From Synergistales bacterium (GTDB lineage: Bacteria > Synergistota > Synergistia > Synergistales > JAFGMB01), in the NCBI GenBank assembly GCA_963666205.1, contig OY762654.1, positions 960,001 through 1,024,000 on the forward strand: 64,000 nucleotides of DNA, given 5' to 3'. Within the stretch, counting starts at the first letter, position 1; each line of letters begins with the position of its first letter. Made by a program: the position numbers and the translations under genes. The notes below the pieces were generated by a model, which saw only the letters and a program-made list of their open reading frames with translations, was not told where the DNA came from and made no database searches. Below are positions 1-64,000 of this stretch, one piece after another.

Positions 1-2
1 CG

Positions 3-764
3 GCAGGCAGGCTGGTATGCCTTAATGCCGGCACCGGAGAGCTGATATGGCAATTCTCGGCAGGTACAGAGATCAATACCGGAGCTATTCATTCATCTCC
101 GGCTCTCCTCGACGAATATATCTATTTTACAAGTGCTGACGGAAATCTATATGCCCTTGACAGTACAACGGGGAAAAAGATCTGGACCTTTGGAACTGGA
201 AGAGAAGTGAGATGTTCTCCGGTGGTCCACGAAGGTCTTGTCTATTTTGGAGACCATACCTGGAAATTTCACGCCCTTGACGGGAAAACAGGCAAAAAGA
301 TCTGGGGAGGTGGGGCAGGAGGCCCCATTGATGCTTCCCCTTCAATTTCCGGTAACAGTATCTACTTTGGAGGATGGGACGGAACCCTGTACGCAACAAA
401 GTTAAGGGGAGTGATCCCATCATGGCGTTTCAATACCGGATCCGAGATCACAACCTCCCCCGCTGTAATAGCTGACAGGATATTTGTGGGTACTGTAAGC
501 GGAGATCTTATATCCATAGAAGCGAGTATGGGCAGGGAGATCTGGAGATTCCACTCGGAAGGAGGGATACATGCTTCCCCCGCACTCACAGAAAACACTG
601 TATTTATGGGCAGTTCAAACGGAAATCTCTACGCTATCGATGTAAGGAGCGGAGAGAGCCTGTGGAGCATATCCACAGGACGGGAGATCCTGTCATCTCC
701 AATAATTGTTTCGGGTATCCTGTTTTTCGGCAGTATGGATGGAAGATTTTATGCAGTCAGATAA
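3..764 (+). CDS. PQQ-like beta-propeller repeat protein (BamB/YxaL-like), 5'-truncated by the window edge
   Basis: The frame is open from position 3 (AGRLVCLNAGTGELIWQF...), upstream of the listed 207 start; repeated units such as LYALDSTTGKKIW, SSPA and GSxDGxLYA. Confidence 0.85.
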   Translation, partial: AGRLVCLNAGTGELIWQFSAGTEINTGAIHSSPALLDEYIYFTSADGNLYALDSTTGKKIWTFGTGREVRCSPVVHEGLVYFGDHTWKFHALDGKTGKKIWGGGAGGPIDASPSISGNSIYFGGWDGTLYATKLRGVIPSWRFNTGSEITTSPAVIADRIFVGTVSGDLISIEASMGREIWRFHSEGGIHASPALTENTVFMGSSNGNLYAIDVRSGESLWSISTGREILSSPIIVSGILFFGSMDGRFYAVR

Positions 765-1032
765 AATATCCCCTTACCAGGAACAGATGCCTTTTAATTC
801 TTGATCTTAAAGGAAATATAACCAGGCATCAGACTTATTAAAACTTATTGCCGGGAAGAAGGAGTGGCCTGTTAATTACAAAAACTGCATAAACATAAAT
901 AAAGGATTTCTTCATCCGGATAAAGGGCTATTTTGATGAAAATATATTAAAATAATTTTCAGATACTGGAAAGATGATGATTCCTGATTCGATCTGCCCC
1001 CTTCTATGCCTTTGAAAGAGGTGATCCATGTT

Positions 1033-1845
1033 ATGGATTGGTATTTCCCTACAGAACTGAAGGAAGTGCCCCCACTCCTTAAAAAAGAAGGGGTAGTTCC
1101 CCACGGTGGAGGAACTGGCCTCTTAAGGACCGGCCTCAGCAGGTTAAAGGGCCTGGTGGATCTCTCGGAACTGAACCTGGATACGATTGAAGAGAAAGAT
1201 GGTTCCATCATTCTCGGATCCTCCAGCACCTATTCCATGATCTGCAGGGCCCTGGTGCAGAAAGATCCCGGATCCATACTAACCAGGGCACTATCCATAG
1301 CTGCTTCAACTCCTCTCAGGAACAGGATAACCCTGGGCGGAAGCATAGCGTCCTTCCCTATATGGTCAGACCTGATGGGCCCCCTCATAGCTCTCGGATC
1401 TCAGGTAACTATTCTGGAAGAAACTGAAATAAAACACCCCGTAGAGCACCTCGCAGCGAACAGAGAGTTACTTGGGGGGAGTCTCATAACCGGAATAGAA
1501 TACAAAAAAGAATGGTCTTTAAGCTGGTATCACCGTCATACAAGGGTTGCCTTTGACTACCCCCTCTTTACCCTGACCATCCTGTTAAAGATAGAGACTG
1601 GAATGATAACGGATTCCAGAATAGTAGTTACAGGTACCAGGAACAGGTTCACCAGGATCTATGAACTTGAAACCCTGCTTGCAGGACACTCGGCAGATTC
1701 TCCAGACCCGGCTGAACTGGTGGAGAAAGTGCCGGAACTTCAATTCCCCGAAAGAAAGACAGCATCTGCAGAACAGCTGAACTACCTCCTCAGAATATGG
1801 CTGAAGCGAGGTATCAGGGAGATCACCGGGGGGGAGAGAACATGA
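1033..1845 (+). CDS. Xanthine dehydrogenase family FAD-binding subunit (YgfM/CoxM-like)
   Basis: GGGTGL and LRNRITLGGSI motifs; SD GAGGTG before ATG at 1033. Confidence 0.85.
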   Translation: MDWYFPTELKEVPPLLKKEGVVPHGGGTGLLRTGLSRLKGLVDLSELNLDTIEEKDGSIILGSSSTYSMICRALVQKDPGSILTRALSIAASTPLRNRITLGGSIASFPIWSDLMGPLIALGSQVTILEETEIKHPVEHLAANRELLGGSLITGIEYKKEWSLSWYHRHTRVAFDYPLFTLTILLKIETGMITDSRIVVTGTRNRFTRIYELETLLAGHSADSPDPAELVEKVPELQFPERKTASAEQLNYLLRIWLKRGIREITGGERT

Positions 1846-2309
1846 AAGATATTTTCATGGTAAATGGCCAGAGAATGGAGTATGAATTTGATGAGCCTGA
1901 TGTACTCCTTGATGTCCTGAGAAATAACGGTCACTATGAGGTTAAGAAGGGCTGCGGTGAGGGTGAATGCGGAGCCTGCGCAATTCTCCTTGACGGTATC
2001 CTGGTCAATTCCTGTCAGGTACTTGCCGCTTCTGTAAGAGGAAAAGAGATAACTACGGTCAGGGGCCTGGGAAATGTTCATGAACCCCACCCCCTGCAGG
2101 AAGCTTTTGCTGATGCAGGCGCTATTCAATGCGGTTTCTGCACACCCGGAATGATACTTGCTTCCTATGCCCTTTTGAACGAGAATCCCCATCCCTCAGA
2201 CGACGAAATTAAACAGGCCCTGGACGGGAACATCTGCCGATGTACCGGATACGTCAAGATCTTTGAGGCAGTGAGACTTGCTGCGGAGAGGATGGGGGAA
2301 AATGTCTGA
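1842..2309 (+). CDS. Xanthine dehydrogenase family 2x[2Fe-2S] subunit
   Basis: GCGEGECGAC and QCGFC...NICRCTGY motifs; ATGA overlap with the upstream stop. Confidence 0.92.
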   Translation: MKDIFMVNGQRMEYEFDEPDVLLDVLRNNGHYEVKKGCGEGECGACAILLDGILVNSCQVLAASVRGKEITTVRGLGNVHEPHPLQEAFADAGAIQCGFCTPGMILASYALLNENPHPSDDEIKQALDGNICRCTGYVKIFEAVRLAAERMGENV

Positions 2310-4620
2310 ACTGAAGAACGTGGGGAAATCTGTCAGAAAAGTGGATGCCTTCTCCATTGCAGCAGGAAGGGCTCTTTATACCGACGATTTTCCCCTGGAG
2401 AACCCCCTTGATCTGATGCTTCTCCATTCTCCCTATGCCCATGCCGAGATAACTGCCATAAACACATCAGAGGCTGAACTGGTAGACGGTGTGGTCGATA
2501 TCCTCACCTGCGAGAATACTCCTGATACTCTATATACAACTGCAGGACAGGGATATCCTGAACCATCCCCTTACGACTACCGCATGTTCGACAGAAAGGT
2601 CAGGTTCATTGGGGACCGTGTAGCCCTGGTTGCAGCGGAAACACCCGAAGCAGCTCGAAAAGCCCTTACAATGATCCAGGTGAAATATCGGGAACTGGAA
2701 GCTGTCTTTGATCCGGAAAAATCCATGGAACCCCTTGCCCCTAAACTTCATGGTAACGATGCCTATACCCCTCTTCCTGTAAAATACGATCCCCTTAGAA
2801 ACCTCGCTGCAGAGGTGGAACTGGGTTTCGGAGATATGGTAAAAGGATTTTCTGAAGCAGATATGGTCGAGGACAACATCTATCACACCCATTTTGCTTC
2901 CCACTGTGCCATGGAACCCCATGCCACAAAGGCCTATTTCGACGAAAAGGGACGGCTCGTCGTGATAACCTCCACCCAGGTCCCCTTCCATGTCAGAAGG
3001 ACCATCGCCAGGGTCCTCGACATCCCTCTCCGGTCCATCCGGGTTGTAAAACCGCGAATAGGAGGAGGGTTCGGGGGAAAACAGGAGATAATCCTTGAAC
3101 CCATGGCGGCCTATGTAGCATGGAAACATAAAAGGTCCGTCAGATTCGTCCTTTCCAGAAAAGAGGTATTCACCTTCTGCCGCACGAGACATCCATTCCG
3201 TATCCGTTTCAGAACAGGATACCGTAAAGATGGCACCATCACTGCCATGGATGTGGACGCCCTTATGAATTCAGGAGCTTACGGAGCTCACGCTCTGACC
3301 GTTCTTTCAAATTCAGGTTCAAAAATGCTTCCCCTGTTCAACAGGATCGAAAATGTCCATTTCCTCGGAAGGACTGTTTACACGAACACTCCCGTAGGAG
3401 GAGCATACAGGGGATACGGTGCCACCCAGGCATATTTTGGTTTTAACCAGCAGATCGACATCATAGCAAGAAAGACCGGCCAGGATATACTTGATTTTGC
3501 AAAAAAATGGCATATCAGAAAAGGAGAAACATCGGAAGTCTTCAGGATCCTTGGAGAAGGCAAGGAAGGAGTTGAACAGTATATCGGTTCATGCAGACTT
3601 GACGAATGCATAGACAGAGGCTCTGAAAAGATCCGTTGGTATGAGCGGCGGGACCTTCATTTTTCACCAGCTCCCGAAAAGATCCGGGGGGTCGGGATGG
3701 CCATCTCCATGCAGGGTTCGGCAATACCCCTCATCGATATGGCAAGCGCTTCCATGAAAATGAATGAGGATGCCTCTTTTAATCTTCATGTCGGCGCGAC
3801 CGATCTGGGTACAGGCTCAGACACAGTCCTTTCGCAGATCGCCGCAGAGGTTCTGGGCGTATCTACGGAAAAGATCATCATCCTCTCCTCGGACACAGAT
3901 CTTACTCCCTTTGATGTGGGTGCCTATGCTTCATCCACCACATATCTTTCAGGAAAGGCCGTGGAGAAATGCGCCTTGAACATCCGGGAACAGATCCTCT
4001 CCACAGCTTCCCGGATCATGGAAATCCCCGCGGATGAACTTCTTTACGGAGAAGGCAGGATAACAGATCGCAGTGGATCCAGGGAAGTAAGCCTTGAAGA
4101 AGTCTGTCTCCATGCTCTTTACACAAAGGATCAGTACCAGATCCAGTCATGTGCATCCCATGTGGCCAGTGAATCCCCTCCTCCCTTCATGGCGCAGTTC
4201 GCAGAAGTTGAGGTGGATATCCAGACAGGGGAAGTCAGGGTCATAAAATTTGTATCCGCCGTTGACTGCGGCAGGGCAATAAATCCCCGCCTGGCTGAAG
4301 GACAGGTAGAAGGGGCAACTATCAACGGGATCAGCTACGCCCTTCATGAAAATTATATTTTCAACGGGAAGGGAAGGATGATGAACGATTCATTCTGGGA
4401 TTACAAGATATTCACTGCACCGGATATACCTGAAATACATACAATAGTTGTGGATTCCGAGGAACAGACCGGCCCATATGGAGCCAAATCTGTTTCAGAA
4501 ATAGGTCTGAACGGACCTGCACCAGCCATAGCTAATGCCATTTATGATGCCATTGGGATAAGATTGTTCAAAACGCCCTTCACTCCAGACAAAATACTCA
4601 GGGAACTGAAAAAACTATAG
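2302..4620 (+). CDS. Xanthine dehydrogenase family molybdopterin-binding subunit (XdhD/YgfN-like)
   Basis: GGGFGGKQ, AYRGYG, GAYASSTT, GQVEG and GAKSVSE motifs; N-terminal TAGQGYPEPSP segment recalled from XdhD/YgfN-type proteins. Confidence 0.92.
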   Translation: MSELKNVGKSVRKVDAFSIAAGRALYTDDFPLENPLDLMLLHSPYAHAEITAINTSEAELVDGVVDILTCENTPDTLYTTAGQGYPEPSPYDYRMFDRKVRFIGDRVALVAAETPEAARKALTMIQVKYRELEAVFDPEKSMEPLAPKLHGNDAYTPLPVKYDPLRNLAAEVELGFGDMVKGFSEADMVEDNIYHTHFASHCAMEPHATKAYFDEKGRLVVITSTQVPFHVRRTIARVLDIPLRSIRVVKPRIGGGFGGKQEIILEPMAAYVAWKHKRSVRFVLSRKEVFTFCRTRHPFRIRFRTGYRKDGTITAMDVDALMNSGAYGAHALTVLSNSGSKMLPLFNRIENVHFLGRTVYTNTPVGGAYRGYGATQAYFGFNQQIDIIARKTGQDILDFAKKWHIRKGETSEVFRILGEGKEGVEQYIGSCRLDECIDRGSEKIRWYERRDLHFSPAPEKIRGVGMAISMQGSAIPLIDMASASMKMNEDASFNLHVGATDLGTGSDTVLSQIAAEVLGVSTEKIIILSSDTDLTPFDVGAYASSTTYLSGKAVEKCALNIREQILSTASRIMEIPADELLYGEGRITDRSGSREVSLEEVCLHALYTKDQYQIQSCASHVASESPPPFMAQFAEVEVDIQTGEVRVIKFVSAVDCGRAINPRLAEGQVEGATINGISYALHENYIFNGKGRMMNDSFWDYKIFTAPDIPEIHTIVVDSEEQTGPYGAKSVSEIGLNGPAPAIANAIYDAIGIRLFKTPFTPDKILRELKKL

Positions 4621-4638
4621 TCAGGAAAGGTCCAGCCC

Positions 4639-5937
4639 ATGGAAAATATGGATAAATTCTATCTGACCCACGGCACTATCACTGACGGTAATTCCCTTTT
4701 CATTGAAGACGGTGCAATGCAGATCGATAATGGAAAGATGACCTGGATCGGTCCGGAAAAGGAGATGGAAGATCCGCAGGGATTTGAAATAGACATGGGA
4801 GGACGGATGCTGATACCTGGACTGATCAACCCCCACCACCACCTTTACTCATATTTTGCCACAGGCCTTGCACCCTGCGGGGAAACTGGAACCTTTCTCC
4901 AGATCCTGGAAAATCTCTGGTGGCATCTTGACCGCAACCTGGATGCGGAAAGTATTTACTATTCAGCCCTTGCCGCCGTAATGGATGCTGTCAGATACGG
5001 CATTACCACTATTTTTGACCACCATGCGTCCATGTCCCGGGTATCCGGAAGCCTTTCCACCCTTGGCAAAGCCTTTGATGAAGTGGGGATAAGGGGACTC
5101 CTGTGCTATGAAACTTCAGATCGTAATGGAGACCTGGAGGTAGCAAAGCATATCAGGGAAAACATCGACTTCTGGGAACAGCATAAAGATTCGGACAATC
5201 TTAAAGGCTGTTTCGGCCTTCATGCCAATCTCACTCTCTGCGAGGAAACCATGGAGGTAATTGCAGGAATGAAACCACCCGGAATGCCCATCCATATTCA
5301 CTGCGGAGAAGCAGAGGAAGATCTGGATTACTGTGTGGAACTCGGCTACACGGGCCCCGTGGACAGGCTTTATTCTCATGGGCTTCTCGATGAAAGGTCC
5401 ATACTGGCACATGCTGTACATCTTTCCAATAAGGACCTGGAAATACTTCAAGAAATTTCACCAGTCGTAGTGAGTCTCCCCGAATCAAACGCAAATAACC
5501 GTGTGGGATCCATGAACAGGGAGAAGTTAAGTTCTTTCGTTCTGGGAACAGATGGAATGGGCTGTGACATGATCCAGACCCTCAGATCATATTATCTCCT
5601 GGGAAATGGAAACCAGGAATCCTTTGAGGAAATGAGAAAACTCTTTTTTGACCGTCCCATAAAGGTTCTGAACCTTTATTTTCCAGGAATGGGGACCCTG
5701 GAGCCCGGAAATACAGCAGACCTGGCCATACTTAACTATATACCACTCTCCCCTGTTTCAAGGGAAAATGTGATCTCCCATCTTATCTTCGGAGCCCGCT
5801 CGGCCAGATCATGGATGACCATTTCAAGGGGAAGGATAATCTGGAGGGAGGAACATTTCCCCTTCCTGAACGAGAAAGAGATCCTTATCAATACAAAAAA
5901 AGCAGTAAAAGCTCTCCATAAAAGATTTATGACCTGA
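4639..5937 (+). CDS. SsnA-like metal-dependent amidohydrolase
   Basis: PGLINPHHHLYS, FLQILENLWWHLD, GITTIFDHHAS, GLHA, HIHCGE and LGTDG motifs. Confidence 0.85.
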   Translation: MENMDKFYLTHGTITDGNSLFIEDGAMQIDNGKMTWIGPEKEMEDPQGFEIDMGGRMLIPGLINPHHHLYSYFATGLAPCGETGTFLQILENLWWHLDRNLDAESIYYSALAAVMDAVRYGITTIFDHHASMSRVSGSLSTLGKAFDEVGIRGLLCYETSDRNGDLEVAKHIRENIDFWEQHKDSDNLKGCFGLHANLTLCEETMEVIAGMKPPGMPIHIHCGEAEEDLDYCVELGYTGPVDRLYSHGLLDERSILAHAVHLSNKDLEILQEISPVVVSLPESNANNRVGSMNREKLSSFVLGTDGMGCDMIQTLRSYYLLGNGNQESFEEMRKLFFDRPIKVLNLYFPGMGTLEPGNTADLAILNYIPLSPVSRENVISHLIFGARSARSWMTISRGRIIWREEHFPFLNEKEILINTKKAVKALHKRFMT

Positions 5938-5974
5938 TCTGAATAATAGCTGTATCAAGGGAGGGAAAACTATC

Positions 5975-6895
5975 GTGGCGGATATTTCGGTCATAGTAAA
6001 TGGTGTAAGTTTTAAAAACCCCGTCCTGACCGCTGCCGGACCCAATGTGGGCTCAGAAGAAATGATACATAAAGCAATTGGAGGAGGGGCTGGAGGACTA
6101 GTCACCAAAACTGTTTCTGTTTATCCTGCAAAGGATAACAGGCCCACCATAAAAAAGGGAAACTTCGAAGGTCTCTTCAACTGTGAAACATGGTCAGAAA
6201 AACCCCTCCTCTATTTCACGCCAGCCTGTCATTACGTCAGGACCAGCAGAATTCCCCTGATAGTCTCCATAGGCTACTCGCCTGAGGATGTGAGCAATCT
6301 TGGGTCTATCCTTGAAAAAGAGGTGCAGCCCGATATCATTGAATTTTCCACCCATTACACCGGCAGATCACTGAAACCTCTTCTGGCTGTGGCAGAATCT
6401 CTCAAGAGAACAGTAAGCTGCCCCATATGGATGAAGGTTTCCCCTGGAATACCTGATCTGGAAGAGCTGGCTCTTTCAGCTTCATCCATAGTCGATGGCT
6501 TCGTTGCCATAAATTCCCTTGGCCCGGCACTGGATATCGATATTGAAAATCCCCATCCCTTCCTCGGCTCATCCTATGGAGAGGGATGGCTCTCGGGACC
6601 ACCCATACTTCCCATTGCTCTCTGCACCGTCTACAGGCTGGCAAAGATCCAGTCCAAACCTGTCATCGGCGCAGGAGGAATTTCTTCGGGAGAAGATGCC
6701 ATAAAATTTTTTATGGCAGGAGCTTCCCTGGTACAGATATGTACTGCAGCCCTTCGAAAGGGACCTGAAATATATGGAAAGGTCGCAGGGGAAATAGATG
6801 AATGGCTTGATTCTCATAATTATTCATCGTTACAGGAAATAAGAGGGTTATATATAAGAAATGCAGAGGAAAGGGCAAAACTCATGGATCCTTAA
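5975..6895 (+). CDS. Dihydroorotate/dihydropyrimidine dehydrogenase-like FMN protein
   Basis: FKNPVLTAAGP, GLVTKT, AINS, GWLSGP, GAGGI and GASLVQIC motifs; GTG start after GGGAGG. Confidence 0.8.
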   Translation: MADISVIVNGVSFKNPVLTAAGPNVGSEEMIHKAIGGGAGGLVTKTVSVYPAKDNRPTIKKGNFEGLFNCETWSEKPLLYFTPACHYVRTSRIPLIVSIGYSPEDVSNLGSILEKEVQPDIIEFSTHYTGRSLKPLLAVAESLKRTVSCPIWMKVSPGIPDLEELALSASSIVDGFVAINSLGPALDIDIENPHPFLGSSYGEGWLSGPPILPIALCTVYRLAKIQSKPVIGAGGISSGEDAIKFFMAGASLVQICTAALRKGPEIYGKVAGEIDEWLDSHNYSSLQEIRGLYIRNAEERAKLMDP

Positions 6896-6931
6896 ATGGA
6901 CACTGACACATCATCATAAGGAGGCCCGATA

Positions 6932-9238
6932 ATGAAAAAGATCATCGACAGATACATCGGTTCTACCCTTCCTCGACCTGACGGGTGGGAAAAGGTAACG
7001 GGCCGGGCTATGTTCATAGATGATATCACTTTTCCCGACATGTGGTTCGGCAGGACCATAAGGTCATCAATACCTTCCGGAATTATCAGAAAGATAGAAA
7101 TGGATCCTGCCTTCGAATGGTCGAAGGTGGCTGTTATCAGGGCAGAAGATCTTCCCGGACCGAATGAAGTCTGCATGGTTGAAAATGACCTGCCCATACT
7201 GGCAGAGGAGAAGATCCGCTATTGCGGAGAACCCGTCATCCTCATCGCCGCTCCTGAAAAGGCTTTACTTGAAGCAGCCGTAAAGGCCATTTCCATTGTC
7301 ACAGCAGAAAAGGAACCTCTTCTGACAATAGAAGAAAGCATTCAAGGGAAAAAGTTGCTCTACGGAAAGGATAATATATTTGCAGATTACACCGTATCCG
7401 ATGGTAATCCTGATATGGCCTTGAAAAAGGCAGATATGATCATAGAGGGAACCTATCAGACAGGATATCAGGAACAGCTCTACCTGGAAACTCAGGGAAT
7501 GATCGCCCGGTCCGTTGGAAATGGCATAGAGATAATCGGGTCCATGCAATGTCCCTATTACATACACAGGGCGGCTTGCCATGCCCTTCCCTTTGATCCG
7601 GAGAACATTGTCATAAAACAGGCGGTAACAGGGGGAGGGTTTGGAGGAAAAGAGGATTATCCTTCAGTAATAGGGATCCATGCAGCCCTGCTCGCCATGA
7701 AGAGCGGCCACCCGGTAAAGATGGTCTATGGCAGGGAAGAGGACCTTCTTGTTACGCCGAAGCGCCACCCATCTCTGATAAGGCACAGAACAGGTGTCCT
7801 GAAAGACGGGACCATTATCGCTTCTGAAATTGAGCTCTTTCTTGATGGAGGTGCTTATTCCACCCTGAGCAAAGTAGTTCTACAGAGAGCTATTCTTCAT
7901 GCTGCAGGTCCATACAGGATACCAGACATATATATAAGGGGGAGGGCATTAGCGACAAATACACCTCCTTGCAGCGCCTTCAGGGGCTTTGGGGTTCCCC
8001 AGAGCTGTTTTGCCGTTGAAAGACAGATGGATCGGATTGCCGCAAGACTTGGGATAGACCCCCTTGATCTGCGGAAAAAGAACCTCCTTCAGAACGGCAA
8101 CCGGTTTCCCTTCGGCCAGGAATTCACAGAAGGAGAAAACCTTAACCTGGTCCTGGAAAAAGCTGTTGAGCTTTCTGGTTACAAAAGGAAAAGGGCTTTT
8201 CCTCCGAAGACCTGTTCTTCTTCGGGGAAATACGGGATAGGCCTGTCCCTGTACTTTCACGGAGGAGGATTTACCGGAAGTGGGGAAGAGAAGATCGATG
8301 GGAAGGCAAAGGTGATATATGTAGGGAACGGCCTGATCGAAATTCTTGTCAGCAGTGTTGAGATGGGACAGGGAGCCACAGTAATGTTCACTTCCCTGGC
8401 TGCGGAGACGATGGAGCTGCCCCCTTCAATGTTCATACACCCTCAACCCGATACTTCCATCGTTCCCGACAGCGGACCCACCGTCGCATCGCGAACAACC
8501 ATGTTCGTAGGCCGGATAGTCATGGATGCCTGTCATAAACTTCTTGAAACACTCAGGGCTGCCGTTGGAAAATGGCATAAGGCTGAAAATGGGGATATTC
8601 TTTATTCAAAGGGTCTCTTCTCCTCAAAGAATGGGCCGCTGGGACACTTCACCGAAATGGCAGACAGATTTCTCCTGGAAGAAGGCCCCCTTTCAGGTTT
8701 TGCCAGATACATACCTCCCGAGGGAATGTTGTGGAATGAAGACTCTTTCACCGGAGCTGCCTACAAGAGTTATTCCTGGGGAGCAGATGTGGCAGAGGTC
8801 GAAGTGGATATGAACACCTATGAGATAAAACCGGTTAGAATAACTACCGTTGTTGAGATAGGTAAAGTTATCAATGAAATAACGGCAATTGGCCAGGTTG
8901 AAGGCGGGAAACTCCAGTCCCTAGGATACGGCTACCTTGAAGAGATGAAGATCAGGAAAGGGAAATTTGAGAGTGGGCACATGACCCAGTATCACATTCC
9001 GACTTCCATGGACTGTCCCGATTTTCATGTTTCCATTGAGGAGATCCCATATACAGGAGGTCCCTACGGAGCGAAGGGCCTCGGGGAGCTTCCCATGGAC
9101 GGCGGAGCTCCAGCCCTCGTTTCTGCCATAGAAAATGCCACGGGACTTTCTCCGGATCAGATACCAGTTACCGGAGAGAGGCTGGAAGAACTTCAGCGTG
9201 AAATGGCTCCTGGAGAAAAAGGAGGACTCAACAAATGA
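6932..9238 (+). CDS. Second xanthine dehydrogenase family molybdopterin-binding subunit
   Basis: GGGFGGKE, AFRGFG, EMGQG, TVASRTT and GAKGLGE motifs; SD AGGAGG. Confidence 0.92.
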   Translation: MKKIIDRYIGSTLPRPDGWEKVTGRAMFIDDITFPDMWFGRTIRSSIPSGIIRKIEMDPAFEWSKVAVIRAEDLPGPNEVCMVENDLPILAEEKIRYCGEPVILIAAPEKALLEAAVKAISIVTAEKEPLLTIEESIQGKKLLYGKDNIFADYTVSDGNPDMALKKADMIIEGTYQTGYQEQLYLETQGMIARSVGNGIEIIGSMQCPYYIHRAACHALPFDPENIVIKQAVTGGGFGGKEDYPSVIGIHAALLAMKSGHPVKMVYGREEDLLVTPKRHPSLIRHRTGVLKDGTIIASEIELFLDGGAYSTLSKVVLQRAILHAAGPYRIPDIYIRGRALATNTPPCSAFRGFGVPQSCFAVERQMDRIAARLGIDPLDLRKKNLLQNGNRFPFGQEFTEGENLNLVLEKAVELSGYKRKRAFPPKTCSSSGKYGIGLSLYFHGGGFTGSGEEKIDGKAKVIYVGNGLIEILVSSVEMGQGATVMFTSLAAETMELPPSMFIHPQPDTSIVPDSGPTVASRTTMFVGRIVMDACHKLLETLRAAVGKWHKAENGDILYSKGLFSSKNGPLGHFTEMADRFLLEEGPLSGFARYIPPEGMLWNEDSFTGAAYKSYSWGADVAEVEVDMNTYEIKPVRITTVVEIGKVINEITAIGQVEGGKLQSLGYGYLEEMKIRKGKFESGHMTQYHIPTSMDCPDFHVSIEEIPYTGGPYGAKGLGELPMDGGAPALVSAIENATGLSPDQIPVTGERLEELQREMAPGEKGGLNK

Positions 9239-10617
9239 GATTCAATATGACTGTCAATGGAAAAGATATCCATATTGAGGCTCCTCCTTTAAGAAGGTTA
9301 CTCGATATTCTCCGTGAAGATCTGGGACTGACCGGTACGAAGGAAGGCTGCGGGGAGGGAGAATGCGGAGCCTGTGCAGTTATCATGGACGGCATGCTTG
9401 TAAATTCATGCATGGTGCCAGCCATACAGCTTCCCGGGAAAGATATTCTTACAATTGAAGGATTGGGATCACCTGAAGAACCGGACCTTCTCCAAAGGGC
9501 CTTTGTAGAGGAAGGCGCTGTTCAGTGCGGCTTCTGCACACCTGGGATGGTAATGGCATCAAGGTTTCTACTGAGCCAGAACAATAACCCTGATAAAGAA
9601 CAGATCCGTATGGGACTTGCAGGCAACCTCTGCAGATGTACCGGATACGAAAGGATTTTCAGAGCTGTTGAAAGAGCCGCGGAAGAAGGATATGGCGAAA
9701 CCATCGAACCATCCTTCTTCCTTTCAACTCCAGGCTCCTTTGAATTATGTGAGAATGAGAAGAACAGGATTTTCATCCCCCATAGTACCGGGGAAGCCCT
9801 GGCAATTCTTAAAACACATGGAGAAATTATAACCCTCCTGGCAGGAACGACAGATATCATGGTTCAATTAAAAAACGGCAGAAAAGAACCGGAAGCCCTG
9901 ATGGATATATCACGAATACCGGAACTGTCAGATATCTCCCTTGAAGATGATTCCCTGCAAATCGGCAGTTGTTCCACCTATTCCAGGATCTACTCCAATC
10001 CCATAGTCCAGTCACACTTCCCGGCCCTGGAAAAAGCAGCCAGGCTGAATGGAGCAATAACCCTCCAGAATAGAGCTACCCTGGGTGGTAATCTCATGAC
10101 AGCATCTCCCGCTGCAGATATGCCACCTGTTCTCATGGCCCTGGATGCAAAGGCAGTACTGAGAAGCACCTCCGGATCAAGGGAGATCAGCGTCACAAAA
10201 CTATGGACAGGCTATAGAAATACGGTGAGACTCCCTGAAGAAATTCTCATAGGGATTAAAGTTCCTATCCCTTCAGAAAACAGCAGGCAGATATTTTATA
10301 AAAGGGGATCAAGATCCATGCTTACCATTGCAAGGGTTTCATTAGCTGGATATATAGGGATAGATGAAAATGGGAGTATTGTTGAACCCAGGTTTGCCGT
10401 CGGGACAATGGGAAAGACAGCCTTTATGCTTGAAGATCTCCGGAATTTTCTTGAGGGCAAAGCTCTTACAGAAGATATTGCCATCAAAGCTGGCAATATA
10501 GCTTCAGGGAGTGTAAATCCAAGAAAGACACCCGAATACAGAAAGCAGGTTACGGGGAACCTCGTAAAGAAATTTCTTCTTGATATAATTGGAGAAAGAG
10601 ATCAGAAGGAGGAATAA
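9235..10617 (+). CDS. Fused 2x[2Fe-2S] + FAD-binding subunit of a xanthine dehydrogenase family enzyme
   Basis: N-terminal GCGEGECGAC/QCGFC/LCRCTGY followed by LAGTTD, QNRATLGGN and SPAAD. Confidence 0.9.
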   Translation: MRFNMTVNGKDIHIEAPPLRRLLDILREDLGLTGTKEGCGEGECGACAVIMDGMLVNSCMVPAIQLPGKDILTIEGLGSPEEPDLLQRAFVEEGAVQCGFCTPGMVMASRFLLSQNNNPDKEQIRMGLAGNLCRCTGYERIFRAVERAAEEGYGETIEPSFFLSTPGSFELCENEKNRIFIPHSTGEALAILKTHGEIITLLAGTTDIMVQLKNGRKEPEALMDISRIPELSDISLEDDSLQIGSCSTYSRIYSNPIVQSHFPALEKAARLNGAITLQNRATLGGNLMTASPAADMPPVLMALDAKAVLRSTSGSREISVTKLWTGYRNTVRLPEEILIGIKVPIPSENSRQIFYKRGSRSMLTIARVSLAGYIGIDENGSIVEPRFAVGTMGKTAFMLEDLRNFLEGKALTEDIAIKAGNIASGSVNPRKTPEYRKQVTGNLVKKFLLDIIGERDQKEE

Positions 10618-10621
10618 TAAA

Positions 10622-11494
10622 TTGGAACTTACCCTGGACAGCCTTAAAGTAACTGTCATAGCTGAAGACAGCGTACCCTACGAAAGTCCCCTCTGGGGAC
10701 AGCACGGTATTTCTTTGCTTGTTGAAGCAGAAAAAGAAGGCCTTACGAAACGGATAATGGTCGATGTAGGACAGAATTTCGAAGCCCTAAGCCATAACAT
10801 GCAGATCCTGGGCATAGACCCTGCAACCATTGACGCACTGGTTTTGACACACTGTCACTATGATCACACCATGGGAGCTGCAAAACTGGTAGAAGCAACC
10901 GGGAAAAAGAATTTTCCTGTCATAGCACATCCCGAGATCTTCCGTCCCCATTTTATCAACGCCCCGTTCCTCCAGCATGTGGGAATAATGGCTGGAGATG
11001 AAAGGGAAGAGATCGAAGCTAAAGGGGGAATGCTCTTCCTGACATCGGAGCCCTTTCAGATAATGCCCGGCCTCATAACTTCTGGCGAGATCCCCCGTAA
11101 TACGGATTTTGAAGATGCCGGAATAAGCCTTTTCACCATCTACGGAGATACGCTAATGCCCGACCCGGTACTTGACGACATTTCACTCCTGGCAAATGTA
11201 AAGGACAGGGGGATCGTTATAATTACAGGCTGCAGCCATGCAGGCATAGTCAACATAACAGAACATGCCCTTTCCCTTTTCCCGGATGAGGCAGTAGAAG
11301 GAATAATCGGCGGCTTCCACCTTGTAGAGGCATCTGAAGAAAAGATCTCCAAAACAGTGGATGCCCTGGGAGAGATAGGCCCTGGCTGGATCAGCTCGGG
11401 ACACTGTACAGGTTTCAAGGCACAGGTAAAATTACTTGAAGCCTTCGGAGAAAGATTCGAACCTCTCAGCTCAGGAAAGACCTTCGAGATATAG
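10622..11494 (+). CDS. MBL-fold metallo-hydrolase
   Basis: THCHYDH, GCSHAG, GGFHL and GHCTG motifs; TTG start after AGGAGG. Confidence 0.85.
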   Translation: MELTLDSLKVTVIAEDSVPYESPLWGQHGISLLVEAEKEGLTKRIMVDVGQNFEALSHNMQILGIDPATIDALVLTHCHYDHTMGAAKLVEATGKKNFPVIAHPEIFRPHFINAPFLQHVGIMAGDEREEIEAKGGMLFLTSEPFQIMPGLITSGEIPRNTDFEDAGISLFTIYGDTLMPDPVLDDISLLANVKDRGIVIITGCSHAGIVNITEHALSLFPDEAVEGIIGGFHLVEASEEKISKTVDALGEIGPGWISSGHCTGFKAQVKLLEAFGERFEPLSSGKTFEI

Positions 11495-11503
11495 AAACAC
11501 ATC

Positions 11504-11538
11504 AGGGGAAGGGGCAAATACATGCCCCTTCCCCTTTT
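11504..11538 (+). terminator. Intrinsic terminator closing the molybdoenzyme operon
   Basis: AGGGGAAGGGGCA / TGCCCCTTCCCCT inverted repeat followed by a T run. Confidence 0.8.
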
Positions 11539-11624
11539 CCTTTTCCTTTCTTGATGTCCATTACATGCTTATAATTCTTCTTTAAACAATAATGCGGCTC
11601 AGATCTGATTCAATAAAAGTCTTC

Positions 11625-12596
11625 CTATCTGCGCCCTGCCACTGATTCAGCAAAGATACAAAGGATCTCATACATCATGGTAGCGGCCACGAGTGCCGTA
11701 TTTCCCGAGGGGTCAAAAGGGGGCGCCACTTCAACTACATCGGCCCCGATGATCTCAAGACCCCTGAATCCGCGGACCAAAGCCTGTGCCTCCACTGGCG
11801 TGAGTCCACCGATCTCTGGAGTACCAGTACCAGGAGTAAAAGCAGGGTCTATTCCATCTACATCAAAAGTAATGTAAACAGGGCCTTCACCAACCACCCT
11901 TCCAGCCTCGGCAATAACGTTATCTACACCCATCTTTGTAAACTCTTCCATGAAGATGATCCTTATCCCGGCTTTTTCTCCGTAAGTCCAGCACTCATCT
12001 GAATTTGCTGCTCCCCTTATGCCTATCTGAACTGTTCGCTTCGGTTCGATAAGTCCCTCTTCCACTGCCCTGCGAAAAGGAGTTCCGTGGCTGTATCTGG
12101 AGTTCATTTCCTCATCGCAGCAATCGGTATGGGCATCAATATGTATCAACCCTACAGGCCGTTCTGAAGCAACGGACCGCAAAATGGGAAGGGATATGGA
12201 ATGATCTCCACCTGCGCTCAGGGGGAAAGCTCCAGCCATGCGGATCTTTTCATAAAAGGCAGTAATATCGGCGTGGCTGGCCTGAACATCAAAGATCCTG
12301 TTAAAGGGCACATCACCCATATCTCCAACCCGGCACAGCTCATAAGGATTGATCCTGGTTACATGATGTATGGAACGCATCATGGTGGACATATCCCTGA
12401 TCTGGCGCGGACCCTGCCTTGCACCGGAACGCGCTTCAACTGCCCCATCATAGGGAACCCCTACAAGTGCTATATCTACAAGAGCCGGATCGTTTACCAG
12501 GGGAGTTCTCATAAAGGTGGGAACACCGCAATAACGAGGGGCAAGCATAGGATTATCTCCCATCATGGTCTTATGGGGTTCAAGTTTTGGATTCAT
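11625..12596 (-). CDS. Ureohydrolase (agmatinase family, guanidinopropionase GpuA-like)
   Basis: GGDH, DAHTD, HGTPFRRA and DVDGIDPAFTPGTGTP motifs; SD AGGAGG before ATG at 12596. Confidence 0.9.
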   Translation of the reverse strand: MNPKLEPHKTMMGDNPMLAPRYCGVPTFMRTPLVNDPALVDIALVGVPYDGAVEARSGARQGPRQIRDMSTMMRSIHHVTRINPYELCRVGDMGDVPFNRIFDVQASHADITAFYEKIRMAGAFPLSAGGDHSISLPILRSVASERPVGLIHIDAHTDCCDEEMNSRYSHGTPFRRAVEEGLIEPKRTVQIGIRGAANSDECWTYGEKAGIRIIFMEEFTKMGVDNVIAEAGRVVGEGPVYITFDVDGIDPAFTPGTGTPEIGGLTPVEAQALVRGFRGLEIIGADVVEVAPPFDPSGNTALVAATMMYEILCIFAESVAGRR

Positions 12597-12737
12597 TATT
12601 TCCTCCTGCATCACTCAGATTTACGGCCTTTTCAAAAACTCTGCTCAATGGGTTTTCCCTGTAAGGCTCAGAACAAACACCACGTTTAAAGCTTTAAAGA
12701 AATATAGGGATGTTCCATAAAGTACGATCCAGAACTT

Positions 12738-13838
12738 TTATTGGGATTTTCCCCTCGCCAGGATGGGCCATTCATCCACCACTTCCCCGTTACGGATGCA
12801 GTACATTCGTTCATAGAGGTTGCAGGTGGGACATGCGTGGTTGGGTATTATTTCCACCTTGTCTCCGATGTTGAAGTCCAGTCCCTGGGGCCTTATGAAA
12901 GAACCATGCTCTTCGGAGAGACTGTAAAGTCTGATCTCCTGATGATCCTTCAATATTCCAAAACCGGGAGTCCTCGTTATCCCCTCTACCTGGACATAGT
13001 AAGTAAGGGCTTTCCCTCCCGTATCAAGAACCACCCTTTCGGGTACCGGTCTGCTGATAACCGTCCCCAGAACAGTAAGGGCACATCTGTCAAAGGTTCC
13101 TATGACATTCGCCTGGTCGGCATCGAGAAAGATATAGGTTCCAGGTCTTATCTCGGTAACGCCATTGAGAGGTTCTCCTACAAGTAGTGAAGGGGTGGAA
13201 CCTACGCTTATCTCTCTGCATTCTATTCCTTCTGATCTGAGAAGACGTGCTGTTGAAAGGATCTGTTCCTGGCTTTTCCGGAAGATCTCTCTTACTTCTT
13301 TCACGGCGTCAGCCCCATAGGTCTGGCCATCATGGGTATAGATACCCCTGAGATTTACACCCGGAGTGGATATCGCTATTTTTGCAAGTTCCAGAACCGG
13401 TTTACCCGATGGCACTCCAGTTCTTGGATATCCCGTGTTGACATCTATCATTACATCAATTGATCTATCTTCATTCATAAAGACCCGTGACAGCATTCCG
13501 ATGTGGACAGGATCGTCCACTCCCACTGCGATGCGGACCTTCCCTGCCAGGTTCCTGAGCCTTTCAAGTTTGATATCCCCCACGATCTCATTCGCAATAA
13601 AGATATCCTTTATGCCAGCTTCTGCCATTACCTCCGCTTCTCCAAGCTTGGCCACAGCAATACCTGATGCGCCATTTTCCAGCTGTTTCAGTGCTATGGC
13701 CGGTGTCCTGTGGGTCTTGATATGTGGTCTGAGTTTAGCACCCACTGAAGCGGCGAACTGCCGCCCAAACTCCATATTAGCCTCCATGCGGTCCAGATCT
13801 AGCAGGAGTGCCGGAGTATCAAGTTCCATCTTTTTCAT
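12738..13838 (-). CDS. PLP-dependent D-threonine aldolase / D-serine dehydratase family (alanine racemase fold)
   Basis: LDTPAL, LRPHIKTH (PLP Lys), GSTP, EIRPGTY, SEEHG and PNHAC motifs. Confidence 0.88.
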   Translation of the reverse strand: MKKMELDTPALLLDLDRMEANMEFGRQFAASVGAKLRPHIKTHRTPAIALKQLENGASGIAVAKLGEAEVMAEAGIKDIFIANEIVGDIKLERLRNLAGKVRIAVGVDDPVHIGMLSRVFMNEDRSIDVMIDVNTGYPRTGVPSGKPVLELAKIAISTPGVNLRGIYTHDGQTYGADAVKEVREIFRKSQEQILSTARLLRSEGIECREISVGSTPSLLVGEPLNGVTEIRPGTYIFLDADQANVIGTFDRCALTVLGTVISRPVPERVVLDTGGKALTYYVQVEGITRTPGFGILKDHQEIRLYSLSEEHGSFIRPQGLDFNIGDKVEIIPNHACPTCNLYERMYCIRNGEVVDEWPILARGKSQ

Positions 13839-13898
13839 TAAATCCCTTCCTTTCTCACAAAACTCTTGCCGTAATTGACCGGGGTGAAAGAATTATTA

Positions 13899-14798
13899 TC
13901 ACAGATATTTCAGGATAATAACAAGGGCTGAGAACAGCACCATGAAGCCAAAATATTTTCGCAGGGAAACACAGTTTATCTTCGTAGTAAGCCAGGCCCC
14001 GGTCTGCGCACCCATAACGGAACCAGGCAGAATAAGCATTACAAGGAGAATGTCGACATTTCCCCTGATAAAATGGTTGGAGGCTCCGAAAAGAGCAGTG
14101 AAGAAGGTCTGGACCATGCTTGTTCCAATAGCAGTTCGGGTAGGTATTCCAAGGAGATAAACCAGTGTCGGCATCAGGATAAAACCGCCTCCTACGCCCA
14201 GGAGTCCCGACAGGGTACCGATAAGGAGACCGAGGCCTAGAATGGGCCAGATAGACATGGGTTTATTCTCAAGGGATGAAAAGTGAAACAGAGGAGGCAG
14301 GGATATTTTCCTGATCTTTCGCGATATTCCTGTATCTGCTTCGCAATCTGGAAACCTTGCCCGGAATGTTTCATACAACATGAAGGAACTCACAGAGATC
14401 AGAAAAACAAGATAGATGATGCTCATGTAAAGATCAAGCTGGCAGACATAATGTCCTCTGATACAGTACTGGACATCACTGCTGAAAGATCCCAGGATGT
14501 TTATCCCGATCCTGACCCCGGCAACAGCACCTGTGAAAAAGGTCAGGGCAAGTTTATAGTCCACATTTTTCTGTTTAATATGTCTCATTGAACCTGAAAG
14601 AGCTGTAATGACCATCTGGGCAAGGCTGCTTCCCACAGCCACATTATAGGGAATACCGAAAAAAACATTAAGTAAAGGTGTCAGAAGAAATCCTCCACCC
14701 ACACCAAAGAGTCCGGCAAGGAAGCCCACAACAAGACCCAGGAAAACAAGAAGTATGATGTTTACATCAACCTGTGCCATCGAAAGATGAATCAGCAT
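13899..14798 (-). CDS. TauE/SafE (TSUP) family transporter
   Basis: Two GLxGVGGGF repeats with AVGSS / AIGTS; hydrophobic. Confidence 0.88.
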   Translation of the reverse strand: MLIHLSMAQVDVNIILLVFLGLVVGFLAGLFGVGGGFLLTPLLNVFFGIPYNVAVGSSLAQMVITALSGSMRHIKQKNVDYKLALTFFTGAVAGVRIGINILGSFSSDVQYCIRGHYVCQLDLYMSIIYLVFLISVSSFMLYETFRARFPDCEADTGISRKIRKISLPPLFHFSSLENKPMSIWPILGLGLLIGTLSGLLGVGGGFILMPTLVYLLGIPTRTAIGTSMVQTFFTALFGASNHFIRGNVDILLVMLILPGSVMGAQTGAWLTTKINCVSLRKYFGFMVLFSALVIILKYL

Positions 14799-14897
14799 AA
14801 GTGAAAACCCTCCTGGATTGATCAGGTACAGAAACTGGCAGGATCAACACGGGAAACCGTACCTGCATGGATGGGGCTGGAAATCCGCTATGTCCAA

Positions 14898-15860
14898 TTA
14901 TTCGGAGGATCTGACCATAAGAGTATCGTACCCCTCTTTTTTCAGGAGAGCATTGATCTTCTCCGCTGTCTGAGCGTCTATTCCGGCCTTAACCCTTACC
15001 CTGTAGTATTTTCCAGGTTTAGTTATTTCCGGATTGAAACCCTTTTTTCTGACTTCTTCCGATACTCTGACAGCGCCTGCCTTATCTGGAAACATCCCAA
15101 CCTGGACACCCCAGGTATCATTTTTCTGGTACCTGGAGAATTCCGCTGCCCTGACCATTTCCTTTTCTTCCGGAATGGGATCTATAGCGGATGAATGCAC
15201 AAGAAGGGTATCATAACCTTCAGCTTTGAGCATTTCTTCGACCTTAACGGCCGTTTCCCTGTCTTCCCCTCCGTTGACTCTTACCCTGTAATGCTCTCCG
15301 GGCCTGGTTATCTGTGGGTTATATCCTTTCCCTCGAACCTCTTCTGCAAGTCTTTCTGAATCTGTTTTAGAAGTGGACATGGCAAGCTGGACACCCCAGA
15401 GATCCGATTTCTGGAACTTCAGGACCTCAGCAGAAGATCTCTTCGGAGACGGGACAGGCTCTTCACCTGATTGAGCAGTGCCGGAAGCCGGGATAACCGC
15501 TTTTTCTGTGCCGGAAGCACTTTCTGCTTCCTTCGAAGCTTTCTCAGTTTTTTCGCTGTCCACGGACATTTCAAGTGATCCGGCACTTGCAGTGAGGGAA
15601 GTTTCGGCCTGGGTAACCTCAATATCGGGAGAGATATTCACCTCCGGTTCAGATGAAAGCTTCTGGTAAAGGGGAGGTTTATCACTGAAGAATATGTCTC
15701 TTGAAGCAAAAAAAAGGACAACCACTACGATAATGCCAGTAAGGGGAATAAGCAGATAACCTGCTGAACCGGGGAAACGCTTCTTTTTATGTTCATTTAT
15801 CCTCCGGTGAGTATCAGCACGTAATTCTCTTTCATCCCGTCCAGTTCCTCTCTTTTTCAA
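14898..15860 (-). CDS. Membrane-anchored protein with two tandem SPOR domains
   Basis: N-terminal TM helix, low-complexity linker and two WGVQ...YRVRV...GYD repeats; TTG start after GGAGG. Confidence 0.8.
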   Translation of the reverse strand: MKKRGTGRDERELRADTHRRINEHKKKRFPGSAGYLLIPLTGIIVVVVLFFASRDIFFSDKPPLYQKLSSEPEVNISPDIEVTQAETSLTASAGSLEMSVDSEKTEKASKEAESASGTEKAVIPASGTAQSGEEPVPSPKRSSAEVLKFQKSDLWGVQLAMSTSKTDSERLAEEVRGKGYNPQITRPGEHYRVRVNGGEDRETAVKVEEMLKAEGYDTLLVHSSAIDPIPEEKEMVRAAEFSRYQKNDTWGVQVGMFPDKAGAVRVSEEVRKKGFNPEITKPGKYYRVRVKAGIDAQTAEKINALLKKEGYDTLMVRSSE

Positions 15861-15916
15861 AACAGGTACCTCCAATTAATTTCAAGCATGGAAACGAGCT
15901 CCGCAGCCAGCTGGTA

Positions 15917-16564
15917 TCATATCTTTTGAAAGATCTTAGCAATAGCACAGTAATGTGCCAATACGGCTTTCCGATAAGAGACAAGACATTTGCCCCTGTA
16001 CCTGTCCAAAGCTCTATCCACATTATTATGATATTTTTCCAGGGCTTTTTTAAGAATGTAACTTCCCACTTCTATGTTCTTTGCACTCCGGTAAAGGTCC
16101 TTTCTCGAGCGGACCTTGGGGAAGACCTTCGGTATCCACGATTTATTGGCATTCCAGTTGATCTGCATCAGTCCATAGCTCCTGCCGGAAAAGGCTAAAC
16201 GGTTCACCGTTGATTCCTTGACTATTATGGAGGCGACCAGTATAGGATCCAGATGATATTTACGAGAAGTTCTCTCCACCAGGATGGCATAGGTTTTTGC
16301 AGTTTTGGGGGCCAGCTCAGGATTTTTCTGGCAGAAGTACCTTGCTGTAGCCTTGATCCGTTTATCTTTATCTCCTGATTCCTGGTGATTCTGCATATAC
16401 CTGTACAATGAGCTGTCCTGAAATACTCCGGAATATGCCGATGCAGCCGATATAAGTAATGTAAGGACAAATACCGTCAGCAGAAGCAGGATAGAACTCT
16501 TTCGGGAACCAGTCATATTCTCTAACCTCTGAAATAGTTTTAACAACTGGTTTTCATTATACAT
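15917..16564 (-). CDS. Lytic transglycosylase (SLT domain)
   Basis: IVKES, YGLMQIN, NIEVGSYIL and ALDRY motifs; signal-like segment; start uncertain. Confidence 0.85.
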   Translation of the reverse strand: MYNENQLLKLFQRLENMTGSRKSSILLLLTVFVLTLLISAASAYSGVFQDSSLYRYMQNHQESGDKDKRIKATARYFCQKNPELAPKTAKTYAILVERTSRKYHLDPILVASIIVKESTVNRLAFSGRSYGLMQINWNANKSWIPKVFPKVRSRKDLYRSAKNIEVGSYILKKALEKYHNNVDRALDRYRGKCLVSYRKAVLAHYCAIAKIFQKI

Positions 16565-16735
16565 TACAGTCCCTCAGGAATACCTCCTGAAACCATTTGG
16601 AGAATGAATTGAAAAGTTTCAATGATTTTTGTTATTTTTCCAGGGAAAGGGGTATTATTAAAAGATTGATAAAAAAGAATAGGGTTAAAGGAAAGTAACA
16701 TATTCATTCGAGTGAATAATCCTGGAGGTGTTTTC

Positions 16736-18220
16736 TTGAACATCAGGCTTGAAACTATGGTGGAGCATCTTGTTTCACAGGATCCTGAACAAAGGATACT
16801 CTGGTGGAACAGTAGATGGTGGAATAGAAAAGAATTCCTGTCAAAGGTTGCTGCATGCCGGGAAATTCTTGAAACAAGCGGTTTCGAAGAGGGTGACAGG
16901 TTAGCTCTCTATCTTCCCGATTCCCCTCTCCTGCTCATTTTATCAGTCGCGGTCTGGCAGATCGGAGGAACAATAGTCCCACTGAACGCAAGGGGCGGGA
17001 CCGAAGCGAATCTCCGGATCCTGAGAAAGCTCAGGCCTTCAGGGATAATCTTCTCGGAAGGTACCCGTGGATTGCCGGAAGCTATCGGGAGCGAAGGTTT
17101 TACCTCTGTCATGGCAGATCCTGAAGGACCGCTCCCCTCTTTCCGGACAACCGTCCATGCAGAAGGCCCAGGGAATATGGCTGTGATTTTCGCGACCTCG
17201 GGTACAACTGGAAATCCCAAGCTCGTTCCGCTGAGTCATTCAAATCTCCTCAACAATGCCAGGTCTGTTCATGAGAATGTTGAAGGTTTTGAAACAGGAA
17301 ATATTCTTATGAATATCCTGCCGAATTTTCACGCCTTCGGGTTCACTGTGTGCGGCGTCCTTCCCCTGATCTTCGGGCTGCCCCAGGTCCTCCTGCCATC
17401 TTTCATTCCAGTCAAAAATACATTCTCTGCCCTCAGAGAGGCCGAAGTAAGGATACTTATCGCTGTACCTACCATGCTTCCCTTCCTTCTCGGAGCTGTC
17501 GAAAAGGGTGAAAGGATACCGGAAAGCCTGAGATACATCCTTACAGGAGGAGGGAGACTCGACCCCGATCTGGAGAGAAGGGTCGAAGCAAGGATGGGCG
17601 TTGTCAGTTTCCAGGGATATGGTCTGACTGAATGTTCTCCAGTCGTGGCTGCAAACAGGAGCAGCGCAACAAAAAAGACCGGGACTATAGGTCTGCCATT
17701 ACCGGATTATGAAATCGAGATAAGGGATTCCGAAGGGAATGTCCTTCCCAGAGGAAAAGAAGGTATCCTCTGGGTAAAGGGACCCTCTGTCTGTGAAGGC
17801 TATCTTGGAGCCCCTGAACTCAATGAGGAAAGGTTTCATAATGGATGGTTCAATACCGGGGATATTGTCTCCATTGATGAAGATAATTATATAAAAGTAC
17901 TTGACAGGGCTACTGACCTGATAATAGTAGGGGGTTTCAATGTCTATCCCCAGGAGATCGAAGAGGTCATCCAGGAACATCCGGACGTTTATATGGCTGC
18001 AGTAGTAGGAATAAAGCACCATCTTACAGGAGAATACCCCAAGGCATTTGTGATACCCGTAGAGAAAGCCCATCTTACACAGACAGACATCATTCAGTTC
18101 TGCAAGGAACGGCTGGCCCATTATAAAGTACCCCGGAAAGTGGAATTCGTAACCGAACTCCCACTTTCTCCAGTGGGAAAGATCCTCCGAAGAGAACTTC
18201 GGGAAAAACACACTTCATAG
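16736..18220 (+). CDS. Long-chain fatty acid-CoA ligase / AMP-binding enzyme
   Basis: TSGTTGNPK, GYGLTE, TGD and GKIL motifs; TTG start after GGAGGTG. Confidence 0.9.
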   Translation: MNIRLETMVEHLVSQDPEQRILWWNSRWWNRKEFLSKVAACREILETSGFEEGDRLALYLPDSPLLLILSVAVWQIGGTIVPLNARGGTEANLRILRKLRPSGIIFSEGTRGLPEAIGSEGFTSVMADPEGPLPSFRTTVHAEGPGNMAVIFATSGTTGNPKLVPLSHSNLLNNARSVHENVEGFETGNILMNILPNFHAFGFTVCGVLPLIFGLPQVLLPSFIPVKNTFSALREAEVRILIAVPTMLPFLLGAVEKGERIPESLRYILTGGGRLDPDLERRVEARMGVVSFQGYGLTECSPVVAANRSSATKKTGTIGLPLPDYEIEIRDSEGNVLPRGKEGILWVKGPSVCEGYLGAPELNEERFHNGWFNTGDIVSIDEDNYIKVLDRATDLIIVGGFNVYPQEIEEVIQEHPDVYMAAVVGIKHHLTGEYPKAFVIPVEKAHLTQTDIIQFCKERLAHYKVPRKVEFVTELPLSPVGKILRRELREKHTS

Positions 18221-18263
18221 AATAAGCAATGGGGCCCTTATGAACAGGGCCCCATTGCTTATT
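18221..18263. terminator. Hairpin between convergent genes (probable bidirectional terminator)
   Basis: AATAAGCAATGGGGCCCT / AGGGCCCCATTGCTTATT inverted repeat. Confidence 0.75.
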
Positions 18264-18272
18264 CTATGAAGG

Positions 18273-18821
18273 TCATTTTATTTCTTCCCACTTATCCCCG
18301 CAGAAACGCTCAAGCCTCAGAGTAGATATATCAAAGAAGAGGAGTTCAACTTTAAGATCCCTGTCTTTCTTTGCCCTGATCACAAGGGGATGTCGCAGAA
18401 TTCTCCTGTATTGCCTTATCCCGTTGTTTCTGACCGCTTCATCCATGCTGGTCCCATCATATGTTTCATGTGCAAACCATTTCTCAAGACCTTCCGTGTC
18501 TATATGATCTCTCTGCGAAAGAGCCCTGATTGCTCCGCATTCCGAATGAGAGAGGACCAGGACATTGTCTACCCCCAGATGTAAAAGTGCATATTCCAGG
18601 GCTGACAGGAAGCAGGGGTCATCCAGGCCAGCAAGGTTGCCCACATTCCTCAGGACAAAAAGCTCGCCTGCCTCCGCAGAAAATATCTTTTCAGGAACTA
18701 TTCTGCTATCCGAACATGATATTACAAAAGTATGAGGGAACTGCCCTTTTCCAAGTTTCTCATAGAGCTTAAGGTCCGCTTTTTTTCTGAATTCGCCATA
18801 ACCTTTTATCAGTCTGTCCAA
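18273..18821 (-). CDS. Beta-class carbonic anhydrase
   Basis: CSDSR, GELFVLRNVGN and HSECGA motifs. Confidence 0.92.
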   Translation of the reverse strand: MDRLIKGYGEFRKKADLKLYEKLGKGQFPHTFVISCSDSRIVPEKIFSAEAGELFVLRNVGNLAGLDDPCFLSALEYALLHLGVDNVLVLSHSECGAIRALSQRDHIDTEGLEKWFAHETYDGTSMDEAVRNNGIRQYRRILRHPLVIRAKKDRDLKVELLFFDISTLRLERFCGDKWEEIK

Positions 18822-18857
18822 AGTATCAGGCCTCCTGTCTGTTTTTCGGACTCAATA

Positions 18858-19781
18858 TCATTTGTCCACATGGGAACTGCCCTTTTCCGGAAGAGGTTCC
18901 ACATGCAGGGTAATAAGGGTTTCTTCTCCAAAGATCTCATGAATGGCCCCTTCTATCCTTGTTGATACGTCATGGGCTGTTACCAGTGAAAGGGACCTGT
19001 CCACCATTATGTGAGCCTCAAGTGCAAAGTAGGGGCCTATCTTCCGGGTTCTCATAAGGTGAATATCCCTGACTTCAGGATCCCCATGTATAACTTCGAG
19101 TATTTCTTTCTTCATTCCTATATCGATGGATGACTCAAGCAGTTCATTAAGACTCTCGGCGAGAATTGAAAAGGCTATTTTTAAAATAAATCCGCTTACC
19201 ATAACAGCTGCCGCAGGATCAAGGAGTCTCCACTTCGGTCCCAGGATAATTGCTCCGCCTATCCCCAGGAGGGTACCTACTGAAGAAAAGGCATCTGACC
19301 GATGATCCCAAGCCTTCGCCGCAAGAGCAGGACTACTCAGATCACGAGCCCTGGATATGGTATAGCGGAAAAGGCCCTCCTTGGACAGGATGGAAAGGAT
19401 GGCCGCTATCAAGGCTGCATTCCCGGGGCGGGGAATGGATAGACCGGTCATATACAGGTAAAGGCTTTTGATGCCTCCGGCACAGATACCAATACCTGCT
19501 AACAGGAGGAATACTCCACAGATAGCTGCCAGAAGGGTCTCCACTTTTCCGTGACCATACTGGTGAGTACTGTCAGCCGGTTTATCTGCAACCCTGAACC
19601 CCAGGAAAACGATAATGTCGGTAAGAAGATCTGAAAGGGAATGGGTTGCATCCGCTATCATGGCAGAGCTGTTACCCAGGATACCTGCAAGGAATTTGAT
19701 AACAGTCAGAAATATATTTGCTATAAGACCAATAAGGGCAACTGCTTTAGCTTTTTCTGCCCGAATAAATCCTTTTCCCAT
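18858..19781 (-). CDS. Cation diffusion facilitator (FieF-like)
   Basis: ADATHSLSD, HQYGHGKVE and HRSD motifs; C-terminal HVEP. Confidence 0.92.
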   Translation of the reverse strand: MGKGFIRAEKAKAVALIGLIANIFLTVIKFLAGILGNSSAMIADATHSLSDLLTDIIVFLGFRVADKPADSTHQYGHGKVETLLAAICGVFLLLAGIGICAGGIKSLYLYMTGLSIPRPGNAALIAAILSILSKEGLFRYTISRARDLSSPALAAKAWDHRSDAFSSVGTLLGIGGAIILGPKWRLLDPAAAVMVSGFILKIAFSILAESLNELLESSIDIGMKKEILEVIHGDPEVRDIHLMRTRKIGPYFALEAHIMVDRSLSLVTAHDVSTRIEGAIHEIFGEETLITLHVEPLPEKGSSHVDK

Positions 19782-20000
19782 TTCATCCCCCCCTGACAGA
19801 CCCCTCTATTCTACTGGTGGAAAGAAGAAAAGTTTAGGGCATAAAAACAGGATCAGAGTCTTTCCCCAATTCTACAGCATTAAGGGATGACATCAGAAAT
19901 TTTGTCCGGGAGGAAAGTCATTCTGCCCAATAAAAAGCAGAAGGGCTCCGAAAAAATTCCAGAGCCCTTGATATGCAGACCTTTTATCGCAGATCGCCGG

Positions 20001-21206
20001 TCAGATCGCCTCCGCTGCCTTGCGAAGTGCTTCAGCCCTGTCAGTCCTCTCCCATGCAGGCATGGGTTTCAGGTCAATACGGCCCATATGGCCATATGAT
20101 GCGATCCTTCTGTACTGGGGTTTTCTCAAATCAAGATCCCTTATTATTGCTGCCGGGCGAAAATCGAAGTGCTCCCGGACAAGCCTTGTAAGCTTTTCAT
20201 CACTGATCTTTCCTTCGCCATAGGTTTCTACCATAACAGATACCGGATGGGCGACACCAATGGCATAAGCTACCTGGATCTGACATCTGTCCGCAAGACC
20301 TGCCGCTACAATATTTTTTGCAGCATATCTGGCCATATATGCCGCAGAACGGTCGACCTTGGTGGGATCCTTACCTGAAAATGCACCGCCTCCATGGGAA
20401 ACCCATCCACCATATGTATCGAGGATTATCTTTCTGCCCGTAAGGCCCGTATCAGCCATGGGTCCGCCTTTAACAAAACGACCAGTGGGGTTGACAAGTA
20501 TACGGGGATGATCTTCCATGAACTCTCTCGGAACCACAGGATCGATAACATGCTCTACTATATCCGCCCTTATCTGTTTTGGATCTACATCCGGGTGATG
20601 CTGTGCGGAAACGACTATAGTATCTGCACGAACAGCTTTATTATCATGATATTCAAGGGTCACCTGGGTTTTACCATCCGGACGCAGATAGGGAATAATA
20701 CCCTGCTTCCTTACGAAGGCAAGGCGTCTGGAAAGCCGGTGAGACAGCGCTATGGGCATGGGCATGAATTCTTCTGTCTCATTGCTGGCAAAACCTACCA
20801 TCATTCCCTGGTCTCCAGCCCCGACCTTGTTTATCTCGGCTTCGTCCATATCGCCTTCCCTGATCTCGAGGGCTTTATTGACTCCCTGGGCGATGTCACA
20901 GGACTGCTCATCAATGGCCGTCAGGACTGCGCAGGTATCACCGTCAAATCCATATTTTGCCCGCGTATAACCTATCTCCTTAACGATATCCCTGGCCAGA
21001 CGTGGAATATCCACATAGGTGGAAGTACTGATCTCTCCTGCAACCATCACCAGACCAGTAGTTACCAGTGTTTCACATGCTACACGGCCCATAGGATCAT
21101 CTGCAAGAATGGCATCGAGTACTCCATCAGATATCTGATCAGCGACTTTATCAGGATGCCCCTCAGTAACAGATTCAGATGAGATCAAAAAACCCTGCTT
21201 GGACAT
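20001..21206 (-). CDS. metK: S-adenosylmethionine synthetase
   Basis: [17 protein letters not shown] and GGGAFSGKD motifs; SD AGGAGG. Confidence 0.98.
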
Positions 21207-21270
21207 TTCTCCAACCTCCTGAAAAAAATAGTATGTTCTGTAAGACATCCTGAGAGCTCTCTTCTAACAT

Positions 21271-21301
21271 AAAAAAAAGGTCCTTCCAAGAGGAAGGACC
21301 T
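21271..21301 (-). terminator. Riboswitch-controlled terminator in the metK leader
   Basis: Minus strand AGGTCCTTCC-TCTT-GGAAGGACCT followed by a T run. Confidence 0.9.
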
Positions 21302-21321
21302 GAAAATATTCAAGTTTTCCT

Positions 21322-21422
21322 CTCTTATCATCCAGCTGTAAGCTGTTGGTTTTAGCACCATACCTCTAAGGCAGGTTGCTGCGGTTTCAACGGGCCAGTC
21401 CCTCCACCGCTCTGGATAAGAG
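21322..21422 (-). ncRNA. SAM-I (S-box) riboswitch
   Basis: Minus strand CTCTTATCCAGAGCGGTGGAGGGACTGGCCCGTTGAAACCGCAGCAACC...GGTGCTAA...GATAAGAG, upstream of metK. Confidence 0.97.
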
Positions 21423-21458
21423 CATCAGTTGTATTCGTTACAGAAACACCGAAGAAAG

Positions 21459-21486
21459 ATTATAATCCTCTTTCAGAATATGTCAA
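21459..21486 (-). promoter_or_regulatory. Sigma70-type promoter for the SAM riboswitch-metK unit
   Basis: TTGACA-N16-TATAAT on the minus strand. Confidence 0.8.
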
Positions 21487-21537
21487 CAGAGTTTCAGATT
21501 TTCCCATGGAACTTCTCCGCCACATTCATGGAAGGGA

Positions 21538-24117
21538 TCATTTACAGGGAGAATATCCGCAACTGAAACAATAAGCACAGCCTGATATCATTTCAAGAGG
21601 ACTACCGCATTCGGGACAGACTTTCTTGATATCGTCATGATCATCCGGAACAGCTCCGATAAGCTGTTCCAGGAGAAGGGCAAGGGCATCCGGGATGGAG
21701 CGCACCACATGCTTGTCATCGCTTTCAAACATCCAGTATTCCTTGCCTGAGATCCCCTTTAGGGTAGTTATGAAATCTTCAAGTTTACCGCCACTTCTCA
21801 GGCCGATGGAAATAACCCGGGAAAGAGCCTCTGTCATTGCCATCATTTCAGAGCCGCTCTTTCCTATGTTGGCAAAGACTTCAAAGGGTTCACTTCCATC
21901 AAAATTGAGAGTGACATAGAAACTGCCCCATGGAGTCCTTTCCTTTACTGTTTTACCGAAAACCACCAGTCCCGGCCTTTCCTTGACCTGGCTGGTATGT
22001 TCTACAGAAGTCTCGGGCTTTTTGACTTCTATGGGCTGATAGGATCTTGATCCGTCCCTGTATATGGTAATACCCTTTGCTCCAAGACGGTAACACATCT
22101 CGTAGACCTTCTGCACATCCTCCACAGTTGCCGTGCTGGGTAAATTGACCGTCTTTGATATGCCCGAATCTATAAGCTGTGAAAAGATCCCCGTCACTGT
22201 TACATGTTCCCGGGTAGATATATCATAGGCTGTCGCATAGGTGGGGTCACTGAGTTTACCGTACTTGTGAAACTCTTCTTTCTGTTTTTCATGCACCAGT
22301 TTGTGGAAAAATTCCCTCAGCTCAAAACCGTCTCCATTTGAAGCAGATATTTTTCTGGTCCACGACCAGGCAAAATTAGGCTCAATTCCGGGGCTGGAAT
22401 CCATGATCATGGAAATAGAGCCAGTGGGTGCTATACTCAGACGGCGGCTGTTCCTCATCTTGCCTCCGGCCAGATCAAGAAGGACTTCCCTGATCGTAGA
22501 AAGCCTTTCTTCCTCCCCCAAAGCGGAATTATCACATGTAAAGCCATCAAGGGTGTTGACCAGGGTGTAGGGAATGGTTTCCGAAAGACGCATTTTTTTG
22601 ATGAGGCCTTTGAAACCATCCATATCAAGACTGGATATCCAGTCCTGGGTAAGAAATTCTCCATCTCCGAATTCTTCATGGAAAAAGTGGAATAGATCCC
22701 GGACAAGATGTGCTTCAGGAAATTCTTCTTTGCCCACTTCTGTAACAAGTTTCTGAGAAGCGAGAAGGGAGGCAGATGCCATGGTATTTGCGATGGACGA
22801 ACAGAAGTCATTGAAATCATCGGAACCATAACGCATCTTCAGCAGAATAGCAGCATCTGCCAATCCCATGAGGCCAAGGCCGACAGGACGTATCTTCTTT
22901 GTACGTTCTTCGATCTTTTCAAGAGGGTAGGAACATGCATCAATGACAAGGTCAAGATAGTACATGGAGCGATATACCTGGTCAACGAAAGCTTCAAGAT
23001 CAAATAAAGGCTTTTCCGGGTCAGTATTGTCGACGAAAGATTCAAGGTTAATAGATCCGAGGTTGCAGCTGGTGTAGTTTGGAAGGGGCTGTTCACCGCA
23101 TGGATTAGTCGATTCGATCTTCCACTGTTCATCCATTTTAAGTATGTTGTCAGCATTAGCCCTATCAATGAAGAATACTCCAGGGTCACCCCTGAGCCAG
23201 GCACTTCTGCAGAGTTTATCCCAAAGATCCCGGGCCTTGACTGTTCTTACCGGCTTGCCGTCATAAAGGGAAATAAGGGGGAAGTCTTTGTTCTTCTCAG
23301 TAGCTTCGAGCAGATCATCGGAAACACAGACGGATATATTGAAGTAGGAAAGTTTACCATCTTCGACCTTAGCATCGATGAATTCTTCGATGTCAGGATG
23401 GTTGTCAAAGAGCATACCCATGAGGGCCGCTCTTCGCCTTCCCCCCTGCACAACCACGGAACCCATGGTATTCCATGTTTCCATGAAGGAGACCGGCCCA
23501 CTCGCCTGGCCACCTGTTCCGTGATCAATATCAGCACCCTTTTCCCGCAGCTTGCCGAAATTTCCGCCTACTCCCCCACCGAACTTGCTGATGGTGGCGG
23601 CGTCCTTAACTGAATCAAAGATACCCTCGATACTATCCGGTACATCTATGACAAAGCATGCAAAAAGCTGCTGGTTGGGACTTTTCGAGGAGATAAGGGT
23701 CCTGTACTCCTCAAAAGACATCTCTTCCGGAGACTTGTATATTATCTCTGCAAGCTCAGGTTGAACAGTCATACCAGCACCTGATCCGAAAAGACATGGT
23801 GAATTGAAAAGAAAACGGCGGTTCAGAATATCGTTGAAAATGTTCTTTTCAAGGGTGACTATCCAGGATAGGGAAACGGTATCCTCCGGATCAAGATAAA
23901 GGCTCTCTGCACTGGCTATTATTCTTGATACACGCCTTGCGAATTCCTCAAAACTCTTTTCTTTCCTCGTCCCGGCAGACTCACTGTCAAAACGGTCAAG
24001 AAAATAACGCTGGGAAAGAAGCCACATTGCATTTTCTGATAACCTCTGAGCAGAAGGGTTTTCCAGGGCATTGATATCAAGACTGCTGCAGAAACGTTCT
24101 CTGTATGTTTTTTTCAT
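21538..24117 (-). CDS. nrdJ: Class II (B12-dependent) ribonucleotide reductase with C-terminal TSCPD and Zn-ribbon domains
   Basis: ACFV, QGGRRRAA, TNPCGEQ, CNLGS, IAPTG, SKTVN and YRDGSR motifs; C-terminal CPEC...CFSCGYSPC. Confidence 0.95.
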   Translation of the reverse strand: MKKTYRERFCSSLDINALENPSAQRLSENAMWLLSQRYFLDRFDSESAGTRKEKSFEEFARRVSRIIASAESLYLDPEDTVSLSWIVTLEKNIFNDILNRRFLFNSPCLFGSGAGMTVQPELAEIIYKSPEEMSFEEYRTLISSKSPNQQLFACFVIDVPDSIEGIFDSVKDAATISKFGGGVGGNFGKLREKGADIDHGTGGQASGPVSFMETWNTMGSVVVQGGRRRAALMGMLFDNHPDIEEFIDAKVEDGKLSYFNISVCVSDDLLEATEKNKDFPLISLYDGKPVRTVKARDLWDKLCRSAWLRGDPGVFFIDRANADNILKMDEQWKIESTNPCGEQPLPNYTSCNLGSINLESFVDNTDPEKPLFDLEAFVDQVYRSMYYLDLVIDACSYPLEKIEERTKKIRPVGLGLMGLADAAILLKMRYGSDDFNDFCSSIANTMASASLLASQKLVTEVGKEEFPEAHLVRDLFHFFHEEFGDGEFLTQDWISSLDMDGFKGLIKKMRLSETIPYTLVNTLDGFTCDNSALGEEERLSTIREVLLDLAGGKMRNSRRLSIAPTGSISMIMDSSPGIEPNFAWSWTRKISASNGDGFELREFFHKLVHEKQKEEFHKYGKLSDPTYATAYDISTREHVTVTGIFSQLIDSGISKTVNLPSTATVEDVQKVYEMCYRLGAKGITIYRDGSRSYQPIEVKKPETSVEHTSQVKERPGLVVFGKTVKERTPWGSFYVTLNFDGSEPFEVFANIGKSGSEMMAMTEALSRVISIGLRSGGKLEDFITTLKGISGKEYWMFESDDKHVVRSIPDALALLLEQLIGAVPDDHDDIKKVCPECGSPLEMISGCAYCFSCGYSPCK

Positions 24118-24223
24118 CGACGGTTGCGCCCTCCTCTGTTAAAATACAGATCCCTGAAACAAAATACAGATATCCACACCTCTGAAGGTTAAGCACGGGA
24201 TATCTGCGAAGTAAAATAATATT

Positions 24224-24269
24224 ACACAACATATAGCGTTTAACATACAAAGAGTACCACAAATAGTGT
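24224..24269. promoter_or_regulatory. Tandem NrdR boxes upstream of nrdJ
   Basis: ACACAACATATAGCGT (24224-24239) and ACACTATTTGTGGTAC (minus strand, 24254-24269) match acaCwAtATaTwGtgt. Confidence 0.85.
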
Positions 24270-24398
24270 TAATTAGGCAAGAAAAAAATATGGAATTTGC
24301 AGATCCACAGATTTCCAGGCTGGAAATGTATTCCTTTTCAGTCCTGGTCTTTTCAAAAGAATGGTGACTGAACTATTCAGACTAAGAGGAAAAAAGTA

Positions 24399-24427
24399 TT
24401 TACAAAGAGATGTCACTTTGATAAAAT
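24399..24427 (+). promoter_or_regulatory. Promoter for the fluoride riboswitch-crcB unit
   Basis: TTTACA-N17-TAAAAT with TGn extension. Confidence 0.6.
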
Positions 24428-24451
24428 CTGCGCTGCATTTAACGTAAGAAC

Positions 24452-24505
24452 AGGCGATGGCGTTCGCCTTGAACCGCTGCACTAAAGGAGCTTATGACGC
24501 CTTTC
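24452..24505 (+). ncRNA. Fluoride riboswitch (crcB motif)
   Basis: GGCGATGGCGTTCGCC...AACCGC...GCTTATGACGCCT; GGCGT/ACGCC pseudoknot pairing; upstream of crcB. Confidence 0.95.
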
Positions 24506-24585
24506 CATATTCATACAAAGCCCCCGGGTGCAGTTTTTTTGTGCACTTGAACTGACAGGGGAAGTTCACAGGAGGTCACCGCCAT

Positions 24586-24960
24586 ATGAAAACAATATTA
24601 TTACTTGTTATAGCGGGTGGGCTTGGAGCATTAAGCCGCTATGCTCTCTCCTCCTGGATACATGGACAGACCGGTAATGGATTCCCATGGGGAACCATGG
24701 CAGTGAACGTTCTGGGCTGTCTCCTTTTCGGTCTGCTGTGGACCCTTGCGGAAGAAAGATTCATTGTACCAAGATCGGTGAGTTTCATAATTCTGACAGG
24801 TTTTGTAGGTTCATTCACCACTTTTTCCACCATGACATTTGAAACTCTGAACCTGATAAAGACGTCAAGCTGGCTTTCTGCCATTCTTTATATGGGAGTT
24901 GGGCAGATCCTCGGAATTATTGCTGCCATGGCAGGCATTGGGGTTGCTAAAACCATCTGA
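24586..24960 (+). CDS. crcB: Fluoride efflux channel Fluc/CrcB
   Basis: GGLGALSRY, FPWGTMAVN and GFVGSFTTFST motifs. Confidence 0.96.
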   Translation: MKTILLLVIAGGLGALSRYALSSWIHGQTGNGFPWGTMAVNVLGCLLFGLLWTLAEERFIVPRSVSFIILTGFVGSFTTFSTMTFETLNLIKTSSWLSAILYMGVGQILGIIAAMAGIGVAKTI

Positions 24961-24962
24961 CA

Positions 24963-24998
24963 GAAAAAGCCGGCATTCTGAGAATGCCGGCTTTTCTT
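24963..24998. terminator. Bidirectional terminator between crcB and the AOR gene
   Basis: AAAAGCCGGCATTCT-G-AGAATGCCGGCTTTT. Confidence 0.85.
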
Positions 24999-25002
24999 TA
25001 CT

Positions 25003-26865
25003 TTAGATCTTATCGTTATTCAGACCCAGCTCTATCATCTTTGTTCGGGATGGGATACCATCCTCGTCCCAACCCAGCAATCTGTAATAGAGTTCCCTCG
25101 CCTTCCAGAAATCACCTTCAGGTACGCTCTTTCCCTTCAGCGGACCTTCCGGGATCGGTTCGAAGAGCCTGGCCGGCAGGATGTCATCCTTCTCGCTCAG
25201 ACCCAGCCTGAGATTCACCAGCCGGGCAGCGGTCAGACCCCTTTCAGCCATCTTCATAAGTTCCCAGAGTGATGTTTTCCACCCGAGAGCTGATTCCATA
25301 AGCGAAGGGATCAGGGTATGGGGGAAATAACCCCTTGAAGCAAACACGAAGAAACACATCCCCAGGTGGTTCATCATGCTCCAGCTGAGCCAGAGATAGG
25401 TAACGGCAAGGGTCTTTTTCTCGTCAAGGCTGAGAGGAGAGAGAGCTTCATTAACTCCAAGACATTTAACCGCTTCCATCGGAATGGATCCCTCTTTAGA
25501 AAAAAGAGGGTCATGGGGAAACTGCATATGATCTGCTCCAGCCGGTGCCAGGGCATAGGCCAGGGCAAGCCCGTATTTCCCCCTGGGATCATGAAGGGGG
25601 AGTTCCTGTCCTTTTACATGGAGGGCAAAGCGGTCACTTTCCTTGCCAACCCTTTCGGAAGCCCTCTTAACACCCTCTGCAAGGAGATTCCCGAGCCCTT
25701 CCCGCCGTGATATTTTCTCTATTAGAGGAAGAAGGCCTTCCTCATCTCCAAAACCCTTTATTTCAGCCTCTTCAGGAGACATGATGCCTTCCTCCACACA
25801 TTCCATAAGCCATGCAACGGTCGCCCCGGTGGAAATGGTATCCAGTCCGAAGCGGTTACAGAGTTCATGGGCCTTTGATATGGTTTCCAGGTCATCTATT
25901 CCGCAGAGGGGTCCAAAAGCACCTATTGTCTCGTACTCAGGACCGCCATAGGCGGGGTCCACATTATGCTTTCCACCCTCGACCACCCTTTTACATCTGA
26001 CGGCACAACTGAAACAGGCATAACGGTCTATGAGCATATTTTCATTCATATACCTGCCGCCAATCTTTGAGGCCCCTTCGAAAACTCCTTCCCTGAAGTT
26101 TCTTGTAGGAAGCATTCCGGAATCGTTATTACCCTCGACGGTTGCCGTGGTTCCGAATTCCCTCAGTCCCCAGTAAAAGGGTATTTCCTTCCATCCGATG
26201 TATGCCTCATGCATTTTTTTGAGCAATTCCCTGTCCCAGGGTTCCTGCACCTTTGGATAGGGACATACTACAGCTTTGATCTTTTTTGAACCCATGACGG
26301 CACCCATGCCGGTTCTGCCGTTAGCGTGATGAAGATCATTGAGGATACAGGCATAACGGACAAGATTCTCTCCCCCTGGCCCTATCATTATCGCCGTGAT
26401 CTTACCATGCTCCTTCTTCAGTTCATCCATGGCCGGACCAGTCTCAAGTCCCCATAGATGACTGGCATCCCTGATCTCGACATTTCCATCTTCCACCCAG
26501 ATATATACCGGTTTTTCAGCCTGTCCTTCCATTACAATTGCTTCTATTCCCTGACCCTTCATACCTGGTCCGAAGAATCCTCCTGCCTCTGATTCACCAT
26601 AGGCACCTGTGAGAGGACTTCTGGCATACACTCCGTAACGGCTCAACCCATGAAAGGCAAGCCCGTTCAGAAGTCCGCAGGCTATGATCAGTGGATTGTC
26701 CGGTCCCAGGGGGTCAGTCTCCGGAGCAAGTTTATCCATGAGGACGGGCAGGGCAAGGCCCCTCATACCTCCCCATTTCCGGGCGTAGCTTTCGGGAAGA
26801 TCTTCATTCCTGATATCACCGCTGGAAAGATCTACCCAGGTTCGTCTTCCCTTCCATAAAGTCAT
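25003..26865 (-). CDS. Tungsten aldehyde:ferredoxin oxidoreductase family protein
   Basis: SPLTG, GRTGMGAVMGSK, CFSCAVRC, GPEYET, GLDTIS and HDPRG motifs. Confidence 0.93.
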   Translation of the reverse strand: MTLWKGRRTWVDLSSGDIRNEDLPESYARKWGGMRGLALPVLMDKLAPETDPLGPDNPLIIACGLLNGLAFHGLSRYGVYARSPLTGAYGESEAGGFFGPGMKGQGIEAIVMEGQAEKPVYIWVEDGNVEIRDASHLWGLETGPAMDELKKEHGKITAIMIGPGGENLVRYACILNDLHHANGRTGMGAVMGSKKIKAVVCPYPKVQEPWDRELLKKMHEAYIGWKEIPFYWGLREFGTTATVEGNNDSGMLPTRNFREGVFEGASKIGGRYMNENMLIDRYACFSCAVRCKRVVEGGKHNVDPAYGGPEYETIGAFGPLCGIDDLETISKAHELCNRFGLDTISTGATVAWLMECVEEGIMSPEEAEIKGFGDEEGLLPLIEKISRREGLGNLLAEGVKRASERVGKESDRFALHVKGQELPLHDPRGKYGLALAYALAPAGADHMQFPHDPLFSKEGSIPMEAVKCLGVNEALSPLSLDEKKTLAVTYLWLSWSMMNHLGMCFFVFASRGYFPHTLIPSLMESALGWKTSLWELMKMAERGLTAARLVNLRLGLSEKDDILPARLFEPIPEGPLKGKSVPEGDFWKARELYYRLLGWDEDGIPSRTKMIELGLNNDKI

Positions 26866-27128
26866 ATTCCATCACTCCCTGCTCAATTATTTCTCCATTA
26901 CACAGCCCTTTATATTGTACTTCAGAATTGTAAAGAGTTCTTGAGATTATTTACATACGCCTGTGAATTGTGATCATTTCGGGGTGAGGGTATTACAATT
27001 TTAAATCAGACCTGCCGGGATTTATCATTTCATATTCTTTCCTTTCAATGATAGGATAATACCTGTTACGGATATTTCTCCTTTTGCTTTAATTATTCAT
27101 GGGAAAAATGATAAGGAGTGACGGTTAT

Positions 27129-28315
27129 ATGCCCCGAAAATATGATTTCGATACAGTAATTGACAGAAGTAATACGAGCTGCGAAAAATGGGACGGAGTT
27201 GAAGAAAGATTCGGAGTACCTGATCTGCATGCAATGTGGGTGGCGGATATGGATTTCAAGGCTCCCCCTGAAGTTATAGAGATCCTTCGCCAGAGGGTCG
27301 ACCATGGAATATTCGGTTATACAGGCAGGTTCGATCCCTACTATGGATCGATCATCGACTGGATGAAGAGAAGGCATGGCTGGGAAGTCAGGAAGGAATG
27401 GCTGTGTCATTCCCCAGGCGTAGTGCCGGCCCTCTCCATGGCTTTGCTGGCCTTCTCCCAGCCCGGCGACAAGGTGATAATACAGCCTCCGGTCTATTAT
27501 CCTTTTTTCGATGTCATCGGCGGCAGAGGACGGACCATACTTGAAAATCCTCTGATCTTTGAAAATGGCCGTTTTTCCATGGACCTGGACGATCTTGAAA
27601 AAAGATCGACCCTTCTGTCAAGGTTATATTCCTCTGCAGCCCCCATAATCCCGTTGGCAGGGTCTGGACCAGGGATGAACTGGAAAGACTCGGCAGAATA
27701 TGTGTCGAGAATGATATCCTCATCATATCTGACGAGATCCATTCTGACATCGTCTTCAAAGGATCCAGACATGTACCCATTGCCAGCCTCTCTGACGAAC
27801 TTGCCAGCAGAAGCATTACATGTATTTCTCCAAGCAAGACCTTTAACATAGCAGGCCTTTCCACCTCGGTTGTGATCATTCCGGACCGCAGGGTCAGGGA
27901 AAATTACCAGAGGATCCTTGATTTCCTGCATATTGACAGCGGAAATGTTTTCGGTACCCTTGCCCTGGAAGCCTCCTACAATTACGGCGAACCATGGCTG
28001 GAAGATCTTCTCATCTACCTGGAAGAAAACCTCGATTTCATGGATGACTTCCTTAAAACGAGGGTCCCTGAAATAAGCCTTATTCGTCCGGAGGGCACCT
28101 ATATCCCCTTAATAGACTGCAGGAGCCTTTGCATGAACGGCCCTGAACTCCAGAATTTCTTTATCAATGAAGCAGGCCTGGCACTGGATGGAGGGGACTG
28201 GTTCGGTACAGGAGGAGAAGGCTTTGCCAGGATTAACATAGCCACCCCAAGGAAACTTCTTGAAGAAGGCCTGGTCAGACTGGAAAAAAGCATATCGCAT
28301 CTCAAGACAAAATAA
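27129..28315 (+). pseudogene. MalY/PatB-family PLP C-S lyase (cystathionine beta-lyase) split by a 1-nt frameshift
   Basis: MWVADMDF N-terminal half; after the A6 run at 27598-27603 the -1 frame reads KIDPSVKVIFLCSPHNPVGRVW...SDEIH...SPSKTFNIAG and joins ORF 27872-28315. Confidence 0.88.
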
Positions 28316-28320
28316 TACTG

Positions 28321-28362
28321 TAAAGGGGCGGATCCAGTCTTATGAATGGATCCGCCCCTTTA
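28321..28362. terminator. Hairpin terminator between convergent genes
   Basis: TAAAGGGGCGGATCCA / TGGATCCGCCCCTTTA. Confidence 0.75.
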
Positions 28363-28407
28363 TTCAAATAAGGATCAACCCGATTGGCGCAGGGTACATA
28401 TCTGCTT

Positions 28408-28617
28408 TCAGTCTGATTCTATCATTACGTTGGACGCCTTGATAACAGCGTTGACCTCTTTCCCTTCCACAAGACCCAGGTTCTCCGCCGAAGTCTTCGT
28501 AATGATGGACACTATTTCAACACCCTTTTCCAGCTCCACCACAACTTCAGAATTAACTGCGCCGTGAGTAACCTGTTTGACTTTGCCCTTCAGGACGTTT
28601 CTGGCTGAGATTTTCAC
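28408..28617 (-). CDS. mop: Molbindin (Mop/TOBE) molybdate/tungstate-binding protein
   Basis: MKISARNVLKG...SIIT...VIKASNV, 69 aa; GTG start after GGGAGG. Confidence 0.93.
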   Translation of the reverse strand: MKISARNVLKGKVKQVTHGAVNSEVVVELEKGVEIVSIITKTSAENLGLVEGKEVNAVIKASNVMIESD

Positions 28618-28739
28618 AGGAATCCCTCCCTTGATATCTGTTTACCAGGGTAACGATCTATTATATACCAAAGAAAGCCCTTTCCTGCATGTATTTTATC
28701 CGGTAAAGATCCTGTCAGGTTAATCCAGGGACAGAAAGC

Positions 28740-29687
28740 TCAGCTTTCCTGTAGATATCCCACAAGATAACCATCCATCATCAGATGGACAAAGTGGTAG
28801 ATAACACAGACTGCCAGAGCCATACCCAATTGAGGGAAAAGAGTTACCTGGAGAAGAATGGGAAGGGTAAGGGTCTTCTGTCCTCCCATAAAAATTATGC
28901 TCTCCATCTTCCCCCTCTTTATACCAAGAACTTTTACCAGCGAAAATGCTATTAAAAGGATAACCCCGTGAAAAGCTGCAGATAAAATAATAACCGTACC
29001 CACATGGGGAATATTATCCATGATGGCCTCTCTGGAACCGGAAAGGGCCATCCAGATAAGGCACCAGATAAGACACTGGCTTATTACAGAAAGACTTAAC
29101 GGCAGCCTTTCAATTATCCTCCTTGACGGCTTTTGAAGGGTCATACCAAGGAAAAGGGGGAAGAGCACAAGCTGTGCCATCTTCATCATTATTGCTGCTC
29201 CATCAATGGCAACGGGCTCACCTGAAAGATTCATGAGAAGGGGAAGAGTCACGGGTAATGTTACCACTACTATGGTATTGGCAATTATGGTTATGAGAAG
29301 GGCATGGGCCATATTACCCCCGGCACTTCCAGTCATTACAACTCCGCTGGTAAGGGTCGAAGGCACCACTGCAACAAGGATCAGGCCTACAGCTATCTCC
29401 AGGGGAAGAGGCAGGAACGAGAAAAACCAGGCCACTATCGGGGAAACAATGAATATCAGGGCCAGAGCCAGTAATGTACCTTTGTAATCAAGAATTCCGT
29501 CACGGATCTGACTCAGGTTGAGGGAAAAACCGGAAAAGAGGAACATTATGAAGATAACTGAATCTGCTCCCCTGTGATTTTTCAGCCACTCTCCGGATCC
29601 TGGGAAAAAGCCCGAGGGATCCATCATGGTTAAGAGGACAATAATTCCCAGCCCAACAAGAAACCAGTATTTTTTTATAACAGCCAT
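28740..29687 (-). CDS. Bile acid:sodium symporter family transporter
   Basis: PSTLTSGVVMT..AGGN and QKTL motifs; multi-TM. Confidence 0.85.
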   Translation of the reverse strand: MAVIKKYWFLVGLGIIVLLTMMDPSGFFPGSGEWLKNHRGADSVIFIMFLFSGFSLNLSQIRDGILDYKGTLLALALIFIVSPIVAWFFSFLPLPLEIAVGLILVAVVPSTLTSGVVMTGSAGGNMAHALLITIIANTIVVVTLPVTLPLLMNLSGEPVAIDGAAIMMKMAQLVLFPLFLGMTLQKPSRRIIERLPLSLSVISQCLIWCLIWMALSGSREAIMDNIPHVGTVIILSAAFHGVILLIAFSLVKVLGIKRGKMESIIFMGGQKTLTLPILLQVTLFPQLGMALAVCVIYHFVHLMMDGYLVGYLQES

Positions 29688-29832
29688 TTGCTACACCTCA
29701 AGTTCTCTGGAATTATAGTAAAGTCCGACTCCACTCATTTCTGATCCTTTAATTTCAATATCATAAAAAAGCCATATAGTGTTACAATTCTATTCAATTG
29801 TGTTACTACATCCCGGCAGAAAGGCACTGACC

Positions 29833-31029
29833 ATGACCAGAAAAGAAAAGACAAAGGGAAATTACTTCCAGATACTCCTCCTGTCACTGGGTCACCTGCT
29901 CAATGACATACACGGCAATTTCCTTCCTACCTTCCTCCCTGAGATAATAGGGAAATTGGGACTTTCCCTTACTCAGGCCGGAGTTCTTACATCTCTGCCC
30001 GGTTTGATCCATCTTTTCCTCCAGCCCATGCTCGGCTATCTCTCTGACAGCCAGTCCAGACCTTATATGATAATTTTCGGGCCCATGATAACTGCTTTCG
30101 GTGCCTCAATGCTTCCTCTTTCTCCAACCTATGGATTCTCCTTTCTCATAGTAGGGATCTGGGGCATAGGTAGCGCAATCTTTCATCCCCAGGGTCTGGG
30201 TACTGTTGGATATTTAACATCTCCTGGACATATTTCATTTAATATTTCCCTTTTCCAGGTAGGAGGGGCCTTAGGCATGACCCTCAGTTCACTTTATGCC
30301 GTATCCCTTGTCAAGACTGTAGGACTTGAATACATGCCTGTGGTATGCATGATCCCGGTAAGCATAATGGCCTTATTGTACTATTTTTACATTCCAGATA
30401 TCCATGGTGATAGAGAGAAAGGGAAATCCCGTAAAACAGGCTTTTTCAGAACTGCCATTGGAGTTTTTAAAAAAATATGGCCCGTATGGACAGTCGCCTT
30501 TACTCGAGACCTGACAACCCAGGCTATAAGGTTTCTCATTCCGGTTCTCATATCTTCCCAGGGAGGCGGGCTCGGCAGGATCGGAACCATCCTTTTCCTT
30601 CTGAACCTTTCAAGATCAATTCTCACTATGATCGTTGCAAGGATCTCAGACTCAATCGGGAAACGGCCTACACTGCTTATCACCCTGGGGGTTTCCCCTC
30701 TTCTGCTTTCTGCTTCAGTTCTCAATGAAGGGATCCTTTCCCTGGTCCTTCTGGCAGCAGGCTTTGCCCTTGTAGGGTGCAGCCTTCCAATAACTGCAGC
30801 TACAGCACAGGAACTGGCACCGGGATCAAGAAGCATGGCAAGTTCCCTTATCATGGGTCTATCCTTTGGCATAAGCGGACTTATGATGACACCGGCAGGA
30901 GCGTTGGCAGACCTGGTCGGGATAAAGACCACCATGCTCTGTGTGGTCTTCATTCCCTGGGTCTCTGTAGTAATACTCCTCAGCAGGTGGAGAGAAATAC
31001 CCCTCAATTCTGCACAGGATCAGGAATAG
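29833..31029 (+). CDS. MFS transporter (Fsr-like)
   Basis: GHLLND, QPMLGYLSD, GSAIFHP and AQELAP motifs. Confidence 0.88.
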   Translation: MTRKEKTKGNYFQILLLSLGHLLNDIHGNFLPTFLPEIIGKLGLSLTQAGVLTSLPGLIHLFLQPMLGYLSDSQSRPYMIIFGPMITAFGASMLPLSPTYGFSFLIVGIWGIGSAIFHPQGLGTVGYLTSPGHISFNISLFQVGGALGMTLSSLYAVSLVKTVGLEYMPVVCMIPVSIMALLYYFYIPDIHGDREKGKSRKTGFFRTAIGVFKKIWPVWTVAFTRDLTTQAIRFLIPVLISSQGGGLGRIGTILFLLNLSRSILTMIVARISDSIGKRPTLLITLGVSPLLLSASVLNEGILSLVLLAAGFALVGCSLPITAATAQELAPGSRSMASSLIMGLSFGISGLMMTPAGALADLVGIKTTMLCVVFIPWVSVVILLSRWREIPLNSAQDQE

Positions 31030-31038
31030 GACATACAG

Positions 31039-32214
31039 ATGAAAAAGCTCACGTCCAGAGATCCCCTTTTTAAAATTGCCCTTGTTTCCCTTGGACATTT
31101 TATAAACGACAGTCACGGAAATTTTCTTTCAGTGTTCCTTCCTTCAATAGTAGGGAGGCTGGGACTGTCCCTTACCCAGGCTGGATTTCTGTCTTCCATA
31201 CCAGGAATAATGCACATCCTTGCGCAGCCGATCCTCGGCTACCTGTCGGACAGGACATCCAGCTCATACATGATCATAATCGGCCCATTTATTACAGCAC
31301 TTGGAGCATCGCTGCTGCCCGGGGCAGCCAATTATCCCCTGGCCCTGCTGTTCGTGGCTCTATGGGGACTGGGAAGTGCAACTTTTCATCCCCAGGCTAA
31401 TGGTGCCATAGGCTATCTGGGCGGAACTGAAGGCCTTGCCTTCAACCTCTCTCTCTTTTCCCTTGCCGGGATGCTTGGCTTCACCATAAGCCCCATATAC
31501 GCCATTTCCCTGTATAAGGCTCTTGGAACGGTACTTATGCCCGTGGTTACAATTATCCCCGTATGTATTACGGCCCTGCTCTTTTACAGATTTGTGCCTG
31601 TCATCAAGGACCCCGGGAACTATCCCGATTCTCCTGACAGAAATATTATCAGGGCCCTTCATAACGTCCTGAAAAAGATCATTCGTGTGTGGGCTCTATC
31701 CTATGCCAGAGACGTCACTCTGCAGGGATTCAAGTTCCTCCTTCCCCTCCTTATTGCATCAAGGGGAGGCGGGATCGAAAAGATCGGGTCAATCCTTTTT
31801 GCAATTACCCTTTCTTCAGCAGTTATGCCCCTGGCTGCGGGCAGACTGTCCCTTAAGATAGACAAGACAAAACTGACCCTCATATGCATAGGTGCCGCTC
31901 CATTCTTCCTCATTCCGGCAGTTATGACCAGCGGTTTTGTTTCTCTGTTACTTCTGATGGCCGGCAACGGGCTTCTCGAAGCTACAAATCCTCTGACTAC
32001 AGCCTGTGCCCAGGATCTGGCTCCAGGATCAAGGAGTATAGCCAGTTCTCTTATTATGGGTCTCTGCTGGGGGCTCGGCGGACTGACAGTAGCACTGATA
32101 GGGCTTGCTGCGGATATTTTCGGGATAACTCATACCATGATAGGAGTATCCCTTCTGCCCCTCATACCCTTCCCCTATTATCTCAAAGGAGCAATAGCCT
32201 CCCTCAGAAAGTAA
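31039..32214 (+). CDS. MFS transporter (Fsr-like), tandem paralogue of the upstream gene
   Basis: GHFIND, QPILGYLSD, GSATFHP and AQDLAP motifs. Confidence 0.88.
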   Translation: MKKLTSRDPLFKIALVSLGHFINDSHGNFLSVFLPSIVGRLGLSLTQAGFLSSIPGIMHILAQPILGYLSDRTSSSYMIIIGPFITALGASLLPGAANYPLALLFVALWGLGSATFHPQANGAIGYLGGTEGLAFNLSLFSLAGMLGFTISPIYAISLYKALGTVLMPVVTIIPVCITALLFYRFVPVIKDPGNYPDSPDRNIIRALHNVLKKIIRVWALSYARDVTLQGFKFLLPLLIASRGGGIEKIGSILFAITLSSAVMPLAAGRLSLKIDKTKLTLICIGAAPFFLIPAVMTSGFVSLLLLMAGNGLLEATNPLTTACAQDLAPGSRSIASSLIMGLCWGLGGLTVALIGLAADIFGITHTMIGVSLLPLIPFPYYLKGAIASLRK

Positions 32215-32250
32215 GAGAAAGAGAGGAACGGGGCAGAACCTCTCTTTCTC
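32215..32250. terminator. Hairpin between the MFS pair and the convergent small ORF
   Basis: GAGAAAGAGAGG / CCTCTCTTTCTC inverted repeat; T tail weak. Confidence 0.6.
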
Positions 32251-32321
32251 CTGGAGACGATCAAAATTTGGGGGATTGACCGTTCACATCTTGATTAGCA
32301 GAAAATGGATCAGGATAAAAC

Positions 32322-32549
32322 CTACCTGTAGCCCTCGAAGGGACCTCTCCAGCGAACTTTTCCAAGATCAAAGGAATCAAACTGTTCATAGGAATCTCTT
32401 GATGGATCAGATTCTTCAACAAAAGATCTTGACGGATTAAATCGGCCTGCGGGTTTCCATTCGGATTTCATAATTATCTCCCCTTCCGGAAATATGGATT
32501 CCTTCCACAAAAACACTTTTCCCCTGTTCCCGACACTCTTAAACAGCAT
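32322..32549 (-). CDS. Small hypothetical protein (75 aa, or 49 aa from ATG 32471) downstream of the attenuator
   Basis: SD AGGAG before ATG 32549 and GGGGAG before ATG 32471; no recognised domain. Confidence 0.5.
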   Translation of the reverse strand: MLFKSVGNRGKVFLWKESIFPEGEIIMKSEWKPAGRFNPSRSFVEESDPSRDSYEQFDSFDLGKVRWRGPFEGYR

Positions 32550-32564
32550 CTGTACTCCTGCAGC

Positions 32565-32654
32565 AAAAAAAAAGAGCCGGAATCCTTTAAAGGATCCCGG
32601 CTCTGGCTCTACTCGTACAGCAGACTAGCTGCCGACCGACCCAGAGAGGGATCC
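32565..32654 (-). terminator. Attenuator: terminator hairpin with a mutually exclusive antiterminator
   Basis: Terminator GAGCCGGGATCCT-TTAA-AGGATTCCGGCTC + T9; leader segment GGATCCCTCTCTGG is complementary to CCAGAGCCGGGATCC overlapping the terminator 5' arm. Confidence 0.85.
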
Positions 32655-32717
32655 GCAGATAATAATAACGACTATTAGGACTAGGTTCAGTATAGAAACC
32701 AGACTGTTCATTTTCAC
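32625..32717 (-). CDS. ilvL-like branched-chain amino acid leader peptide (30 aa, MKMNSLVSILNLVLIVVIIICGSLSGSVGS)
   Basis: SD AAGGAGG 8 nt before GTG; 15 of 30 codons are Leu/Val/Ile, nine consecutive; directly followed by the attenuator. Confidence 0.78.
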   Translation of the reverse strand: MKMNSLVSILNLVLIVVIIICGSLSGSVGS

Positions 32718-32759
32718 TTTAGATCCCTCCTTCGGTTGAATATTTTCAATATTGCTGGA

Positions 32760-32788
32760 ATTGTATAATCCTTGAGAACCATTGTCAA
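32760..32788 (-). promoter_or_regulatory. Sigma70-type promoter for the leader peptide transcript
   Basis: TTGACA-N17-TACAAT on the minus strand. Confidence 0.8.
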
Positions 32789-32897
32789 GGCTTTTGAATA
32801 AATTTTCTGACAAAAGTCCAATTTATTGTTCTAATTTCCTTTTACCGCTGATGATCATTATTTTTGACTTATCGCAAAGGTGCTATAAAATAGCATT

Positions 32898-35771
32898 ATG
32901 ATGAAAAATAAATGGTTTCCTAATGAAGAATGGTTCAACAACGACGATGGTGAAGGAGGGCAGAAATTTCCTGCAAGACCCAGGATGCCCTTCAAAGTAA
33001 GCAGGCCGGTCTGGATAATCCTGCTGATAATAGCTGCTGTGATAGTAATTCTCCCTGCATTTGCCGATTTTTACACAGAACTTTTATGGTTCAGGGCTAG
33101 AGGCCTATCACAGGTTTTCTGGAAGAGACTCCTGCCTCAATGGGTGCTTTTTGGAGCAGCCGGACTGACAGCTCTTCTGGTTTACTGGTTCAATTTCAGA
33201 AAAGCTTTCAAGAATGCCCTGACCATGGCAAGTACCGATCTCCAGAACTTTTTGGGAAGGCGTTTTCCCGTTATCGTTCTCCTTGCAGTAGCTGCCGTAA
33301 TGGCAATAGCCAACGGACTTGCAACAAGAGGACAATGGGCAATGGTCCTCCGCTTTCTGCACAGGTCTCCCTTCAATCACGCAGATCCTATCTTTGGAAA
33401 GGATGTGGGCTTTTATATATTCAGTCTTCCCTTCCTATCCTTCCTCCAGGGATGGCTTCTCAATGTGGGTATCTTATCTCTTCTCGGATGCGGAGTGATC
33501 TATTTCCTTGCCCTCATGCCACAGTTTCAGCAGCAGGGGAAGATTCCCGTACCAAGAAAACTCCAGTTCCATCTCACCCTGGTGGGTTCTGTCATAATTT
33601 CTCTATGGGCGGCCGGTTACTGGATACAGAGGTATTACCTCCTCTACTCTCCCAGAGGTGTCGCTTTCGGAGCCAGTTACACTGATATCCACGCCGATCT
33701 TCTTGCCCTGAATGTAATGACCATCCTTACCCTTCTTGTGGCTCTCCTTCTTCTTTTAAGCCTTTTTCTCAAGAAGACATGGAAATTTTCTGTAGGTCTG
33801 GTGGTTGTCCTGGTTTTGACAAATGTTGTTCTCAGGGGCATCTATCCGGGACTTATTCAGAAATATGTGGTTGTGCCTAATGAATTCGGCAAGGAAATGC
33901 CCTATATAGAGCACAATATAAAAGCGACCCTGGATGCCTATAAACTTTCAGATCTGGAAACAGAAATGATAGTACCCGATGACCAGGTTGAGGTGGAACA
34001 GATAAACAGCAACTTCGACACCATCCATAACATCCGCCTTTGGGACTATCGGCCTCTTACAAGAACATACAAGCAGCTCCAGGAGATCCGCTCCTATTAT
34101 GATTTCCCCGATGTTGATATCGACAGGTACACTTTCGGAGATGAATACAGACAGGTCATTCTTGCAGCAAGGGAACTGGATCTCAAGGGTCTTCAGAATC
34201 CCACATGGGTCAATACCCACCTTGAATTCACCCATGGATACGGCATCGTGATGAACCCTGTAAACGAGGTAAGCCCCAGCGGTCTTCCCGTACTGTGGGT
34301 GAAGGACATACCACCGAATCTTTCCGTTCCGCTGGAACTGAACAGACCGGAGATCTATTATGGTGAAAAGGCCAGCACATATCTTTTCGTCAATACCACT
34401 GTAAAGGAATTCGACTATCCCATGGGCGAATCGAATGCCCGGACAACCTATGCCGGAAAGGGAGGCGTATCAATAGGCTCTCTTTTCAGAAGGCTTCTCT
34501 TTACTCTCAGTTTCGGCGATTCCAGGATCCTTTTCACTAATGTGTTTACCCCTGAAAGCAAGGTCATGTACCATATGAACATAAGAGAAAGGCTGCAGCA
34601 TGTCGCCCCCTTCCTTATGTACGACAGCGATCCCTACCTGGCAGTCATAAACGGAAGACTTGTCTGGATAATGGATGCATACAGTATTTCCGATCGTTAT
34701 CCCTATTCAGAACCTGTGTCCATAGCAGGAAATAATTCCACAGAATACGGCAGGATCAACTACATCCGCAACAGCGTCAAGGCAACAGTGGACGCCTACG
34801 ATGGTGATATGCATTTCTATATTGCAGATAAAACGGATCCCCTGATAAAAACATGGTCAGATATTTTCCCGGGGCTGTTCTCTCCCCTTGAAAAGATGCC
34901 TCCTGTCATGAAGGATCACCTGCGGTATCCCAAGGGACTCTTCGGAGTTCAGAGTGAGATCTACAGGACCTATCACATGACGGACCCAAACACCTTCTAC
35001 AACAAGGAAGATGTATGGGAGGTAATAAGCCAGGGAGATCGCCAGGATCGACTTGATGCCTATTACATGATAATGAGGCTGGCAGGAGAAGAGAAGGCGG
35101 AGTTTGTCCTTATTGCTCCCTTCATGCCCGTAGGAAGGGATAACATGATAGCATGGATGGCCGGCAGATCTGACGGAGAGAATTATGGTCAGCTCCTGGT
35201 CTACCGTTTCCCGAAACAGAAACTTATCTATGGACCATCCCAGATAGAGGCCCTGACCGACCAGAACCCGGAAATTTCCGCCCAGCTTTCTTTATGGAGT
35301 CAGCGGGGATCGGATGTAATAAGGGGGCACCTGCTGGTCATACCCATCGAGAACTCCCTCCTGTATGTTCAGCCCCTGTACCTGAGAGCTGAAACCAGTG
35401 ATCTGCCCGAACTCAAGAGGGTAATAGTTTCCACGGGAGGCAGGGTGGTCTGGGATACGACCCTGGATAAAGCCCTTGTTAAACTGATGGGACAGCAATA
35501 CCAGACAGGTGAAGAAAGAATATCGAGGACTGAAGTCACTCCTTCCTCTACCTATACAGGAGAAGAAGATATTTCCCGGCTTGCTGCCCAGGCACAGAAA
35601 TACTGGCAGACTTCACAGGAAGCCCTTAAAAATGCAGACTGGGAAACCTACGGCAGGGAAATGGCAAAACTGGAAAATGTGATCAGGAAGATGGCTGCTT
35701 TATCATCCATACCAGTGGATTCCGATAAGGATAAGGTCCCTGTCTCAATTGATCAGGAAATAACCCGCTAG
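32898..35771 (+). CDS. UPF0182 family membrane protein
   Basis: DPIFGKDVGFYIF, GASYTD, NIRLWD, DVDIDRY, HLEFTHGYG, NYIRNSVK and YVQPLY motifs. Confidence 0.93.
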   Translation: MMKNKWFPNEEWFNNDDGEGGQKFPARPRMPFKVSRPVWIILLIIAAVIVILPAFADFYTELLWFRARGLSQVFWKRLLPQWVLFGAAGLTALLVYWFNFRKAFKNALTMASTDLQNFLGRRFPVIVLLAVAAVMAIANGLATRGQWAMVLRFLHRSPFNHADPIFGKDVGFYIFSLPFLSFLQGWLLNVGILSLLGCGVIYFLALMPQFQQQGKIPVPRKLQFHLTLVGSVIISLWAAGYWIQRYYLLYSPRGVAFGASYTDIHADLLALNVMTILTLLVALLLLLSLFLKKTWKFSVGLVVVLVLTNVVLRGIYPGLIQKYVVVPNEFGKEMPYIEHNIKATLDAYKLSDLETEMIVPDDQVEVEQINSNFDTIHNIRLWDYRPLTRTYKQLQEIRSYYDFPDVDIDRYTFGDEYRQVILAARELDLKGLQNPTWVNTHLEFTHGYGIVMNPVNEVSPSGLPVLWVKDIPPNLSVPLELNRPEIYYGEKASTYLFVNTTVKEFDYPMGESNARTTYAGKGGVSIGSLFRRLLFTLSFGDSRILFTNVFTPESKVMYHMNIRERLQHVAPFLMYDSDPYLAVINGRLVWIMDAYSISDRYPYSEPVSIAGNNSTEYGRINYIRNSVKATVDAYDGDMHFYIADKTDPLIKTWSDIFPGLFSPLEKMPPVMKDHLRYPKGLFGVQSEIYRTYHMTDPNTFYNKEDVWEVISQGDRQDRLDAYYMIMRLAGEEKAEFVLIAPFMPVGRDNMIAWMAGRSDGENYGQLLVYRFPKQKLIYGPSQIEALTDQNPEISAQLSLWSQRGSDVIRGHLLVIPIENSLLYVQPLYLRAETSDLPELKRVIVSTGGRVVWDTTLDKALVKLMGQQYQTGEERISRTEVTPSSTYTGEEDISRLAAQAQKYWQTSQEALKNADWETYGREMAKLENVIRKMAALSSIPVDSDKDKVPVSIDQEITR

Positions 35772-35843
35772 TACGAGGAACCCGCAAACAGCAGGAAGAA
35801 AAGGGTTCTTTCCCTTTTCTTCCTTTTTTATGGAGGGATAAAA

Positions 35844-36956
35844 TTGGAAGACCCCAGATTGAGAAAACTGGCAGAAATGCTCATAAATTACTGCACGGAA
35901 CTCCAGAGGGGCGAAAACATCCTTATAGAGATCTCCGGAAAAGCCGAACCCCTCGGAAAAGCTCTTGTTGAAGAAGCCTACAAGGCCGGAGGCAACCCCT
36001 TCGTTACGATGAGACACGATCTCATACAGAAAGCCCTGCTAATGAAACTGGAGGAAAAACATGCCCGAACGATGGCCAGACACGATCTTGCCCTTATGAA
36101 GGATATGGATGCCTACATCGGAGTTAGAGCTACCCTTAACAAGAGTGAATTGAAGGATGTCCCGTCATCAGGAATGGCTGTTTTTCAGAAATACTACCTC
36201 GAACCTGTCCACAGCCGGGAAAGGGTCAATAATACCAGGTGGGTGGTACTTCGGTACCCCAGTGGATCCATGGCACAGTTGGCAAAAATGGGTACTGAAG
36301 AATTTGAGAATTTCTTCTTTGACGCATGCCTTGTGGATTACAGGAAAATGGAGGATGACCTTAAACCCCTTGTGGAGATCATGCAGAAAACAGATAAGGT
36401 CCTGATAAAGGGACCAGGCACAGAGCTGACATTTTCCATAAAGGACATTCCCGTTGTTCCATGTTTCGGCAAGATCAACGTACCTGACGGAGAGGTTTTT
36501 ACTGCCCCGATCAGGGATTCTGTCAATGGTATTCTGACATATAACACTCCTTCGGCATACCAGGGTTTCATTCATGAAAATATATCCTTTGAGTTCAGTA
36601 ACGGAAAGATCGTAAAAGCCACATCGAACAACAGCACGAGGCTTAATGAAATACTGGACACGGATGAGGGATCGAGATATATCGGGGAATTTGCACTGGG
36701 TGTAAATCCAAGGATCCTTCACCCCATGACAGATACTCTTTTTGATGAAAAGATAGCCGGAAGTTTCCATCTCACTCCAGGGAACTGCTATGAAGAAGCG
36801 CCAAACGGGAACAGATCTGCCATCCATTGGGATCTTGTATCTATACAGAGAAATGACTATGGCGGAGGAGATATCTATTTTGATGATGTACTTGTCAGGA
36901 AAGATGGCTCCTTCGTAATGGATGAACTCCAGAACCTCAACCCTGAAAACTGGTAA
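35844..36956 (+). CDS. Aminopeptidase, M29 (AmpS/AmpT) family
   Basis: NVPDGEVFTAP, GEFALG, LFDEKI, HLTPGNCY and SAIHWD motifs. Confidence 0.93.
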   Translation: MEDPRLRKLAEMLINYCTELQRGENILIEISGKAEPLGKALVEEAYKAGGNPFVTMRHDLIQKALLMKLEEKHARTMARHDLALMKDMDAYIGVRATLNKSELKDVPSSGMAVFQKYYLEPVHSRERVNNTRWVVLRYPSGSMAQLAKMGTEEFENFFFDACLVDYRKMEDDLKPLVEIMQKTDKVLIKGPGTELTFSIKDIPVVPCFGKINVPDGEVFTAPIRDSVNGILTYNTPSAYQGFIHENISFEFSNGKIVKATSNNSTRLNEILDTDEGSRYIGEFALGVNPRILHPMTDTLFDEKIAGSFHLTPGNCYEEAPNGNRSAIHWDLVSIQRNDYGGGDIYFDDVLVRKDGSFVMDELQNLNPENW

Positions 36957-36958
36957 AG

Positions 36959-37003
36959 ACAAGAGGGTGCAGTCGGCCTTGAAGGTCGACTGCACCCTCT
37001 TGT
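36959..37003. terminator. Hairpin between convergent genes
   Basis: ACAAGAGGGTGCAGTCG / CGACTGCACCCTCTTGT. Confidence 0.75.
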
Positions 37004-37027
37004 TAATTCATTTCGTGCCATTATCGA

Positions 37028-37903
37028 TCAGTTATTGATTTCACCCCTGGCAGCGAGGACTATACCAGCCATGATCATCAGGGCTCCGGCAACCGTGGTG
37101 AAGGTTAAAGCCTCCCCCAGGAAGATCATGGCAAGAAGAGTGCTTCCCACAGGCTCACCAAGAAGGCTGATGGCCACCATGGGGGCACTGAGGTATTTAA
37201 GTGCCCAGTTGTATGAGCTGTGTCCAAGTATCTGTGGAATAACAGCCATGGCTGGAAACATCAGCCATGTCATTGCGGAAAAACCGGTAAACCGGGTGCC
37301 TGTTAACAGAACTGCTGTCCAGAGGAACAACCCTGCCGAGCAGTAACATATGGTGATATAGGTCAGGAGAGAGAGTTTTCTTCTGAGAATTCTTCCTCCA
37401 AAGAGATAGCCGGTCAGGAAAAGGGCCCCCAGGATGGCAAGGATATCCCCATAGAAAGCTCCTCCTCCCAGCTGCAGGTCATTCCAGCCTATGACAGAAG
37501 CTCCTGAAAAACTGAGGAGAATCCCTGCAAAGGTCAATCTTGAGATCCTGTCTCCCAGAAGGGGGGCTATCATGGCCGCCCAGATGGGACTTGTGTTCAC
37601 AAGGACCACACTCGTCGCCACAGAAGTCTTTTCCAGGGAACTTATCCAGGTGAAGAAGTGGAGGGCAAGAAAAGCACCGGAAACAATACCCAGGATCCAG
37701 TCCTTTTTCTTAAGTAAAAGGAATTCCTGTTTCCTGCTCAATAAAGCCGCCGGCAGAAGCAGAAGCCCGGCGATCCCAACCCGGTATGCAGCAATCGCAA
37801 GGGGTGGAGCATCTGCAATCCGCGCAAAGATCGCTCCGGTTGAAATACACAATACTCCCAGGCATAGTACTCCGTAAATGGCACCCCTTTTTTCCTGTAT
37901 CAT
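37028..37903 (-). CDS. DMT/EamA family transporter
   Basis: HFFTWISSL..TSVA, PQILGH and GEPVG motifs; ATGA overlap with the upstream MFS stop. Confidence 0.9.
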   Translation of the reverse strand: MIQEKRGAIYGVLCLGVLCISTGAIFARIADAPPLAIAAYRVGIAGLLLLPAALLSRKQEFLLLKKKDWILGIVSGAFLALHFFTWISSLEKTSVATSVVLVNTSPIWAAMIAPLLGDRISRLTFAGILLSFSGASVIGWNDLQLGGGAFYGDILAILGALFLTGYLFGGRILRRKLSLLTYITICYCSAGLFLWTAVLLTGTRFTGFSAMTWLMFPAMAVIPQILGHSSYNWALKYLSAPMVAISLLGEPVGSTLLAMIFLGEALTFTTVAGALMIMAGIVLAARGEINN

Positions 37904-39048
37904 AAGGACCCTTTCTTTCTGTGGAAGTGAAGCCATATAAGATGCATCAGGCTTGCGAGGATAACGGACCCTATAGCCATCAATCTATATGCAAGGACGA
38001 TGCCTCCCAGTGAAGAAACATAACCTATGTAAAGGGGAAGGAGGAACCAGCTCAGATCCATGAAAAAAAGGATAAAGGAGGTTATCTTGGGCCTCAGGTA
38101 AACGGGGACAAGGTCTCCTGCAAGGGAAAGAAGGGCCGGGAAACCATAGCCCACTCCCAGACCGTAGATAAAACCGGTCAAGGCAAGTAAAACATTGTTT
38201 CTGACCATTGTCGCCATAAAAAGAGCTACTCCCATACAGAACAGGGATGGCCCCATAAGAAGGATCCTGGGAGTCCTGTTGAAGAAGCTCCGGCCCGCCA
38301 TCCTGATAAAAATGGATCCCCCTGCAAAGGCTACCATAAAAAATGAAGGGCTTAATCCCAGATGGAAGGTCAGGCTGGATATGTAAATGATAGAAGCATC
38401 GCCAAAGGCGAAAAAAAGGACTGTCATGGAAAGTATTCCCAGGGGGGCTTCCCTGATCAGATCAGTATAACTGCCCCAGGCCTGATCCTGGGCACCCCTT
38501 ACTCCACTCACTTTATCCAGGGAAAATGCAAGAAATGTACATACTCCTCCCATAAGGGCAGGCAGCATCAGGTAAATAACGAAGTTTTCTGAACTGATGA
38601 GCATGTCGCACACAGGCATAAGGGTAAACATGGGACAGATACTGCCTATGGTGGTAACGGCAAAAGAGGCACCCCTTTCTGAATCGGGAACCATAATATT
38701 CTGGTATGCCGTAAGTCCTACCATGAATATGCCGAAGGAAAGTCCCATAACCAGGCGGAGGAAAAAGAGAGGTAAAAAGACCATAGGTGCAAGTATGAGG
38801 CCAATACCGCTGGAAAGGCCAAGAAAACCGGCTATTATGAGGGATCTTCTTACACCCAGATTCTCCATGAGCATTCCTGCAAAGGGTTTGACCAGAGTTG
38901 AAGAGGCATAGAATGCACCTATTACCCATCCTGTAAGGTGTGTGGGGAAACTATGAAAGGTAAGATAGGGTGCAAAAAAGAAAAATATGGTAGAAAAACC
39001 GAAAATTGCATAGTTCCCTGCAAAGAGCTTAAAAAGGGTATTGGTCAA
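37900..39048 (-). CDS. MFS transporter
   Basis: About 12 hydrophobic segments; LRLVMG and ERG motifs; TTG start with SD. Confidence 0.82.
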   Translation of the reverse strand: MTNTLFKLFAGNYAIFGFSTIFFFFAPYLTFHSFPTHLTGWVIGAFYASSTLVKPFAGMLMENLGVRRSLIIAGFLGLSSGIGLILAPMVFLPLFFLRLVMGLSFGIFMVGLTAYQNIMVPDSERGASFAVTTIGSICPMFTLMPVCDMLISSENFVIYLMLPALMGGVCTFLAFSLDKVSGVRGAQDQAWGSYTDLIREAPLGILSMTVLFFAFGDASIIYISSLTFHLGLSPSFFMVAFAGGSIFIRMAGRSFFNRTPRILLMGPSLFCMGVALFMATMVRNNVLLALTGFIYGLGVGYGFPALLSLAGDLVPVYLRPKITSFILFFMDLSWFLLPLYIGYVSSLGGIVLAYRLMAIGSVILASLMHLIWLHFHRKKGSL

Positions 39049-39154
39049 TATAACCTCTCCTCAAAGGATGTTCCGGGAAGGATCAGCCTCTAGACAAAGA
39101 TCTGCAGAACCCAGCCTGAATAGCTGATCAGATATGTTTATTGGTAGAACCTTT

Positions 39155-39409
39155 TCATCTCCAGACAAACTGGAGAAAACACAATCCGGCCAGGTATCCC
39201 AGGCCAGCCTGAAGGGAATTACAGAAGAACAGAACCCCTTCCAGGAAAAGGAAATATCCAAGTGCTCCAAAAGCTGCAAGGGCATAAGGGTCTTTCTTTC
39301 GAAGTTTTTCAAGATATGTCCGTCGATATATCACCTTTGCCGGTATCAGGCCGAACATGGCACCTATGGGGAAAGCCAGGAGAAATAGTGTCAAGCCCAT
39401 CATCTCCAT
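39155..39409 (-). CDS. Possible small membrane protein
   Basis: 84 aa with hydrophobic segments, co-oriented with neighbours and filling an intergenic gap; SD weak. Confidence 0.45.
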   Translation of the reverse strand: MEMMGLTLFLLAFPIGAMFGLIPAKVIYRRTYLEKLRKKDPYALAAFGALGYFLFLEGVLFFCNSLQAGLGYLAGLCFLQFVWR

Positions 39410-39500
39410 CCGAAAGGATATCAGAGTGCCTTAAATATTCCTTTCATCCCCAGTATAGTCATGGAGGACCTTTTTTTCAAACAGTCCGGTAAAAGTTCGT

Positions 39501-39540
39501 AAAAAGAGAATGGAGGACGCTGCAGGCGTCCTCCATTCTC
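39501..39540 (-). terminator. Intrinsic terminator after the SNF transporter
   Basis: GAGAATGGAGGACGC / GCGTCCTCCATTCTC with T5 on the minus strand. Confidence 0.8.
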
Positions 39541-39574
39541 CATGGCGTAGATAAGAAGAAATACTCAGGTAGAC

Positions 39575-40936
39575 TTAAAAAATGGCTGTTACCATGATTA
39601 TGAAAACGGCCACCGGGACAACAGCTACTACAAGGGGCTTCCATGAATTGGCGATCCTGAAGGTCTTTGCACCCACGTTGCTCTCATCTTTGAAGTTCGC
39701 AAACTTCCACACAAAGGCAGTGTAAAGGGCAATGAGAAGGGCATCCACAGGCATCATGACATTTCCGGAGATATAGTCTGCGAGGTCAAAGAAATTCTTT
39801 CCAAAGATCAGTATATGGCTCCATGGACCCTGTGAAAGAATGGAGGGGATACCGAGGATATACATAATGGCAAGAATACCCCATACAGACTTTTTCCTGC
39901 TGATCCCGAAAAGTTCGGAAAATGTCGCCGCAGGAGCTTCAAGGTAGCCCATACCGGATGTGAGACCTGCCAGAACCACAAGGAAGAAGAACATTGAGGC
40001 AAAGATACTTCCACCGGGAAGCTGGCCGAAAATAACAGGCATGGTCTTGAAAAGGAGACCGGGACCAGCCTGGGGATCCATTCCAAAGCAGAAAAGGGCC
40101 GGGAAGATGACCAGTCCTGCTACAACTGCAATTCCCGTATCAAGGGCAATAACAATGGTAGCATCAGCGGGAAGATCTGAATCGGGAGCAAGATAGCTGC
40201 CGTACACAAAGGCACAGGCGATACCGATTCCGATGGAGAAGAAGGCCTGACCCAGAGCTGCAAGGACCACACCGCCATTTATCTTTGAAAAATCAGGGGT
40301 TACATACCATTTGAGGCCGGCCATGGCACCTGCCGCGCCTTCGACCTGGGGAGACATCATGAGCGATTTTACTGCCAGGATAAGGAGCATTATCATAAGA
40401 GCTGGAAGCATCCATTTACAGGCTTTCTCGACTCCGTCCTTGAGGCCCCTGGTAACGATAACACCAAGTACCACCACAACACCAAGTGTATAAGCGCCCA
40501 CCTGCATCGGGTCGGAAACAAAAGTATCATACATGACACTTGTCTGCTCTGGTGTGACCCCTGCGAAGACCCCCGTAAGGGCCTTGACAAAATATGCTGC
40601 CATCCAGCCAATGACCATGAGGTAATAGGACATCAGAAGAATACACGCAATGGCTCCTATCCAGCCTATCATTACCCAGGGACTGCCCTTGTGGGTCAGT
40701 TTCTGCATTCCCTGAATGGGATTGAGCCGCGTCTTTCTTCCAAGACTGATCTCTGCGATGAAAAGAGGCACACAAATAGTAAAACAGATGGCCAGGTAAA
40801 CGACAAGAAAGGCTCCGCCTCCATTGGTTCCTACCATGTAGGGGAATCTCCATATATTTCCAAGTCCTATTGCAAAACCGGCTGTTGCCATAATAAAGCC
40901 AAAGCGGCTGCCCCAGCTTTCACGTTTCTGTTCCAT
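39575..40936 (-). CDS. Sodium-dependent amino acid transporter (SNF/NSS, LeuT family)
   Basis: RESWGSR, AIGLGNIWRFP, NGGGAF, GQAFFS and GPGLLF motifs. Confidence 0.95.
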   Translation of the reverse strand: MEQKRESWGSRFGFIMATAGFAIGLGNIWRFPYMVGTNGGGAFLVVYLAICFTICVPLFIAEISLGRKTRLNPIQGMQKLTHKGSPWVMIGWIGAIACILLMSYYLMVIGWMAAYFVKALTGVFAGVTPEQTSVMYDTFVSDPMQVGAYTLGVVVVLGVIVTRGLKDGVEKACKWMLPALMIMLLILAVKSLMMSPQVEGAAGAMAGLKWYVTPDFSKINGGVVLAALGQAFFSIGIGIACAFVYGSYLAPDSDLPADATIVIALDTGIAVVAGLVIFPALFCFGMDPQAGPGLLFKTMPVIFGQLPGGSIFASMFFFLVVLAGLTSGMGYLEAPAATFSELFGISRKKSVWGILAIMYILGIPSILSQGPWSHILIFGKNFFDLADYISGNVMMPVDALLIALYTAFVWKFANFKDESNVGAKTFRIANSWKPLVVAVVPVAVFIIMVTAIF

Positions 40937-41058
40937 GTATTTCTCTCCCTTCAGTCCTGTTGTTCGATCATCAACCTTCGAAGAGAACCAGAATGAGATT
41001 TTTTTCACTTTCAGTTACAGTAAAAGAATACAATGAATTCAGTTTAAAAAAGATACAG

Positions 41059-42582
41059 CTATTTGAGAGAGAACAGATGTTTTTCCAGGTCTTCGGAGCT
41101 CAAGATAATACCCTCTCTTTCACTGGTCCAGACTTCCAGTTCCATACCCCCCAGGGTGTCTTTCCCAGCCAGTACTTTTACAGGAATTCCCATTTCTATG
41201 GAATCATCCAGTTTCGAGTTTATCTTTTTATCCCGATCATCAAAGAGAATTCTGAAGTTTTTGGATGAAAGATGAAGATACAGATCCTCAACCTCAGTAA
41301 AAAGAGCATCTTCCCTGGAAAGAGCAGAGATAAGATGAATGTCAAAGGCAGACCATCCTGCCAGATTGTCAGAGCCATAACCCATAACTGAGAGCAGTAA
41401 CTGTTCCAGGTCTATGGTTCCCCGCCATACCTGGGGATAGCATTTTTCCCTGTTTTCATTGATGTAAGTCAGAGAAGGATAGTCTTCGGAAAGATGCCTG
41501 GTAGAATAGAAAGCACCTATTTCCGTAAAATATCCCTTATCCATCATTCCTCCACAGGAAGGACAGGGGGAATCCTTTCCGAAGGCGGCTATATCGCGCA
41601 CCATATCGGCTTTGAAATCCCTTTCCCAGCATGCACCCCTGAAATGGAAATCCGGTTTGTTGGCACCTGCTGCCAGGTTTATCGCACCCTCAACGCTTTC
41701 ATCTGCTACTACTGTTATTTCTTCCGGCAGTCCAATGGGACCACAGAATCCGGCGACTTCCCCTACGGCATCTTTCAGCTCATTTTCAGTTGCTCTCCTG
41801 AGTTTTACCCCTCCAAGGTAAAAGGAAAGCTTCTCAAGGGAAATATCCCTGTCCCCTCTCATCAGAGCGACCACAATCTGACCGGTTCCATCATCCATAG
41901 CATAGAACATGGTCTTTAATGTCTGAGAAGGGGGCAGGTCCAGCTGCCTGCATAGTTCAACAATGGTTGTAGCTCCCGGAGTATATATTTCTTCTAGTTC
42001 TTCTTTTCCTCCATTAGAGACGGCGCTTCTGCCCATGGGAGAAGAGGTGAACCCCTTCCATCCACATGTGGGGCAGACAAGACCGTCCCTTAATCCAAGG
42101 GCCTTTTTATCTCCTTCTACAACCATAGCGATCCTCTCTCCGCTGGAAACGATCTCTTTCAATGAAGAGATCCTTATACCCCCGGGAAGCAGAGCTTCCC
42201 GGCAGGACTGAAGACAGGTTTCCATTTGTGTCGAGACATCGTCTTCCACAGCGGAAAAAGCTGTAAGCTGGATATTCCGGTTCTTTTCCTCCATAAGGAT
42301 CATCGGGAGCTGATCTTTTGTTTTCAGTACCCTTACCACCAAAGCGAATGCGGCTTCATTATGGTTACCCGATATTTCCTGAATACCTGTGTTTTCGAAG
42401 GTTCCTTTTAATTTTCCTGAGATCTGCGCAAGTAACCCTACCCCCAAAGGAGTGAGCAGTATTTCTTCAGCAGAATTGTCATAAACAGCATAGCCGGCCT
42501 TTACAAGCCTTATAAGTCTCTGATCCTTGACTTTTGCCGGATTATTCCTTGTTGTCGGTGCAAGAATTGAAGATAACCTCAT
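41059..42582 (-). CDS. Degenerate prolyl-tRNA synthetase paralogue retaining the INS/YbaK editing and anticodon-binding domains
   Basis: ProRS-like N-terminus MRLSSILAPT; INS domain TPG..TI...LKTM...RGD...GFCGP...AGAN; C-terminal FDDR...GIP; class II motifs 2 and 3 not recognisable. Confidence 0.8.
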   Translation of the reverse strand: MRLSSILAPTTRNNPAKVKDQRLIRLVKAGYAVYDNSAEEILLTPLGVGLLAQISGKLKGTFENTGIQEISGNHNEAAFALVVRVLKTKDQLPMILMEEKNRNIQLTAFSAVEDDVSTQMETCLQSCREALLPGGIRISSLKEIVSSGERIAMVVEGDKKALGLRDGLVCPTCGWKGFTSSPMGRSAVSNGGKEELEEIYTPGATTIVELCRQLDLPPSQTLKTMFYAMDDGTGQIVVALMRGDRDISLEKLSFYLGGVKLRRATENELKDAVGEVAGFCGPIGLPEEITVVADESVEGAINLAAGANKPDFHFRGACWERDFKADMVRDIAAFGKDSPCPSCGGMMDKGYFTEIGAFYSTRHLSEDYPSLTYINENREKCYPQVWRGTIDLEQLLLSVMGYGSDNLAGWSAFDIHLISALSREDALFTEVEDLYLHLSSKNFRILFDDRDKKINSKLDDSIEMGIPVKVLAGKDTLGGMELEVWTSEREGIILSSEDLEKHLFSLK

Positions 42583-42653
42583 TTTATTGACCTCCTGTAA
42601 AGATGTTCTGATCAAGAGCTGATATCTGTGACCGGTAAAAAGGTTTTCAGAGA

Positions 42654-42998
42654 TCATACCATCTTCATGGCTATCATGACCTGTTCCAGGTCAATAAGGG
42701 CAAAATCTCCATCTGCTTCCGGATCATCATAAAAAACCTGTGAGCGAAATCTCTCCACCGCTTTTTCCAGAAGAACCAGTCCCTTCATATCCATGTCATT
42801 TGAAGAGCTGTTTACAAGGATGGACCTGTATGGATTCATAAAAAGCCTCTGGTTTGCAGGCAAAGGCATACTCACAAGATCATGACCGGATTCCAGATAC
42901 TTCCTCACTTCAAGAAGTACGTCCAGGGGATTCCCCCTTACGGGATGATTATCTTCTATCTTATCCAGAACAAAAGGATTGTTGCTTATAACTTTCAA
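42654..42998 (-). CDS. grdX: GrdX family protein
   Basis: VISNNP, DVLLEVR...GH.L...PL, NPYRSI and DFALID; directly after grdA. Confidence 0.85.
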   Translation of the reverse strand: MKVISNNPFVLDKIEDNHPVRGNPLDVLLEVRKYLESGHDLVSMPLPANQRLFMNPYRSILVNSSSNDMDMKGLVLLEKAVERFRSQVFYDDPEADGDFALIDLEQVMIAMKMV

Positions 42999-43084
42999 CT
43001 GTGAACACTTCCTTCAGGCCTATACATTTTTATCAGGTGGACGGGGCTTTTCGCCCCGTCCGCAATATCCAAAGGGGGGAACCT

Positions 43085-43561
43085 TTAGATAGAGAACTGG
43101 CTGAATTCTTCTCTCATTGATTTCACTGCTGCACAGAGACCGTCAGTATCCAGAACCATCTCCATCATAGAGATATTTTCTTCCCATGCGGCTTCATCAG
43201 CTTCGTTACGAATTTCATCTTCAAAAATGTCATATACGGCGAGTCCCAACTGGACTCCGGCCAGTGGACCTGCAAAAGTCGGATCTCCGTTTGCAACGGT
43301 TTCAGCATAGATCTCTGCACCTTCGGCATCAGAAGAACCAAGTACTACTACCAGGTTCTCTTTGCCGTATTTATCGGCTGCATCCTTTATCCTCTGCTGA
43401 TTCTGCAAATCCATAGCACCTGCCGCAGTTCAGACAAAACATTCCGTAACTGAAAATACTATCTCTGCTCCTGAGTCTTTCAGACATGCTTCCATTGCTG
43501 GTCCGGGAACTCCGTCTCTTTCTCCCAGAAGAAGCATTTTCTTTCCTGCTAATCTACCCAT
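43085..43561 (-). CDS. grdA: Glycine/sarcosine/betaine reductase selenoprotein A (158 aa, Sec44)
   Basis: [11 protein letters not shown]...TECFV-UGA(43430-43432)-TAAGAMDL in frame with ORF 43085-43414; SD AAGGAGG. Confidence 0.96.
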
Positions 43562-43639
43562 TTGTGCACCTCCTTCCGCCTTGTATACAACAGAAGAGGG
43601 ACAGAGATACTGATACTATTCTGCCCCTCAGGCTGTTCA

Positions 43640-44950
43640 TTATTCTTTAAATATGGTCTGTTCCTTTATTTCTGTAGACATAGCCTTGAAAGCCCTCTGA
43701 AGGAGCTCTCTTCTCTTCTTCCTGTCTCCTTCGGGTCCTGATTCAGGATCTCCTACCGGATGAGGGATAGCCACACCGGGAACTATCCTGTTGGCTCCAA
43801 CTGTGAGCATTATAGGTACTATTGTTGCTATCTGGACTACAGGGATACCGGCTTCTTTCTCTATTTCCCGAACCATCGATGCACCGCATCGGGTACAGGT
43901 GCCTCAGGTGGATGTGAGAATGACAGCATCAACACCAGCCTCTTTAAGTTCCTTGCCGATGGCCTGACCGAAACCTTCGGCATTGGCTACTGCTGTACCG
44001 GTTCCGGTAGTACAGTAAACGAAATCATGAAGCTTGCCGAAAACTCCTTCTTTTTCCATCTCCCGCATAATATCAAGGGGAAGGACTACATCAGGGTTAT
44101 CGTTCGCATATACCCTGTCATAACCTCCATGGATGGACTCGTAATTTTCCGGTGTAAGGTCTTCGAGTTCGGAGATATTGTATTTGCCGAATTTCTCAGC
44201 AGAAGAAACCCTTATGTGATCAGGATTACCGAAGGGAACGATGCCGCCGGAAGTACAAAGGGCAATAGTGGCCTTACTCAGGTCAGCAATGGGAGCTGCC
44301 GGATCTATCTTTTTGAATACCGGCATTTCGAGTTCTGTTTCGAAAGCTTCTCCCCGGATCTTCCTGAGCAGCATATCAACTCCTCTTTCTGCTCCTGACT
44401 TGTCATGGAAAAAGCTTTTACGGATACCTCTGTGGATATAACCTTCAAAGCGGGCTGGGCCAAGTTTCTCTTTTTTCAGCAGTTTCAGAGCAAGAGTAAC
44501 CATTCTGGACAGGGCATCTCTCATACCCCTGGCGCTGTCACTGGTTTCGACAATGTATGTTTTTTTATGGTACATTTCGACACCGGGGTTTTCCCCATAA
44601 AGGGCTGTAACTGTGGGGATCCCAAGCATTTCTCCCGCAGCTGAACATATATCACCACAGGCAACGCCATAACGGCCGGCATTGAAACCAGGACCGGCAA
44701 TAAGCATATCGGGCTTGAAAGCCTTTATCATTTCAACACACTCAGCCTGGGCTTTTTCCATATTCTCACCGTAATAACTGTCACCGCAGATAACCGTACC
44801 TACGACTTCGGCCTCTCCCTGAAGCAGGTTCTGAAGCTGAAGTCCGGGACCCACTATCCCGTCCCGGGATGATGGTGGTACATGGGCTGTATCTTCTCCG
44901 CCCATTCCTGCATAAAACTGATTTATATAATGAACAACCCTGTAGGTCAT
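43640..44950 (-). CDS. Glycine-reductase-family selenoprotein B (GrdB/GrdF-like, 436 aa, Sec349)
   Basis: VVHYINQF, GPGFNAGRYG; ILTST-UGA(43904-43906)-GTCTRCGASMVREIE joins two listed ORFs into a UxxCxxC motif. Confidence 0.95.
43872..43894 (-). promoter_or_regulatory. Putative bacterial SECIS hairpin of selenoprotein B
   Basis: ACC-CGAUGC-GGU-GCAUCG-AU-GGU starting about 10 nt after the UGA, with G in the apical loop. Confidence 0.65.
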
Positions 44951-44972
44951 TTTTCTACCTCCTTAACCTCAA

Positions 44973-46259
44973 CTAGACCCATTCGCAGCCTAGTTTGCTG
45001 AATCCCAGCTCATTGGTGGAACCGATGATCGACTGGAGTTCAACATACATGGAACCATCCTCACGCAGACTGTCAGACGCTCCTCCGGAGAGATGTGCGA
45101 TGGCTTCCGGGAATCCTATGATCTTATCCATGGCCGGAACTTCTATCATCTCATTAACATTTCCGGCTGAAACGAAACCGGTCATTTCAGGTGTAGCATC
45201 TGCAAGCCCCTGGCTTGAACCGTCAACTCCTGCTGCCTCATCTGAAATAACTACAGTTTTGATGCCCCAGTCTTCACACTTCTTGGCATTCATGCAAAGG
45301 TCGGTATCCGGATTGCCATAGCCTTCTTCAGAAATAACCACACCATCTGCTCCGAGCTGTCTGGCCAGATTGGCATTCATCCAGGTGGTTCTCTCCTTGC
45401 CAGCCAGCACTGTGCTTTCAAGAGTTGGAATAACACCGATGAAATTGATCTCCTTGCCATGACGCTTGTAGAGCTCAAGAACGATAGGATCGTTCACATG
45501 ATGGAAGGTCGTATTCTTGTCACAGGCTGAAACGCAGTTTCCCGAGACCATGGCTCCGTCAAGGATCTCATTGGGATGGACCAGGGTGGGAACTATGGAC
45601 TTCATGTCAGCTCCGTAGAGGAAGGTATCGTGGAGAAGCCCCTGGGTAATGGACATGCAGAAATAGGTTATCTTGGGGAGGTCCGGGTATTTATTGTTTT
45701 CCTCAACTATGGAACCCTTGTCAAAGACCTCGACGTTATCGGCCTTTGTCTCCTTGCACTGGTCAGCAAGGTAAACGGAAAGTTTAAGCCCTGCTTCCCT
45801 GAGGGATTTTTCGTAGGCATGTTTTTCAAGGTCTGCAACAGGTTCTGCTACTATTACGAGATTAAAGGTCTCTGAAAAGGGGTTATAGGGACTTGCCGGA
45901 CCGCTCATGTCAATAAAACCTTCCTGGAAAGCCACTATGGGACCGCAGGTAATTACAGAAGCACCCTTGAGGACAAAGGTCGCACCCTCGCCTACCGGTT
46001 CCATGGGAGCGCAGAAACCTGGAAAGAAAGAAGTACCTCCCTCCAGCTTGATCCTTGGTTCCACTACATCCTTGACAGGAATTATCCTGACACTTTCCCC
46101 GGGACGGGCCAGCTCGAGCTGTACATCAGCAAAATTTTCGTCTGCCGCAACAACTTTGATGGCCTCTTCCCTGTTGACATAAAGGACATTATCCTTCAGG
46201 GAGGTTTTTTCACCCCACTGAATATCCTTCACAAAAGCATTATGAAGTTCCAACCTCAT
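44973..46259 (-). CDS. Glycine-reductase-family component B proprotein (GrdE/GrdG-like)
   Basis: PVKDVVEPR, FQEGFIDMSG, SGNCVSACDKN and EGYGNPDTD motifs; 428 aa. Confidence 0.93.
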   Translation of the reverse strand: MRLELHNAFVKDIQWGEKTSLKDNVLYVNREEAIKVVAADENFADVQLELARPGESVRIIPVKDVVEPRIKLEGGTSFFPGFCAPMEPVGEGATFVLKGASVITCGPIVAFQEGFIDMSGPASPYNPFSETFNLVIVAEPVADLEKHAYEKSLREAGLKLSVYLADQCKETKADNVEVFDKGSIVEENNKYPDLPKITYFCMSITQGLLHDTFLYGADMKSIVPTLVHPNEILDGAMVSGNCVSACDKNTTFHHVNDPIVLELYKRHGKEINFIGVIPTLESTVLAGKERTTWMNANLARQLGADGVVISEEGYGNPDTDLCMNAKKCEDWGIKTVVISDEAAGVDGSSQGLADATPEMTGFVSAGNVNEMIEVPAMDKIIGFPEAIAHLSGGASDSLREDGSMYVELQSIIGSTNELGFSKLGCEWV

Positions 46260-46544
46260 ATTGAAGCCTCCTTCTTTTACATATTTCAGGGACAGGACAT
46301 GAATATCCCCTTAATAGACCCTTTTTAACGTAAAGATTATAAGAAGACGCAACCTTATTTACATCGTACGAATCATATGGTATTTAAACTATCATGGAAC
46401 TGTTTTTTAGTGCAGATAGTACAAATACCTCTTTTGCTTTCACTAAAGGCTTCAGATAAGGGTTCCTGTTGAAACGTTACGGGAACTGTCAGATGATGAC
46501 CTTACCATGAAGACCCGGGGTAAGAATAAACAGGAGGGCAGGTA

Positions 46545-47789
46545 ATGCTTACAAAATGGGCTGCCGAGATCGCTGGATCCACAGCTGAAGTTATAGGATA
46601 TGATGTTATCATCACTGATACGGAAGGGATAATAATAGGAGCAAGCAACATCCTCAGACTCGGATCCCTTCATGAGCAGTCCCTTGATGTTATCAGATAT
46701 AACCGGGGTGCTGCTGTTGACGAAACAGAAGCGCAGAAATTCAGGGGAACCCTTCCTGGGGTAACTTACCCTATTCAGTCCATGACAGGTAAGGTCGTAG
46801 GTTCTATGGCCATAACGGGCAAACCTGTAAACGTAAAACCCTTTGCGCTTATAGTGAAGAAACAGATAGAGATCCTTCTGCGCGAAAGAGAACTTCAGGA
46901 ATACGCTACAAACAGGGAAGAAACTCTGCAGGCAATAATCCACGATATTTCCCATTACATTTCCGGCATATCGGATCGTAGAATGCTTATATCAAGGGCA
47001 AGAGAATTCGGATTTGACCCATCATTTCACTATATCCCGATCGCTGTCGATCTCTACCAGTTCGCGAGATATGCAAGAAAAATACGAAACGACTGCCTGA
47101 AAGACAGGACAGAAACCCCTGAACTCCTTATACAGAAGACCAAGAATGAGATCCTGAAAAGGATACGCCTGGCCTTTCCCGATCCGGCAGATATTTCAGT
47201 AATGACAGGAAATAACAAGTATTTTATCCTTCATTCCGTGGGAAACAGCCCCTCGGGACGGGAGAGATCCATCTACAGGTATACAACCTCCTCCTGCAGA
47301 CAGATACTGGAAGATCTGGCCAAGATGAATCTGAATGCTGCCATAGGAATAGGTTCCATGGCAGGGAACCTGGAAGAATTGTCCAATTCATACCAGGAGG
47401 CCTGGCGGGCTTTACAGCTTGGTAAAAAATATAATCAGGGTCCTGGGATATACAATATCCAGGATTACAGGGTCGAAGAGCTCCTGGCATCTCTGCAGCC
47501 TGGCCTCAGAAACCGTTTTATCCAGAGAAACGTGGCTGCTTTCAGACAGCAGAACGACTGGGAAGAGCTCAGACAGACATTTCTGACATGGTGTGAAAAC
47601 AACTTTTCCCTTGTAAGCGCAGCCCGGGAACTTCACATTCACAGAAACACCCTTAACTACAGATTGGAAAAGATCAGAAGAATAGGAAACGTAGAACTCA
47701 GGAATTACCGGGACACCCTCAAACTGTATCTCGCTCTCCGACTGGAAAAATTCATTGGACCGGGACTTCATGAAGAAGATGAATCCTGA
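46545..47789 (+). CDS. CdaR family transcriptional regulator
   Basis: N-terminal sugar-diacid recognition-like domain (DVIITDTEGIIIGAS...GVTYPI); C-terminal LHIHRNTLNYRLEKI HTH. Confidence 0.92.
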   Translation: MLTKWAAEIAGSTAEVIGYDVIITDTEGIIIGASNILRLGSLHEQSLDVIRYNRGAAVDETEAQKFRGTLPGVTYPIQSMTGKVVGSMAITGKPVNVKPFALIVKKQIEILLRERELQEYATNREETLQAIIHDISHYISGISDRRMLISRAREFGFDPSFHYIPIAVDLYQFARYARKIRNDCLKDRTETPELLIQKTKNEILKRIRLAFPDPADISVMTGNNKYFILHSVGNSPSGRERSIYRYTTSSCRQILEDLAKMNLNAAIGIGSMAGNLEELSNSYQEAWRALQLGKKYNQGPGIYNIQDYRVEELLASLQPGLRNRFIQRNVAAFRQQNDWEELRQTFLTWCENNFSLVSAARELHIHRNTLNYRLEKIRRIGNVELRNYRDTLKLYLALRLEKFIGPGLHEEDES

Positions 47790-47941
47790 AACAGCTGAAA
47801 GGGGTAAGCCGGCTTTACCTCAAAACAGAAGGACATTGGACCAGGTATCATTTTTGTGCAATAGATATAGTGACAGATCCGCTTCGTACATATAGTCTGG
47901 AAAGAGACCTGAAAACCTTAAGAATAAAATAGATCGGGGGA

Positions 47942-48949
47942 GTGTTGAGAATGTCCCGGGAAAATGTTTTACTGCTTTTCAGCAAAGGTTATCCCTGCTG
48001 GAATGAGGAACTTGTTGAACTGGCGGGAGAAAATCCCACTTTCCTGCAGGACCTTCAGCAGGAAGGACTCCTGGTGAAAGAGAATGGGATCTGTTCTCTG
48101 ACCCCGGCAGGAAGAAAGGCTTTCACTGAAATAGCCAGAGAATACTATTATGATGCCGCCCCGGCAGATCCAGCCGAAGATCATGGAAAAGAACTTATGA
48201 AATGCAGGCTTTCCCTGGTGCTGAACAGATCCTTTGTGGGGAGATGGGGCGTGAAGAATTTCCATGTGGGACAGCGTTTATCCTATTACCCCGGGTTAAA
48301 AAAAGGAGATATCTGCTCCATCAGTCCTTCAATGAAACCCCGATGGCTATACAACGAGATGGCTATCATCAATGAGATCAGGGAGACCTTCCCCCAGAAC
48401 AGACAAACAGACCGTCACCCCACCATTCAGGAGATAAAAGAATGGATGGAAGAAAGGGGCATGGAAGAAGGATCTCTGGAGATCGACGTCCTTTTCCTTC
48501 ATTATTGCGACTTCGTGCACTATATGCACAAGGTCCCTCCCGCATCAGACACATTAAAACTCCTGCATGCCGATCGTTTTTATATGAATTTTGTCAGAAA
48601 AGAATTTTATGATGACCCCCTGCTGCTCTTCGAAGAAATAGGGAAATTCCATCTTTTCCTTCTCTACTACAGGCACCTTATCCTCCCTGGCAACTTCGAT
48701 ATTGATATTCACGAGCAGGGAAACCTGAATGCCCTTATGTACATAACTGAAACAGAAGAGGAAGCAATACGATTTTATGAAACATTCAGTCCTATGGCAG
48801 AAGAACTCACAGGCCCCGCCCATCCCATGGACATCTGGTCCATGAGTATGGAGGCTATAGAAAACCACCCCATTAAGGAGGATTCTCACTTTGATTTTTT
48901 TGCAAAGATCGGACACAGGGTCGCCATAACATATCCGCCCGGGGGCTGA
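47942..48949 (+). CDS. Hypothetical protein
   Basis: 335-aa ORF with purine-rich SD-like upstream sequence; start uncertain; no family recognised. Confidence 0.75.
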   Translation: MLRMSRENVLLLFSKGYPCWNEELVELAGENPTFLQDLQQEGLLVKENGICSLTPAGRKAFTEIAREYYYDAAPADPAEDHGKELMKCRLSLVLNRSFVGRWGVKNFHVGQRLSYYPGLKKGDICSISPSMKPRWLYNEMAIINEIRETFPQNRQTDRHPTIQEIKEWMEERGMEEGSLEIDVLFLHYCDFVHYMHKVPPASDTLKLLHADRFYMNFVRKEFYDDPLLLFEEIGKFHLFLLYYRHLILPGNFDIDIHEQGNLNALMYITETEEEAIRFYETFSPMAEELTGPAHPMDIWSMSMEAIENHPIKEDSHFDFFAKIGHRVAITYPPGG

Positions 48950-49009
48950 AAAGGGACCTGCTGATCGGGAAGTCCGTGAGACTTCCTTCAAAACAGAGAT
49001 CAGGTGGGA

Positions 49010-49738
49010 TCAATAATTCATAAAAGCAGGATATTTTTCCCAGGTTGACAGCCTGGGAACGGTTTCTGTCTGATCTGTTTCACAACAGAAGGCAATGTCC
49101 TTATCCATTCCCATATCATTGAGAAGACTGCAGTGACCAGCCTGCTCAATGCCCCTCCTGAGATTGCCAAAACAGCTTTCCCATAACTCCAGGGCTATAA
49201 CTGCTCCATCAGACATGGCTGCATCATTCCGGACCCTTCTTAATATCTCTACCATCAGACCGCAGCAGATAACATCATCCAGGGCCACCCTGCCCAGCCT
49301 TCCTGCACAGAGCAGGCCTATCCTGTCTCCTGTATTAAGTGCTCTTTCAATGGCAGCCGATGCATTTCTCGCACATGCTGCATAAACAGGAACTTCCTGT
49401 CCCAGGGCCCTGATAAGGGCTTTGGTGCCATTGGTCGTCGTTATCACAGCAAAGGGTTTCTCCTGCAGGATATCCTTCGAATATTCAAGGGGAGAATTCC
49501 CCATATCGAAACCTTCCGGAGGAAGGGCGTCCCTTTCTCCCATTAGAAGCCAGTCATCTCCATATGTTTCCCGGATGCGCCGGGCCTGATCAACTTCTTC
49601 AACAGGTATCATAAGCCTTCCGCCCTGGTGGAAAAAGTGAACTATGTTGGTGGTGGCCCTGAGTATATCGACGACAAGCCAAGTATCCATTTCGGGAAGA
49701 TTTTCTGCCGGTGAAAGGACAACATCTATCTCAGTCAT
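49010..49738 (-). CDS. comB: 2-phosphosulfolactate phosphatase family protein
   Basis: VVDILRATT, GER...GFDMGNSP, TTTNGT and LDDVICCG motifs. Confidence 0.9.
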   Translation of the reverse strand: MTEIDVVLSPAENLPEMDTWLVVDILRATTNIVHFFHQGGRLMIPVEEVDQARRIRETYGDDWLLMGERDALPPEGFDMGNSPLEYSKDILQEKPFAVITTTNGTKALIRALGQEVPVYAACARNASAAIERALNTGDRIGLLCAGRLGRVALDDVICCGLMVEILRRVRNDAAMSDGAVIALELWESCFGNLRRGIEQAGHCSLLNDMGMDKDIAFCCETDQTETVPRLSTWEKYPAFMNY

Positions 49739-50081
49739 ATCAGCTTTCCTCATTCCTCGAATTAAGCTGTAATTATTATATCTCAAACGGGAAAAGAAAC
49801 TTCCTTCGGGCTGGCAGGATCATCTTTTCATCACATCTTTACTTTCTCTTGATATTTGTTTAGTATGTTCTGGCGCATCTCGGTAATTATACGTATTTTA
49901 CTCTCATAGTGAGGCATGAAGTCTGTATTGTTGTGCTTATTCTAATAATTCAGGACAATCAGCTCTTGTTTTTTTCAATTTATGCTTTATAATGGCCGCA
50001 CTTGCAGCACTCCCTCACTTTCATTTATGGTTAATTTTTAAACCGGATGAAAGTAAAGCAAGAACAAGGAGGATGATCAAA

Positions 50082-50786
50082 TTGCATAGAAAGGCTACCT
50101 GCACGATCTTCGCCCTCCTTCTGCTTTCAGTATCTGCATTTTTCATAGCGAACGCCATACTTCCATGTCTTGCTGTCAGCGGGTTGGGGAATGAGAATGA
50201 AAATTCACATAAACGAATAGTGGATCCCGACTCCACGGCAATGGCTCTGGTCCAGGAAATGCCCTCCATGATAAATGCCCTGGGCAGAAATCTGGATACA
50301 GGTCCCATCAAGGCACTTTCCGGAATGTATGAACTTGCACTGGATATCCAGGATCAGGCTGAACTGATATCCCGATATATCCAGAAACAGAACAGCAGGA
50401 TCGACGACCTTACTGCCCTTCAGGAGGCCCTTGCCTTCATCCACTACAGTACAAAATACGAAGTGCCAATTGATCTTGTCATAGCTGTTGCTAATACTGA
50501 GAGTCATTTTGACCCCGAGGCGAAGAGCGGACATGGTTCCGCAGGGGTTATGCAGGTTACATGGCGGGTTCATGAAGCACTGCTTAAGGCAAACGGCATC
50601 TATTATGAAGAAGACCTTCACGATCCGGTTAAGGGAATAGCAGCGGGAACCCTTCTTGTTTCCCGGTACCTTAAAGCCTATGGCACACCGGAGAAGGCTC
50701 TTGGGCGTTATTACGGAGGCTCGGCATCTGTTTACTGGAGCAGGATCTCAAGGAACCTGGCCAGGCTCAAGAAATACACAATGTAA
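50082..50786 (+). CDS. Lytic transglycosylase (SLT domain)
   Basis: TESHFDPEAKS, GVMQV and ALGRYYG motifs; TTG start chosen for spacing from AGGAGG. Confidence 0.85.
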   Translation: MHRKATCTIFALLLLSVSAFFIANAILPCLAVSGLGNENENSHKRIVDPDSTAMALVQEMPSMINALGRNLDTGPIKALSGMYELALDIQDQAELISRYIQKQNSRIDDLTALQEALAFIHYSTKYEVPIDLVIAVANTESHFDPEAKSGHGSAGVMQVTWRVHEALLKANGIYYEEDLHDPVKGIAAGTLLVSRYLKAYGTPEKALGRYYGGSASVYWSRISRNLARLKKYTM

Positions 50787-50869
50787 AACACATGATCGGT
50801 CAGCGCCGGGAATCATCCCGGTCCTGACCGGGATGAAAACGTGGAAATATCCTTTCAGACAGATCTGCC

Positions 50870-51745
50870 TCAAGTTCTATCTCCAAAAGAAAACCCGTCC
50901 TCCCTGAAAACATCGATACAGGCTTTCACTACATGGGGGTCAAACAGTTTTTCGCTGTCCTTCCTTATAGTTTCAAGAGCCTCATCAAGTCCGACCGCAG
51001 CCCTGTAAGGGCGATTGGAAGACATGGTCTCAACTACATCAGCTACCGCTATTATCCTCGAACAGAGATGTATTTCCTCTCCCTTAAGCCCATAGGGATA
51101 ACCTGAACCATCCATCCTTTCATGATGCTGGGAAATGATCTCGGCTACCGGACATGGAAAATCTATCTCCTCGACGATATCCTTCCCCATCTTCGGATGA
51201 GTCCGTATCATCCTGTATTCAAGTTCTGAAAGATCTCCAGGCTTTGTAAGCAGATCTGAAGGAAGGCTGATCTTGCCGATGTCATGTATCATGGAGCTTA
51301 TCCTCAGACATTCAGTCTCCTCTTCTGAAAGACCCATTTTCTCTGCTATGGCAACAGCGAGCATGGTCACCCTCTCCTGGTGTCCCTGGGTATAGGGATC
51401 CTTGGTTTCAAGGATCTTGCTTATGGATCTTATAGCACTGTCAAGGGTTTTTGCCATTCTTTCATAATTGAGACGGATCTCAGTCTCATATCTTTTTTCT
51501 ATATTGGAACGGCCTTTCAGTTCGCCATAAATGTAGGAAAAAAGGAGAATACCGCTCACGATGACAAATAGCAGGCCCTTGTACGTCTGGAATCTCGAAA
51601 GCTGCTCCGGAGATTTTGCTAAATGCTCGATAAGGGTATCGGAAAAGAATATCCATGCACCGGCAATAAGAATATAAAAGGATACTATCCTCAACGTGAT
51701 CCTGAAGATCCGGTTTTTACTCTCTCCATGCCCTGTATCCTTCAT
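50870..51745 (-). CDS. Membrane-anchored HD-GYP phosphodiesterase
   Basis: KDPYTQGH, HDIGK, HHERMDGSGYP and RPYR motifs; two N-terminal TM helices. Confidence 0.93.
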   Translation of the reverse strand: MKDTGHGESKNRIFRITLRIVSFYILIAGAWIFFSDTLIEHLAKSPEQLSRFQTYKGLLFVIVSGILLFSYIYGELKGRSNIEKRYETEIRLNYERMAKTLDSAIRSISKILETKDPYTQGHQERVTMLAVAIAEKMGLSEEETECLRISSMIHDIGKISLPSDLLTKPGDLSELEYRMIRTHPKMGKDIVEEIDFPCPVAEIISQHHERMDGSGYPYGLKGEEIHLCSRIIAVADVVETMSSNRPYRAAVGLDEALETIRKDSEKLFDPHVVKACIDVFREDGFSFGDRT

Positions 51746-51830
51746 ATCGGATCATCTCCCTGATCCACGGCAGTATAAAAAAGAAGCTTGAGCCAGATTC
51801 CGGTCATAAGATCAATTATCGAATGGAGGC

Positions 51831-52760
51831 TCAGGAAACCCCTTCAATAGTAACCATGTTTCTCCCGCCCTGCTTACTTCTGTACATCATCTGATCTGCA
51901 CGATGAACAAGGGTATCTGCACTATCATCGATCATTGCCAGAGATCCGCCGATGGAAACAGTAACCCTGATACTATCCATATTTTCAGTAAAGACAGAGG
52001 ATCCAACCAGTATCCTTATCCTCTCTGCAACATTCTCCAGCATGGAAAGGGAAGATTCAGGAAGAGCTATTACAAATTCTTCTCCACCCCACCGGCACAC
52101 CAGATCTTCCGACCTCAGGATATTTTTAAGAGTCCCCGCCACCATTACAAGAACGTTATCTCCCACCTGATGGCCGTATAAGTCATTAAATTTTTTAAAA
52201 TGATCAATATCAATGAAAAGAAGGCCCAGTGGAGACAGTTCAAGGGATCTCATTTCATGGAGTTTAAGAGAAATGAAGGTATGGCCATATCTTCTGTTCA
52301 TGACCGATGTAAGAGGATCTCGAAAGGCTTCCTTTTCCAGTTTCCGGATGGTCCTCATGGATCTGTCAAGTTTCGTATTATCACTGAATACCTCCACCGC
52401 ACCAATGATCCTTCCTTCGGTGTCACGAAGAGGAGATATTCTTATCAGAACGGGAACCCTGTATCCATCACAGTGATGGAGAAAAACAGATGCTTCCCTG
52501 TCGAGTCCATCCTTTAAAGTCTCATGAAGGGGACACCCTTCCAGGCAGAGTTTTTTCCCCCTGTTATCCACATGCATCAGGATATTATCTGCACAGCTTT
52601 TGCCCAGCACTTTTTCTGAAGCATACCCCGTTATCCTTTCAGCACCCTTGTTCCAGAAGAGGATCTTTCTCGAAGTATCAACGACATACACACCATCGTA
52701 TAACTCCTCAAGAACATGTCTGAAAAAAACGGGATTGGCCAGCATGCTGTCTACAGGCAT
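51831..52760 (-). CDS. PAS-GGDEF diguanylate cyclase
   Basis: PAS (WNKGAERITGY), DIDHFKKFND and RxxD...RWGGEEF motifs. Confidence 0.93.
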   Translation of the reverse strand: MPVDSMLANPVFFRHVLEELYDGVYVVDTSRKILFWNKGAERITGYASEKVLGKSCADNILMHVDNRGKKLCLEGCPLHETLKDGLDREASVFLHHCDGYRVPVLIRISPLRDTEGRIIGAVEVFSDNTKLDRSMRTIRKLEKEAFRDPLTSVMNRRYGHTFISLKLHEMRSLELSPLGLLFIDIDHFKKFNDLYGHQVGDNVLVMVAGTLKNILRSEDLVCRWGGEEFVIALPESSLSMLENVAERIRILVGSSVFTENMDSIRVTVSIGGSLAMIDDSADTLVHRADQMMYRSKQGGRNMVTIEGVS

Positions 52761-52765
52761 ATTAT

Positions 52766-54238
52766 TTACTCCCCCCAGAATATCCGGATAATATCATCTT
52801 CAGGTTTATCTGTGGCGATGCTGAAGACAATGAAAAGAACAAGAGCTATGAGAAGTGTGGGAACGATCACATGCATACCCCATAACCTTTTAACATAAAT
52901 GACAAGGTAAAAATAGGATGCGACTCCCCCTGTCATGGAAGCAAAAGCTCCGGCTGCATTCGCCCTTTTCCAGTAAAGTCCCAGCACAAGGGGCCACAAA
53001 AAGGCAGCCTGCAGTCCGCCAAAGGCAAAAAGATTTATCCATACGATCAGGTCTGGAGGATCAAAGGAAGCTGCGAAGACGATCGTACCGACTATAGCAG
53101 TAGTCCAGAAACTGAGCCAGTGGATCCTGGAAGTTTCACTTCCCTTTTCCCCGGCTCCGGGATTTATGTAATTCAGATAAAGGTCATTAACAATGGTGGC
53201 CGAAGCGAGGATGAGCTGGGAATCTATGGTAGACATTATAGCTGCCAGGGGCCCGGCCAGGAATACTCCTGCCATATAGGGCGGAAGGACCTTGATTATA
53301 AGGGCCGGCATTATCCTGTCTCCTACCGCAAGGTCTGGAATTATGGCCCTGCCAAATGCTCCGCACAAGTGCATCCCCAGCATCAGGAAACCCACAACTA
53401 CCGTACCCAGGACTATGGCCATATGCATTGACCTGCTGTCACGATATCCAAAACATCGGACCGCCGTATGGGGCAGTCCGATAACCCCAAAACAGACAAG
53501 GATCCAGAAGGACAGGATAAAGGGTCTGGAAATAAAATCCCGGGGTCCGAAGGGCGTTATCAGGGCAGGGTCGATGGCCCTGAGATCGGTTACGATATTG
53601 CCCACTCCTCCACCGATCTTTATTATACCGAAGAGCAGAGCGAAGGTCCCCACCATCATGACACAGCCCTGGACCGCATCTGTAAGCGCCACAGCCCTGA
53701 AACCGCCAATGGTGGTATAGATTATCACTGTAACTGCAAAAATGATCAGTCCAGTGTTGTAAGACAGGCCCGTTACCCCTTCAAAGAGCCTTGCCCCTCC
53801 GATAAACTGTGCGACCATAGCCGCAATAAAGAAAACGAGGAGGCTCAGGGATCCCAGGATAACAACAGCCCGGCTCCGATATCTTTCATGAAGGATATCA
53901 TTAATGGTTACGGCATTTATCCTTCTTGCTACAATGGCAAATTTTTTTCCCAGAACACCAAGAGTAAGCCATGCTGCGGGAAGCTGTATCATTGCAAGGA
54001 GGATCCACCCGAGACCCATCTTGTATGCGACCCCTGGCCCTCCCACAAAACTGCTCGCACTTGTGTAAGTTGCCACCAGTGTCATAGCCAGCACAAAACC
54101 GCCCATTCCCCTGCTTCCGATAAAATATTCTTCAAGGAAATTGCCGGATCTGGAAAGAACCCGGTTACTGTAAAAGGCCATAAGGTAAACCAGGGCAAGG
54201 TATATGAACAGCGGAGCTACAACCCGGTGATCAGTCAT
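52766..54238 (-). CDS. panF: Sodium/pantothenate symporter
   Basis: EYFIGSRGMGGFVLAMTLVATYTSASSFVGGPG; GGFRAVALTD; preceded by yhdT as in the known yhdT-panF pair. Confidence 0.92.
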   Translation of the reverse strand: MTDHRVVAPLFIYLALVYLMAFYSNRVLSRSGNFLEEYFIGSRGMGGFVLAMTLVATYTSASSFVGGPGVAYKMGLGWILLAMIQLPAAWLTLGVLGKKFAIVARRINAVTINDILHERYRSRAVVILGSLSLLVFFIAAMVAQFIGGARLFEGVTGLSYNTGLIIFAVTVIIYTTIGGFRAVALTDAVQGCVMMVGTFALLFGIIKIGGGVGNIVTDLRAIDPALITPFGPRDFISRPFILSFWILVCFGVIGLPHTAVRCFGYRDSRSMHMAIVLGTVVVGFLMLGMHLCGAFGRAIIPDLAVGDRIMPALIIKVLPPYMAGVFLAGPLAAIMSTIDSQLILASATIVNDLYLNYINPGAGEKGSETSRIHWLSFWTTAIVGTIVFAASFDPPDLIVWINLFAFGGLQAAFLWPLVLGLYWKRANAAGAFASMTGGVASYFYLVIYVKRLWGMHVIVPTLLIALVLFIVFSIATDKPEDDIIRIFWGE

Positions 54239-54542
54239 GGTCCATCTTTCCCTTTCCATCTCCGGCTGGCTTCTCAAGGGGCATATCCCGAAAAAGGAAA
54301 ACCACCATAAGTAAAGCGAGGATCGAAAAAACAATAAAACCGGCTATACAGCTGAGAAAGAACCATGACGGGAAACCTGCAATATAGGAATATTCTTCGA
54401 CTGGACGGGAACCCGGTCCATATGCGGTCAGGTACCACCATGCAAAATAGAGGAATGCAAGTACCAGAGCATAAAGGGCTTCTCTATTGGCAACCGCAAA
54501 ACGGGGATCCTGGAGGAGAATCCCCTTTCGTATTCTCATCAT
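54231..54542 (-). CDS. yhdT: YhdT/DUF997 family membrane protein
   Basis: DPRFAVANREA, GFPSWFFLSC and FRDMPL motifs; SD AGGAGG. Confidence 0.88.
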   Translation of the reverse strand: MMRIRKGILLQDPRFAVANREALYALVLAFLYFAWWYLTAYGPGSRPVEEYSYIAGFPSWFFLSCIAGFIVFSILALLMVVFLFRDMPLEKPAGDGKGKMDHD

Positions 54543-54658
54543 TGTAATCCTCCTGCAACGAGATCTTTCCAAGGGACCTTTGCTTTTCCATTTACAAGCT
54601 TTAGGAAACGATTCTTCAAGGCAAATGGGTGTTCCCCATACCCCCGGGTCAGGTAAGG

Positions 54659-55252
54659 CTAAATGTCCTTACTCTCCCAGTTCCCGTATTCCATATATAC
54701 GGCCCTACTGTCCGCCTCATCCTGGCCATGCAGCCTTGCCACCACATGTAAGGAAAGATCGATTCCTGCCGATACTCCGGCTGCTGTAAGGATCTTTCCG
54801 TTATCCACAAAGCGCCTGCCCGTGACAATTTCTGCTTTTGGGGCTATCTCCCTGAAGAGTTCCCTCACACTGTGATGGGTGGTACATTCCAATCCGTCAA
54901 GGAGACCCAGTCTGCCAAGGATAAAGGAGCCTGTACATACTGAAAGGGTTATCTCACTTTCCTTATGGCACGCCGAGACCCAGTTCAATACATTCTCATT
55001 GTAAACTTCTTTACGGGTTCCCCTGCCCCCCGGAAGGATAAGAATATCCATGTGGGGATGATCCCGAAAGGAATGGTCGGGAAAAACTTTCAGACCGTTA
55101 ACGGTATTTATGGCCTCTCCATTCCAGGATATGGTAAAAACATTGAACAGAGATTCTTCCTCCTCGTCTATCCTTATGGAAAAAACCTCATAGGGTCCTG
55201 CAAGATCAAGAAGTTCCATGTTGTCGAAGATCCATATACCGACGTTTCTCAT
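54659..55252 (-). CDS. DJ-1/PfpI family protein
   Basis: ELLDLAGPYEVF, PGG, SVCTG and AAGVSAGID motifs. Confidence 0.9.
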   Translation of the reverse strand: MRNVGIWIFDNMELLDLAGPYEVFSIRIDEEEESLFNVFTISWNGEAINTVNGLKVFPDHSFRDHPHMDILILPGGRGTRKEVYNENVLNWVSACHKESEITLSVCTGSFILGRLGLLDGLECTTHHSVRELFREIAPKAEIVTGRRFVDNGKILTAAGVSAGIDLSLHVVARLHGQDEADSRAVYMEYGNWESKDI

Positions 55253-55480
55253 GAAATTCCCCCTTATATATTCTGGCGGTACTCCCTGGTAAGGATCAGT
55301 TTCAGAAGCAAAGCCTGACCAGGGAACATAAAGCTTACCGGACTTCACTGATTCCTCTGTACAGATTAAACATGGCAGAACAGCACATTTTCCAATGACA
55401 TCCCATTCGCTTTATCGTATCATATAGACAAAAGAAAACTTACAGATTCAAGATCTTATCTCCTCAAGGAGGCTTGAACA

Positions 55481-56308
55481 ATGGCTAATCCAGTCTGGAA
55501 AAACGAAGGCTTTGAAGTAACGGCAAGATCAACAGGATCCACACCCCTCAAAGTCAGAAATGTAGTCAATAAAGCCATGATATGCCTGTTCATACTTGTG
55601 ATATCCACGGCGTATATGTGGACAAGCTATTACGCAGGAAAAGGGATCGTTCTTCCCACGGTTATCGCGATAGGCGGAGGTCTTGCAGGCTTTTATGTTT
55701 CCTTCCGCGTACCGGAGATCTCTGTCGTTACAGTCCCCCTTTTCATGATCCTGGAAGGCCTCACTGTAGGAGGAGTTTCAGCCCTTGTGGAATTCTTCTA
55801 TCCAGGGGTAGTATTGAACGCTGTCACCCTTACCTACATTGCCGCACTCCTGCTTCTGCTGATGTCCCGATTCGATTTCCTGACCGCAGGGAACCGTTTT
55901 TTTCGGATATTCACACTTGCCGCCGGGTCCATAATTATTTTTTATGTCCTTAAATTCATTATGGGGATCTTCTCCATAAATATACTTAAATTTCTCAGTC
56001 CCATAGGTATGGCCATCTGCCTGGCCATAGTGATAGTCGGATCCATCAATCTTGTAAACGACATGGATTTCATCAGGGAAAGAGAAGCTCTCGGCATCCG
56101 CAAAAGAGCAGAATGGACAGCAGTACTGGGAATAATGGTCACCGTAGGCTGGGTATATCTCGAAGTGGCGAGACTCCTTTTTATGGTAAAGAGGTTCATA
56201 TCAGGCCAGATCAGGGAAAAGAAAGAAGCCTTCATCCCTGACAAGACCGAAACACGGAAAACAGAGAACATAAAAATAGAGGACAAGATAGAAGCGGATA
56301 AGAAATAG
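55481..56308 (+). CDS. Bax inhibitor-1/YccA-like membrane protein
   Basis: YPGVVLNAV, NLVND.DFI and EW....G..VT..WVYLE motifs. Confidence 0.82.
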   Translation: MANPVWKNEGFEVTARSTGSTPLKVRNVVNKAMICLFILVISTAYMWTSYYAGKGIVLPTVIAIGGGLAGFYVSFRVPEISVVTVPLFMILEGLTVGGVSALVEFFYPGVVLNAVTLTYIAALLLLLMSRFDFLTAGNRFFRIFTLAAGSIIIFYVLKFIMGIFSINILKFLSPIGMAICLAIVIVGSINLVNDMDFIREREALGIRKRAEWTAVLGIMVTVGWVYLEVARLLFMVKRFISGQIREKKEAFIPDKTETRKTENIKIEDKIEADKK

Positions 56309-56383
56309 CCCATCCGTAAATCAGACATAAGGGGAAGATCCCCCATCAGGATCTTCCCCTTGTTCATTACATGCAGGACCCTG

Positions 56384-57232
56384 TCACACACCTGGGTCCA
56401 GAATTATATTGTCTATGAGTCTGGCCTTCCCCACCCTTACAGCAAGAGCAAGAACGGCTTTTCTGTCCATGACATCAAGGTCCCTGAGATTCCCGGCATC
56501 CTTGAGGGAAACGTAATCTATTGACAGTGCCGGATCTGAAGATATTTTTTCACTTACAGCACTCATGATCTTTTCAGATGAAGTCTCACCATTTCTGGCC
56601 ATCTCATGTGCCATGGCCAGGGAACGGTTCAGGAGAAGTGCTGATCTTCTCTGCTCCGGGGTAAGATAAAGGTTGCGGCTGCTCATGGCAAGTCCATCTT
56701 CTTCCCTGACAATGGGACATGTTACTATCTCCACAGGTATGTTCAGATCCCTGACCATCCGTTTAATTACCTGGACCTGCTGGTAGTCTTTCTGACCGAA
56801 ATAGGATCTCCCGGGTCTCACTATATTGAAGAGCTTCGCTACCACCGTACAGACTCCCCTGAAATGTCCCGGCCTTGAGGCTCCGCAAAGAACTCTGCTG
56901 AGGTCATCCTCTTCAACGTGGACTGAAAAATTCTCCGGGTACATTTCTCCGGGAGAGGGTGAAAAGACCATGTCCACTCCTTCGGACTCAAGAAGGGCAA
57001 GATCTCTTTCCATATCCCTCGGATAAGCCTCCAGGTCCTCTCCAGGGCCAAACTGGATGGGATTAACAAATATGGAAACAGCCGTTATTTCATTCTGGCT
57101 GCGGCATTTTCGTACAAGGGACAGATGTCCCTCATGGAGGAAACCCATTGTCGGGACCAGTCCCAGGGTACGGCCCCGGGCATGATCTGAAAGAAACTGC
57201 CTTGCTCCTTCTACCGTTGCTGCTACAAACAA
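56384..57232 (-). CDS. panC: Pantoate-beta-alanine ligase
   Basis: PTMGFLHEGH, FVNPIQF, RPGHF, FGQKDYQQ, GLAMSSRN and RLIDN motifs. Confidence 0.97.
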   Translation of the reverse strand: MFVAATVEGARQFLSDHARGRTLGLVPTMGFLHEGHLSLVRKCRSQNEITAVSIFVNPIQFGPGEDLEAYPRDMERDLALLESEGVDMVFSPSPGEMYPENFSVHVEEDDLSRVLCGASRPGHFRGVCTVVAKLFNIVRPGRSYFGQKDYQQVQVIKRMVRDLNIPVEIVTCPIVREEDGLAMSSRNLYLTPEQRRSALLLNRSLAMAHEMARNGETSSEKIMSAVSEKISSDPALSIDYVSLKDAGNLRDLDVMDRKAVLALAVRVGKARLIDNIILDPGV

Positions 57233-57352
57233 GGAAAAACACCTCCAACGTGGATCAGTAGTTCTATAATTCAACACATTACCATAATCCGGTTATACCT
57301 GCTGCATAAAGCAGGGGGATCCATAAAAAAGGATCCCCCTGCAATTTATCAT

Positions 57353-57739
57353 TCATCTTCTGATCTCGCCGTGGATCTCCTGTGAGGACTGATCCATTAT
57401 CGTGTTGTTATCATCCACGAAGACCACCCTGGTCTCAAGACCCGCCGTCTCTTCCTCCGGGATCCAGCAATAGGCAATGATTATAACCCTGTCTCCCACC
57501 TGAACAGACCTTGCGGCTGCTCCGTTGAGACAGACCATACCGCTGCCCTCCGGCCCCTCTATTGTGTAGGTCTCGAGTCGGGCGCCGTTATTCACATTGA
57601 CGATCTGGACCTTTTCTCCCGGAAGGATACCCGCTGCGTTCAGAAGAAGTTTATCTATTGTAATGCTACCCACATAGTCGAGCTCGGCCTGGGTAACAAC
57701 AGCTCTATGGATCTTACCCTTGAACATATTCAGGAACAC
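57353..57739 (-). CDS. panD: Aspartate 1-decarboxylase
   Basis: [18 protein letters not shown] and NGAAAR motifs. Confidence 0.97.
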
Positions 57740-57891
57740 AGTAAAGATCACCTCTTATTGAAAGTACTAATGAAAACCGTTACCATTTACAGTTAAATTC
57801 GCCGTATTTTAACATAACTTTACAGAAATCGGAAAGATAAATGTCAACATAAGAAAAAAGCCGCCCATTCCGGGCGGCTTACTTGTATAAC

Positions 57892-58905
57892 CTAATACTG
57901 GGGAAACTGCTTGATTATAGTTTCGGGTTTCATGAGCATGCCCACGTACTGGGCCCGCTCATAGGCAAAGGGATCGGACAGGTTCTTCTTGCTCATTCTT
58001 CCGCGGAATTCCTTAAGGGAGTCAAGTTTCTTACCCTCCATCCATTTGATAAGCTCTCTCCTGATAAACCTTAAATGCTCAAGTTTGCCCTTGTAAAGGG
58101 CACTTACCAGCTGAACGCAGGAAGCACCTGCCATTATCAGCTTGGCCGCGTCCCTGCCCGAATATATACCTCCGCTGGCACAGATATCACCCTGGATCTG
58201 CCCGTAAAGAAGTCCGGTAAATCTCAGTGGAAGCTTGTAATCTCCCTCACAGCTCAGATCGAAGTTGAGAAGATTGACTTCCCTGTCGATATCAAGGTCC
58301 GGCTGGAAGAAACGGTTGAATAGGACGAAGGCTCCGGCTCCTGCCTGATCCATCTTGGATATCACATTAGCTGGATTCGCATAAAAGGGACTGAGTTTGA
58401 CACTCACAGGGATGGATATTTTCTCCCTTATCTCGCAAAGGGTCTCGATCTGCTCCTTCTCTATCTGGGCACCATCCCGGTCCGGATCAGTAGGACTGGA
58501 ATAGAAATTAAGTTCCAGCCCGTCTACGCCTGTCTTCTCAAGAAGCATGGCATATTCCACCCAGATTTCCCTGTTCACGGCATTGAGGCTTGCAATTAAA
58601 GGTATGTCAACTATCTCCCTGCTCTTTTTGACCCAGTAAAGATGTTCTTCCGGCCCCGAGTGTTCCATGCGTGGATGGATCCCTGTCATTTCAGCATGTC
58701 TTTCATCATATTCAGTAAGAGAATCATCCATTTGAAGTCTTTCAAGCTGGATCTGCTCCTCAAAAAGTGACTTCAACACGATAGCCCCCGCCCCGGCTTC
58801 CTCGATCTTTTTAAGGGTTTCAACGTGAGAAGTCATTTCACATGCTCCGACAACAAAGGGATTCTCCAGTTCAATACCCATATAACTGGTTTTCAGATCA
58901 ACCAT
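57892..58905 (-). CDS. Dihydroorotate dehydrogenase-like protein
   Basis: KSLFEEQI, ELNFY, VKLSP, LFNRFFQPD and FAYERAQY motifs. Confidence 0.88.
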   Translation of the reverse strand: MVDLKTSYMGIELENPFVVGACEMTSHVETLKKIEEAGAGAIVLKSLFEEQIQLERLQMDDSLTEYDERHAEMTGIHPRMEHSGPEEHLYWVKKSREIVDIPLIASLNAVNREIWVEYAMLLEKTGVDGLELNFYSSPTDPDRDGAQIEKEQIETLCEIREKISIPVSVKLSPFYANPANVISKMDQAGAGAFVLFNRFFQPDLDIDREVNLLNFDLSCEGDYKLPLRFTGLLYGQIQGDICASGGIYSGRDAAKLIMAGASCVQLVSALYKGKLEHLRFIRRELIKWMEGKKLDSLKEFRGRMSKKNLSDPFAYERAQYVGMLMKPETIIKQFPQY

Positions 58906-59046
58906 ATTTTCAACCTCCTTTATGGAACTGTTATGATTCAGAAATCAATACCTTTAAATCCGGGATAATTCTGGAAGAGAGTAAAAAATGAGAATAGAGC
59001 TTACTTGATTATACTAGCAGGTCATCTAGGTGAAGTAAATACCTTA

Positions 59047-59071
59047 AAGAAAAACCCGGCTTATGCCGGGT
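59047..59071 (-). terminator. Intrinsic terminator after the 56-aa ORF
   Basis: Minus strand ACCCGGC-ATAA-GCCGGGT-TTTTCTTT. Confidence 0.75.
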
Positions 59072-59086
59072 CAGAATGGTCTTTCC

Positions 59087-59257
59087 CTATATCCCTCCAA
59101 AGTACCAGCCCATTATGGCCATAACTCCCGCAAGGGCAATATTTGCCAGTCCCTTCACGGGCTGACCATATCTGAATCTCCTCAATCCCATAAAGAACAT
59201 GATCGCGGCACATATATAAAGGACCAAGGGTGCTATGTTGTCAGCAAAGAATTGCAT
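59087..59257 (-). CDS. Small two-TM membrane protein (56 aa), absent from the ORF track
   Basis: SD GGGAGG; MQFFADNIAPLVLYICAAIMFFMGLRRFRYGQPVKGLANIALAGVMAIMGWYFGGI; own terminator. Confidence 0.75.
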   Translation of the reverse strand: MQFFADNIAPLVLYICAAIMFFMGLRRFRYGQPVKGLANIALAGVMAIMGWYFGGI

Positions 59258-59552
59258 CTGAAAGACCTCCCCGGATATTATGATCTCTACAGCTATAAAC
59301 TGTCAGATAACAGGGAAGCCTGAATTGTACTTCTTCCCCGTAACAATAATACAATATCCCTGTCATATTTTTCATAATACCTGCAATTTATAACAGGAAT
59401 ACTCAAAGACCGATCTCCGGACCCGGGGAAAAGGGGGGAAGGATAGGTGCTCACCTTAAAGATAGCAACAGCTTCGGCTCTCCGGAAAAGAGCAAAGAAA
59501 CGGGGAAAGCATACATCCCTGTCTCTTTGCTCTTGCATTGAAGAATGAAATA

Positions 59553-60782
59553 TTAACCTGCAAGCCTTATTACAGCTCCAAGGATCATTTCCGCACCCCT
59601 GGCTACCTGATCATAATCGGTCCACTCTTCAGGACAGTGACTTTTACCATTTCTGCTTGGAACAAATATCATTCCAACCGGCGCTACCCTGGCCATCACC
59701 ATGGCATCATGGCCCGCACCACTCGGCATTACATGGGTGGAAATATTCTTTTCTGCTGCAACCTCCTGGAATATGGACATTATCCCGGGATCTATACTGA
59801 CGGGAGAGACGGCAAGGCGTTCTTCCCATGAAAAAGCAAGTCCCCCGGAAGAGCAGATCTCCTCGAGGAATTTTTTTATTTCAGAAGCGGCAGTTTCAAT
59901 AACCGGCTCGGAACTGTCACGAAGATCTATGCTGAACTGCACTTCCCCCGGGACGATGTTAAAGGCCCCCGGCCTGACATTCACCATTCCCACCGTGGCC
60001 ACTGTTCCCTTACCGGCCCTTCTGGCTATGGCGTCGATCTCGGAGATCACCCTGCTGGCTCCCACCAGGGCATCCCTTCTGAAATCCATGGGGGTGGTTC
60101 CGGCGTGATCTGCCTTACCCTTTACCGTTACGAAGAAAGTCCTTATCCCCACGATAGACTCGACTATGCCTACGTCACAGCCATTCTGTTCCAGAACTGG
60201 CCCCTGCTCTATATGTAATTCCAGAAAAGCCTTTATGCTGCCTGGCTCCCGCCTGGCCTTACCAACGCATGCAGGATCGAGTCCGAAGGATTCCATGGCT
60301 TCAGCCTTTGTTATTCCCAGGGAATCGGTTCCCTTATATATTTCATCTTCAGATACAATACCTGCCATAGCCCTGCTTCCCCAGACCCCTGAGCCAAAAC
60401 GGCCCCCTTCTTCCTCCGTCATCACGACCATTTCCAGGGGATTGACAGTTTCCATGCCCTCTTCATTTATGATCCTCAAGGCCTCCAGGGCCGAAATAAC
60501 ACCGGCTGGACCGTCAAAAGCACCTCCGTTGACAACTGAATCTATGTGGGAACCGAACATGACCACAGGGGCATCCTTCAGAGTGCCTTCCCTTCTTCCG
60601 AAGAGATTGCCGGCATTATCCTGATATATTTCAAGACCTGCGGCCTCCATCTCTTTCCGCAGATATTCCCTTGCCCGACTCTCTTCAGCACTGAAAGCAA
60701 GCCTCGTAACTCCTTCTCCCGGGGTTGACGTTATCCCGGCCAGAAATTCCAGATCTTTTCTTATTCTATCGACTCTCACCAT
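59553..60782 (-). CDS. M20 family Zn amidohydrolase (allantoate amidohydrolase / N-carbamoylase / beta-ureidopropionase type)
   Basis: GSHIDS...GAFDG, EEGGRF, ELHIEQGP, HAGTTPM, SGAGHDA and SHCPEE motifs. Confidence 0.93.
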   Translation of the reverse strand: MVRVDRIRKDLEFLAGITSTPGEGVTRLAFSAEESRAREYLRKEMEAAGLEIYQDNAGNLFGRREGTLKDAPVVMFGSHIDSVVNGGAFDGPAGVISALEALRIINEEGMETVNPLEMVVMTEEEGGRFGSGVWGSRAMAGIVSEDEIYKGTDSLGITKAEAMESFGLDPACVGKARREPGSIKAFLELHIEQGPVLEQNGCDVGIVESIVGIRTFFVTVKGKADHAGTTPMDFRRDALVGASRVISEIDAIARRAGKGTVATVGMVNVRPGAFNIVPGEVQFSIDLRDSSEPVIETAASEIKKFLEEICSSGGLAFSWEERLAVSPVSIDPGIMSIFQEVAAEKNISTHVMPSGAGHDAMVMARVAPVGMIFVPSRNGKSHCPEEWTDYDQVARGAEMILGAVIRLAG

Positions 60783-60945
60783 GGAAATACCTCCCTTGTA
60801 AAAACATTATTGCCTCATGGTACGATGCTGGAAATTTTTTAAAAGCATAGCAGAAAACACTTCATAACAACAGTCAGACAACTATCTCAATTAAAAAGGG
60901 GTATGCCCCGGGAGGACATACCCCTTCCTCTCTTCATATATTGAA

Positions 60946-62436
60946 TTATTTATTGCAACCGGCCCATTGGCGACTGCATCCTTCACATGTTGCGGGAAGA
61001 TGTTTTCTCGCCTTTTCAAGGGTATAGGGATCTTCTTCCCTTTCTAGACTTTTCCAGTACCTGGATCTCCAGCTTTTATCCCATACAGGATCGTAAATAG
61101 TCTTAAGTTCCTCAGCATACCTGTCGAGACCCTCTGCCACTTTTCCCTCCAGCATTGCCTCAAGACCGGGATGACAGGGTCTGGCGCCATATTTCCCGAC
61201 AAGGTCTCTCAATACTTCCGGATGATCTATGATCATGCACGGACGAAGAAGATCATCATCTTCGTAGGGCTGGGATTCCCGAATGGCTTTAAAAAAGGGA
61301 CTGGCCGCTATTTCGGAGATGCTCTTTTCCTTTACGTTATCCACAGCAAAGGGAACGAAGACACAGGGCTCGACCATTCCGTTGTGAATGACATGCCAGT
61401 ATCTTCTTCCACCAGCCATGCATCCGTCCACGTATGGACCGTCATTCCAGAAATCTCCAAAGAGGATGGGATAGTCTCTGCTCTCTCTCCAGCCGGCGAC
61501 CTTCTCTCTCAGTTTATTACGCTGAAGGGGAGATGCCATGTATGAAAGATCAGGTTTCGCACCAATGGGTATGTACTGGAAGATCCAGCCGAAGGTGCAT
61601 CCATGATCTATCATTCGGGAAATAAAATCATCGCTGGCAATATAGTCAGCATTCACATTGGTGTAAGTTGCACTGAAACCATATACCATTCCTCTTTCCT
61701 TCATCAGGGAATAGGCATTTGTCATTTTTTCATATACACCAGGACCCCTCCTGGAATCTGTATGTTCCTTTGTACCCTCAATGGAGATCATGGGTGCCAC
61801 GTTGCCCAGCTCAGCCAGACGATCCACAGTCTCCACGGTCAGAAGGGTCCCGTTTGTATAAAACTGGAAGTAACAGTCATTGTGTTTCTTCAGGAGTTCA
61901 AAGATGCGTGGGTAAAGGAGGACTTCCCCTCCGCTTAAAGTATAAAAATACATCCCCAGGGATTTCCCTTCCTCAAGCAGCCTGTCGAAGACCTCATAGG
62001 GAAGGTCCTGATCCTGGTCATATTCCGCGGCATAACAGCCCTTACAGTGCAGATTACACTTCATGGTAGGACTTATGACCATGAAATTCGGAAGATGAAC
62101 ACCCAGTTCCCTGGACTTTCTGTCCCTGATCCCCCTTCCCATGACCATGAAATTCACAAATACGTTCTGCATAAACTTCTGCAGACAATTTGGACTGATC
62201 TCTCTGATCATCCTGAGGAAGGGCTGAGCGAAGGGATCATCATTTCTGATCTTTCCGGCAAGAAGCTTGAAACTTTCCCTGTGATATTTAGCCGGAGCTA
62301 TCTTTGCCAGTGATTCAAAGAGATCCGCCACTTCTCCGGATTCTCCCCTTCGGATCCTGTCCGCTATCCGGTTGACGATCTTCAGGGTAAGATACCCTTT
62401 TGTCCTGTCAATCAAGGAAACAGTCAATATTTTCAC
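60946..62436 (-). CDS. Radical SAM protein with a C-terminal SPASM/twitch-like region
   Basis: CNLHCKGC, SGGE, TNG and GCMAGG...VEPCVF...PCMIID motifs. Confidence 0.92.
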   Translation of the reverse strand: MKILTVSLIDRTKGYLTLKIVNRIADRIRRGESGEVADLFESLAKIAPAKYHRESFKLLAGKIRNDDPFAQPFLRMIREISPNCLQKFMQNVFVNFMVMGRGIRDRKSRELGVHLPNFMVISPTMKCNLHCKGCYAAEYDQDQDLPYEVFDRLLEEGKSLGMYFYTLSGGEVLLYPRIFELLKKHNDCYFQFYTNGTLLTVETVDRLAELGNVAPMISIEGTKEHTDSRRGPGVYEKMTNAYSLMKERGMVYGFSATYTNVNADYIASDDFISRMIDHGCTFGWIFQYIPIGAKPDLSYMASPLQRNKLREKVAGWRESRDYPILFGDFWNDGPYVDGCMAGGRRYWHVIHNGMVEPCVFVPFAVDNVKEKSISEIAASPFFKAIRESQPYEDDDLLRPCMIIDHPEVLRDLVGKYGARPCHPGLEAMLEGKVAEGLDRYAEELKTIYDPVWDKSWRSRYWKSLEREEDPYTLEKARKHLPATCEGCSRQWAGCNK

Positions 62437-62486
62437 CCCTTCTTCTCAAAATATCGAACTCGGGAAAATGATCTCATGCTGCAGTT

Positions 62487-63203
62487 TTAACTTTCCCGGG
62501 CAATTTTGTTTCTGTAGACTTCGCTGGTAGTCCTGACTATATTTTCAAGGTGTTTCTCCATGATCCCTGATGCCTTTTCAGGATCTCCCCTCCTTACTGC
62601 CTCGAGGATCCGCCCATGGTAATCAAGGGTTATCTCTATCTGGCTGATCTTTTCGTATTGGCTCTCGTTCGATTCTTCCAGCAGTTCCCGGACAGGCTCG
62701 ATCATTTTTCGAAAAAAACTGTTCTGGCATGCTTCGGCAAGGGCCATATGAAAAGTGACATCAGCCTTAATGAATTTTTTTCTATCCCCCTGGTGTTTAA
62801 CCTCTTCATCGTAGATCTTTTCAAGGTATCTGATCTGTTCCGGCGATGCACGTTCTGCTGCCAGGGACACAATGGCGACTTCGAGAAATTTTCTGGCCTC
62901 AAGCAGTTCCATGAGGGTGAACTGTTTCAAGAGGTAGGAAGTTTTCACCTGGTCCGAAAGGAGATTTATATCCTGCATGAGGTATGCACCGTCGTTCATT
63001 CTTATCTCCAGGATCCCCATGTACTGAAGGGCTCTAAGGGCTTCTCTGACAGTTGCCCTGCTCACTGAAAAAAGATCTGCAAGGGCCCGTTCGGAGGGGA
63101 GTTTCTCCCCCGGGGTCAGATCACCTGCGGTTATACTGTTTTTGATCTGGTCTATTACCTGTTCGCATATGGTCTTTTTATTCACTCTCTCAAACATTGG
63201 CAT
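62487..63203 (-). CDS. GntR/FadR family transcriptional regulator
   Basis: LPSERAL...VSRATVREAL; FCD domain (EAR..LE, D..FH, H..I). Confidence 0.95.
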   Translation of the reverse strand: MPMFERVNKKTICEQVIDQIKNSITAGDLTPGEKLPSERALADLFSVSRATVREALRALQYMGILEIRMNDGAYLMQDINLLSDQVKTSYLLKQFTLMELLEARKFLEVAIVSLAAERASPEQIRYLEKIYDEEVKHQGDRKKFIKADVTFHMALAEACQNSFFRKMIEPVRELLEESNESQYEKISQIEITLDYHGRILEAVRRGDPEKASGIMEKHLENIVRTTSEVYRNKIARES

Positions 63204-63245
63204 TTTTCTACACCTGCCTGCAGGATTTTACTGGTCTGCTGGACT

Positions 63246-63296
63246 ATTGGTCTTACCAATTAACTGAATGATATGACCCATCTCTATTCATGTCAA
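63246..63296 (-). promoter_or_regulatory. Promoter with a FadR-type palindromic operator
   Basis: TTGACA-N17-TATCAT (63296 to 63268); ATTGGT-CTT-ACCAAT palindrome at 63246-63260. Confidence 0.75.
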
Positions 63297-63487
63297 CTAT
63301 CTACCTTATCGCTCTGGAGAACACCCGGTTAAAGACACTGCTTCAGATACAGATAACCCCTTAAAGATCACATTTACTCATTCCTGCTTCCATTTTCCAG
63401 GATATTCTTGAATTTTTATCGTTTTAACTTGTCAGCGTAAATGTGGTAAGCTGATCTTACAGGAGAGATGCAGAAGGAGGCGATCCT

Positions 63488-63970
63488 ATGGAAGAAGGAA
63501 GTCAGGCCGGACCCGTAATAAAGGAAATAGCGGCTCTGCTGGAAAAACAGAAACTTGCCGTACTGGCCACCGAAGGAGAAGCTGGACCCTATACCAATAT
63601 CGTTTCTTACACTTTTTCAGATGATCTGAGAGACATATTTTTTGCTACCACCAGGGCCACAAGAAAATATTCCAATATAAGTTCCCACAACATGGTATCC
63701 ATGCTTGTCGATAATAGAACGAACACGGTTGACGACCTTTTTAAGGCAAAGGCAGTCACTGCCATCGGTAGATCAGAGGAACTCGGGGAAGAAGAAAAGG
63801 ATCTGGCCCTTTCCCTTATGACAGCAAGGCATCCCTACCTTGAAGATTTTCTCTCTTCTCCCACCACCGCAACCATAAAGATCCGTGTACACAGGTATAT
63901 CCTTGTGAGCCATTTCCAGAACGTCAGGGAAGTGATCTTTCATGATGAAAATGATAATACCCCTAGCTGA
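63488..63970 (+). CDS. Pyridoxamine 5'-phosphate oxidase-like FMN-binding split-barrel protein
   Basis: LAVLAT...PY, FFAT...TRKY.NI and VSMLVD motifs; SD AAGGAGG. Confidence 0.88.
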   Translation: MEEGSQAGPVIKEIAALLEKQKLAVLATEGEAGPYTNIVSYTFSDDLRDIFFATTRATRKYSNISSHNMVSMLVDNRTNTVDDLFKAKAVTAIGRSEELGEEEKDLALSLMTARHPYLEDFLSSPTTATIKIRVHRYILVSHFQNVREVIFHDENDNTPS

Positions 63971-64000
63971 GATAACAGCGGAAGATCGTCCCCTGACCGG
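63942..64000 (+). CDS. Start of a CDS cut by the window edge, possibly a PEP/pyruvate-binding (PEP synthase-like) protein
   Basis: MMKMIIPLAEITAEDRPLTG... resembles the N-terminus preceding the GGK motif; only about 20 codons visible. Confidence 0.4.
   Translation, partial: MMKMIIPLAEITAEDRPLT

Follow-up and report, generated by a model that had tools for sequence, protein, structure and literature searches.

A putative branched-chain amino acid attenuator upstream of a small-protein gene, and related leader elements in Synergistales

A short leader unit on the minus strand of a 64,000-nt stretch of Synergistales DNA (the window; all coordinates below are positions in it) has the anatomy of a ribosome-mediated transcription attenuator; its parts and their alternative pairings are conserved and covary in homologous loci, and the same 3′ module recurs in elements upstream of ilv, leu, panB-ilvE and aro operons. 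From the sequence we consider it likely that the element is a four-segment attenuator driving the small downstream gene ORF2, whose product would be made when branched-chain amino acids are short. A broader reading, to which we give slightly less than an even chance, is that Synergistales, members of a little-studied phylum of amino-acid fermenters (Synergistota), have one modular leader-peptide attenuator, repeated in each genome, that serves as a general amino-acid sensor. Its control codons would be swapped (Ile, Leu, Val, Phe/Tyr/Trp, Met, Thr) around a constant 3′ module consisting of the "(C/S)-G-S-P-P-G" anti-SD codons, a stop-codon hairpin, the antiterminator strand and the terminator, and it would act as a T-box equivalent that works through the ribosome; its Leu/Val/Ile version would have been recruited to a disordered mini-protein whose WRGPFEGYR tail would dock on a partner and which may be a trans-acting effector of branched-chain amino acid starvation.

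Anatomy and alternative pairings of the leader unit

The attenuator unit and ORF2 lie entirely on the minus strand and comprise the following features:

32760..32788, minus strand: sigma-70-type promoter (TTGACA 32788-32783, 17-nt spacer, TACAAT 32765-32760), 11 of 12 consensus positions
32731..32753, minus strand: 5′ untranslated leader with an AATATT(G/C) motif, from sequence reading
32722..32730, minus strand: segment 1, the SD region GGAGGGAUC of the leader ORF, complementary to segment 2 (MFE fold)
32625..32717, minus strand: leader ORF (ORF1), 30 codons and TAG, VKMNSLVSILNLVLIVVIIICGSLSGSVGS; homologous leaders of 27-34 codons in 20/20 cassette loci
32658..32702, minus strand: control codons 6-20, 13/15 Leu/Val/Ile, the last three ATT ATT ATC
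32641..32654, minus strand: segment 2, GGAUCCCUCUCUGG, codons 22-26; partner segment 1 (SD) or segment 3, from folds and pairing in homologues
32613..32639, minus strand: P2, a small predicted hairpin enclosing the leader stop TAG (32627-32625)
32592..32606, minus strand: segment 3, CCAGAG-CC-GGGAUCC, antiterminator 3′ strand overlapping the terminator 5′ arm (pairing analysis)
32565..32604, minus strand: intrinsic terminator (segments 3:4) and nine U; stem 32604-32573, 14 bp (8 G-C), 4-nt loop UUAA
32322..32471, minus strand: ORF2, a 49-residue hydrophilic protein ending WRGPFEGYR, SD GGGGAG upstream (ORF list and homologue comparison)
32213..32252, minus strand: 14-bp hairpin with a weak U tract, 3′ of ORF2, overlapping the 3′ end of the convergent MFS gene

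An earlier note on this DNA had described the promoter, the SD, the 30-codon ORF with 13 Leu/Val/Ile in codons 6-20 and a GC-rich terminator with T9, and every one of these is found at the minus-strand positions that it gave. Four promoter-like sites were found near the unit (2.1 ± 1.6 are expected from shuffles); the 19 extracted homologues likewise have a TTGACA-17-TAnAAT promoter, with T1-A6 invariant in the alignment, and the AATAT(T/C) motif that follows the −10 box is kept in the ORF2-cassette subfamily. Transcription would start near 32753, and a consensus scan gave no promoter-like site between the terminator and ORF2. The SD of the leader ORF is GGAGGG at 32730-32725 and its start codon is GTG at 32717. 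Codons 6-20 encode L V S I L N L V L I V V I I I and include the nine consecutive codons CTA GTC CTA ATA GTC GTT ATT ATT ATC. A hydrophobic peptide of 30 residues, taken alone, fits a membrane peptide equally well. The likeness of ORF1 to E. coli IlvL, which the earlier note had pointed out, is compositional only; as a family match it fails, ORF1 scoring 13.9 bits against PF08046 (IlvGEDA_leader, the E. coli IlvL family), where the cut-off is 25 (E = 0.041).

The 3′ coding part of the leader had also been proposed to pair with a segment overlapping the 5′ arm of the terminator, and the folds agree: GGATCCCTCTCTGG (32654-32641) and CCAGAG-CC-GGGATCC (32606-32592) form 7 + 6 bp with a 1x2 internal loop between the two helices. 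The predicted folding energy of the segment 2-to-3 piece alone is −37.2 kcal/mol and that of the terminator alone is −25.4 kcal/mol; the MFE fold of nascent RNA up to segment 3 is the 2:3 antiterminator (−49.5 kcal/mol), and the whole leader folds at −76.1 kcal/mol (z = −5.6), better than 200 of 200 shuffles. The same 3′ coding segment is in addition complementary to the leader's own SD (GGAGGGAUC), a feature absent from the earlier note, and this SD:segment 2 pairing is present in the MFE fold of the full transcript; the 1:2 duplex has −22.2 kcal/mol in the window copy and −13.0 to −22.2 kcal/mol across 19 homologues.

When the complete leader is folded at equilibrium, the terminator together with SD:segment 2 pairing is always the preferred state, whichever stretch is masked, and antitermination would therefore have to be kinetic. 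Masking that mimics a stalled ribosome gave no switch to the antiterminator in these folds, whose reach does not extend to co-transcriptional folding, because simple masking leaves the SD free to pair across the mask. The last three Ile codons are only 3-9 nt upstream of segment 2, so that a ribosome of the usual footprint standing on them would cover part of it, and only stalls further upstream would free segment 2 fully.

The mechanism that we propose is as follows: the strong promoter would give rise to a short leader RNA in which segment 2, lying within the last codons of the leader ORF, would have two possible partners, segment 1 (the leader's own SD) and segment 3, and in which segment 3 could alternatively pair with segment 4 to make the terminator. 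When charged Leu, Val and Ile tRNAs are plentiful, the ribosome would travel over segment 2 to the stop codon inside P2, 3:4 would pair, and transcription would terminate at the T run; when no ribosome has loaded, 1:2 would pair and termination would likewise follow. A ribosome stalled in the Leu/Val/Ile run (codons 6 to ~17) would leave segment 2 free while segment 3 is synthesized, the 2:3 antiterminator would form, and RNA polymerase would continue into ORF2. Since ORF2 lies behind the antiterminator, we propose that its protein is made when branched-chain amino acids are scarce.

Conservation, and the same 3′ module before other operons

The ILV-leader subtype was collected from 20 loci in eight genera and five families, and the promoter, SD, hydrophobic leader, segment 2, stop-codon hairpin, segment 3 and terminator are kept in all 20; in a genome of the same genus all attenuator parts are intact and 92% identical to the window. 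By eye, every one of the 20 cassette leaders has a run of at least two Ile. The outer antiterminator helix is paired in 140/140 cells in the homologous loci and in 174/175 cells when 25 sequences are compared, and two of its pairs are changed on both sides (A-U to G-C in seven sequences, C-G to U-A in two); 0/500 shuffles reach the observed values, and slid controls pair in at most 71% of cells. In the inner helix all 20 sequences form 4 to 7 contiguous pairs, and in one clade CCUGG:CCAGG has given way to CCCGG:CCGGG, a compensatory change; in the terminator 97.5% of cells pair and five pairs are changed on both sides. Conservation of the antiterminator pairing in homologues was a check that the earlier note had named for its reading, and these values answer it positively. 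A P2-type hairpin of −4 kcal/mol or lower with the stop codon within its span is present in 25/25 elements, and the leader stop is 13–16 nt past segment 2 in 24 of them and 9 nt past it in one; with the usual footprint, a ribosome at the leader stop would cover segment 2.

A BLAST search with the window element against its own genome did not recover the related elements, which came to light only through the ilvC locus, a regex and folding scan, and a covariance model. By the covariance model the window's genome has at least 12 elements with the same 3′ module, and the model matches 106 of the 151 Synergistales genomes searched. The leaders of the 12 elements differ, and seven of them fit the genes behind them (gene identities by NCBIfam). 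Two tandem leaders with 9-10 Ile precede ilvC and the acetolactate synthase subunits, an LLGLL leader precedes leuC, leuD, a leuB-like gene and leuA, an AVVVVVDV leader precedes panB and ilvE, and an FFSFFF leader precedes a DAHP synthase gene and aroA, aroE, aroC, aroKB and aroQ. The ilv and leu operons of this genome are elsewhere, with leaders of their own. In other genomes, ILV-mixed leaders stand before the gene for the acetolactate synthase small subunit (G030 and G017, with ketol-acid reductoisomerase next in G030), homoserine dehydrogenase follows a Thr-run leader, and an ABC_tran+NIL ATPase follows a Met/Cys leader. Together with the conserved, covarying antiterminator, these pathway-matched elements in the same genome bear out the layout of a ribosome-mediated attenuator that had been read from the window alone, and the attenuator reading of the window element is supported. 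In the window copy, the gene behind the leader, ORF2, matches no known family; the agreement of leader and target pathway is that of the same-module elements before the ilv, leu, panB-ilvE and aro operons and of those in the other genomes.

The attenuator could be real and yet sense another signal, such as a general slowing of translation, EF-P-dependent pausing at Pro-Pro-Gly or drug-induced stalling of the kind known from the leaders of resistance genes. Pro-Pro-Gly is a strong pause motif, and by our own reading of the leaders it falls exactly on segment 2 in 17/25 leaders; in addition, the control run is a mixture of three amino acids and ORF2 is without an evident branched-chain link. However, the window leader has Leu-Ser-Gly in place of Pro-Pro-Gly, and CCUCC is also required for pairing with the SD. 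The specificity of run to pathway among the same-module elements likewise speaks for amino-acid sensing, as do the ILV-mixed leaders before ilvN-type genes in two other genomes (above), and we regard a different signal as unlikely.

The small protein ORF2 and other readings of the unit

From the terminator to the convergent MFS gene the window has nothing but ORF2, with no further gene on that strand, in keeping with the earlier note's description of the target as one small ORF in a closed unit. The hairpin at 32213..32252 is the probable end of this unit; that role is our assignment, because the terminator scan missed the hairpin. Reading ORF2 as 75 codons, starting at 32549, probably overstates its length; when the window is set against the same-genus genome, conservation is far lower in the 26-residue N-terminal extension than in the 49-residue part. 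An ORF ending in (W/F)RGPFEGYR is present behind all 20 loci of the ILV-leader subtype, and its tail is invariant at the protein level despite synonymous codons that vary between genomes, which argues for selection on the protein. Pfam and NCBIfam searches gave nothing above cut-off for ORF1 or ORF2, leaving ORF2 without a known family, and the ESM Atlas gave no match to ORF2 at 0.9 or above. A word-based protein search with ORF2 found two matches, both near-identical, and an exhaustive profile search found 12 small homologues and nothing else; in three homologues the motif occurs internally as well as terminally, and some loci have two tandem ORF2 paralogues. ORF2 is predicted to be disordered (AlphaFold2 with 18 sequences gave a mean pLDDT of 59 and no secondary structure), and its Leu/Val/Ile content of 9.3%, compared with 24.7% genome-wide, is also expected of any disordered protein. 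We suggest that the ORF2 protein would act in trans, its WRGPFEGYR tail docking on a partner.

Because the genes 3′ of ORF2 vary between loci, its role cannot be read from gene context; one group of loci has, by eye, a 10-bp inverted repeat over the SD of an AddB-like gene 3′ of ORF2. RNA-library contigs from two studies cover ORF2, and one of them (32448-32634) spans the termination site, which is a weak hint only, because such libraries can contain DNA, and such contigs show neither transcript levels nor transcript ends. No contig lies over 32635-32900 (the 5′ part of the leader); contig X1 ends at 32551 and X3 at 32570, but assembly can break at hairpins, so that neither the gap nor these ends carry weight here.

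The earlier note had offered two options for the unit, a new branched-chain amino acid starvation response module or a regulatory relic, and the first fits better because ORF2 is conserved behind this leader type in 20/20 loci. On the relic reading, an ilv/leu-type attenuator would have stayed in place after the loss or relocation of its operon, and ORF2 would be a chance frame; that nothing but ORF2 precedes the MFS gene, and that the ilv and leu operons sit elsewhere with their own leaders, would suit such a history. But a chance frame does not agree with a tail kept as protein through synonymous change, with a profile search that yields small homologues only (three of which repeat the motif), or with RNA-library contigs over ORF2, and a relic does not agree with attenuator parts that are all intact and 92% identical in a same-genus genome, so that this history is very improbable.

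It is scarcely credible that ORF1 itself encodes a working product, either a small membrane peptide or a type I toxin, silenced by SD sequestration, and that ORF2 is a neighbour either unrelated to it or antitoxin-like. SD sequestration is seen in the folds of many type I toxin mRNAs, and here the full-length RNA pairs the SD with the 3′ coding segment, the peptide has a basic N-terminus and about 16-20 hydrophobic residues, and the unit has its own terminator at the end. Against this, leaders with the same module, for example VKCNISTVVYSFNLLGLLDHCGSPPRSCR and VKKNSSYSNSYYFYYWFSGGDSPEVVGV, are polar or aromatic and not membrane-like, one cassette leader has Pro in the middle of its hydrophobic run, most same-module elements lie directly before biosynthetic operons with runs that match the pathway, and the pairing with the terminator arm covaries, for which a toxin mRNA has no need. 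In a crude consensus scan no antisense promoter-like site was found in 32560-32760, and the only plus-strand sites (32864 and 32991) are outside the unit. The type I toxin-antitoxin alternative raised in the earlier note was rejected on the lack of an antisense promoter-like site in that interval and on a membrane character that is not kept among same-module leaders.

We give very little credence to ORF2 as a cis-acting arrest peptide that stalls at the residues before its stop and regulates the downstream gene. A variable N-terminus, nine invariant residues directly before the stop and, in one locus group, the inverted repeat described above would suit such a role, but what follows ORF2 changes from locus to locus (in the window, nothing on that strand), the motif is also internal in three homologues, and some loci have tandem paralogues. 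Two further readings of ORF1 were discarded. A lipoprotein with a lipobox was rejected because the Cys is not conserved (the residue after the hydrophobic stretch is Cys in 9 of 20 cassette leaders, Ser in 7 and Trp in 4), and a SecM/MifM-like monitor of membrane insertion was rejected by inference, because peptides of 27-34 residues would not exit the ribosomal tunnel before termination.

Relation to known systems, and significance

Leader-peptide attenuation is textbook biology. The elements described here resemble the enterobacterial attenuators (trp, ilvGMEDA, ilvBN, leu, his, thr, pheA) in having a short leader ORF where codons for the sensed amino acid form a run, alternative 1:2, 2:3 and 3:4 pairings with an intrinsic terminator, and a leader stop placed so that the terminating ribosome prevents the antiterminator. 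They differ in that there is no sequence kinship, the role of segment 1 falls to the leader's own SD, a conserved 3′ module that includes the last leader codons is common to the elements of one genome, and the window copy targets a 49-residue protein, not a biosynthetic operon. The enterobacterial mechanism is summarised in the passages of PMC9413887 that were covered. Corynebacterium ilvBNC and the Staphylococcus aureus leucine-rich attenuator peptide are, in the parts covered of PMC10272879, PMC11857589 and PMC5794164, leader or uORF attenuators in which, likewise, ilv genes are preceded by a terminator and a short leader ORF rich in branched-chain codons. They are single-locus systems before biosynthetic genes and are not known to form a multi-copy set of swapped codons or to have a small-protein target. 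T-box leaders are alike in that one RNA scaffold is reused before many amino-acid genes and a few nucleotides set the specificity, but a T-box lacks a leader ORF and recognizes uncharged tRNA by direct binding, whereas here the specificity is in translated codons. The window's genome has six T-box matches, three of them above cut-off, and the first ORFs behind the six are not at the ilvC or ilvD positions.

Rfam, searched at a permissive threshold over 31500-33500, gave 11 sub-threshold, chance-level matches and no leader family. The PBC-10 motif of Stav et al. 2019 (PMC6429828, Table S1c) has, in the parts of that source covered, 58 examples in Synergistia upstream of acetohydroxyacid synthase, and it is classed there as a protein-binding candidate and not as a leader-peptide attenuator. 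PBC-10 probably corresponds to the ilv-associated elements of the present class, a likeness of description drawn from those parts; an ORF2-type target has no mention in the passages and the part of the supplement covered. In the literature searched, as far as the sources extended in the parts covered, nothing describes this class as an attenuator or reports attenuation in Synergistales, the nearest being the unexplained PBC-10.

If confirmed, these elements would constitute a phylum-specific regulatory system for Synergistota, and their leader codons could be used to annotate transporters and enzymes whose substrate is not yet known. They would also be attenuators that evolve as a repeated set with an expression platform and a portion of the leader peptide in common, as opposed to attenuators of independent origin at each operon, and the conserved mini-protein, known only by its Leu/Val/Ile-sensing attenuator, would be a testable candidate for a starvation effector.

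Alternative pairings in the leader

The promoter, Shine-Dalgarno sequence (SD), 30-codon ORF, Leu/Val/Ile run, terminator with nine T and complementary segments that an earlier note had described are all present on the minus strand of the window, at 32788–32565, and the unit is laid out as follows:

32788–32760, minus strand: promoter, TTGACA (32788–32783), 17-nt spacer and TACAAT (32765–32760), 11 of 12 consensus positions
32730–32725, minus strand: SD, GGAGGG
32717–32625, minus strand: ORF1, the leader ORF, GTG start at 32717, TAG stop at 32627–32625, 30 codons, reads VKMNSLVSILNLVLIVVIIICGSLSGSVGS
32654–32641, minus strand: segment 2, GGATCCCTCTCTGG, in the 3' coding part of ORF1, complements segment 3
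32606–32592, minus strand: segment 3, CCAGAG-CC-GGGATCC, overlaps the terminator 5' arm
32604–32573, minus strand: terminator, 14 bp, nine T directly after
32471–32322, minus strand: ORF2, 49 residues, good SD, begins 94 bases past the T-run
32252–32213, minus strand: 14-bp hairpin 3' of ORF2, then the 3' end of a convergent MFS gene

The other flank of the unit is a divergent UPF0182 gene, and a promoter-like TTGACT-16-TAAAAT (32864–32891, plus strand) lies 7 nt 5' of that gene's start, back to back with the attenuator promoter. Just 3' of the −10 box is a CAATATTG...AATATTC motif (32736–32753, minus strand); AATAT(T/C) occurs at the same place in other units that carry ORF2 and is absent there in ilv leaders, and it could be an operator or initial-transcript signal.

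Codons 6–20 of ORF1 include 13 for Leu, Val or Ile, and the leader fold beats all 200 shuffles (z = −5.6). Segment 2 also complements ORF1's own SD, a pairing present in the minimum-energy fold, so that the element has four segments (1, the SD region; 4, the terminator 3' arm) with the alternatives 1:2, 2:3 and 3:4. For a nascent RNA ending at segment 3, the minimum-energy fold is 2:3 with P2, the hairpin enclosing the ORF1 stop, inside it (−49.5 kcal/mol); taken by itself, the stretch from segment 2 to segment 3 folds at −37.2 kcal/mol versus −25.4 kcal/mol for the terminator. In the whole leader, 1:2 plus 3:4 is always preferred over 2:3, and the decision must therefore be kinetic, as it is in classical attenuators. 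With the usual footprint, a ribosome stalled at codons 6 to about 16 would leave segment 2 uncovered, and one stalled at the last three Ile codons of the run, which lie 3–9 nt from segment 2, would partly cover it. In 17 of 25 leaders (read by eye) the codons on segment 2 spell Pro-Pro-Gly, a strong pause motif, and a pause there could keep a ribosome over that segment; in the window's copy these codons read Leu-Ser-Gly and segment 3 is changed to match, so Pro-Pro-Gly is not essential.

The antiterminator pairing proposed in the earlier note is conserved in homologues and shows compensatory changes. The outer 2:3 helix has seven pairs, and over 20 aligned sequences 140/140 cells show standard pairing (174/175 after adding five elements of the window's genome). 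Two of the pairs change on both sides: A-U is replaced by G-C in 7 sequences, and C-G by U-A in 2. Sliding the partner by one column reduces pairing to at most 71%, and none of 500 shuffles matches the observed pairing or covariation score, a count that overstates independence because the aligned sequences share ancestry; double changes that arose in separate clades are the stronger evidence. The inner 2:3 helix has 4–7 contiguous pairs in all 20 sequences, with a compensatory change from CCUGG:CCAGG to CCCGG:CCGGG in one clade, and the terminator is paired in 97.5% of cells, five pairs being altered on both sides. Where segment 3 varies (GGGAUCC, GGAACCC, GGGGCCCCC) segments 2 and 4 both co-vary, as expected from mutually exclusive 2:3 and 3:4 pairings, and a hairpin surrounds the leader stop codon in 25/25 elements.

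Cassettes that join ORF1 to ORF2

Searched at the DNA level, 40 relatives yielded a 92% identical unit in the same-genus genome and, in other families of the order, ~72% matches that cover the 3' half of ORF1 and the terminator. An exact pattern search of 261 genomes of the order gave further copies, and a scan for ORF2's conserved tail (one genome per species) gave 12 more loci, all of them Synergistales (an Acetomicrobium MAG, Thermovirgaceae, Synergistaceae and others); a second cassette lies in the window's own genome, outside the window. All 20 loci share one architecture: a TTGACA-17-TAnAAT promoter and SD; a leader of 27–34 codons with a basic start, a Leu/Val/Ile-rich stretch and at least two consecutive Ile; a 3' half made of segment 2, a small hairpin with the stop codon, segment 3, terminator and T-run; and, roughly 40–150 nt beyond the T-run, an ORF of 37–54 codons ending (W/F)RGPFEGYR. 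Leader, antiterminator, terminator and ORF2 are thus kept in 20/20 loci. The earlier note had offered either a new response module or a relic of a deleted operon; its attenuator part stands, and the relic is ruled out by the retention of ORF2 behind this leader type in every locus.

Genes 3' of ORF2 vary by locus: an AddB-like nuclease, a hydratase-like protein followed by a separately led leu operon, sulphur-transport proteins, an FAD oxidoreductase, or none. Directly 3' of the second cassette of the window's genome and its 267-residue hydratase-like gene is leuCDBA, which has its own promoter and leader, so that the cassette neighbours the leu unit and lies outside it; the cassette-hydratase-leu order recurs in three other genomes, at least to leuD. 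In genome G030 a perfect 10-bp inverted repeat, CCCTCCAGCG...CGCTGGAGGG, lies 3' of ORF2 (locus L013, 1200–1262), its 3' arm holding the SD of the next gene, the AddB-like nuclease.

Among the first nine ORF2 homologues the C-terminal nine residues are invariant and the remainder variable, and synonymous differences in the tail point to selection on the protein. Among 1.84 billion representative proteins, a profile search picked out no more than 12 relatives, each 37–69 residues long; three of these (P0008, P0010 and P0012; 65–69 residues each) have WRGPFEG twice, internally and C-terminally, which looks like a bivalent short linear motif. Some cassettes (L026, L027, L019) have two different ORF2 paralogues in tandem, one with an M.KMEKW start and FEMF and one with an MK.EW start; the window carries the MK.EW type alone, and the second cassette of its genome the M.KMEKW type alone. 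The Leu/Val/Ile content of ORF2 homologues is 9.3%, versus 24.7% for the genome's long ORFs, which suits synthesis during branched-chain starvation and is also typical of disordered proteins. AlphaFold2 gave no structure for ORF2 (mean pLDDT 59), the tail scoring best (74). We infer that ORF2 is a mini-protein that may act in trans, using its tail to dock. Assembled metatranscriptome contigs, which come from libraries that can contain DNA and do not show ends or levels, cover ORF2 in two studies (32312–32551 and 32334–32570), and one (32448–32634) spans the termination site, a weak hint that read-through RNA exists.

Copies of the module upstream of amino-acid operons

Elements in the window's genome, in which ilvC and ilvD were both found in a check for branched-chain amino-acid synthesis, were counted by a regular-expression and folding scan, by examining the interval upstream of leuC, and with a covariance model built on the 3' module (segment 2, P2, segment 3 and terminator). 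At least 12 elements have this module, and the genes behind them, identified by NCBIfam, are as follows:

C1:2316526–2316871 (locus L045, 764–1109): tandem Ile-rich leader-attenuators before the ilv operon
Ile leaders: small ACT protein, ketol-acid reductoisomerase (546 bits), acetolactate synthase large (726 bits) and small subunits
C1:2320046–2320150: degenerate copy between ilvB and ilvN, 34 bits, leader MEGISNVNGVNRLVLLILNCWFPSGAIVDG, no clear terminator T-run
C1:1189440–1189610 (locus L050, 207–306): Leu leader ..NLLGLLDHCGSPPRSCR, before LeuC, LeuD, LeuB-like (below cut-off) and LeuA
Val leader ..FAVVVVVDVLSC..: PanB, IlvE, branched-chain-type binding protein (below cut-off)
Phe leader ..SSFFSFFFSCGSPPG..: binding-protein-like ORF, DAHP synthase, AroA, AroE, AroC, AroK/B, AroQ
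Three mixed or aromatic-rich leaders: aminotransferase-like gene and membrane proteins
One Tyr-rich leader: no sizeable ORF

The tandem pair directly upstream of the ilv operon has leaders VKGTSFIKIQHINVIIIAIIISCGSLPGAFVGC and a near-identical twin, with 9–10 Ile each; two serial terminators would sharpen the response. The second element has its own SD and no evident promoter of its own. The degenerate copy may be a decayed internal attenuator.

In three other genomes, from three other families, leaders on the same scaffold include mixed Ile/Leu/Val ones much like the window's before the acetolactate synthase small subunit (G030 and G017; ketol-acid reductoisomerase is next in G030), a Leu leader before a LeuA-like protein and aromatic leaders before AMP-binding enzymes. 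Genome G061 (loci L067, L069) has a TTTTTMTT leader before homoserine dehydrogenase and an MMMCMC leader before an ABC_tran+NIL ATPase, from which the class also appears to sense Met and Thr. At E ≤ 1e-6 the module model matches 106/151 genomes of the order and 44/51 genera, as many as 18 times in a single genome, counts that include 25 training sequences matching by construction; at that threshold it has no match in 19/19 genomes of one genus.

Since polar and aromatic leaders also function on this scaffold, and the codon runs in the leaders follow the pathway, the element is, judged from sequence, an attenuator and ORF1 its regulatory leader. The same two facts rule out ORF1 as a membrane toxin; for the antisense RNA that the earlier note had coupled to such a toxin, a consensus promoter scan found no antisense promoter-like site within 32560–32760. 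What the leader senses is most likely the supply of Leu/Val/Ile, because this leader type stands before ilvN-type genes elsewhere (with ilvC behind in G030). The original observation is confirmed and its reading as an attenuator supported.

Relation to known systems

The element belongs to none of the Rfam leader families in a scan of 31500–33500. T-boxes also occur in the window's genome (six matches), and the first ORFs behind them are, from their N-termini, presumably arg, thr, thrS, lys and asd genes, not ilv/leu. In function and mechanism this is classical trp/ilv attenuation, as outlined in PMC9413887. ORF1 falls outside the Pfam family of IlvL, and its likeness to that peptide is one of composition. 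Closest in print is the 'PBC-10' motif of Synergistia, upstream of acetohydroxyacid synthase, listed as a protein-binding candidate by Stav et al. 2019 (PMC6429828); matched by its description only, it is probably the ilv member of the present class. The uORF attenuator candidates described by Brewer et al. 2021 (PMC8632094) are from other phyla and unrelated. Full-text searches, which covered papers outside subscription journals, gave none on leader-peptide attenuation in Synergistetes. Three features appear undescribed: a constant 3' module that recurs throughout the order, an SD that serves as segment 1, and a conserved mini-protein to which the Leu/Val/Ile version has been recruited.

Follow-up and report, generated by a model that had tools for sequence, protein, structure and literature searches.

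What does a prolyl-tRNA synthetase (ProRS)-like protein do in a cell when it is encoded behind a Stickland-type selenoprotein reductase cluster and has lost its synthetic site? This question is raised by one gene in the window, namely the whole stretch of 64,000 nucleotides analysed here (Synergistales bacterium, contig OY762654.1), the composition profile of which showed nothing unusual. The longest open frame at the locus (positions 41059–42657, minus strand) would encode 532 residues. Its upstream ATG is not conserved and was rejected as the start. A Shine-Dalgarno sequence precedes the Met of MRLSS, and homologues begin at this Met too; therefore, we assigned 507 residues to the protein. 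The features of the locus are collected in Table 1.

Table 1. Features of the pseudo-ProRS gene and its neighbourhood, with positions counted from the first letter of the window.
Feature	Position	Strand	Remarks
Sodium:neurotransmitter-family symporter	39575..41008	-	Directly downstream, probably on the same transcript
Pseudo-ProRS (type B) CDS	41059..42582	-	507 aa + stop; start assigned from Shine-Dalgarno sequence and homologues
Residues 411–507, class IIa anticodon-binding domain, weakened	41062..41352	-	PF03129 32.1 bits; NF008979 33.2 bits
Residues 346–410, vestigial class II core, part two	41353..41547	-	Gln394 at motif 3 Arg position
INS editing domain (tRNA_edit), residues 191–345	41548..42012	-	K223, L210, I207, H313, GFCGP 278–282
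Second CxxC pair	End of INS residues 191–345	-	C340/C343
Residues 1–190, vestigial class II core, part one	42013..42582	-	Motif 1 region retained, but no proline-loop segment or motif 2; holds family motif NxPAKVKD and first CxxC pair C170/C173
Shine-Dalgarno sequence AGGAGG	42591..42596	-	8 nt before ATG at 42582; same in sister genome L047
GrdX family protein	42654..42998	-	Immediately upstream; NF038093 75.8 bits, cut-off 40
Selenoprotein A (GrdA)	43085..43561	-	In-frame TGA read as Sec, CFVUTAAG
GrdB-type selenoprotein B, accessory module	43640..44950	-	Sec349, TSTUGTC; 58% identity to the genome's canonical GrdB
SECIS element (SECIS_4, RF01990)	43866..43903	-	Right after GrdB UGA; 38.4 bits, gathering threshold 38, E 5.7e-6
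GrdE/GrdG-type proprotein, accessory protein B module	44973..46259	-	PF09338 636 bits; 53% identity to canonical GrdE
PucR/CdaR-type regulator, divergent	46545..47789	+	Kept beside the module in other genomes

Pfam searches placed tRNA_edit (PF04073) at residues 201–320 (81.7 bits; cut-off 25.5) and HGTP_anticodon (PF03129) at residues 421–488 (cut-off 21), and returned no match to the class II core (PF00587) in the window protein. With a PF04073 score above the cut-off and the Lys, the His, and the GxxxP loop present, the protein belongs to the INS/YbaK superfamily; its score for the YbaK model TIGR00011 was 34.1 bits against a cut-off of 153.25. The NF008979 score of its anticodon-binding domain compares with 70.8 bits for a second paralogue in the same genome.

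First, we compared the window protein with true ProRSs by alignment. A deletion of approximately 36 residues lies after motif 1 and ahead of the QLP stretch, and the 18-residue motif 2 is missing together with approximately 14 further residues. The motif 2 residues R140 and R151 of the E. coli enzyme, which are invariant in 13 true ProRSs, fall inside this deletion in 50/50 family members. The motif 3 Arg (E. coli R450) corresponds to Gln394 in the window protein, and Arg is likewise absent from the 47 other residues shown for this column. The bacterial-type ProRS models TIGR00409 and NF006625 covered the protein at model positions 244–548 only, and the model scores were far under their cut-offs (141 bits against 558, and 96.3 bits against 306.7). 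Having lost the proline-loop segment, motif 2, and the motif 3 Arg, the window protein, as judged from its sequence, cannot activate proline. The sequence-only reading had described a catalytically dead ProRS paralogue with a collapsed motif 2 and an altered motif 3, and the alignments and profile scores agreed with it on both motifs. The retained overall ProRS fold might be taken to mean that the protein remains active as an aminoacyl-tRNA synthetase, or as an amino-acid ligase whose active site is unusual; however, the deleted motif 2, the replaced motif 3 Arg, the lack of a class II core profile match, and ProRS scores far under the cut-offs make this barely credible. The best explanation is that the gene encodes a ProRS-derived pseudo-synthetase (hereafter pseudo-ProRS) that retains the class II core only as a folded scaffold.

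The working ProRS of this genome is a separate archaeal-type enzyme without an INS domain (553 bits; cut-off 437). It is the sole ProRS in the genome above a curated cut-off, no bacterial-type ProRS in the genome having exceeded one. The window gene as the only proS was thus rejected, and the separate intact proS called for by the sequence-only reading was present. Archaeal-type ProRS was found in 242/268 genomes of the phylum Synergistota and in 0/7 deep-branch genomes, which carry true INS-bearing ProRS. All three tRNAPro genes of the genome have C1:G72 and A73, the bacterial identity set. The genome also encodes a ProXp-ala-type protein (179 aa; match to 5vxb, E 7e-22), a ProXp-x-type protein (match to 2cx5, E 3e-27), a separate 155-aa YbaK (171.9 bits, above the cut-off), and the second pseudo-ProRS paralogue, in which the anticodon-binding domain is better kept. 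This paralogue, the set of free ProXp-ala, ProXp-x, and YbaK proteins, and the breadth of the family described below had escaped the sequence-only reading.

Relatives of the pseudo-ProRS were found in approximately 101 of the 261 genomes of its order, spread over nine GTDB families. Their source names include "YbaK/EbsC family protein", "hypothetical protein", and "prolyl-tRNA synthetase", the last of which is wrong for members of this family. A branch of the phylogenetic tree with 100/99 support defined two types, with type B on one side of it; the window copy falls into type B, a derived clade, and the second paralogue into type A. A large sister group lacks the anticodon-binding domain, its frames of 420–445 aa matching profile positions 2–414 only. 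In one GTDB family (f6), which also uses archaeal-type ProRS, the gene was present in 3/107 genomes. Since some families with archaeal-type ProRS lack the gene in most of their genomes, the pseudo-ProRS is dispensable. More distant proteins share the dead-ProRS architecture, and the nearest relatives in this analysis were Chloroflexota ProRSs. A contig search with this distant group, in which an anticodon-binding-domain motif served as the pattern, returned 80 loci, the majority of them with true ProRSs from Chloroflexota and other groups. For the same architecture, a cluster in the Atlas that is attributed to Acidobacteriota provides a weaker lead.

Next, we focused on the editing site. Among the positions mapped from E. 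coli ProRS, K279, L266, H369, and T257 were kept in 50/50 members, I263 in 49/50, and T277 in 47/50, and all six are conserved in the window protein. In published accounts of E. coli ProRS, the K279A substitution is reported to abolish editing, and specificity is reported to be set by L266 and H369. Across 39 family members, K223 (E. coli K279), H313 (H369), and the G278–P282 loop were invariant or at least 90% conserved, and both CxxC pairs were invariant. The intact INS domain proposed earlier, with the Lys of LKTM, the GFCGP loop, and flanking CxxC pairs, was therefore present in full. In the NxPAKVKD motif near the N-terminus, which differs from true ProRS, P15 and D20 were invariant. Beside the pocket residues, the family has substitutions of its own, C211 and M225, joined in type B only by G316; hence, specificity may differ from Ala.

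The AlphaFold model of the window protein was confident (pLDDT 90.4, pTM 0.85) and ProRS-like, with E. faecalis ProRS (2j3l) as the closest structural match (E 3e-41, TM 0.82). The dN/dS ratio was 0.218 when computed with an orthologue from the same genus and 0.148 with one from the same family. The INS domain was the part under the strongest constraint in these two comparisons (0.145 and 0.112), and evolution was quicker in the N-terminal part than elsewhere in the protein (omega 0.48 in the comparison with the closest relative). If the gene were a functionless remnant of a displaced bacterial-type proS, in the course of decay, this would account for the lost catalytic motifs and for the absence of the gene from many related genomes. 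This alternative is already disfavoured and very improbable, because the reading frame is uninterrupted for 507 codons (about 500 had been estimated), 26 columns are invariant in 39 members that diverge down to approximately 30% identity, the predicted fold is confident, and the family extends over the nine GTDB families; the dN/dS ratios of 0.15–0.22 ruled out neutral decay. The earlier view of a maintained pseudo-synthetase was borne out by these ratios, by the conservation of the family, and by the separate intact proS.

What, then, would a maintained but synthetically dead ProRS do? We consider it somewhat better than an even bet (a probability of roughly 0.55) that the window protein edits in trans, deacylating mischarged tRNAPro under guidance from the anticodon. 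The protein would bind tRNAPro via its anticodon-binding domain, as bacterial ProRS does; the INS pocket would hydrolyse small non-cognate aminoacyl groups (Ala-type) off tRNAPro, with the conserved His excluding Pro; and proofreading would thereby be supplied in trans to the INS-less archaeal-type ProRS of the organism. Published work describes the INS domain as unable to recognise tRNA by itself and reliant on the anticodon-binding domain (PMC3973320). The reading is consistent with the kept INS positions, the kept anticodon-binding domain, and the bacterial identity set of tRNAPro. It also agrees with the distribution of ProXp-ala, which in a 71-genome sample was found in 4/24 genomes with the family versus 23/42 same-order genomes without it (Fisher p 0.004 by a naive test, as related genomes are not independent). 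These lines support the tRNA trans-editing role in the sequence-only reading indirectly. Several observations stand against it: the genome is redundant in ProXp-ala-type, ProXp-x-type, and YbaK proteins and in a second paralogue with a better anticodon-binding domain; this domain is weak in the window copy (32 bits) and absent from the large sister group; the gene occurs in few f6 genomes; and the N-terminal part evolves faster.

To relate the protein to its genomic context, we focused on the neighbouring genes. Preceding the pseudo-ProRS gene, in the same orientation, are grdE'-grdB'(Sec)-grdA(Sec)-grdX (primes denote the accessory module). Its proposed position behind a Stickland selenoreductase cluster was thus confirmed by the upstream GrdX, GrdA (TGA), GrdB-like (TGA and SECIS_4), and GrdE-like genes, albeit the NF040793 score of the GrdE/GrdG-type proprotein (538.5 bits) was under the cut-off of 780. 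A consensus terminator scan of the minus strand from grdE' to the symporter detected no terminator-like site. Together with the spacing of the genes, this suggests that the pseudo-ProRS is probably co-transcribed with the accessory Grd-type module, so that the supply of the type B protein would rise upon induction of the reductase. In positions 36500–48500, the SECIS element was the sole Rfam match (E <= 0.1), and no riboswitch or T-box was found. The predicted complex of pseudo-ProRS and GrdX scored 0.00 against a mark of 0.32, a result that speaks neither for nor against binding.

Across the 40 loci examined, grd genes adjoined the pseudo-ProRS gene in 10/28 type B loci and 0/12 type A loci. 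The expected synteny with grd genes therefore held for 10 of the 40, in one sub-clade only, and failed for the remaining loci. The order regulator-GrdE'-GrdB'-pseudo-ProRS recurred in three GTDB families, across which the linked GrdB' (65–69% identity) and GrdE' (71%) were nearer each other than to the canonical GrdB and GrdE of their own genome (58% and 53%). These patterns, and the lack of a terminator-like site between the genes, would fit a specialised deacylase: type B would be made with the accessory Grd' reductase and would clear the bulk-imported substrate amino acid, or an analogue, from tRNA, the small size of the imported amino acid allowing ProRS to mischarge it. With ProXp-ala and a type A copy already encoded in the genome, an additional type B copy calls for a distinct job, and type B has substitutions of its own (K17 and G316). 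A precedent is CtdA, whose gene is described as immediately preceding the operon for canavanine utilisation (PMC10018355). Nevertheless, we regard this specialised role as unlikely, though worth keeping in view. No mapped INS position distinguishes the protein from the Ala-specific E. coli INS; a grd neighbour is lacking at 18/28 type B loci; GrdB-type genes occur in 55/71 sampled genomes, including 23/27 sampled genomes of f6, the family that seldom carries the pseudo-ProRS gene; and the gene order may be inherited without functional meaning.

The same neighbourhood bears on a role without editing, in which the dead scaffold would act as a tRNA- or amino-acid-sensing regulator or as a structural partner of Grd proteins, with HisZ as the model. 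The NxPAKVKD motif is conserved beyond the need of a bare scaffold and unlike true ProRS, the gene adjoins GrdX or GrdA in several lineages, and one clade dispenses with the anticodon-binding domain. A pure binding role, however, would not explain why the catalytic Lys, gatekeeper His, and GxxGP loop are invariant, and the INS is the most constrained part; the majority of loci have no grd neighbour, and the ProXp-ala-complementary distribution favours editing. We therefore judge a non-editing role improbable, more so than the specialised deacylase. The sequence-only reading had suggested both editing against the reductase substrate and a function as partner subunit or sensor; neither gained support. 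Profile searches gave no Grd family match for the window protein, nor was the gene constantly accompanied by grd genes.

The pseudo-ProRS is part of a wider family that is apparently undescribed. In the openly accessible literature on ProRS paralogues, ProRS editing domains in Synergistetes, the INS superfamily, and ProXp, we found no description of the architecture of a dead ProRS with an INS domain. A 2024 review (PMC11295145), in its treatment of free INS-superfamily members, presents all of them as single-domain proteins without an RNA-binding domain of their own, and the main text of a study of grd and far genes in Synergistota (PMC10838667) makes no mention of prolyl or YbaK. A broader reading joins two propositions: that Synergistota and the divergent proteins harbour an unrecognised, widespread multi-domain INS branch, consisting of dead ProRS scaffolds that keep the INS and usually the anticodon-binding domain, and that type B is a reductase-coupled proofreader guarding proline or other codons. 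Type B would then be made with the accessory selenoprotein-B module against a small amino acid or analogue imported for Stickland-type reduction. Both propositions holding together is doubtful at present.

Free-standing INS-type factors locate tRNAPro either via its acceptor stem or through docking on ProRS. An INS domain within a gutted synthetase that carries an anticodon-binding domain would represent a third way, and would bring the anticodon-guided editing of bacterial ProRS into cells with an archaeal-type working ProRS. The pseudo-ProRS would thereby correspond, among ProRSs, to the crenarchaeal split of ThrRS into ThrRS-cat and ThrRS-ed, and would offer a clean natural experiment on the role of the class II core once catalysis is removed. 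That members of one sub-clade repeatedly lie within a module for an accessory selenoprotein reductase suggests that amino-acid fermenters may couple proofreading to the amino acid that floods the cell.

Finally, we compared the window protein with known systems. It has in common with bacterial-type ProRS (E. faecalis 2j3l and E. coli ProS) the colinear layout of a class II core with an inserted INS followed by an anticodon-binding domain, the TM score of 0.82 to 2j3l, and identical mapped INS positions; the CxxC pairs align with those of Chloroflexota-type ProRS. It differs from these enzymes in lacking the proline-loop segment, motif 2, and the motif 3 Arg, and in scoring one-quarter to one-third of the curated cut-offs, and it cannot be the ProRS of the cell because the separate archaeal-type enzyme fills that role. 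[quoted passage not shown] ProXp-ala is described as a single domain of approximately 170 aa that reads C1:G72/A73 of the acceptor stem, whereas the window protein has 507 residues, with the INS inside a dead synthetase core joined to an anticodon-binding domain, and is thus not a single-domain protein. In crenarchaeal ThrRS-ed, synthesis and editing are likewise reported to be split over two proteins, the editing one having an anticodon-binding domain; that system is archaeal, with an unrelated editing fold and another tRNA, and ThrRS-ed is paired with a synthetase paralogous to itself, in contrast to the working ProRS here, which is of a different (archaeal) type. The canavanyl-tRNAArg deacylase CtdA, and FthB, are reported as editing factors encoded beside the pathway for the offending amino acid, but CtdA differs in its PheRS B3/B4-type fold and in having a substrate that is proven. 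HisZ, a HisRS paralogue that has lost catalysis and been kept for another job, is a regulatory subunit that contains no editing domain, whereas the window protein retains a hydrolytic site.

The longest open frame at the pseudo-ProRS (prolyl-tRNA synthetase) locus, 41059-42657 on the minus strand, comprises 532 aa. We placed the true start at the Met of MRLSS (42582), because an AGGAGG lies 8 nt upstream of this Met, the sister genome shows the identical arrangement, and homologues start at the same position. Pfam recognised an editing domain (tRNA_edit, PF04073; the INS of bacterial-type ProRSs) and an anticodon-binding domain (HGTP_anticodon) in the product, and found no class II core. The alignment to ProRS profiles proposed by an earlier sequence-only reading showed that the protein matches NCBIfam ProRS models only from model position 244 on, at scores far under the cut-offs (141 bits versus 558, and 96.3 bits versus 306.7). 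The nearest solved structure by sequence was Enterococcus faecalis ProRS (PDB ID: 2j3l; E 9.8e-29), with residues 193-501 pairing with residues 249-559 of 2j3l. Structure prediction with AlphaFold2 from the family alignment, likewise proposed there, yielded a ProRS-like fold (pLDDT 90.4, pTM 0.85) that superposed on 2j3l over its whole length (E 3e-41, TM 0.82, 19% identity). Since the model superposes on an entire bacterial ProRS, the gutted class II core is predicted still to fold.

Features of the pseudo-ProRS locus, its surroundings, and related genes elsewhere in the genome
Feature	Position	Strand	Remarks
Pseudo-ProRS P0001	41059-42582	-	507 aa
tRNA_edit domain of P0001	residues 201-320		Pfam 81.7 bits
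HGTP_anticodon domain of P0001	residues 421-488		Pfam 32.1 bits
GrdX	42654-42998	-	upstream of pseudo-ProRS
GrdA	43085-43561	-	Sec in CFVUTAAG
GrdB-type selenoprotein (GrdB')	43640-44950	-	Sec in TSTUGTC
SECIS_4 match	43866-43903		within GrdB-type gene
GrdE/GrdG-type proprotein (GrdE')	44973-46259	-	upstream of pseudo-ProRS
Perfect hairpin, 20 bp	36958-37004		12 G-C pairs; just past EamA gene
957-aa ORF	32898-35771	+	'hypothetical protein' models NF002707 (876 bits) and NF000825 (867 bits), just below cut-offs
GGDEF and HD-GYP-like signalling genes	50870-52760		adjoining panF/panC/panD
panF (sodium/pantothenate symporter), panC, panD	52766-57751	-	grouped
Second pseudo-ProRS (type A)	G000:C1:1625467-1626984 = L001:1429-2967	-	512 aa; 30% identical to P0001
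Broken tRNA_edit-like frame (L012)	G000:C1:2486487-2486819	+	60.7 bits; 5 stop codons inside

Alignments with true ProRSs, INS-bearing bacterial-type enzymes with the catalytic core PF00587, showed three losses in the window protein: the proline-loop region that separates motif 1 from the QLP stretch (approximately 36 residues), motif 2 (18 residues), and approximately 14 further residues. We then mapped residues of 50 family members and 13 true ProRSs onto Escherichia coli ProS. R140 and R151, invariant in all 13 true ProRSs, fell inside a deletion in every family member, and motif 3 R450 corresponded to Gln394 in the window protein. Equivalents of the INS residues K279, L266, H369, and T257 were kept in 50/50 members, that of I263 in 49, and that of T277 in 47. 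K223 (LKTM), GFCGP 278-282, C170/C173, and C340/C343 were invariant or nearly so among 39 family members. These data confirmed both halves of the sequence-only reading, namely that the catalytic motifs are gone and that the conserved Lys, the GFCGP loop, and the CxxC pairs are present.

A database search retrieved 38 clusters without PF00587 (P0002-P0039), followed by a steep fall in score to PF00587-bearing true ProRSs; the few source names given were Synergistales or Synergistota. A profile built from 39 family members matched 108 of the phylum's 268 genomes, among them seven deep-branch genomes whose ~580-aa frames cover only profile positions 106-510 and are true ProRSs. Excluding them, pseudo-ProRSs occur in approximately 101 of 261 genomes of the order, across nine GTDB families that differ steeply in carriage (f10, 19/19; f7, 19/23; f6, 3/107; f3, 0/5). 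Short forms of 420-445 aa that stop ahead of the anticodon-binding domain occur in family f8. Four short-form loci (L081, L083, L084, and L085 in G167, G243, G245, and G229; ~390-445 aa) come directly after a class I/II aminotransferase gene, and in three of them a HAD hydrolase precedes the aminotransferase and a HisZ/HisS-like gene lies close by.

Against its orthologue in the same genus, the window gene gave a dN/dS ratio (NG86) of 0.218 (0.48 in the N-terminal part, 0.145 in INS, 0.05 in the second core part, and 0.20 in the anticodon-binding domain); against a same-family orthologue the ratio was 0.148. GrdE and GrdB had values of 0.02-0.065, and GrdX 0.09-0.26. The window gene is a real, conserved pseudo-synthetase and, as the earlier reading held, is maintained rather than decaying.

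A search of 1.84 billion representatives with a profile covering the first 185 residues yielded 290 matches at E <= 1e-3, 30 of them at E <= 1e-30. Ranked below the Synergistota-like group were colinear proteins 486-547 aa long. Each of the 21 examined contained tRNA_edit and HGTP_anticodon, with PF00587 never above its cut-off, and kept the K279 and H369 equivalents. The motif 3 glycine pattern and the proline-loop segment were absent from all 21 and motif 2 from 19, and P0156 and P0208 retained a motif-2-like stretch. Within the set of fetched loci, these proteins matched best to ProRSs of Chloroflexota, chiefly Anaerolineae, and to a few others (31-47% identity). Judged from these alignments, the family extends beyond Synergistota, its distant members being placed by their nearest ProRS matches and not by their own taxon. 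The class II core was unrecognisable in the distant proteins P0152-P0254, which carry the INS and anticodon-binding domain. At the Anaerolineae MAG loci L114, L122, and L139, motifs 2 and 3 are degenerate in ProRS paralogues of full length; at L149, only the proline-loop segment is missing and motif 2 is retained. An ESM Atlas cluster of 387 aa, named 'Anticodon binding/Aminoacyl-tRNA editing domain' protein and assigned there mostly to Acidobacteriota, is a lead only.

In a maximum-likelihood tree computed from 50 family members and 12 true ProRSs (62 rows, leaving out the fragmentary L083), true ProRSs formed a single clade (support 100/100). Type B, which bears the motif NxPAKVKD and includes the window protein, lay on one side of a branch supported at 100/99, and type A, to which the second paralogue of the genome belongs, was paraphyletic between true ProRSs and type B. 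The anticodon-binding domain is more canonical in type A (NF008979, 70.8 bits versus 33.2 for the window copy). The second paralogue adjoins genes for a VanZ-like protein and a universal stress protein, and is not near grd (glycine/sarcosine/betaine reductase) genes.

No bacterial-type ProRS above its cut-off was found in the genome. A separate intact proS, which the sequence-only reading had proposed to look for, is present as an archaeal-type enzyme without INS (553.4 bits; cut-off 437); this type occurs in 242 of 268 phylum genomes and in none of the seven deep-branch genomes. The bacterial identity set, C1:G72 and A73, is found in all three tRNAPro genes, and the genome has a tRNASec gene. 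The genome also encodes YbaK (171.9 bits; cut-off 153.25) and proteins of the ProXp-ala type (1vki, E 8e-28; 5vxb, E 7e-22) and ProXp-x type (2cx5, E 3e-27), and L012 is probably a dead free-standing editing gene.

The E. coli K279A variant is reported to be editing-defective, and INS is described as lacking tRNA recognition of its own and relying on anticodon (G35/G36) binding by the anticodon-binding domain, while ProXp-ala recognises C1:G72/A73 (PMC3973320). L266 and H369 are reported to tune INS specificity, the His preventing Pro-tRNAPro hydrolysis (bioRxiv 10.1101/2020.09.11.293571). In one sample of 71 genomes (completeness >= 90%), with the family scored by its N-terminal domain, ProXp-ala was found in 4/24 genomes with this domain versus 23/42 same-order genomes without it (naive p 0.004, the genomes being related and non-independent; by genus, 3/12 versus 13/18), and in 0/5 deep-branch genomes, where INS is present in cis. 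Neither was detected in 19 genomes with the queries used. For the most part, the family and ProXp-ala have complementary distributions. Based on this complementarity and the kept INS residues, we read the family as putative trans-acting, anticodon-guided aminoacyl-tRNAPro deacylases, which would serve the INS-less archaeal-type ProRS in trans. tRNAPro proofreading is the most probable job.

The grdE', grdB', grdA, and grdX genes ahead of the pseudo-ProRS on its strand make up a selenoprotein reductase module. A PucR/CdaR-type regulator gene is divergent from the module, and downstream of the pseudo-ProRS lie sodium:neurotransmitter-family symporter, MFS, and EamA transporter genes. A consensus scan found no terminator-like site on the minus strand from grdE' to the symporter; the hairpin past the EamA gene is terminator-like on either strand. 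A second, canonical grd cluster of the genome, at 2.66 Mb, reads symporter-GrdX-TrxA-GrdE-GrdA-GrdB-GrdC-GrdD. Because the window module has neither C subunits nor thioredoxin, and GrdB' and GrdE' share only 58% and 53% identity with their canonical counterparts, we assign it as an accessory protein B module.

Synteny with grd genes, which the sequence-only reading proposed to test for grdX, held in part. Among 40 pseudo-ProRS loci (~9 kb each side), grd genes adjoined ten, all type B (10/28 versus 0/12 for type A; naive Fisher p 0.019 for related, non-independent genomes), and the other 30 had no grd neighbour. The linked loci comprised the whole module in the genus and family of the window, regulator-GrdE'-GrdB'-pseudo-ProRS in four genomes of a second family, GrdE'-B'-A-X-pseudo-ProRS in a third, and pseudo-ProRS-GrdA in three genomes of a fourth. 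Elsewhere the neighbours were dnaK/dnaJ; saccharopine dehydrogenase, a GntR regulator, and AcrB; serine dehydratase and PPIase; an EamA transporter; an M24 peptidase; or, for short forms, HAD hydrolase and class I/II aminotransferase. GrdX has 2-4 paralogues in each of five related genomes (L096-L107 and the window copy), and the copy adjoining the pseudo-ProRS had the lowest GrdX-model score (50-76 bits) in all three genomes with that adjacency. In G166, an orthologous GrdX (L107, C176; 53% identical to that of the window) and the pseudo-ProRS (L020, C233) face outward at contig ends, which fits an adjacency broken by assembly.

GrdB-type genes occurred in 55 of 71 sampled genomes, including 23/27 of f6, where pseudo-ProRSs are nearly absent (3/107), which rules out a general Grd component. 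Several points speak against the deacylase reading in its simplest form: Ala-tRNAPro editing is already redundant in this genome, the anticodon-binding domain scores weakly in type B and has been lost in one clade, and C211, M225, and (type B only) G316 depart from true ProRSs beside the pocket residues. Taken with the grd linkage of type B loci, which is suggestive, these points make a specialised role coupled to the reductase a possible, less probable alternative.

Searches of the open-access literature did not turn up any account of a pseudo-synthetase derived from ProRS. A 2024 review (PMC11295145) counts eight trans-editing families in the INS superfamily, describes its members, the INS domain itself excepted, as single-domain proteins and trans-editing domains as generally lacking RNA-binding domains, and shows ThrRS-ed as an editing protein with an anticodon-binding domain. 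For an editing role tied to a catabolic locus, CtdA, described as encoded directly ahead of the canavanine utilisation operon, provides a precedent.
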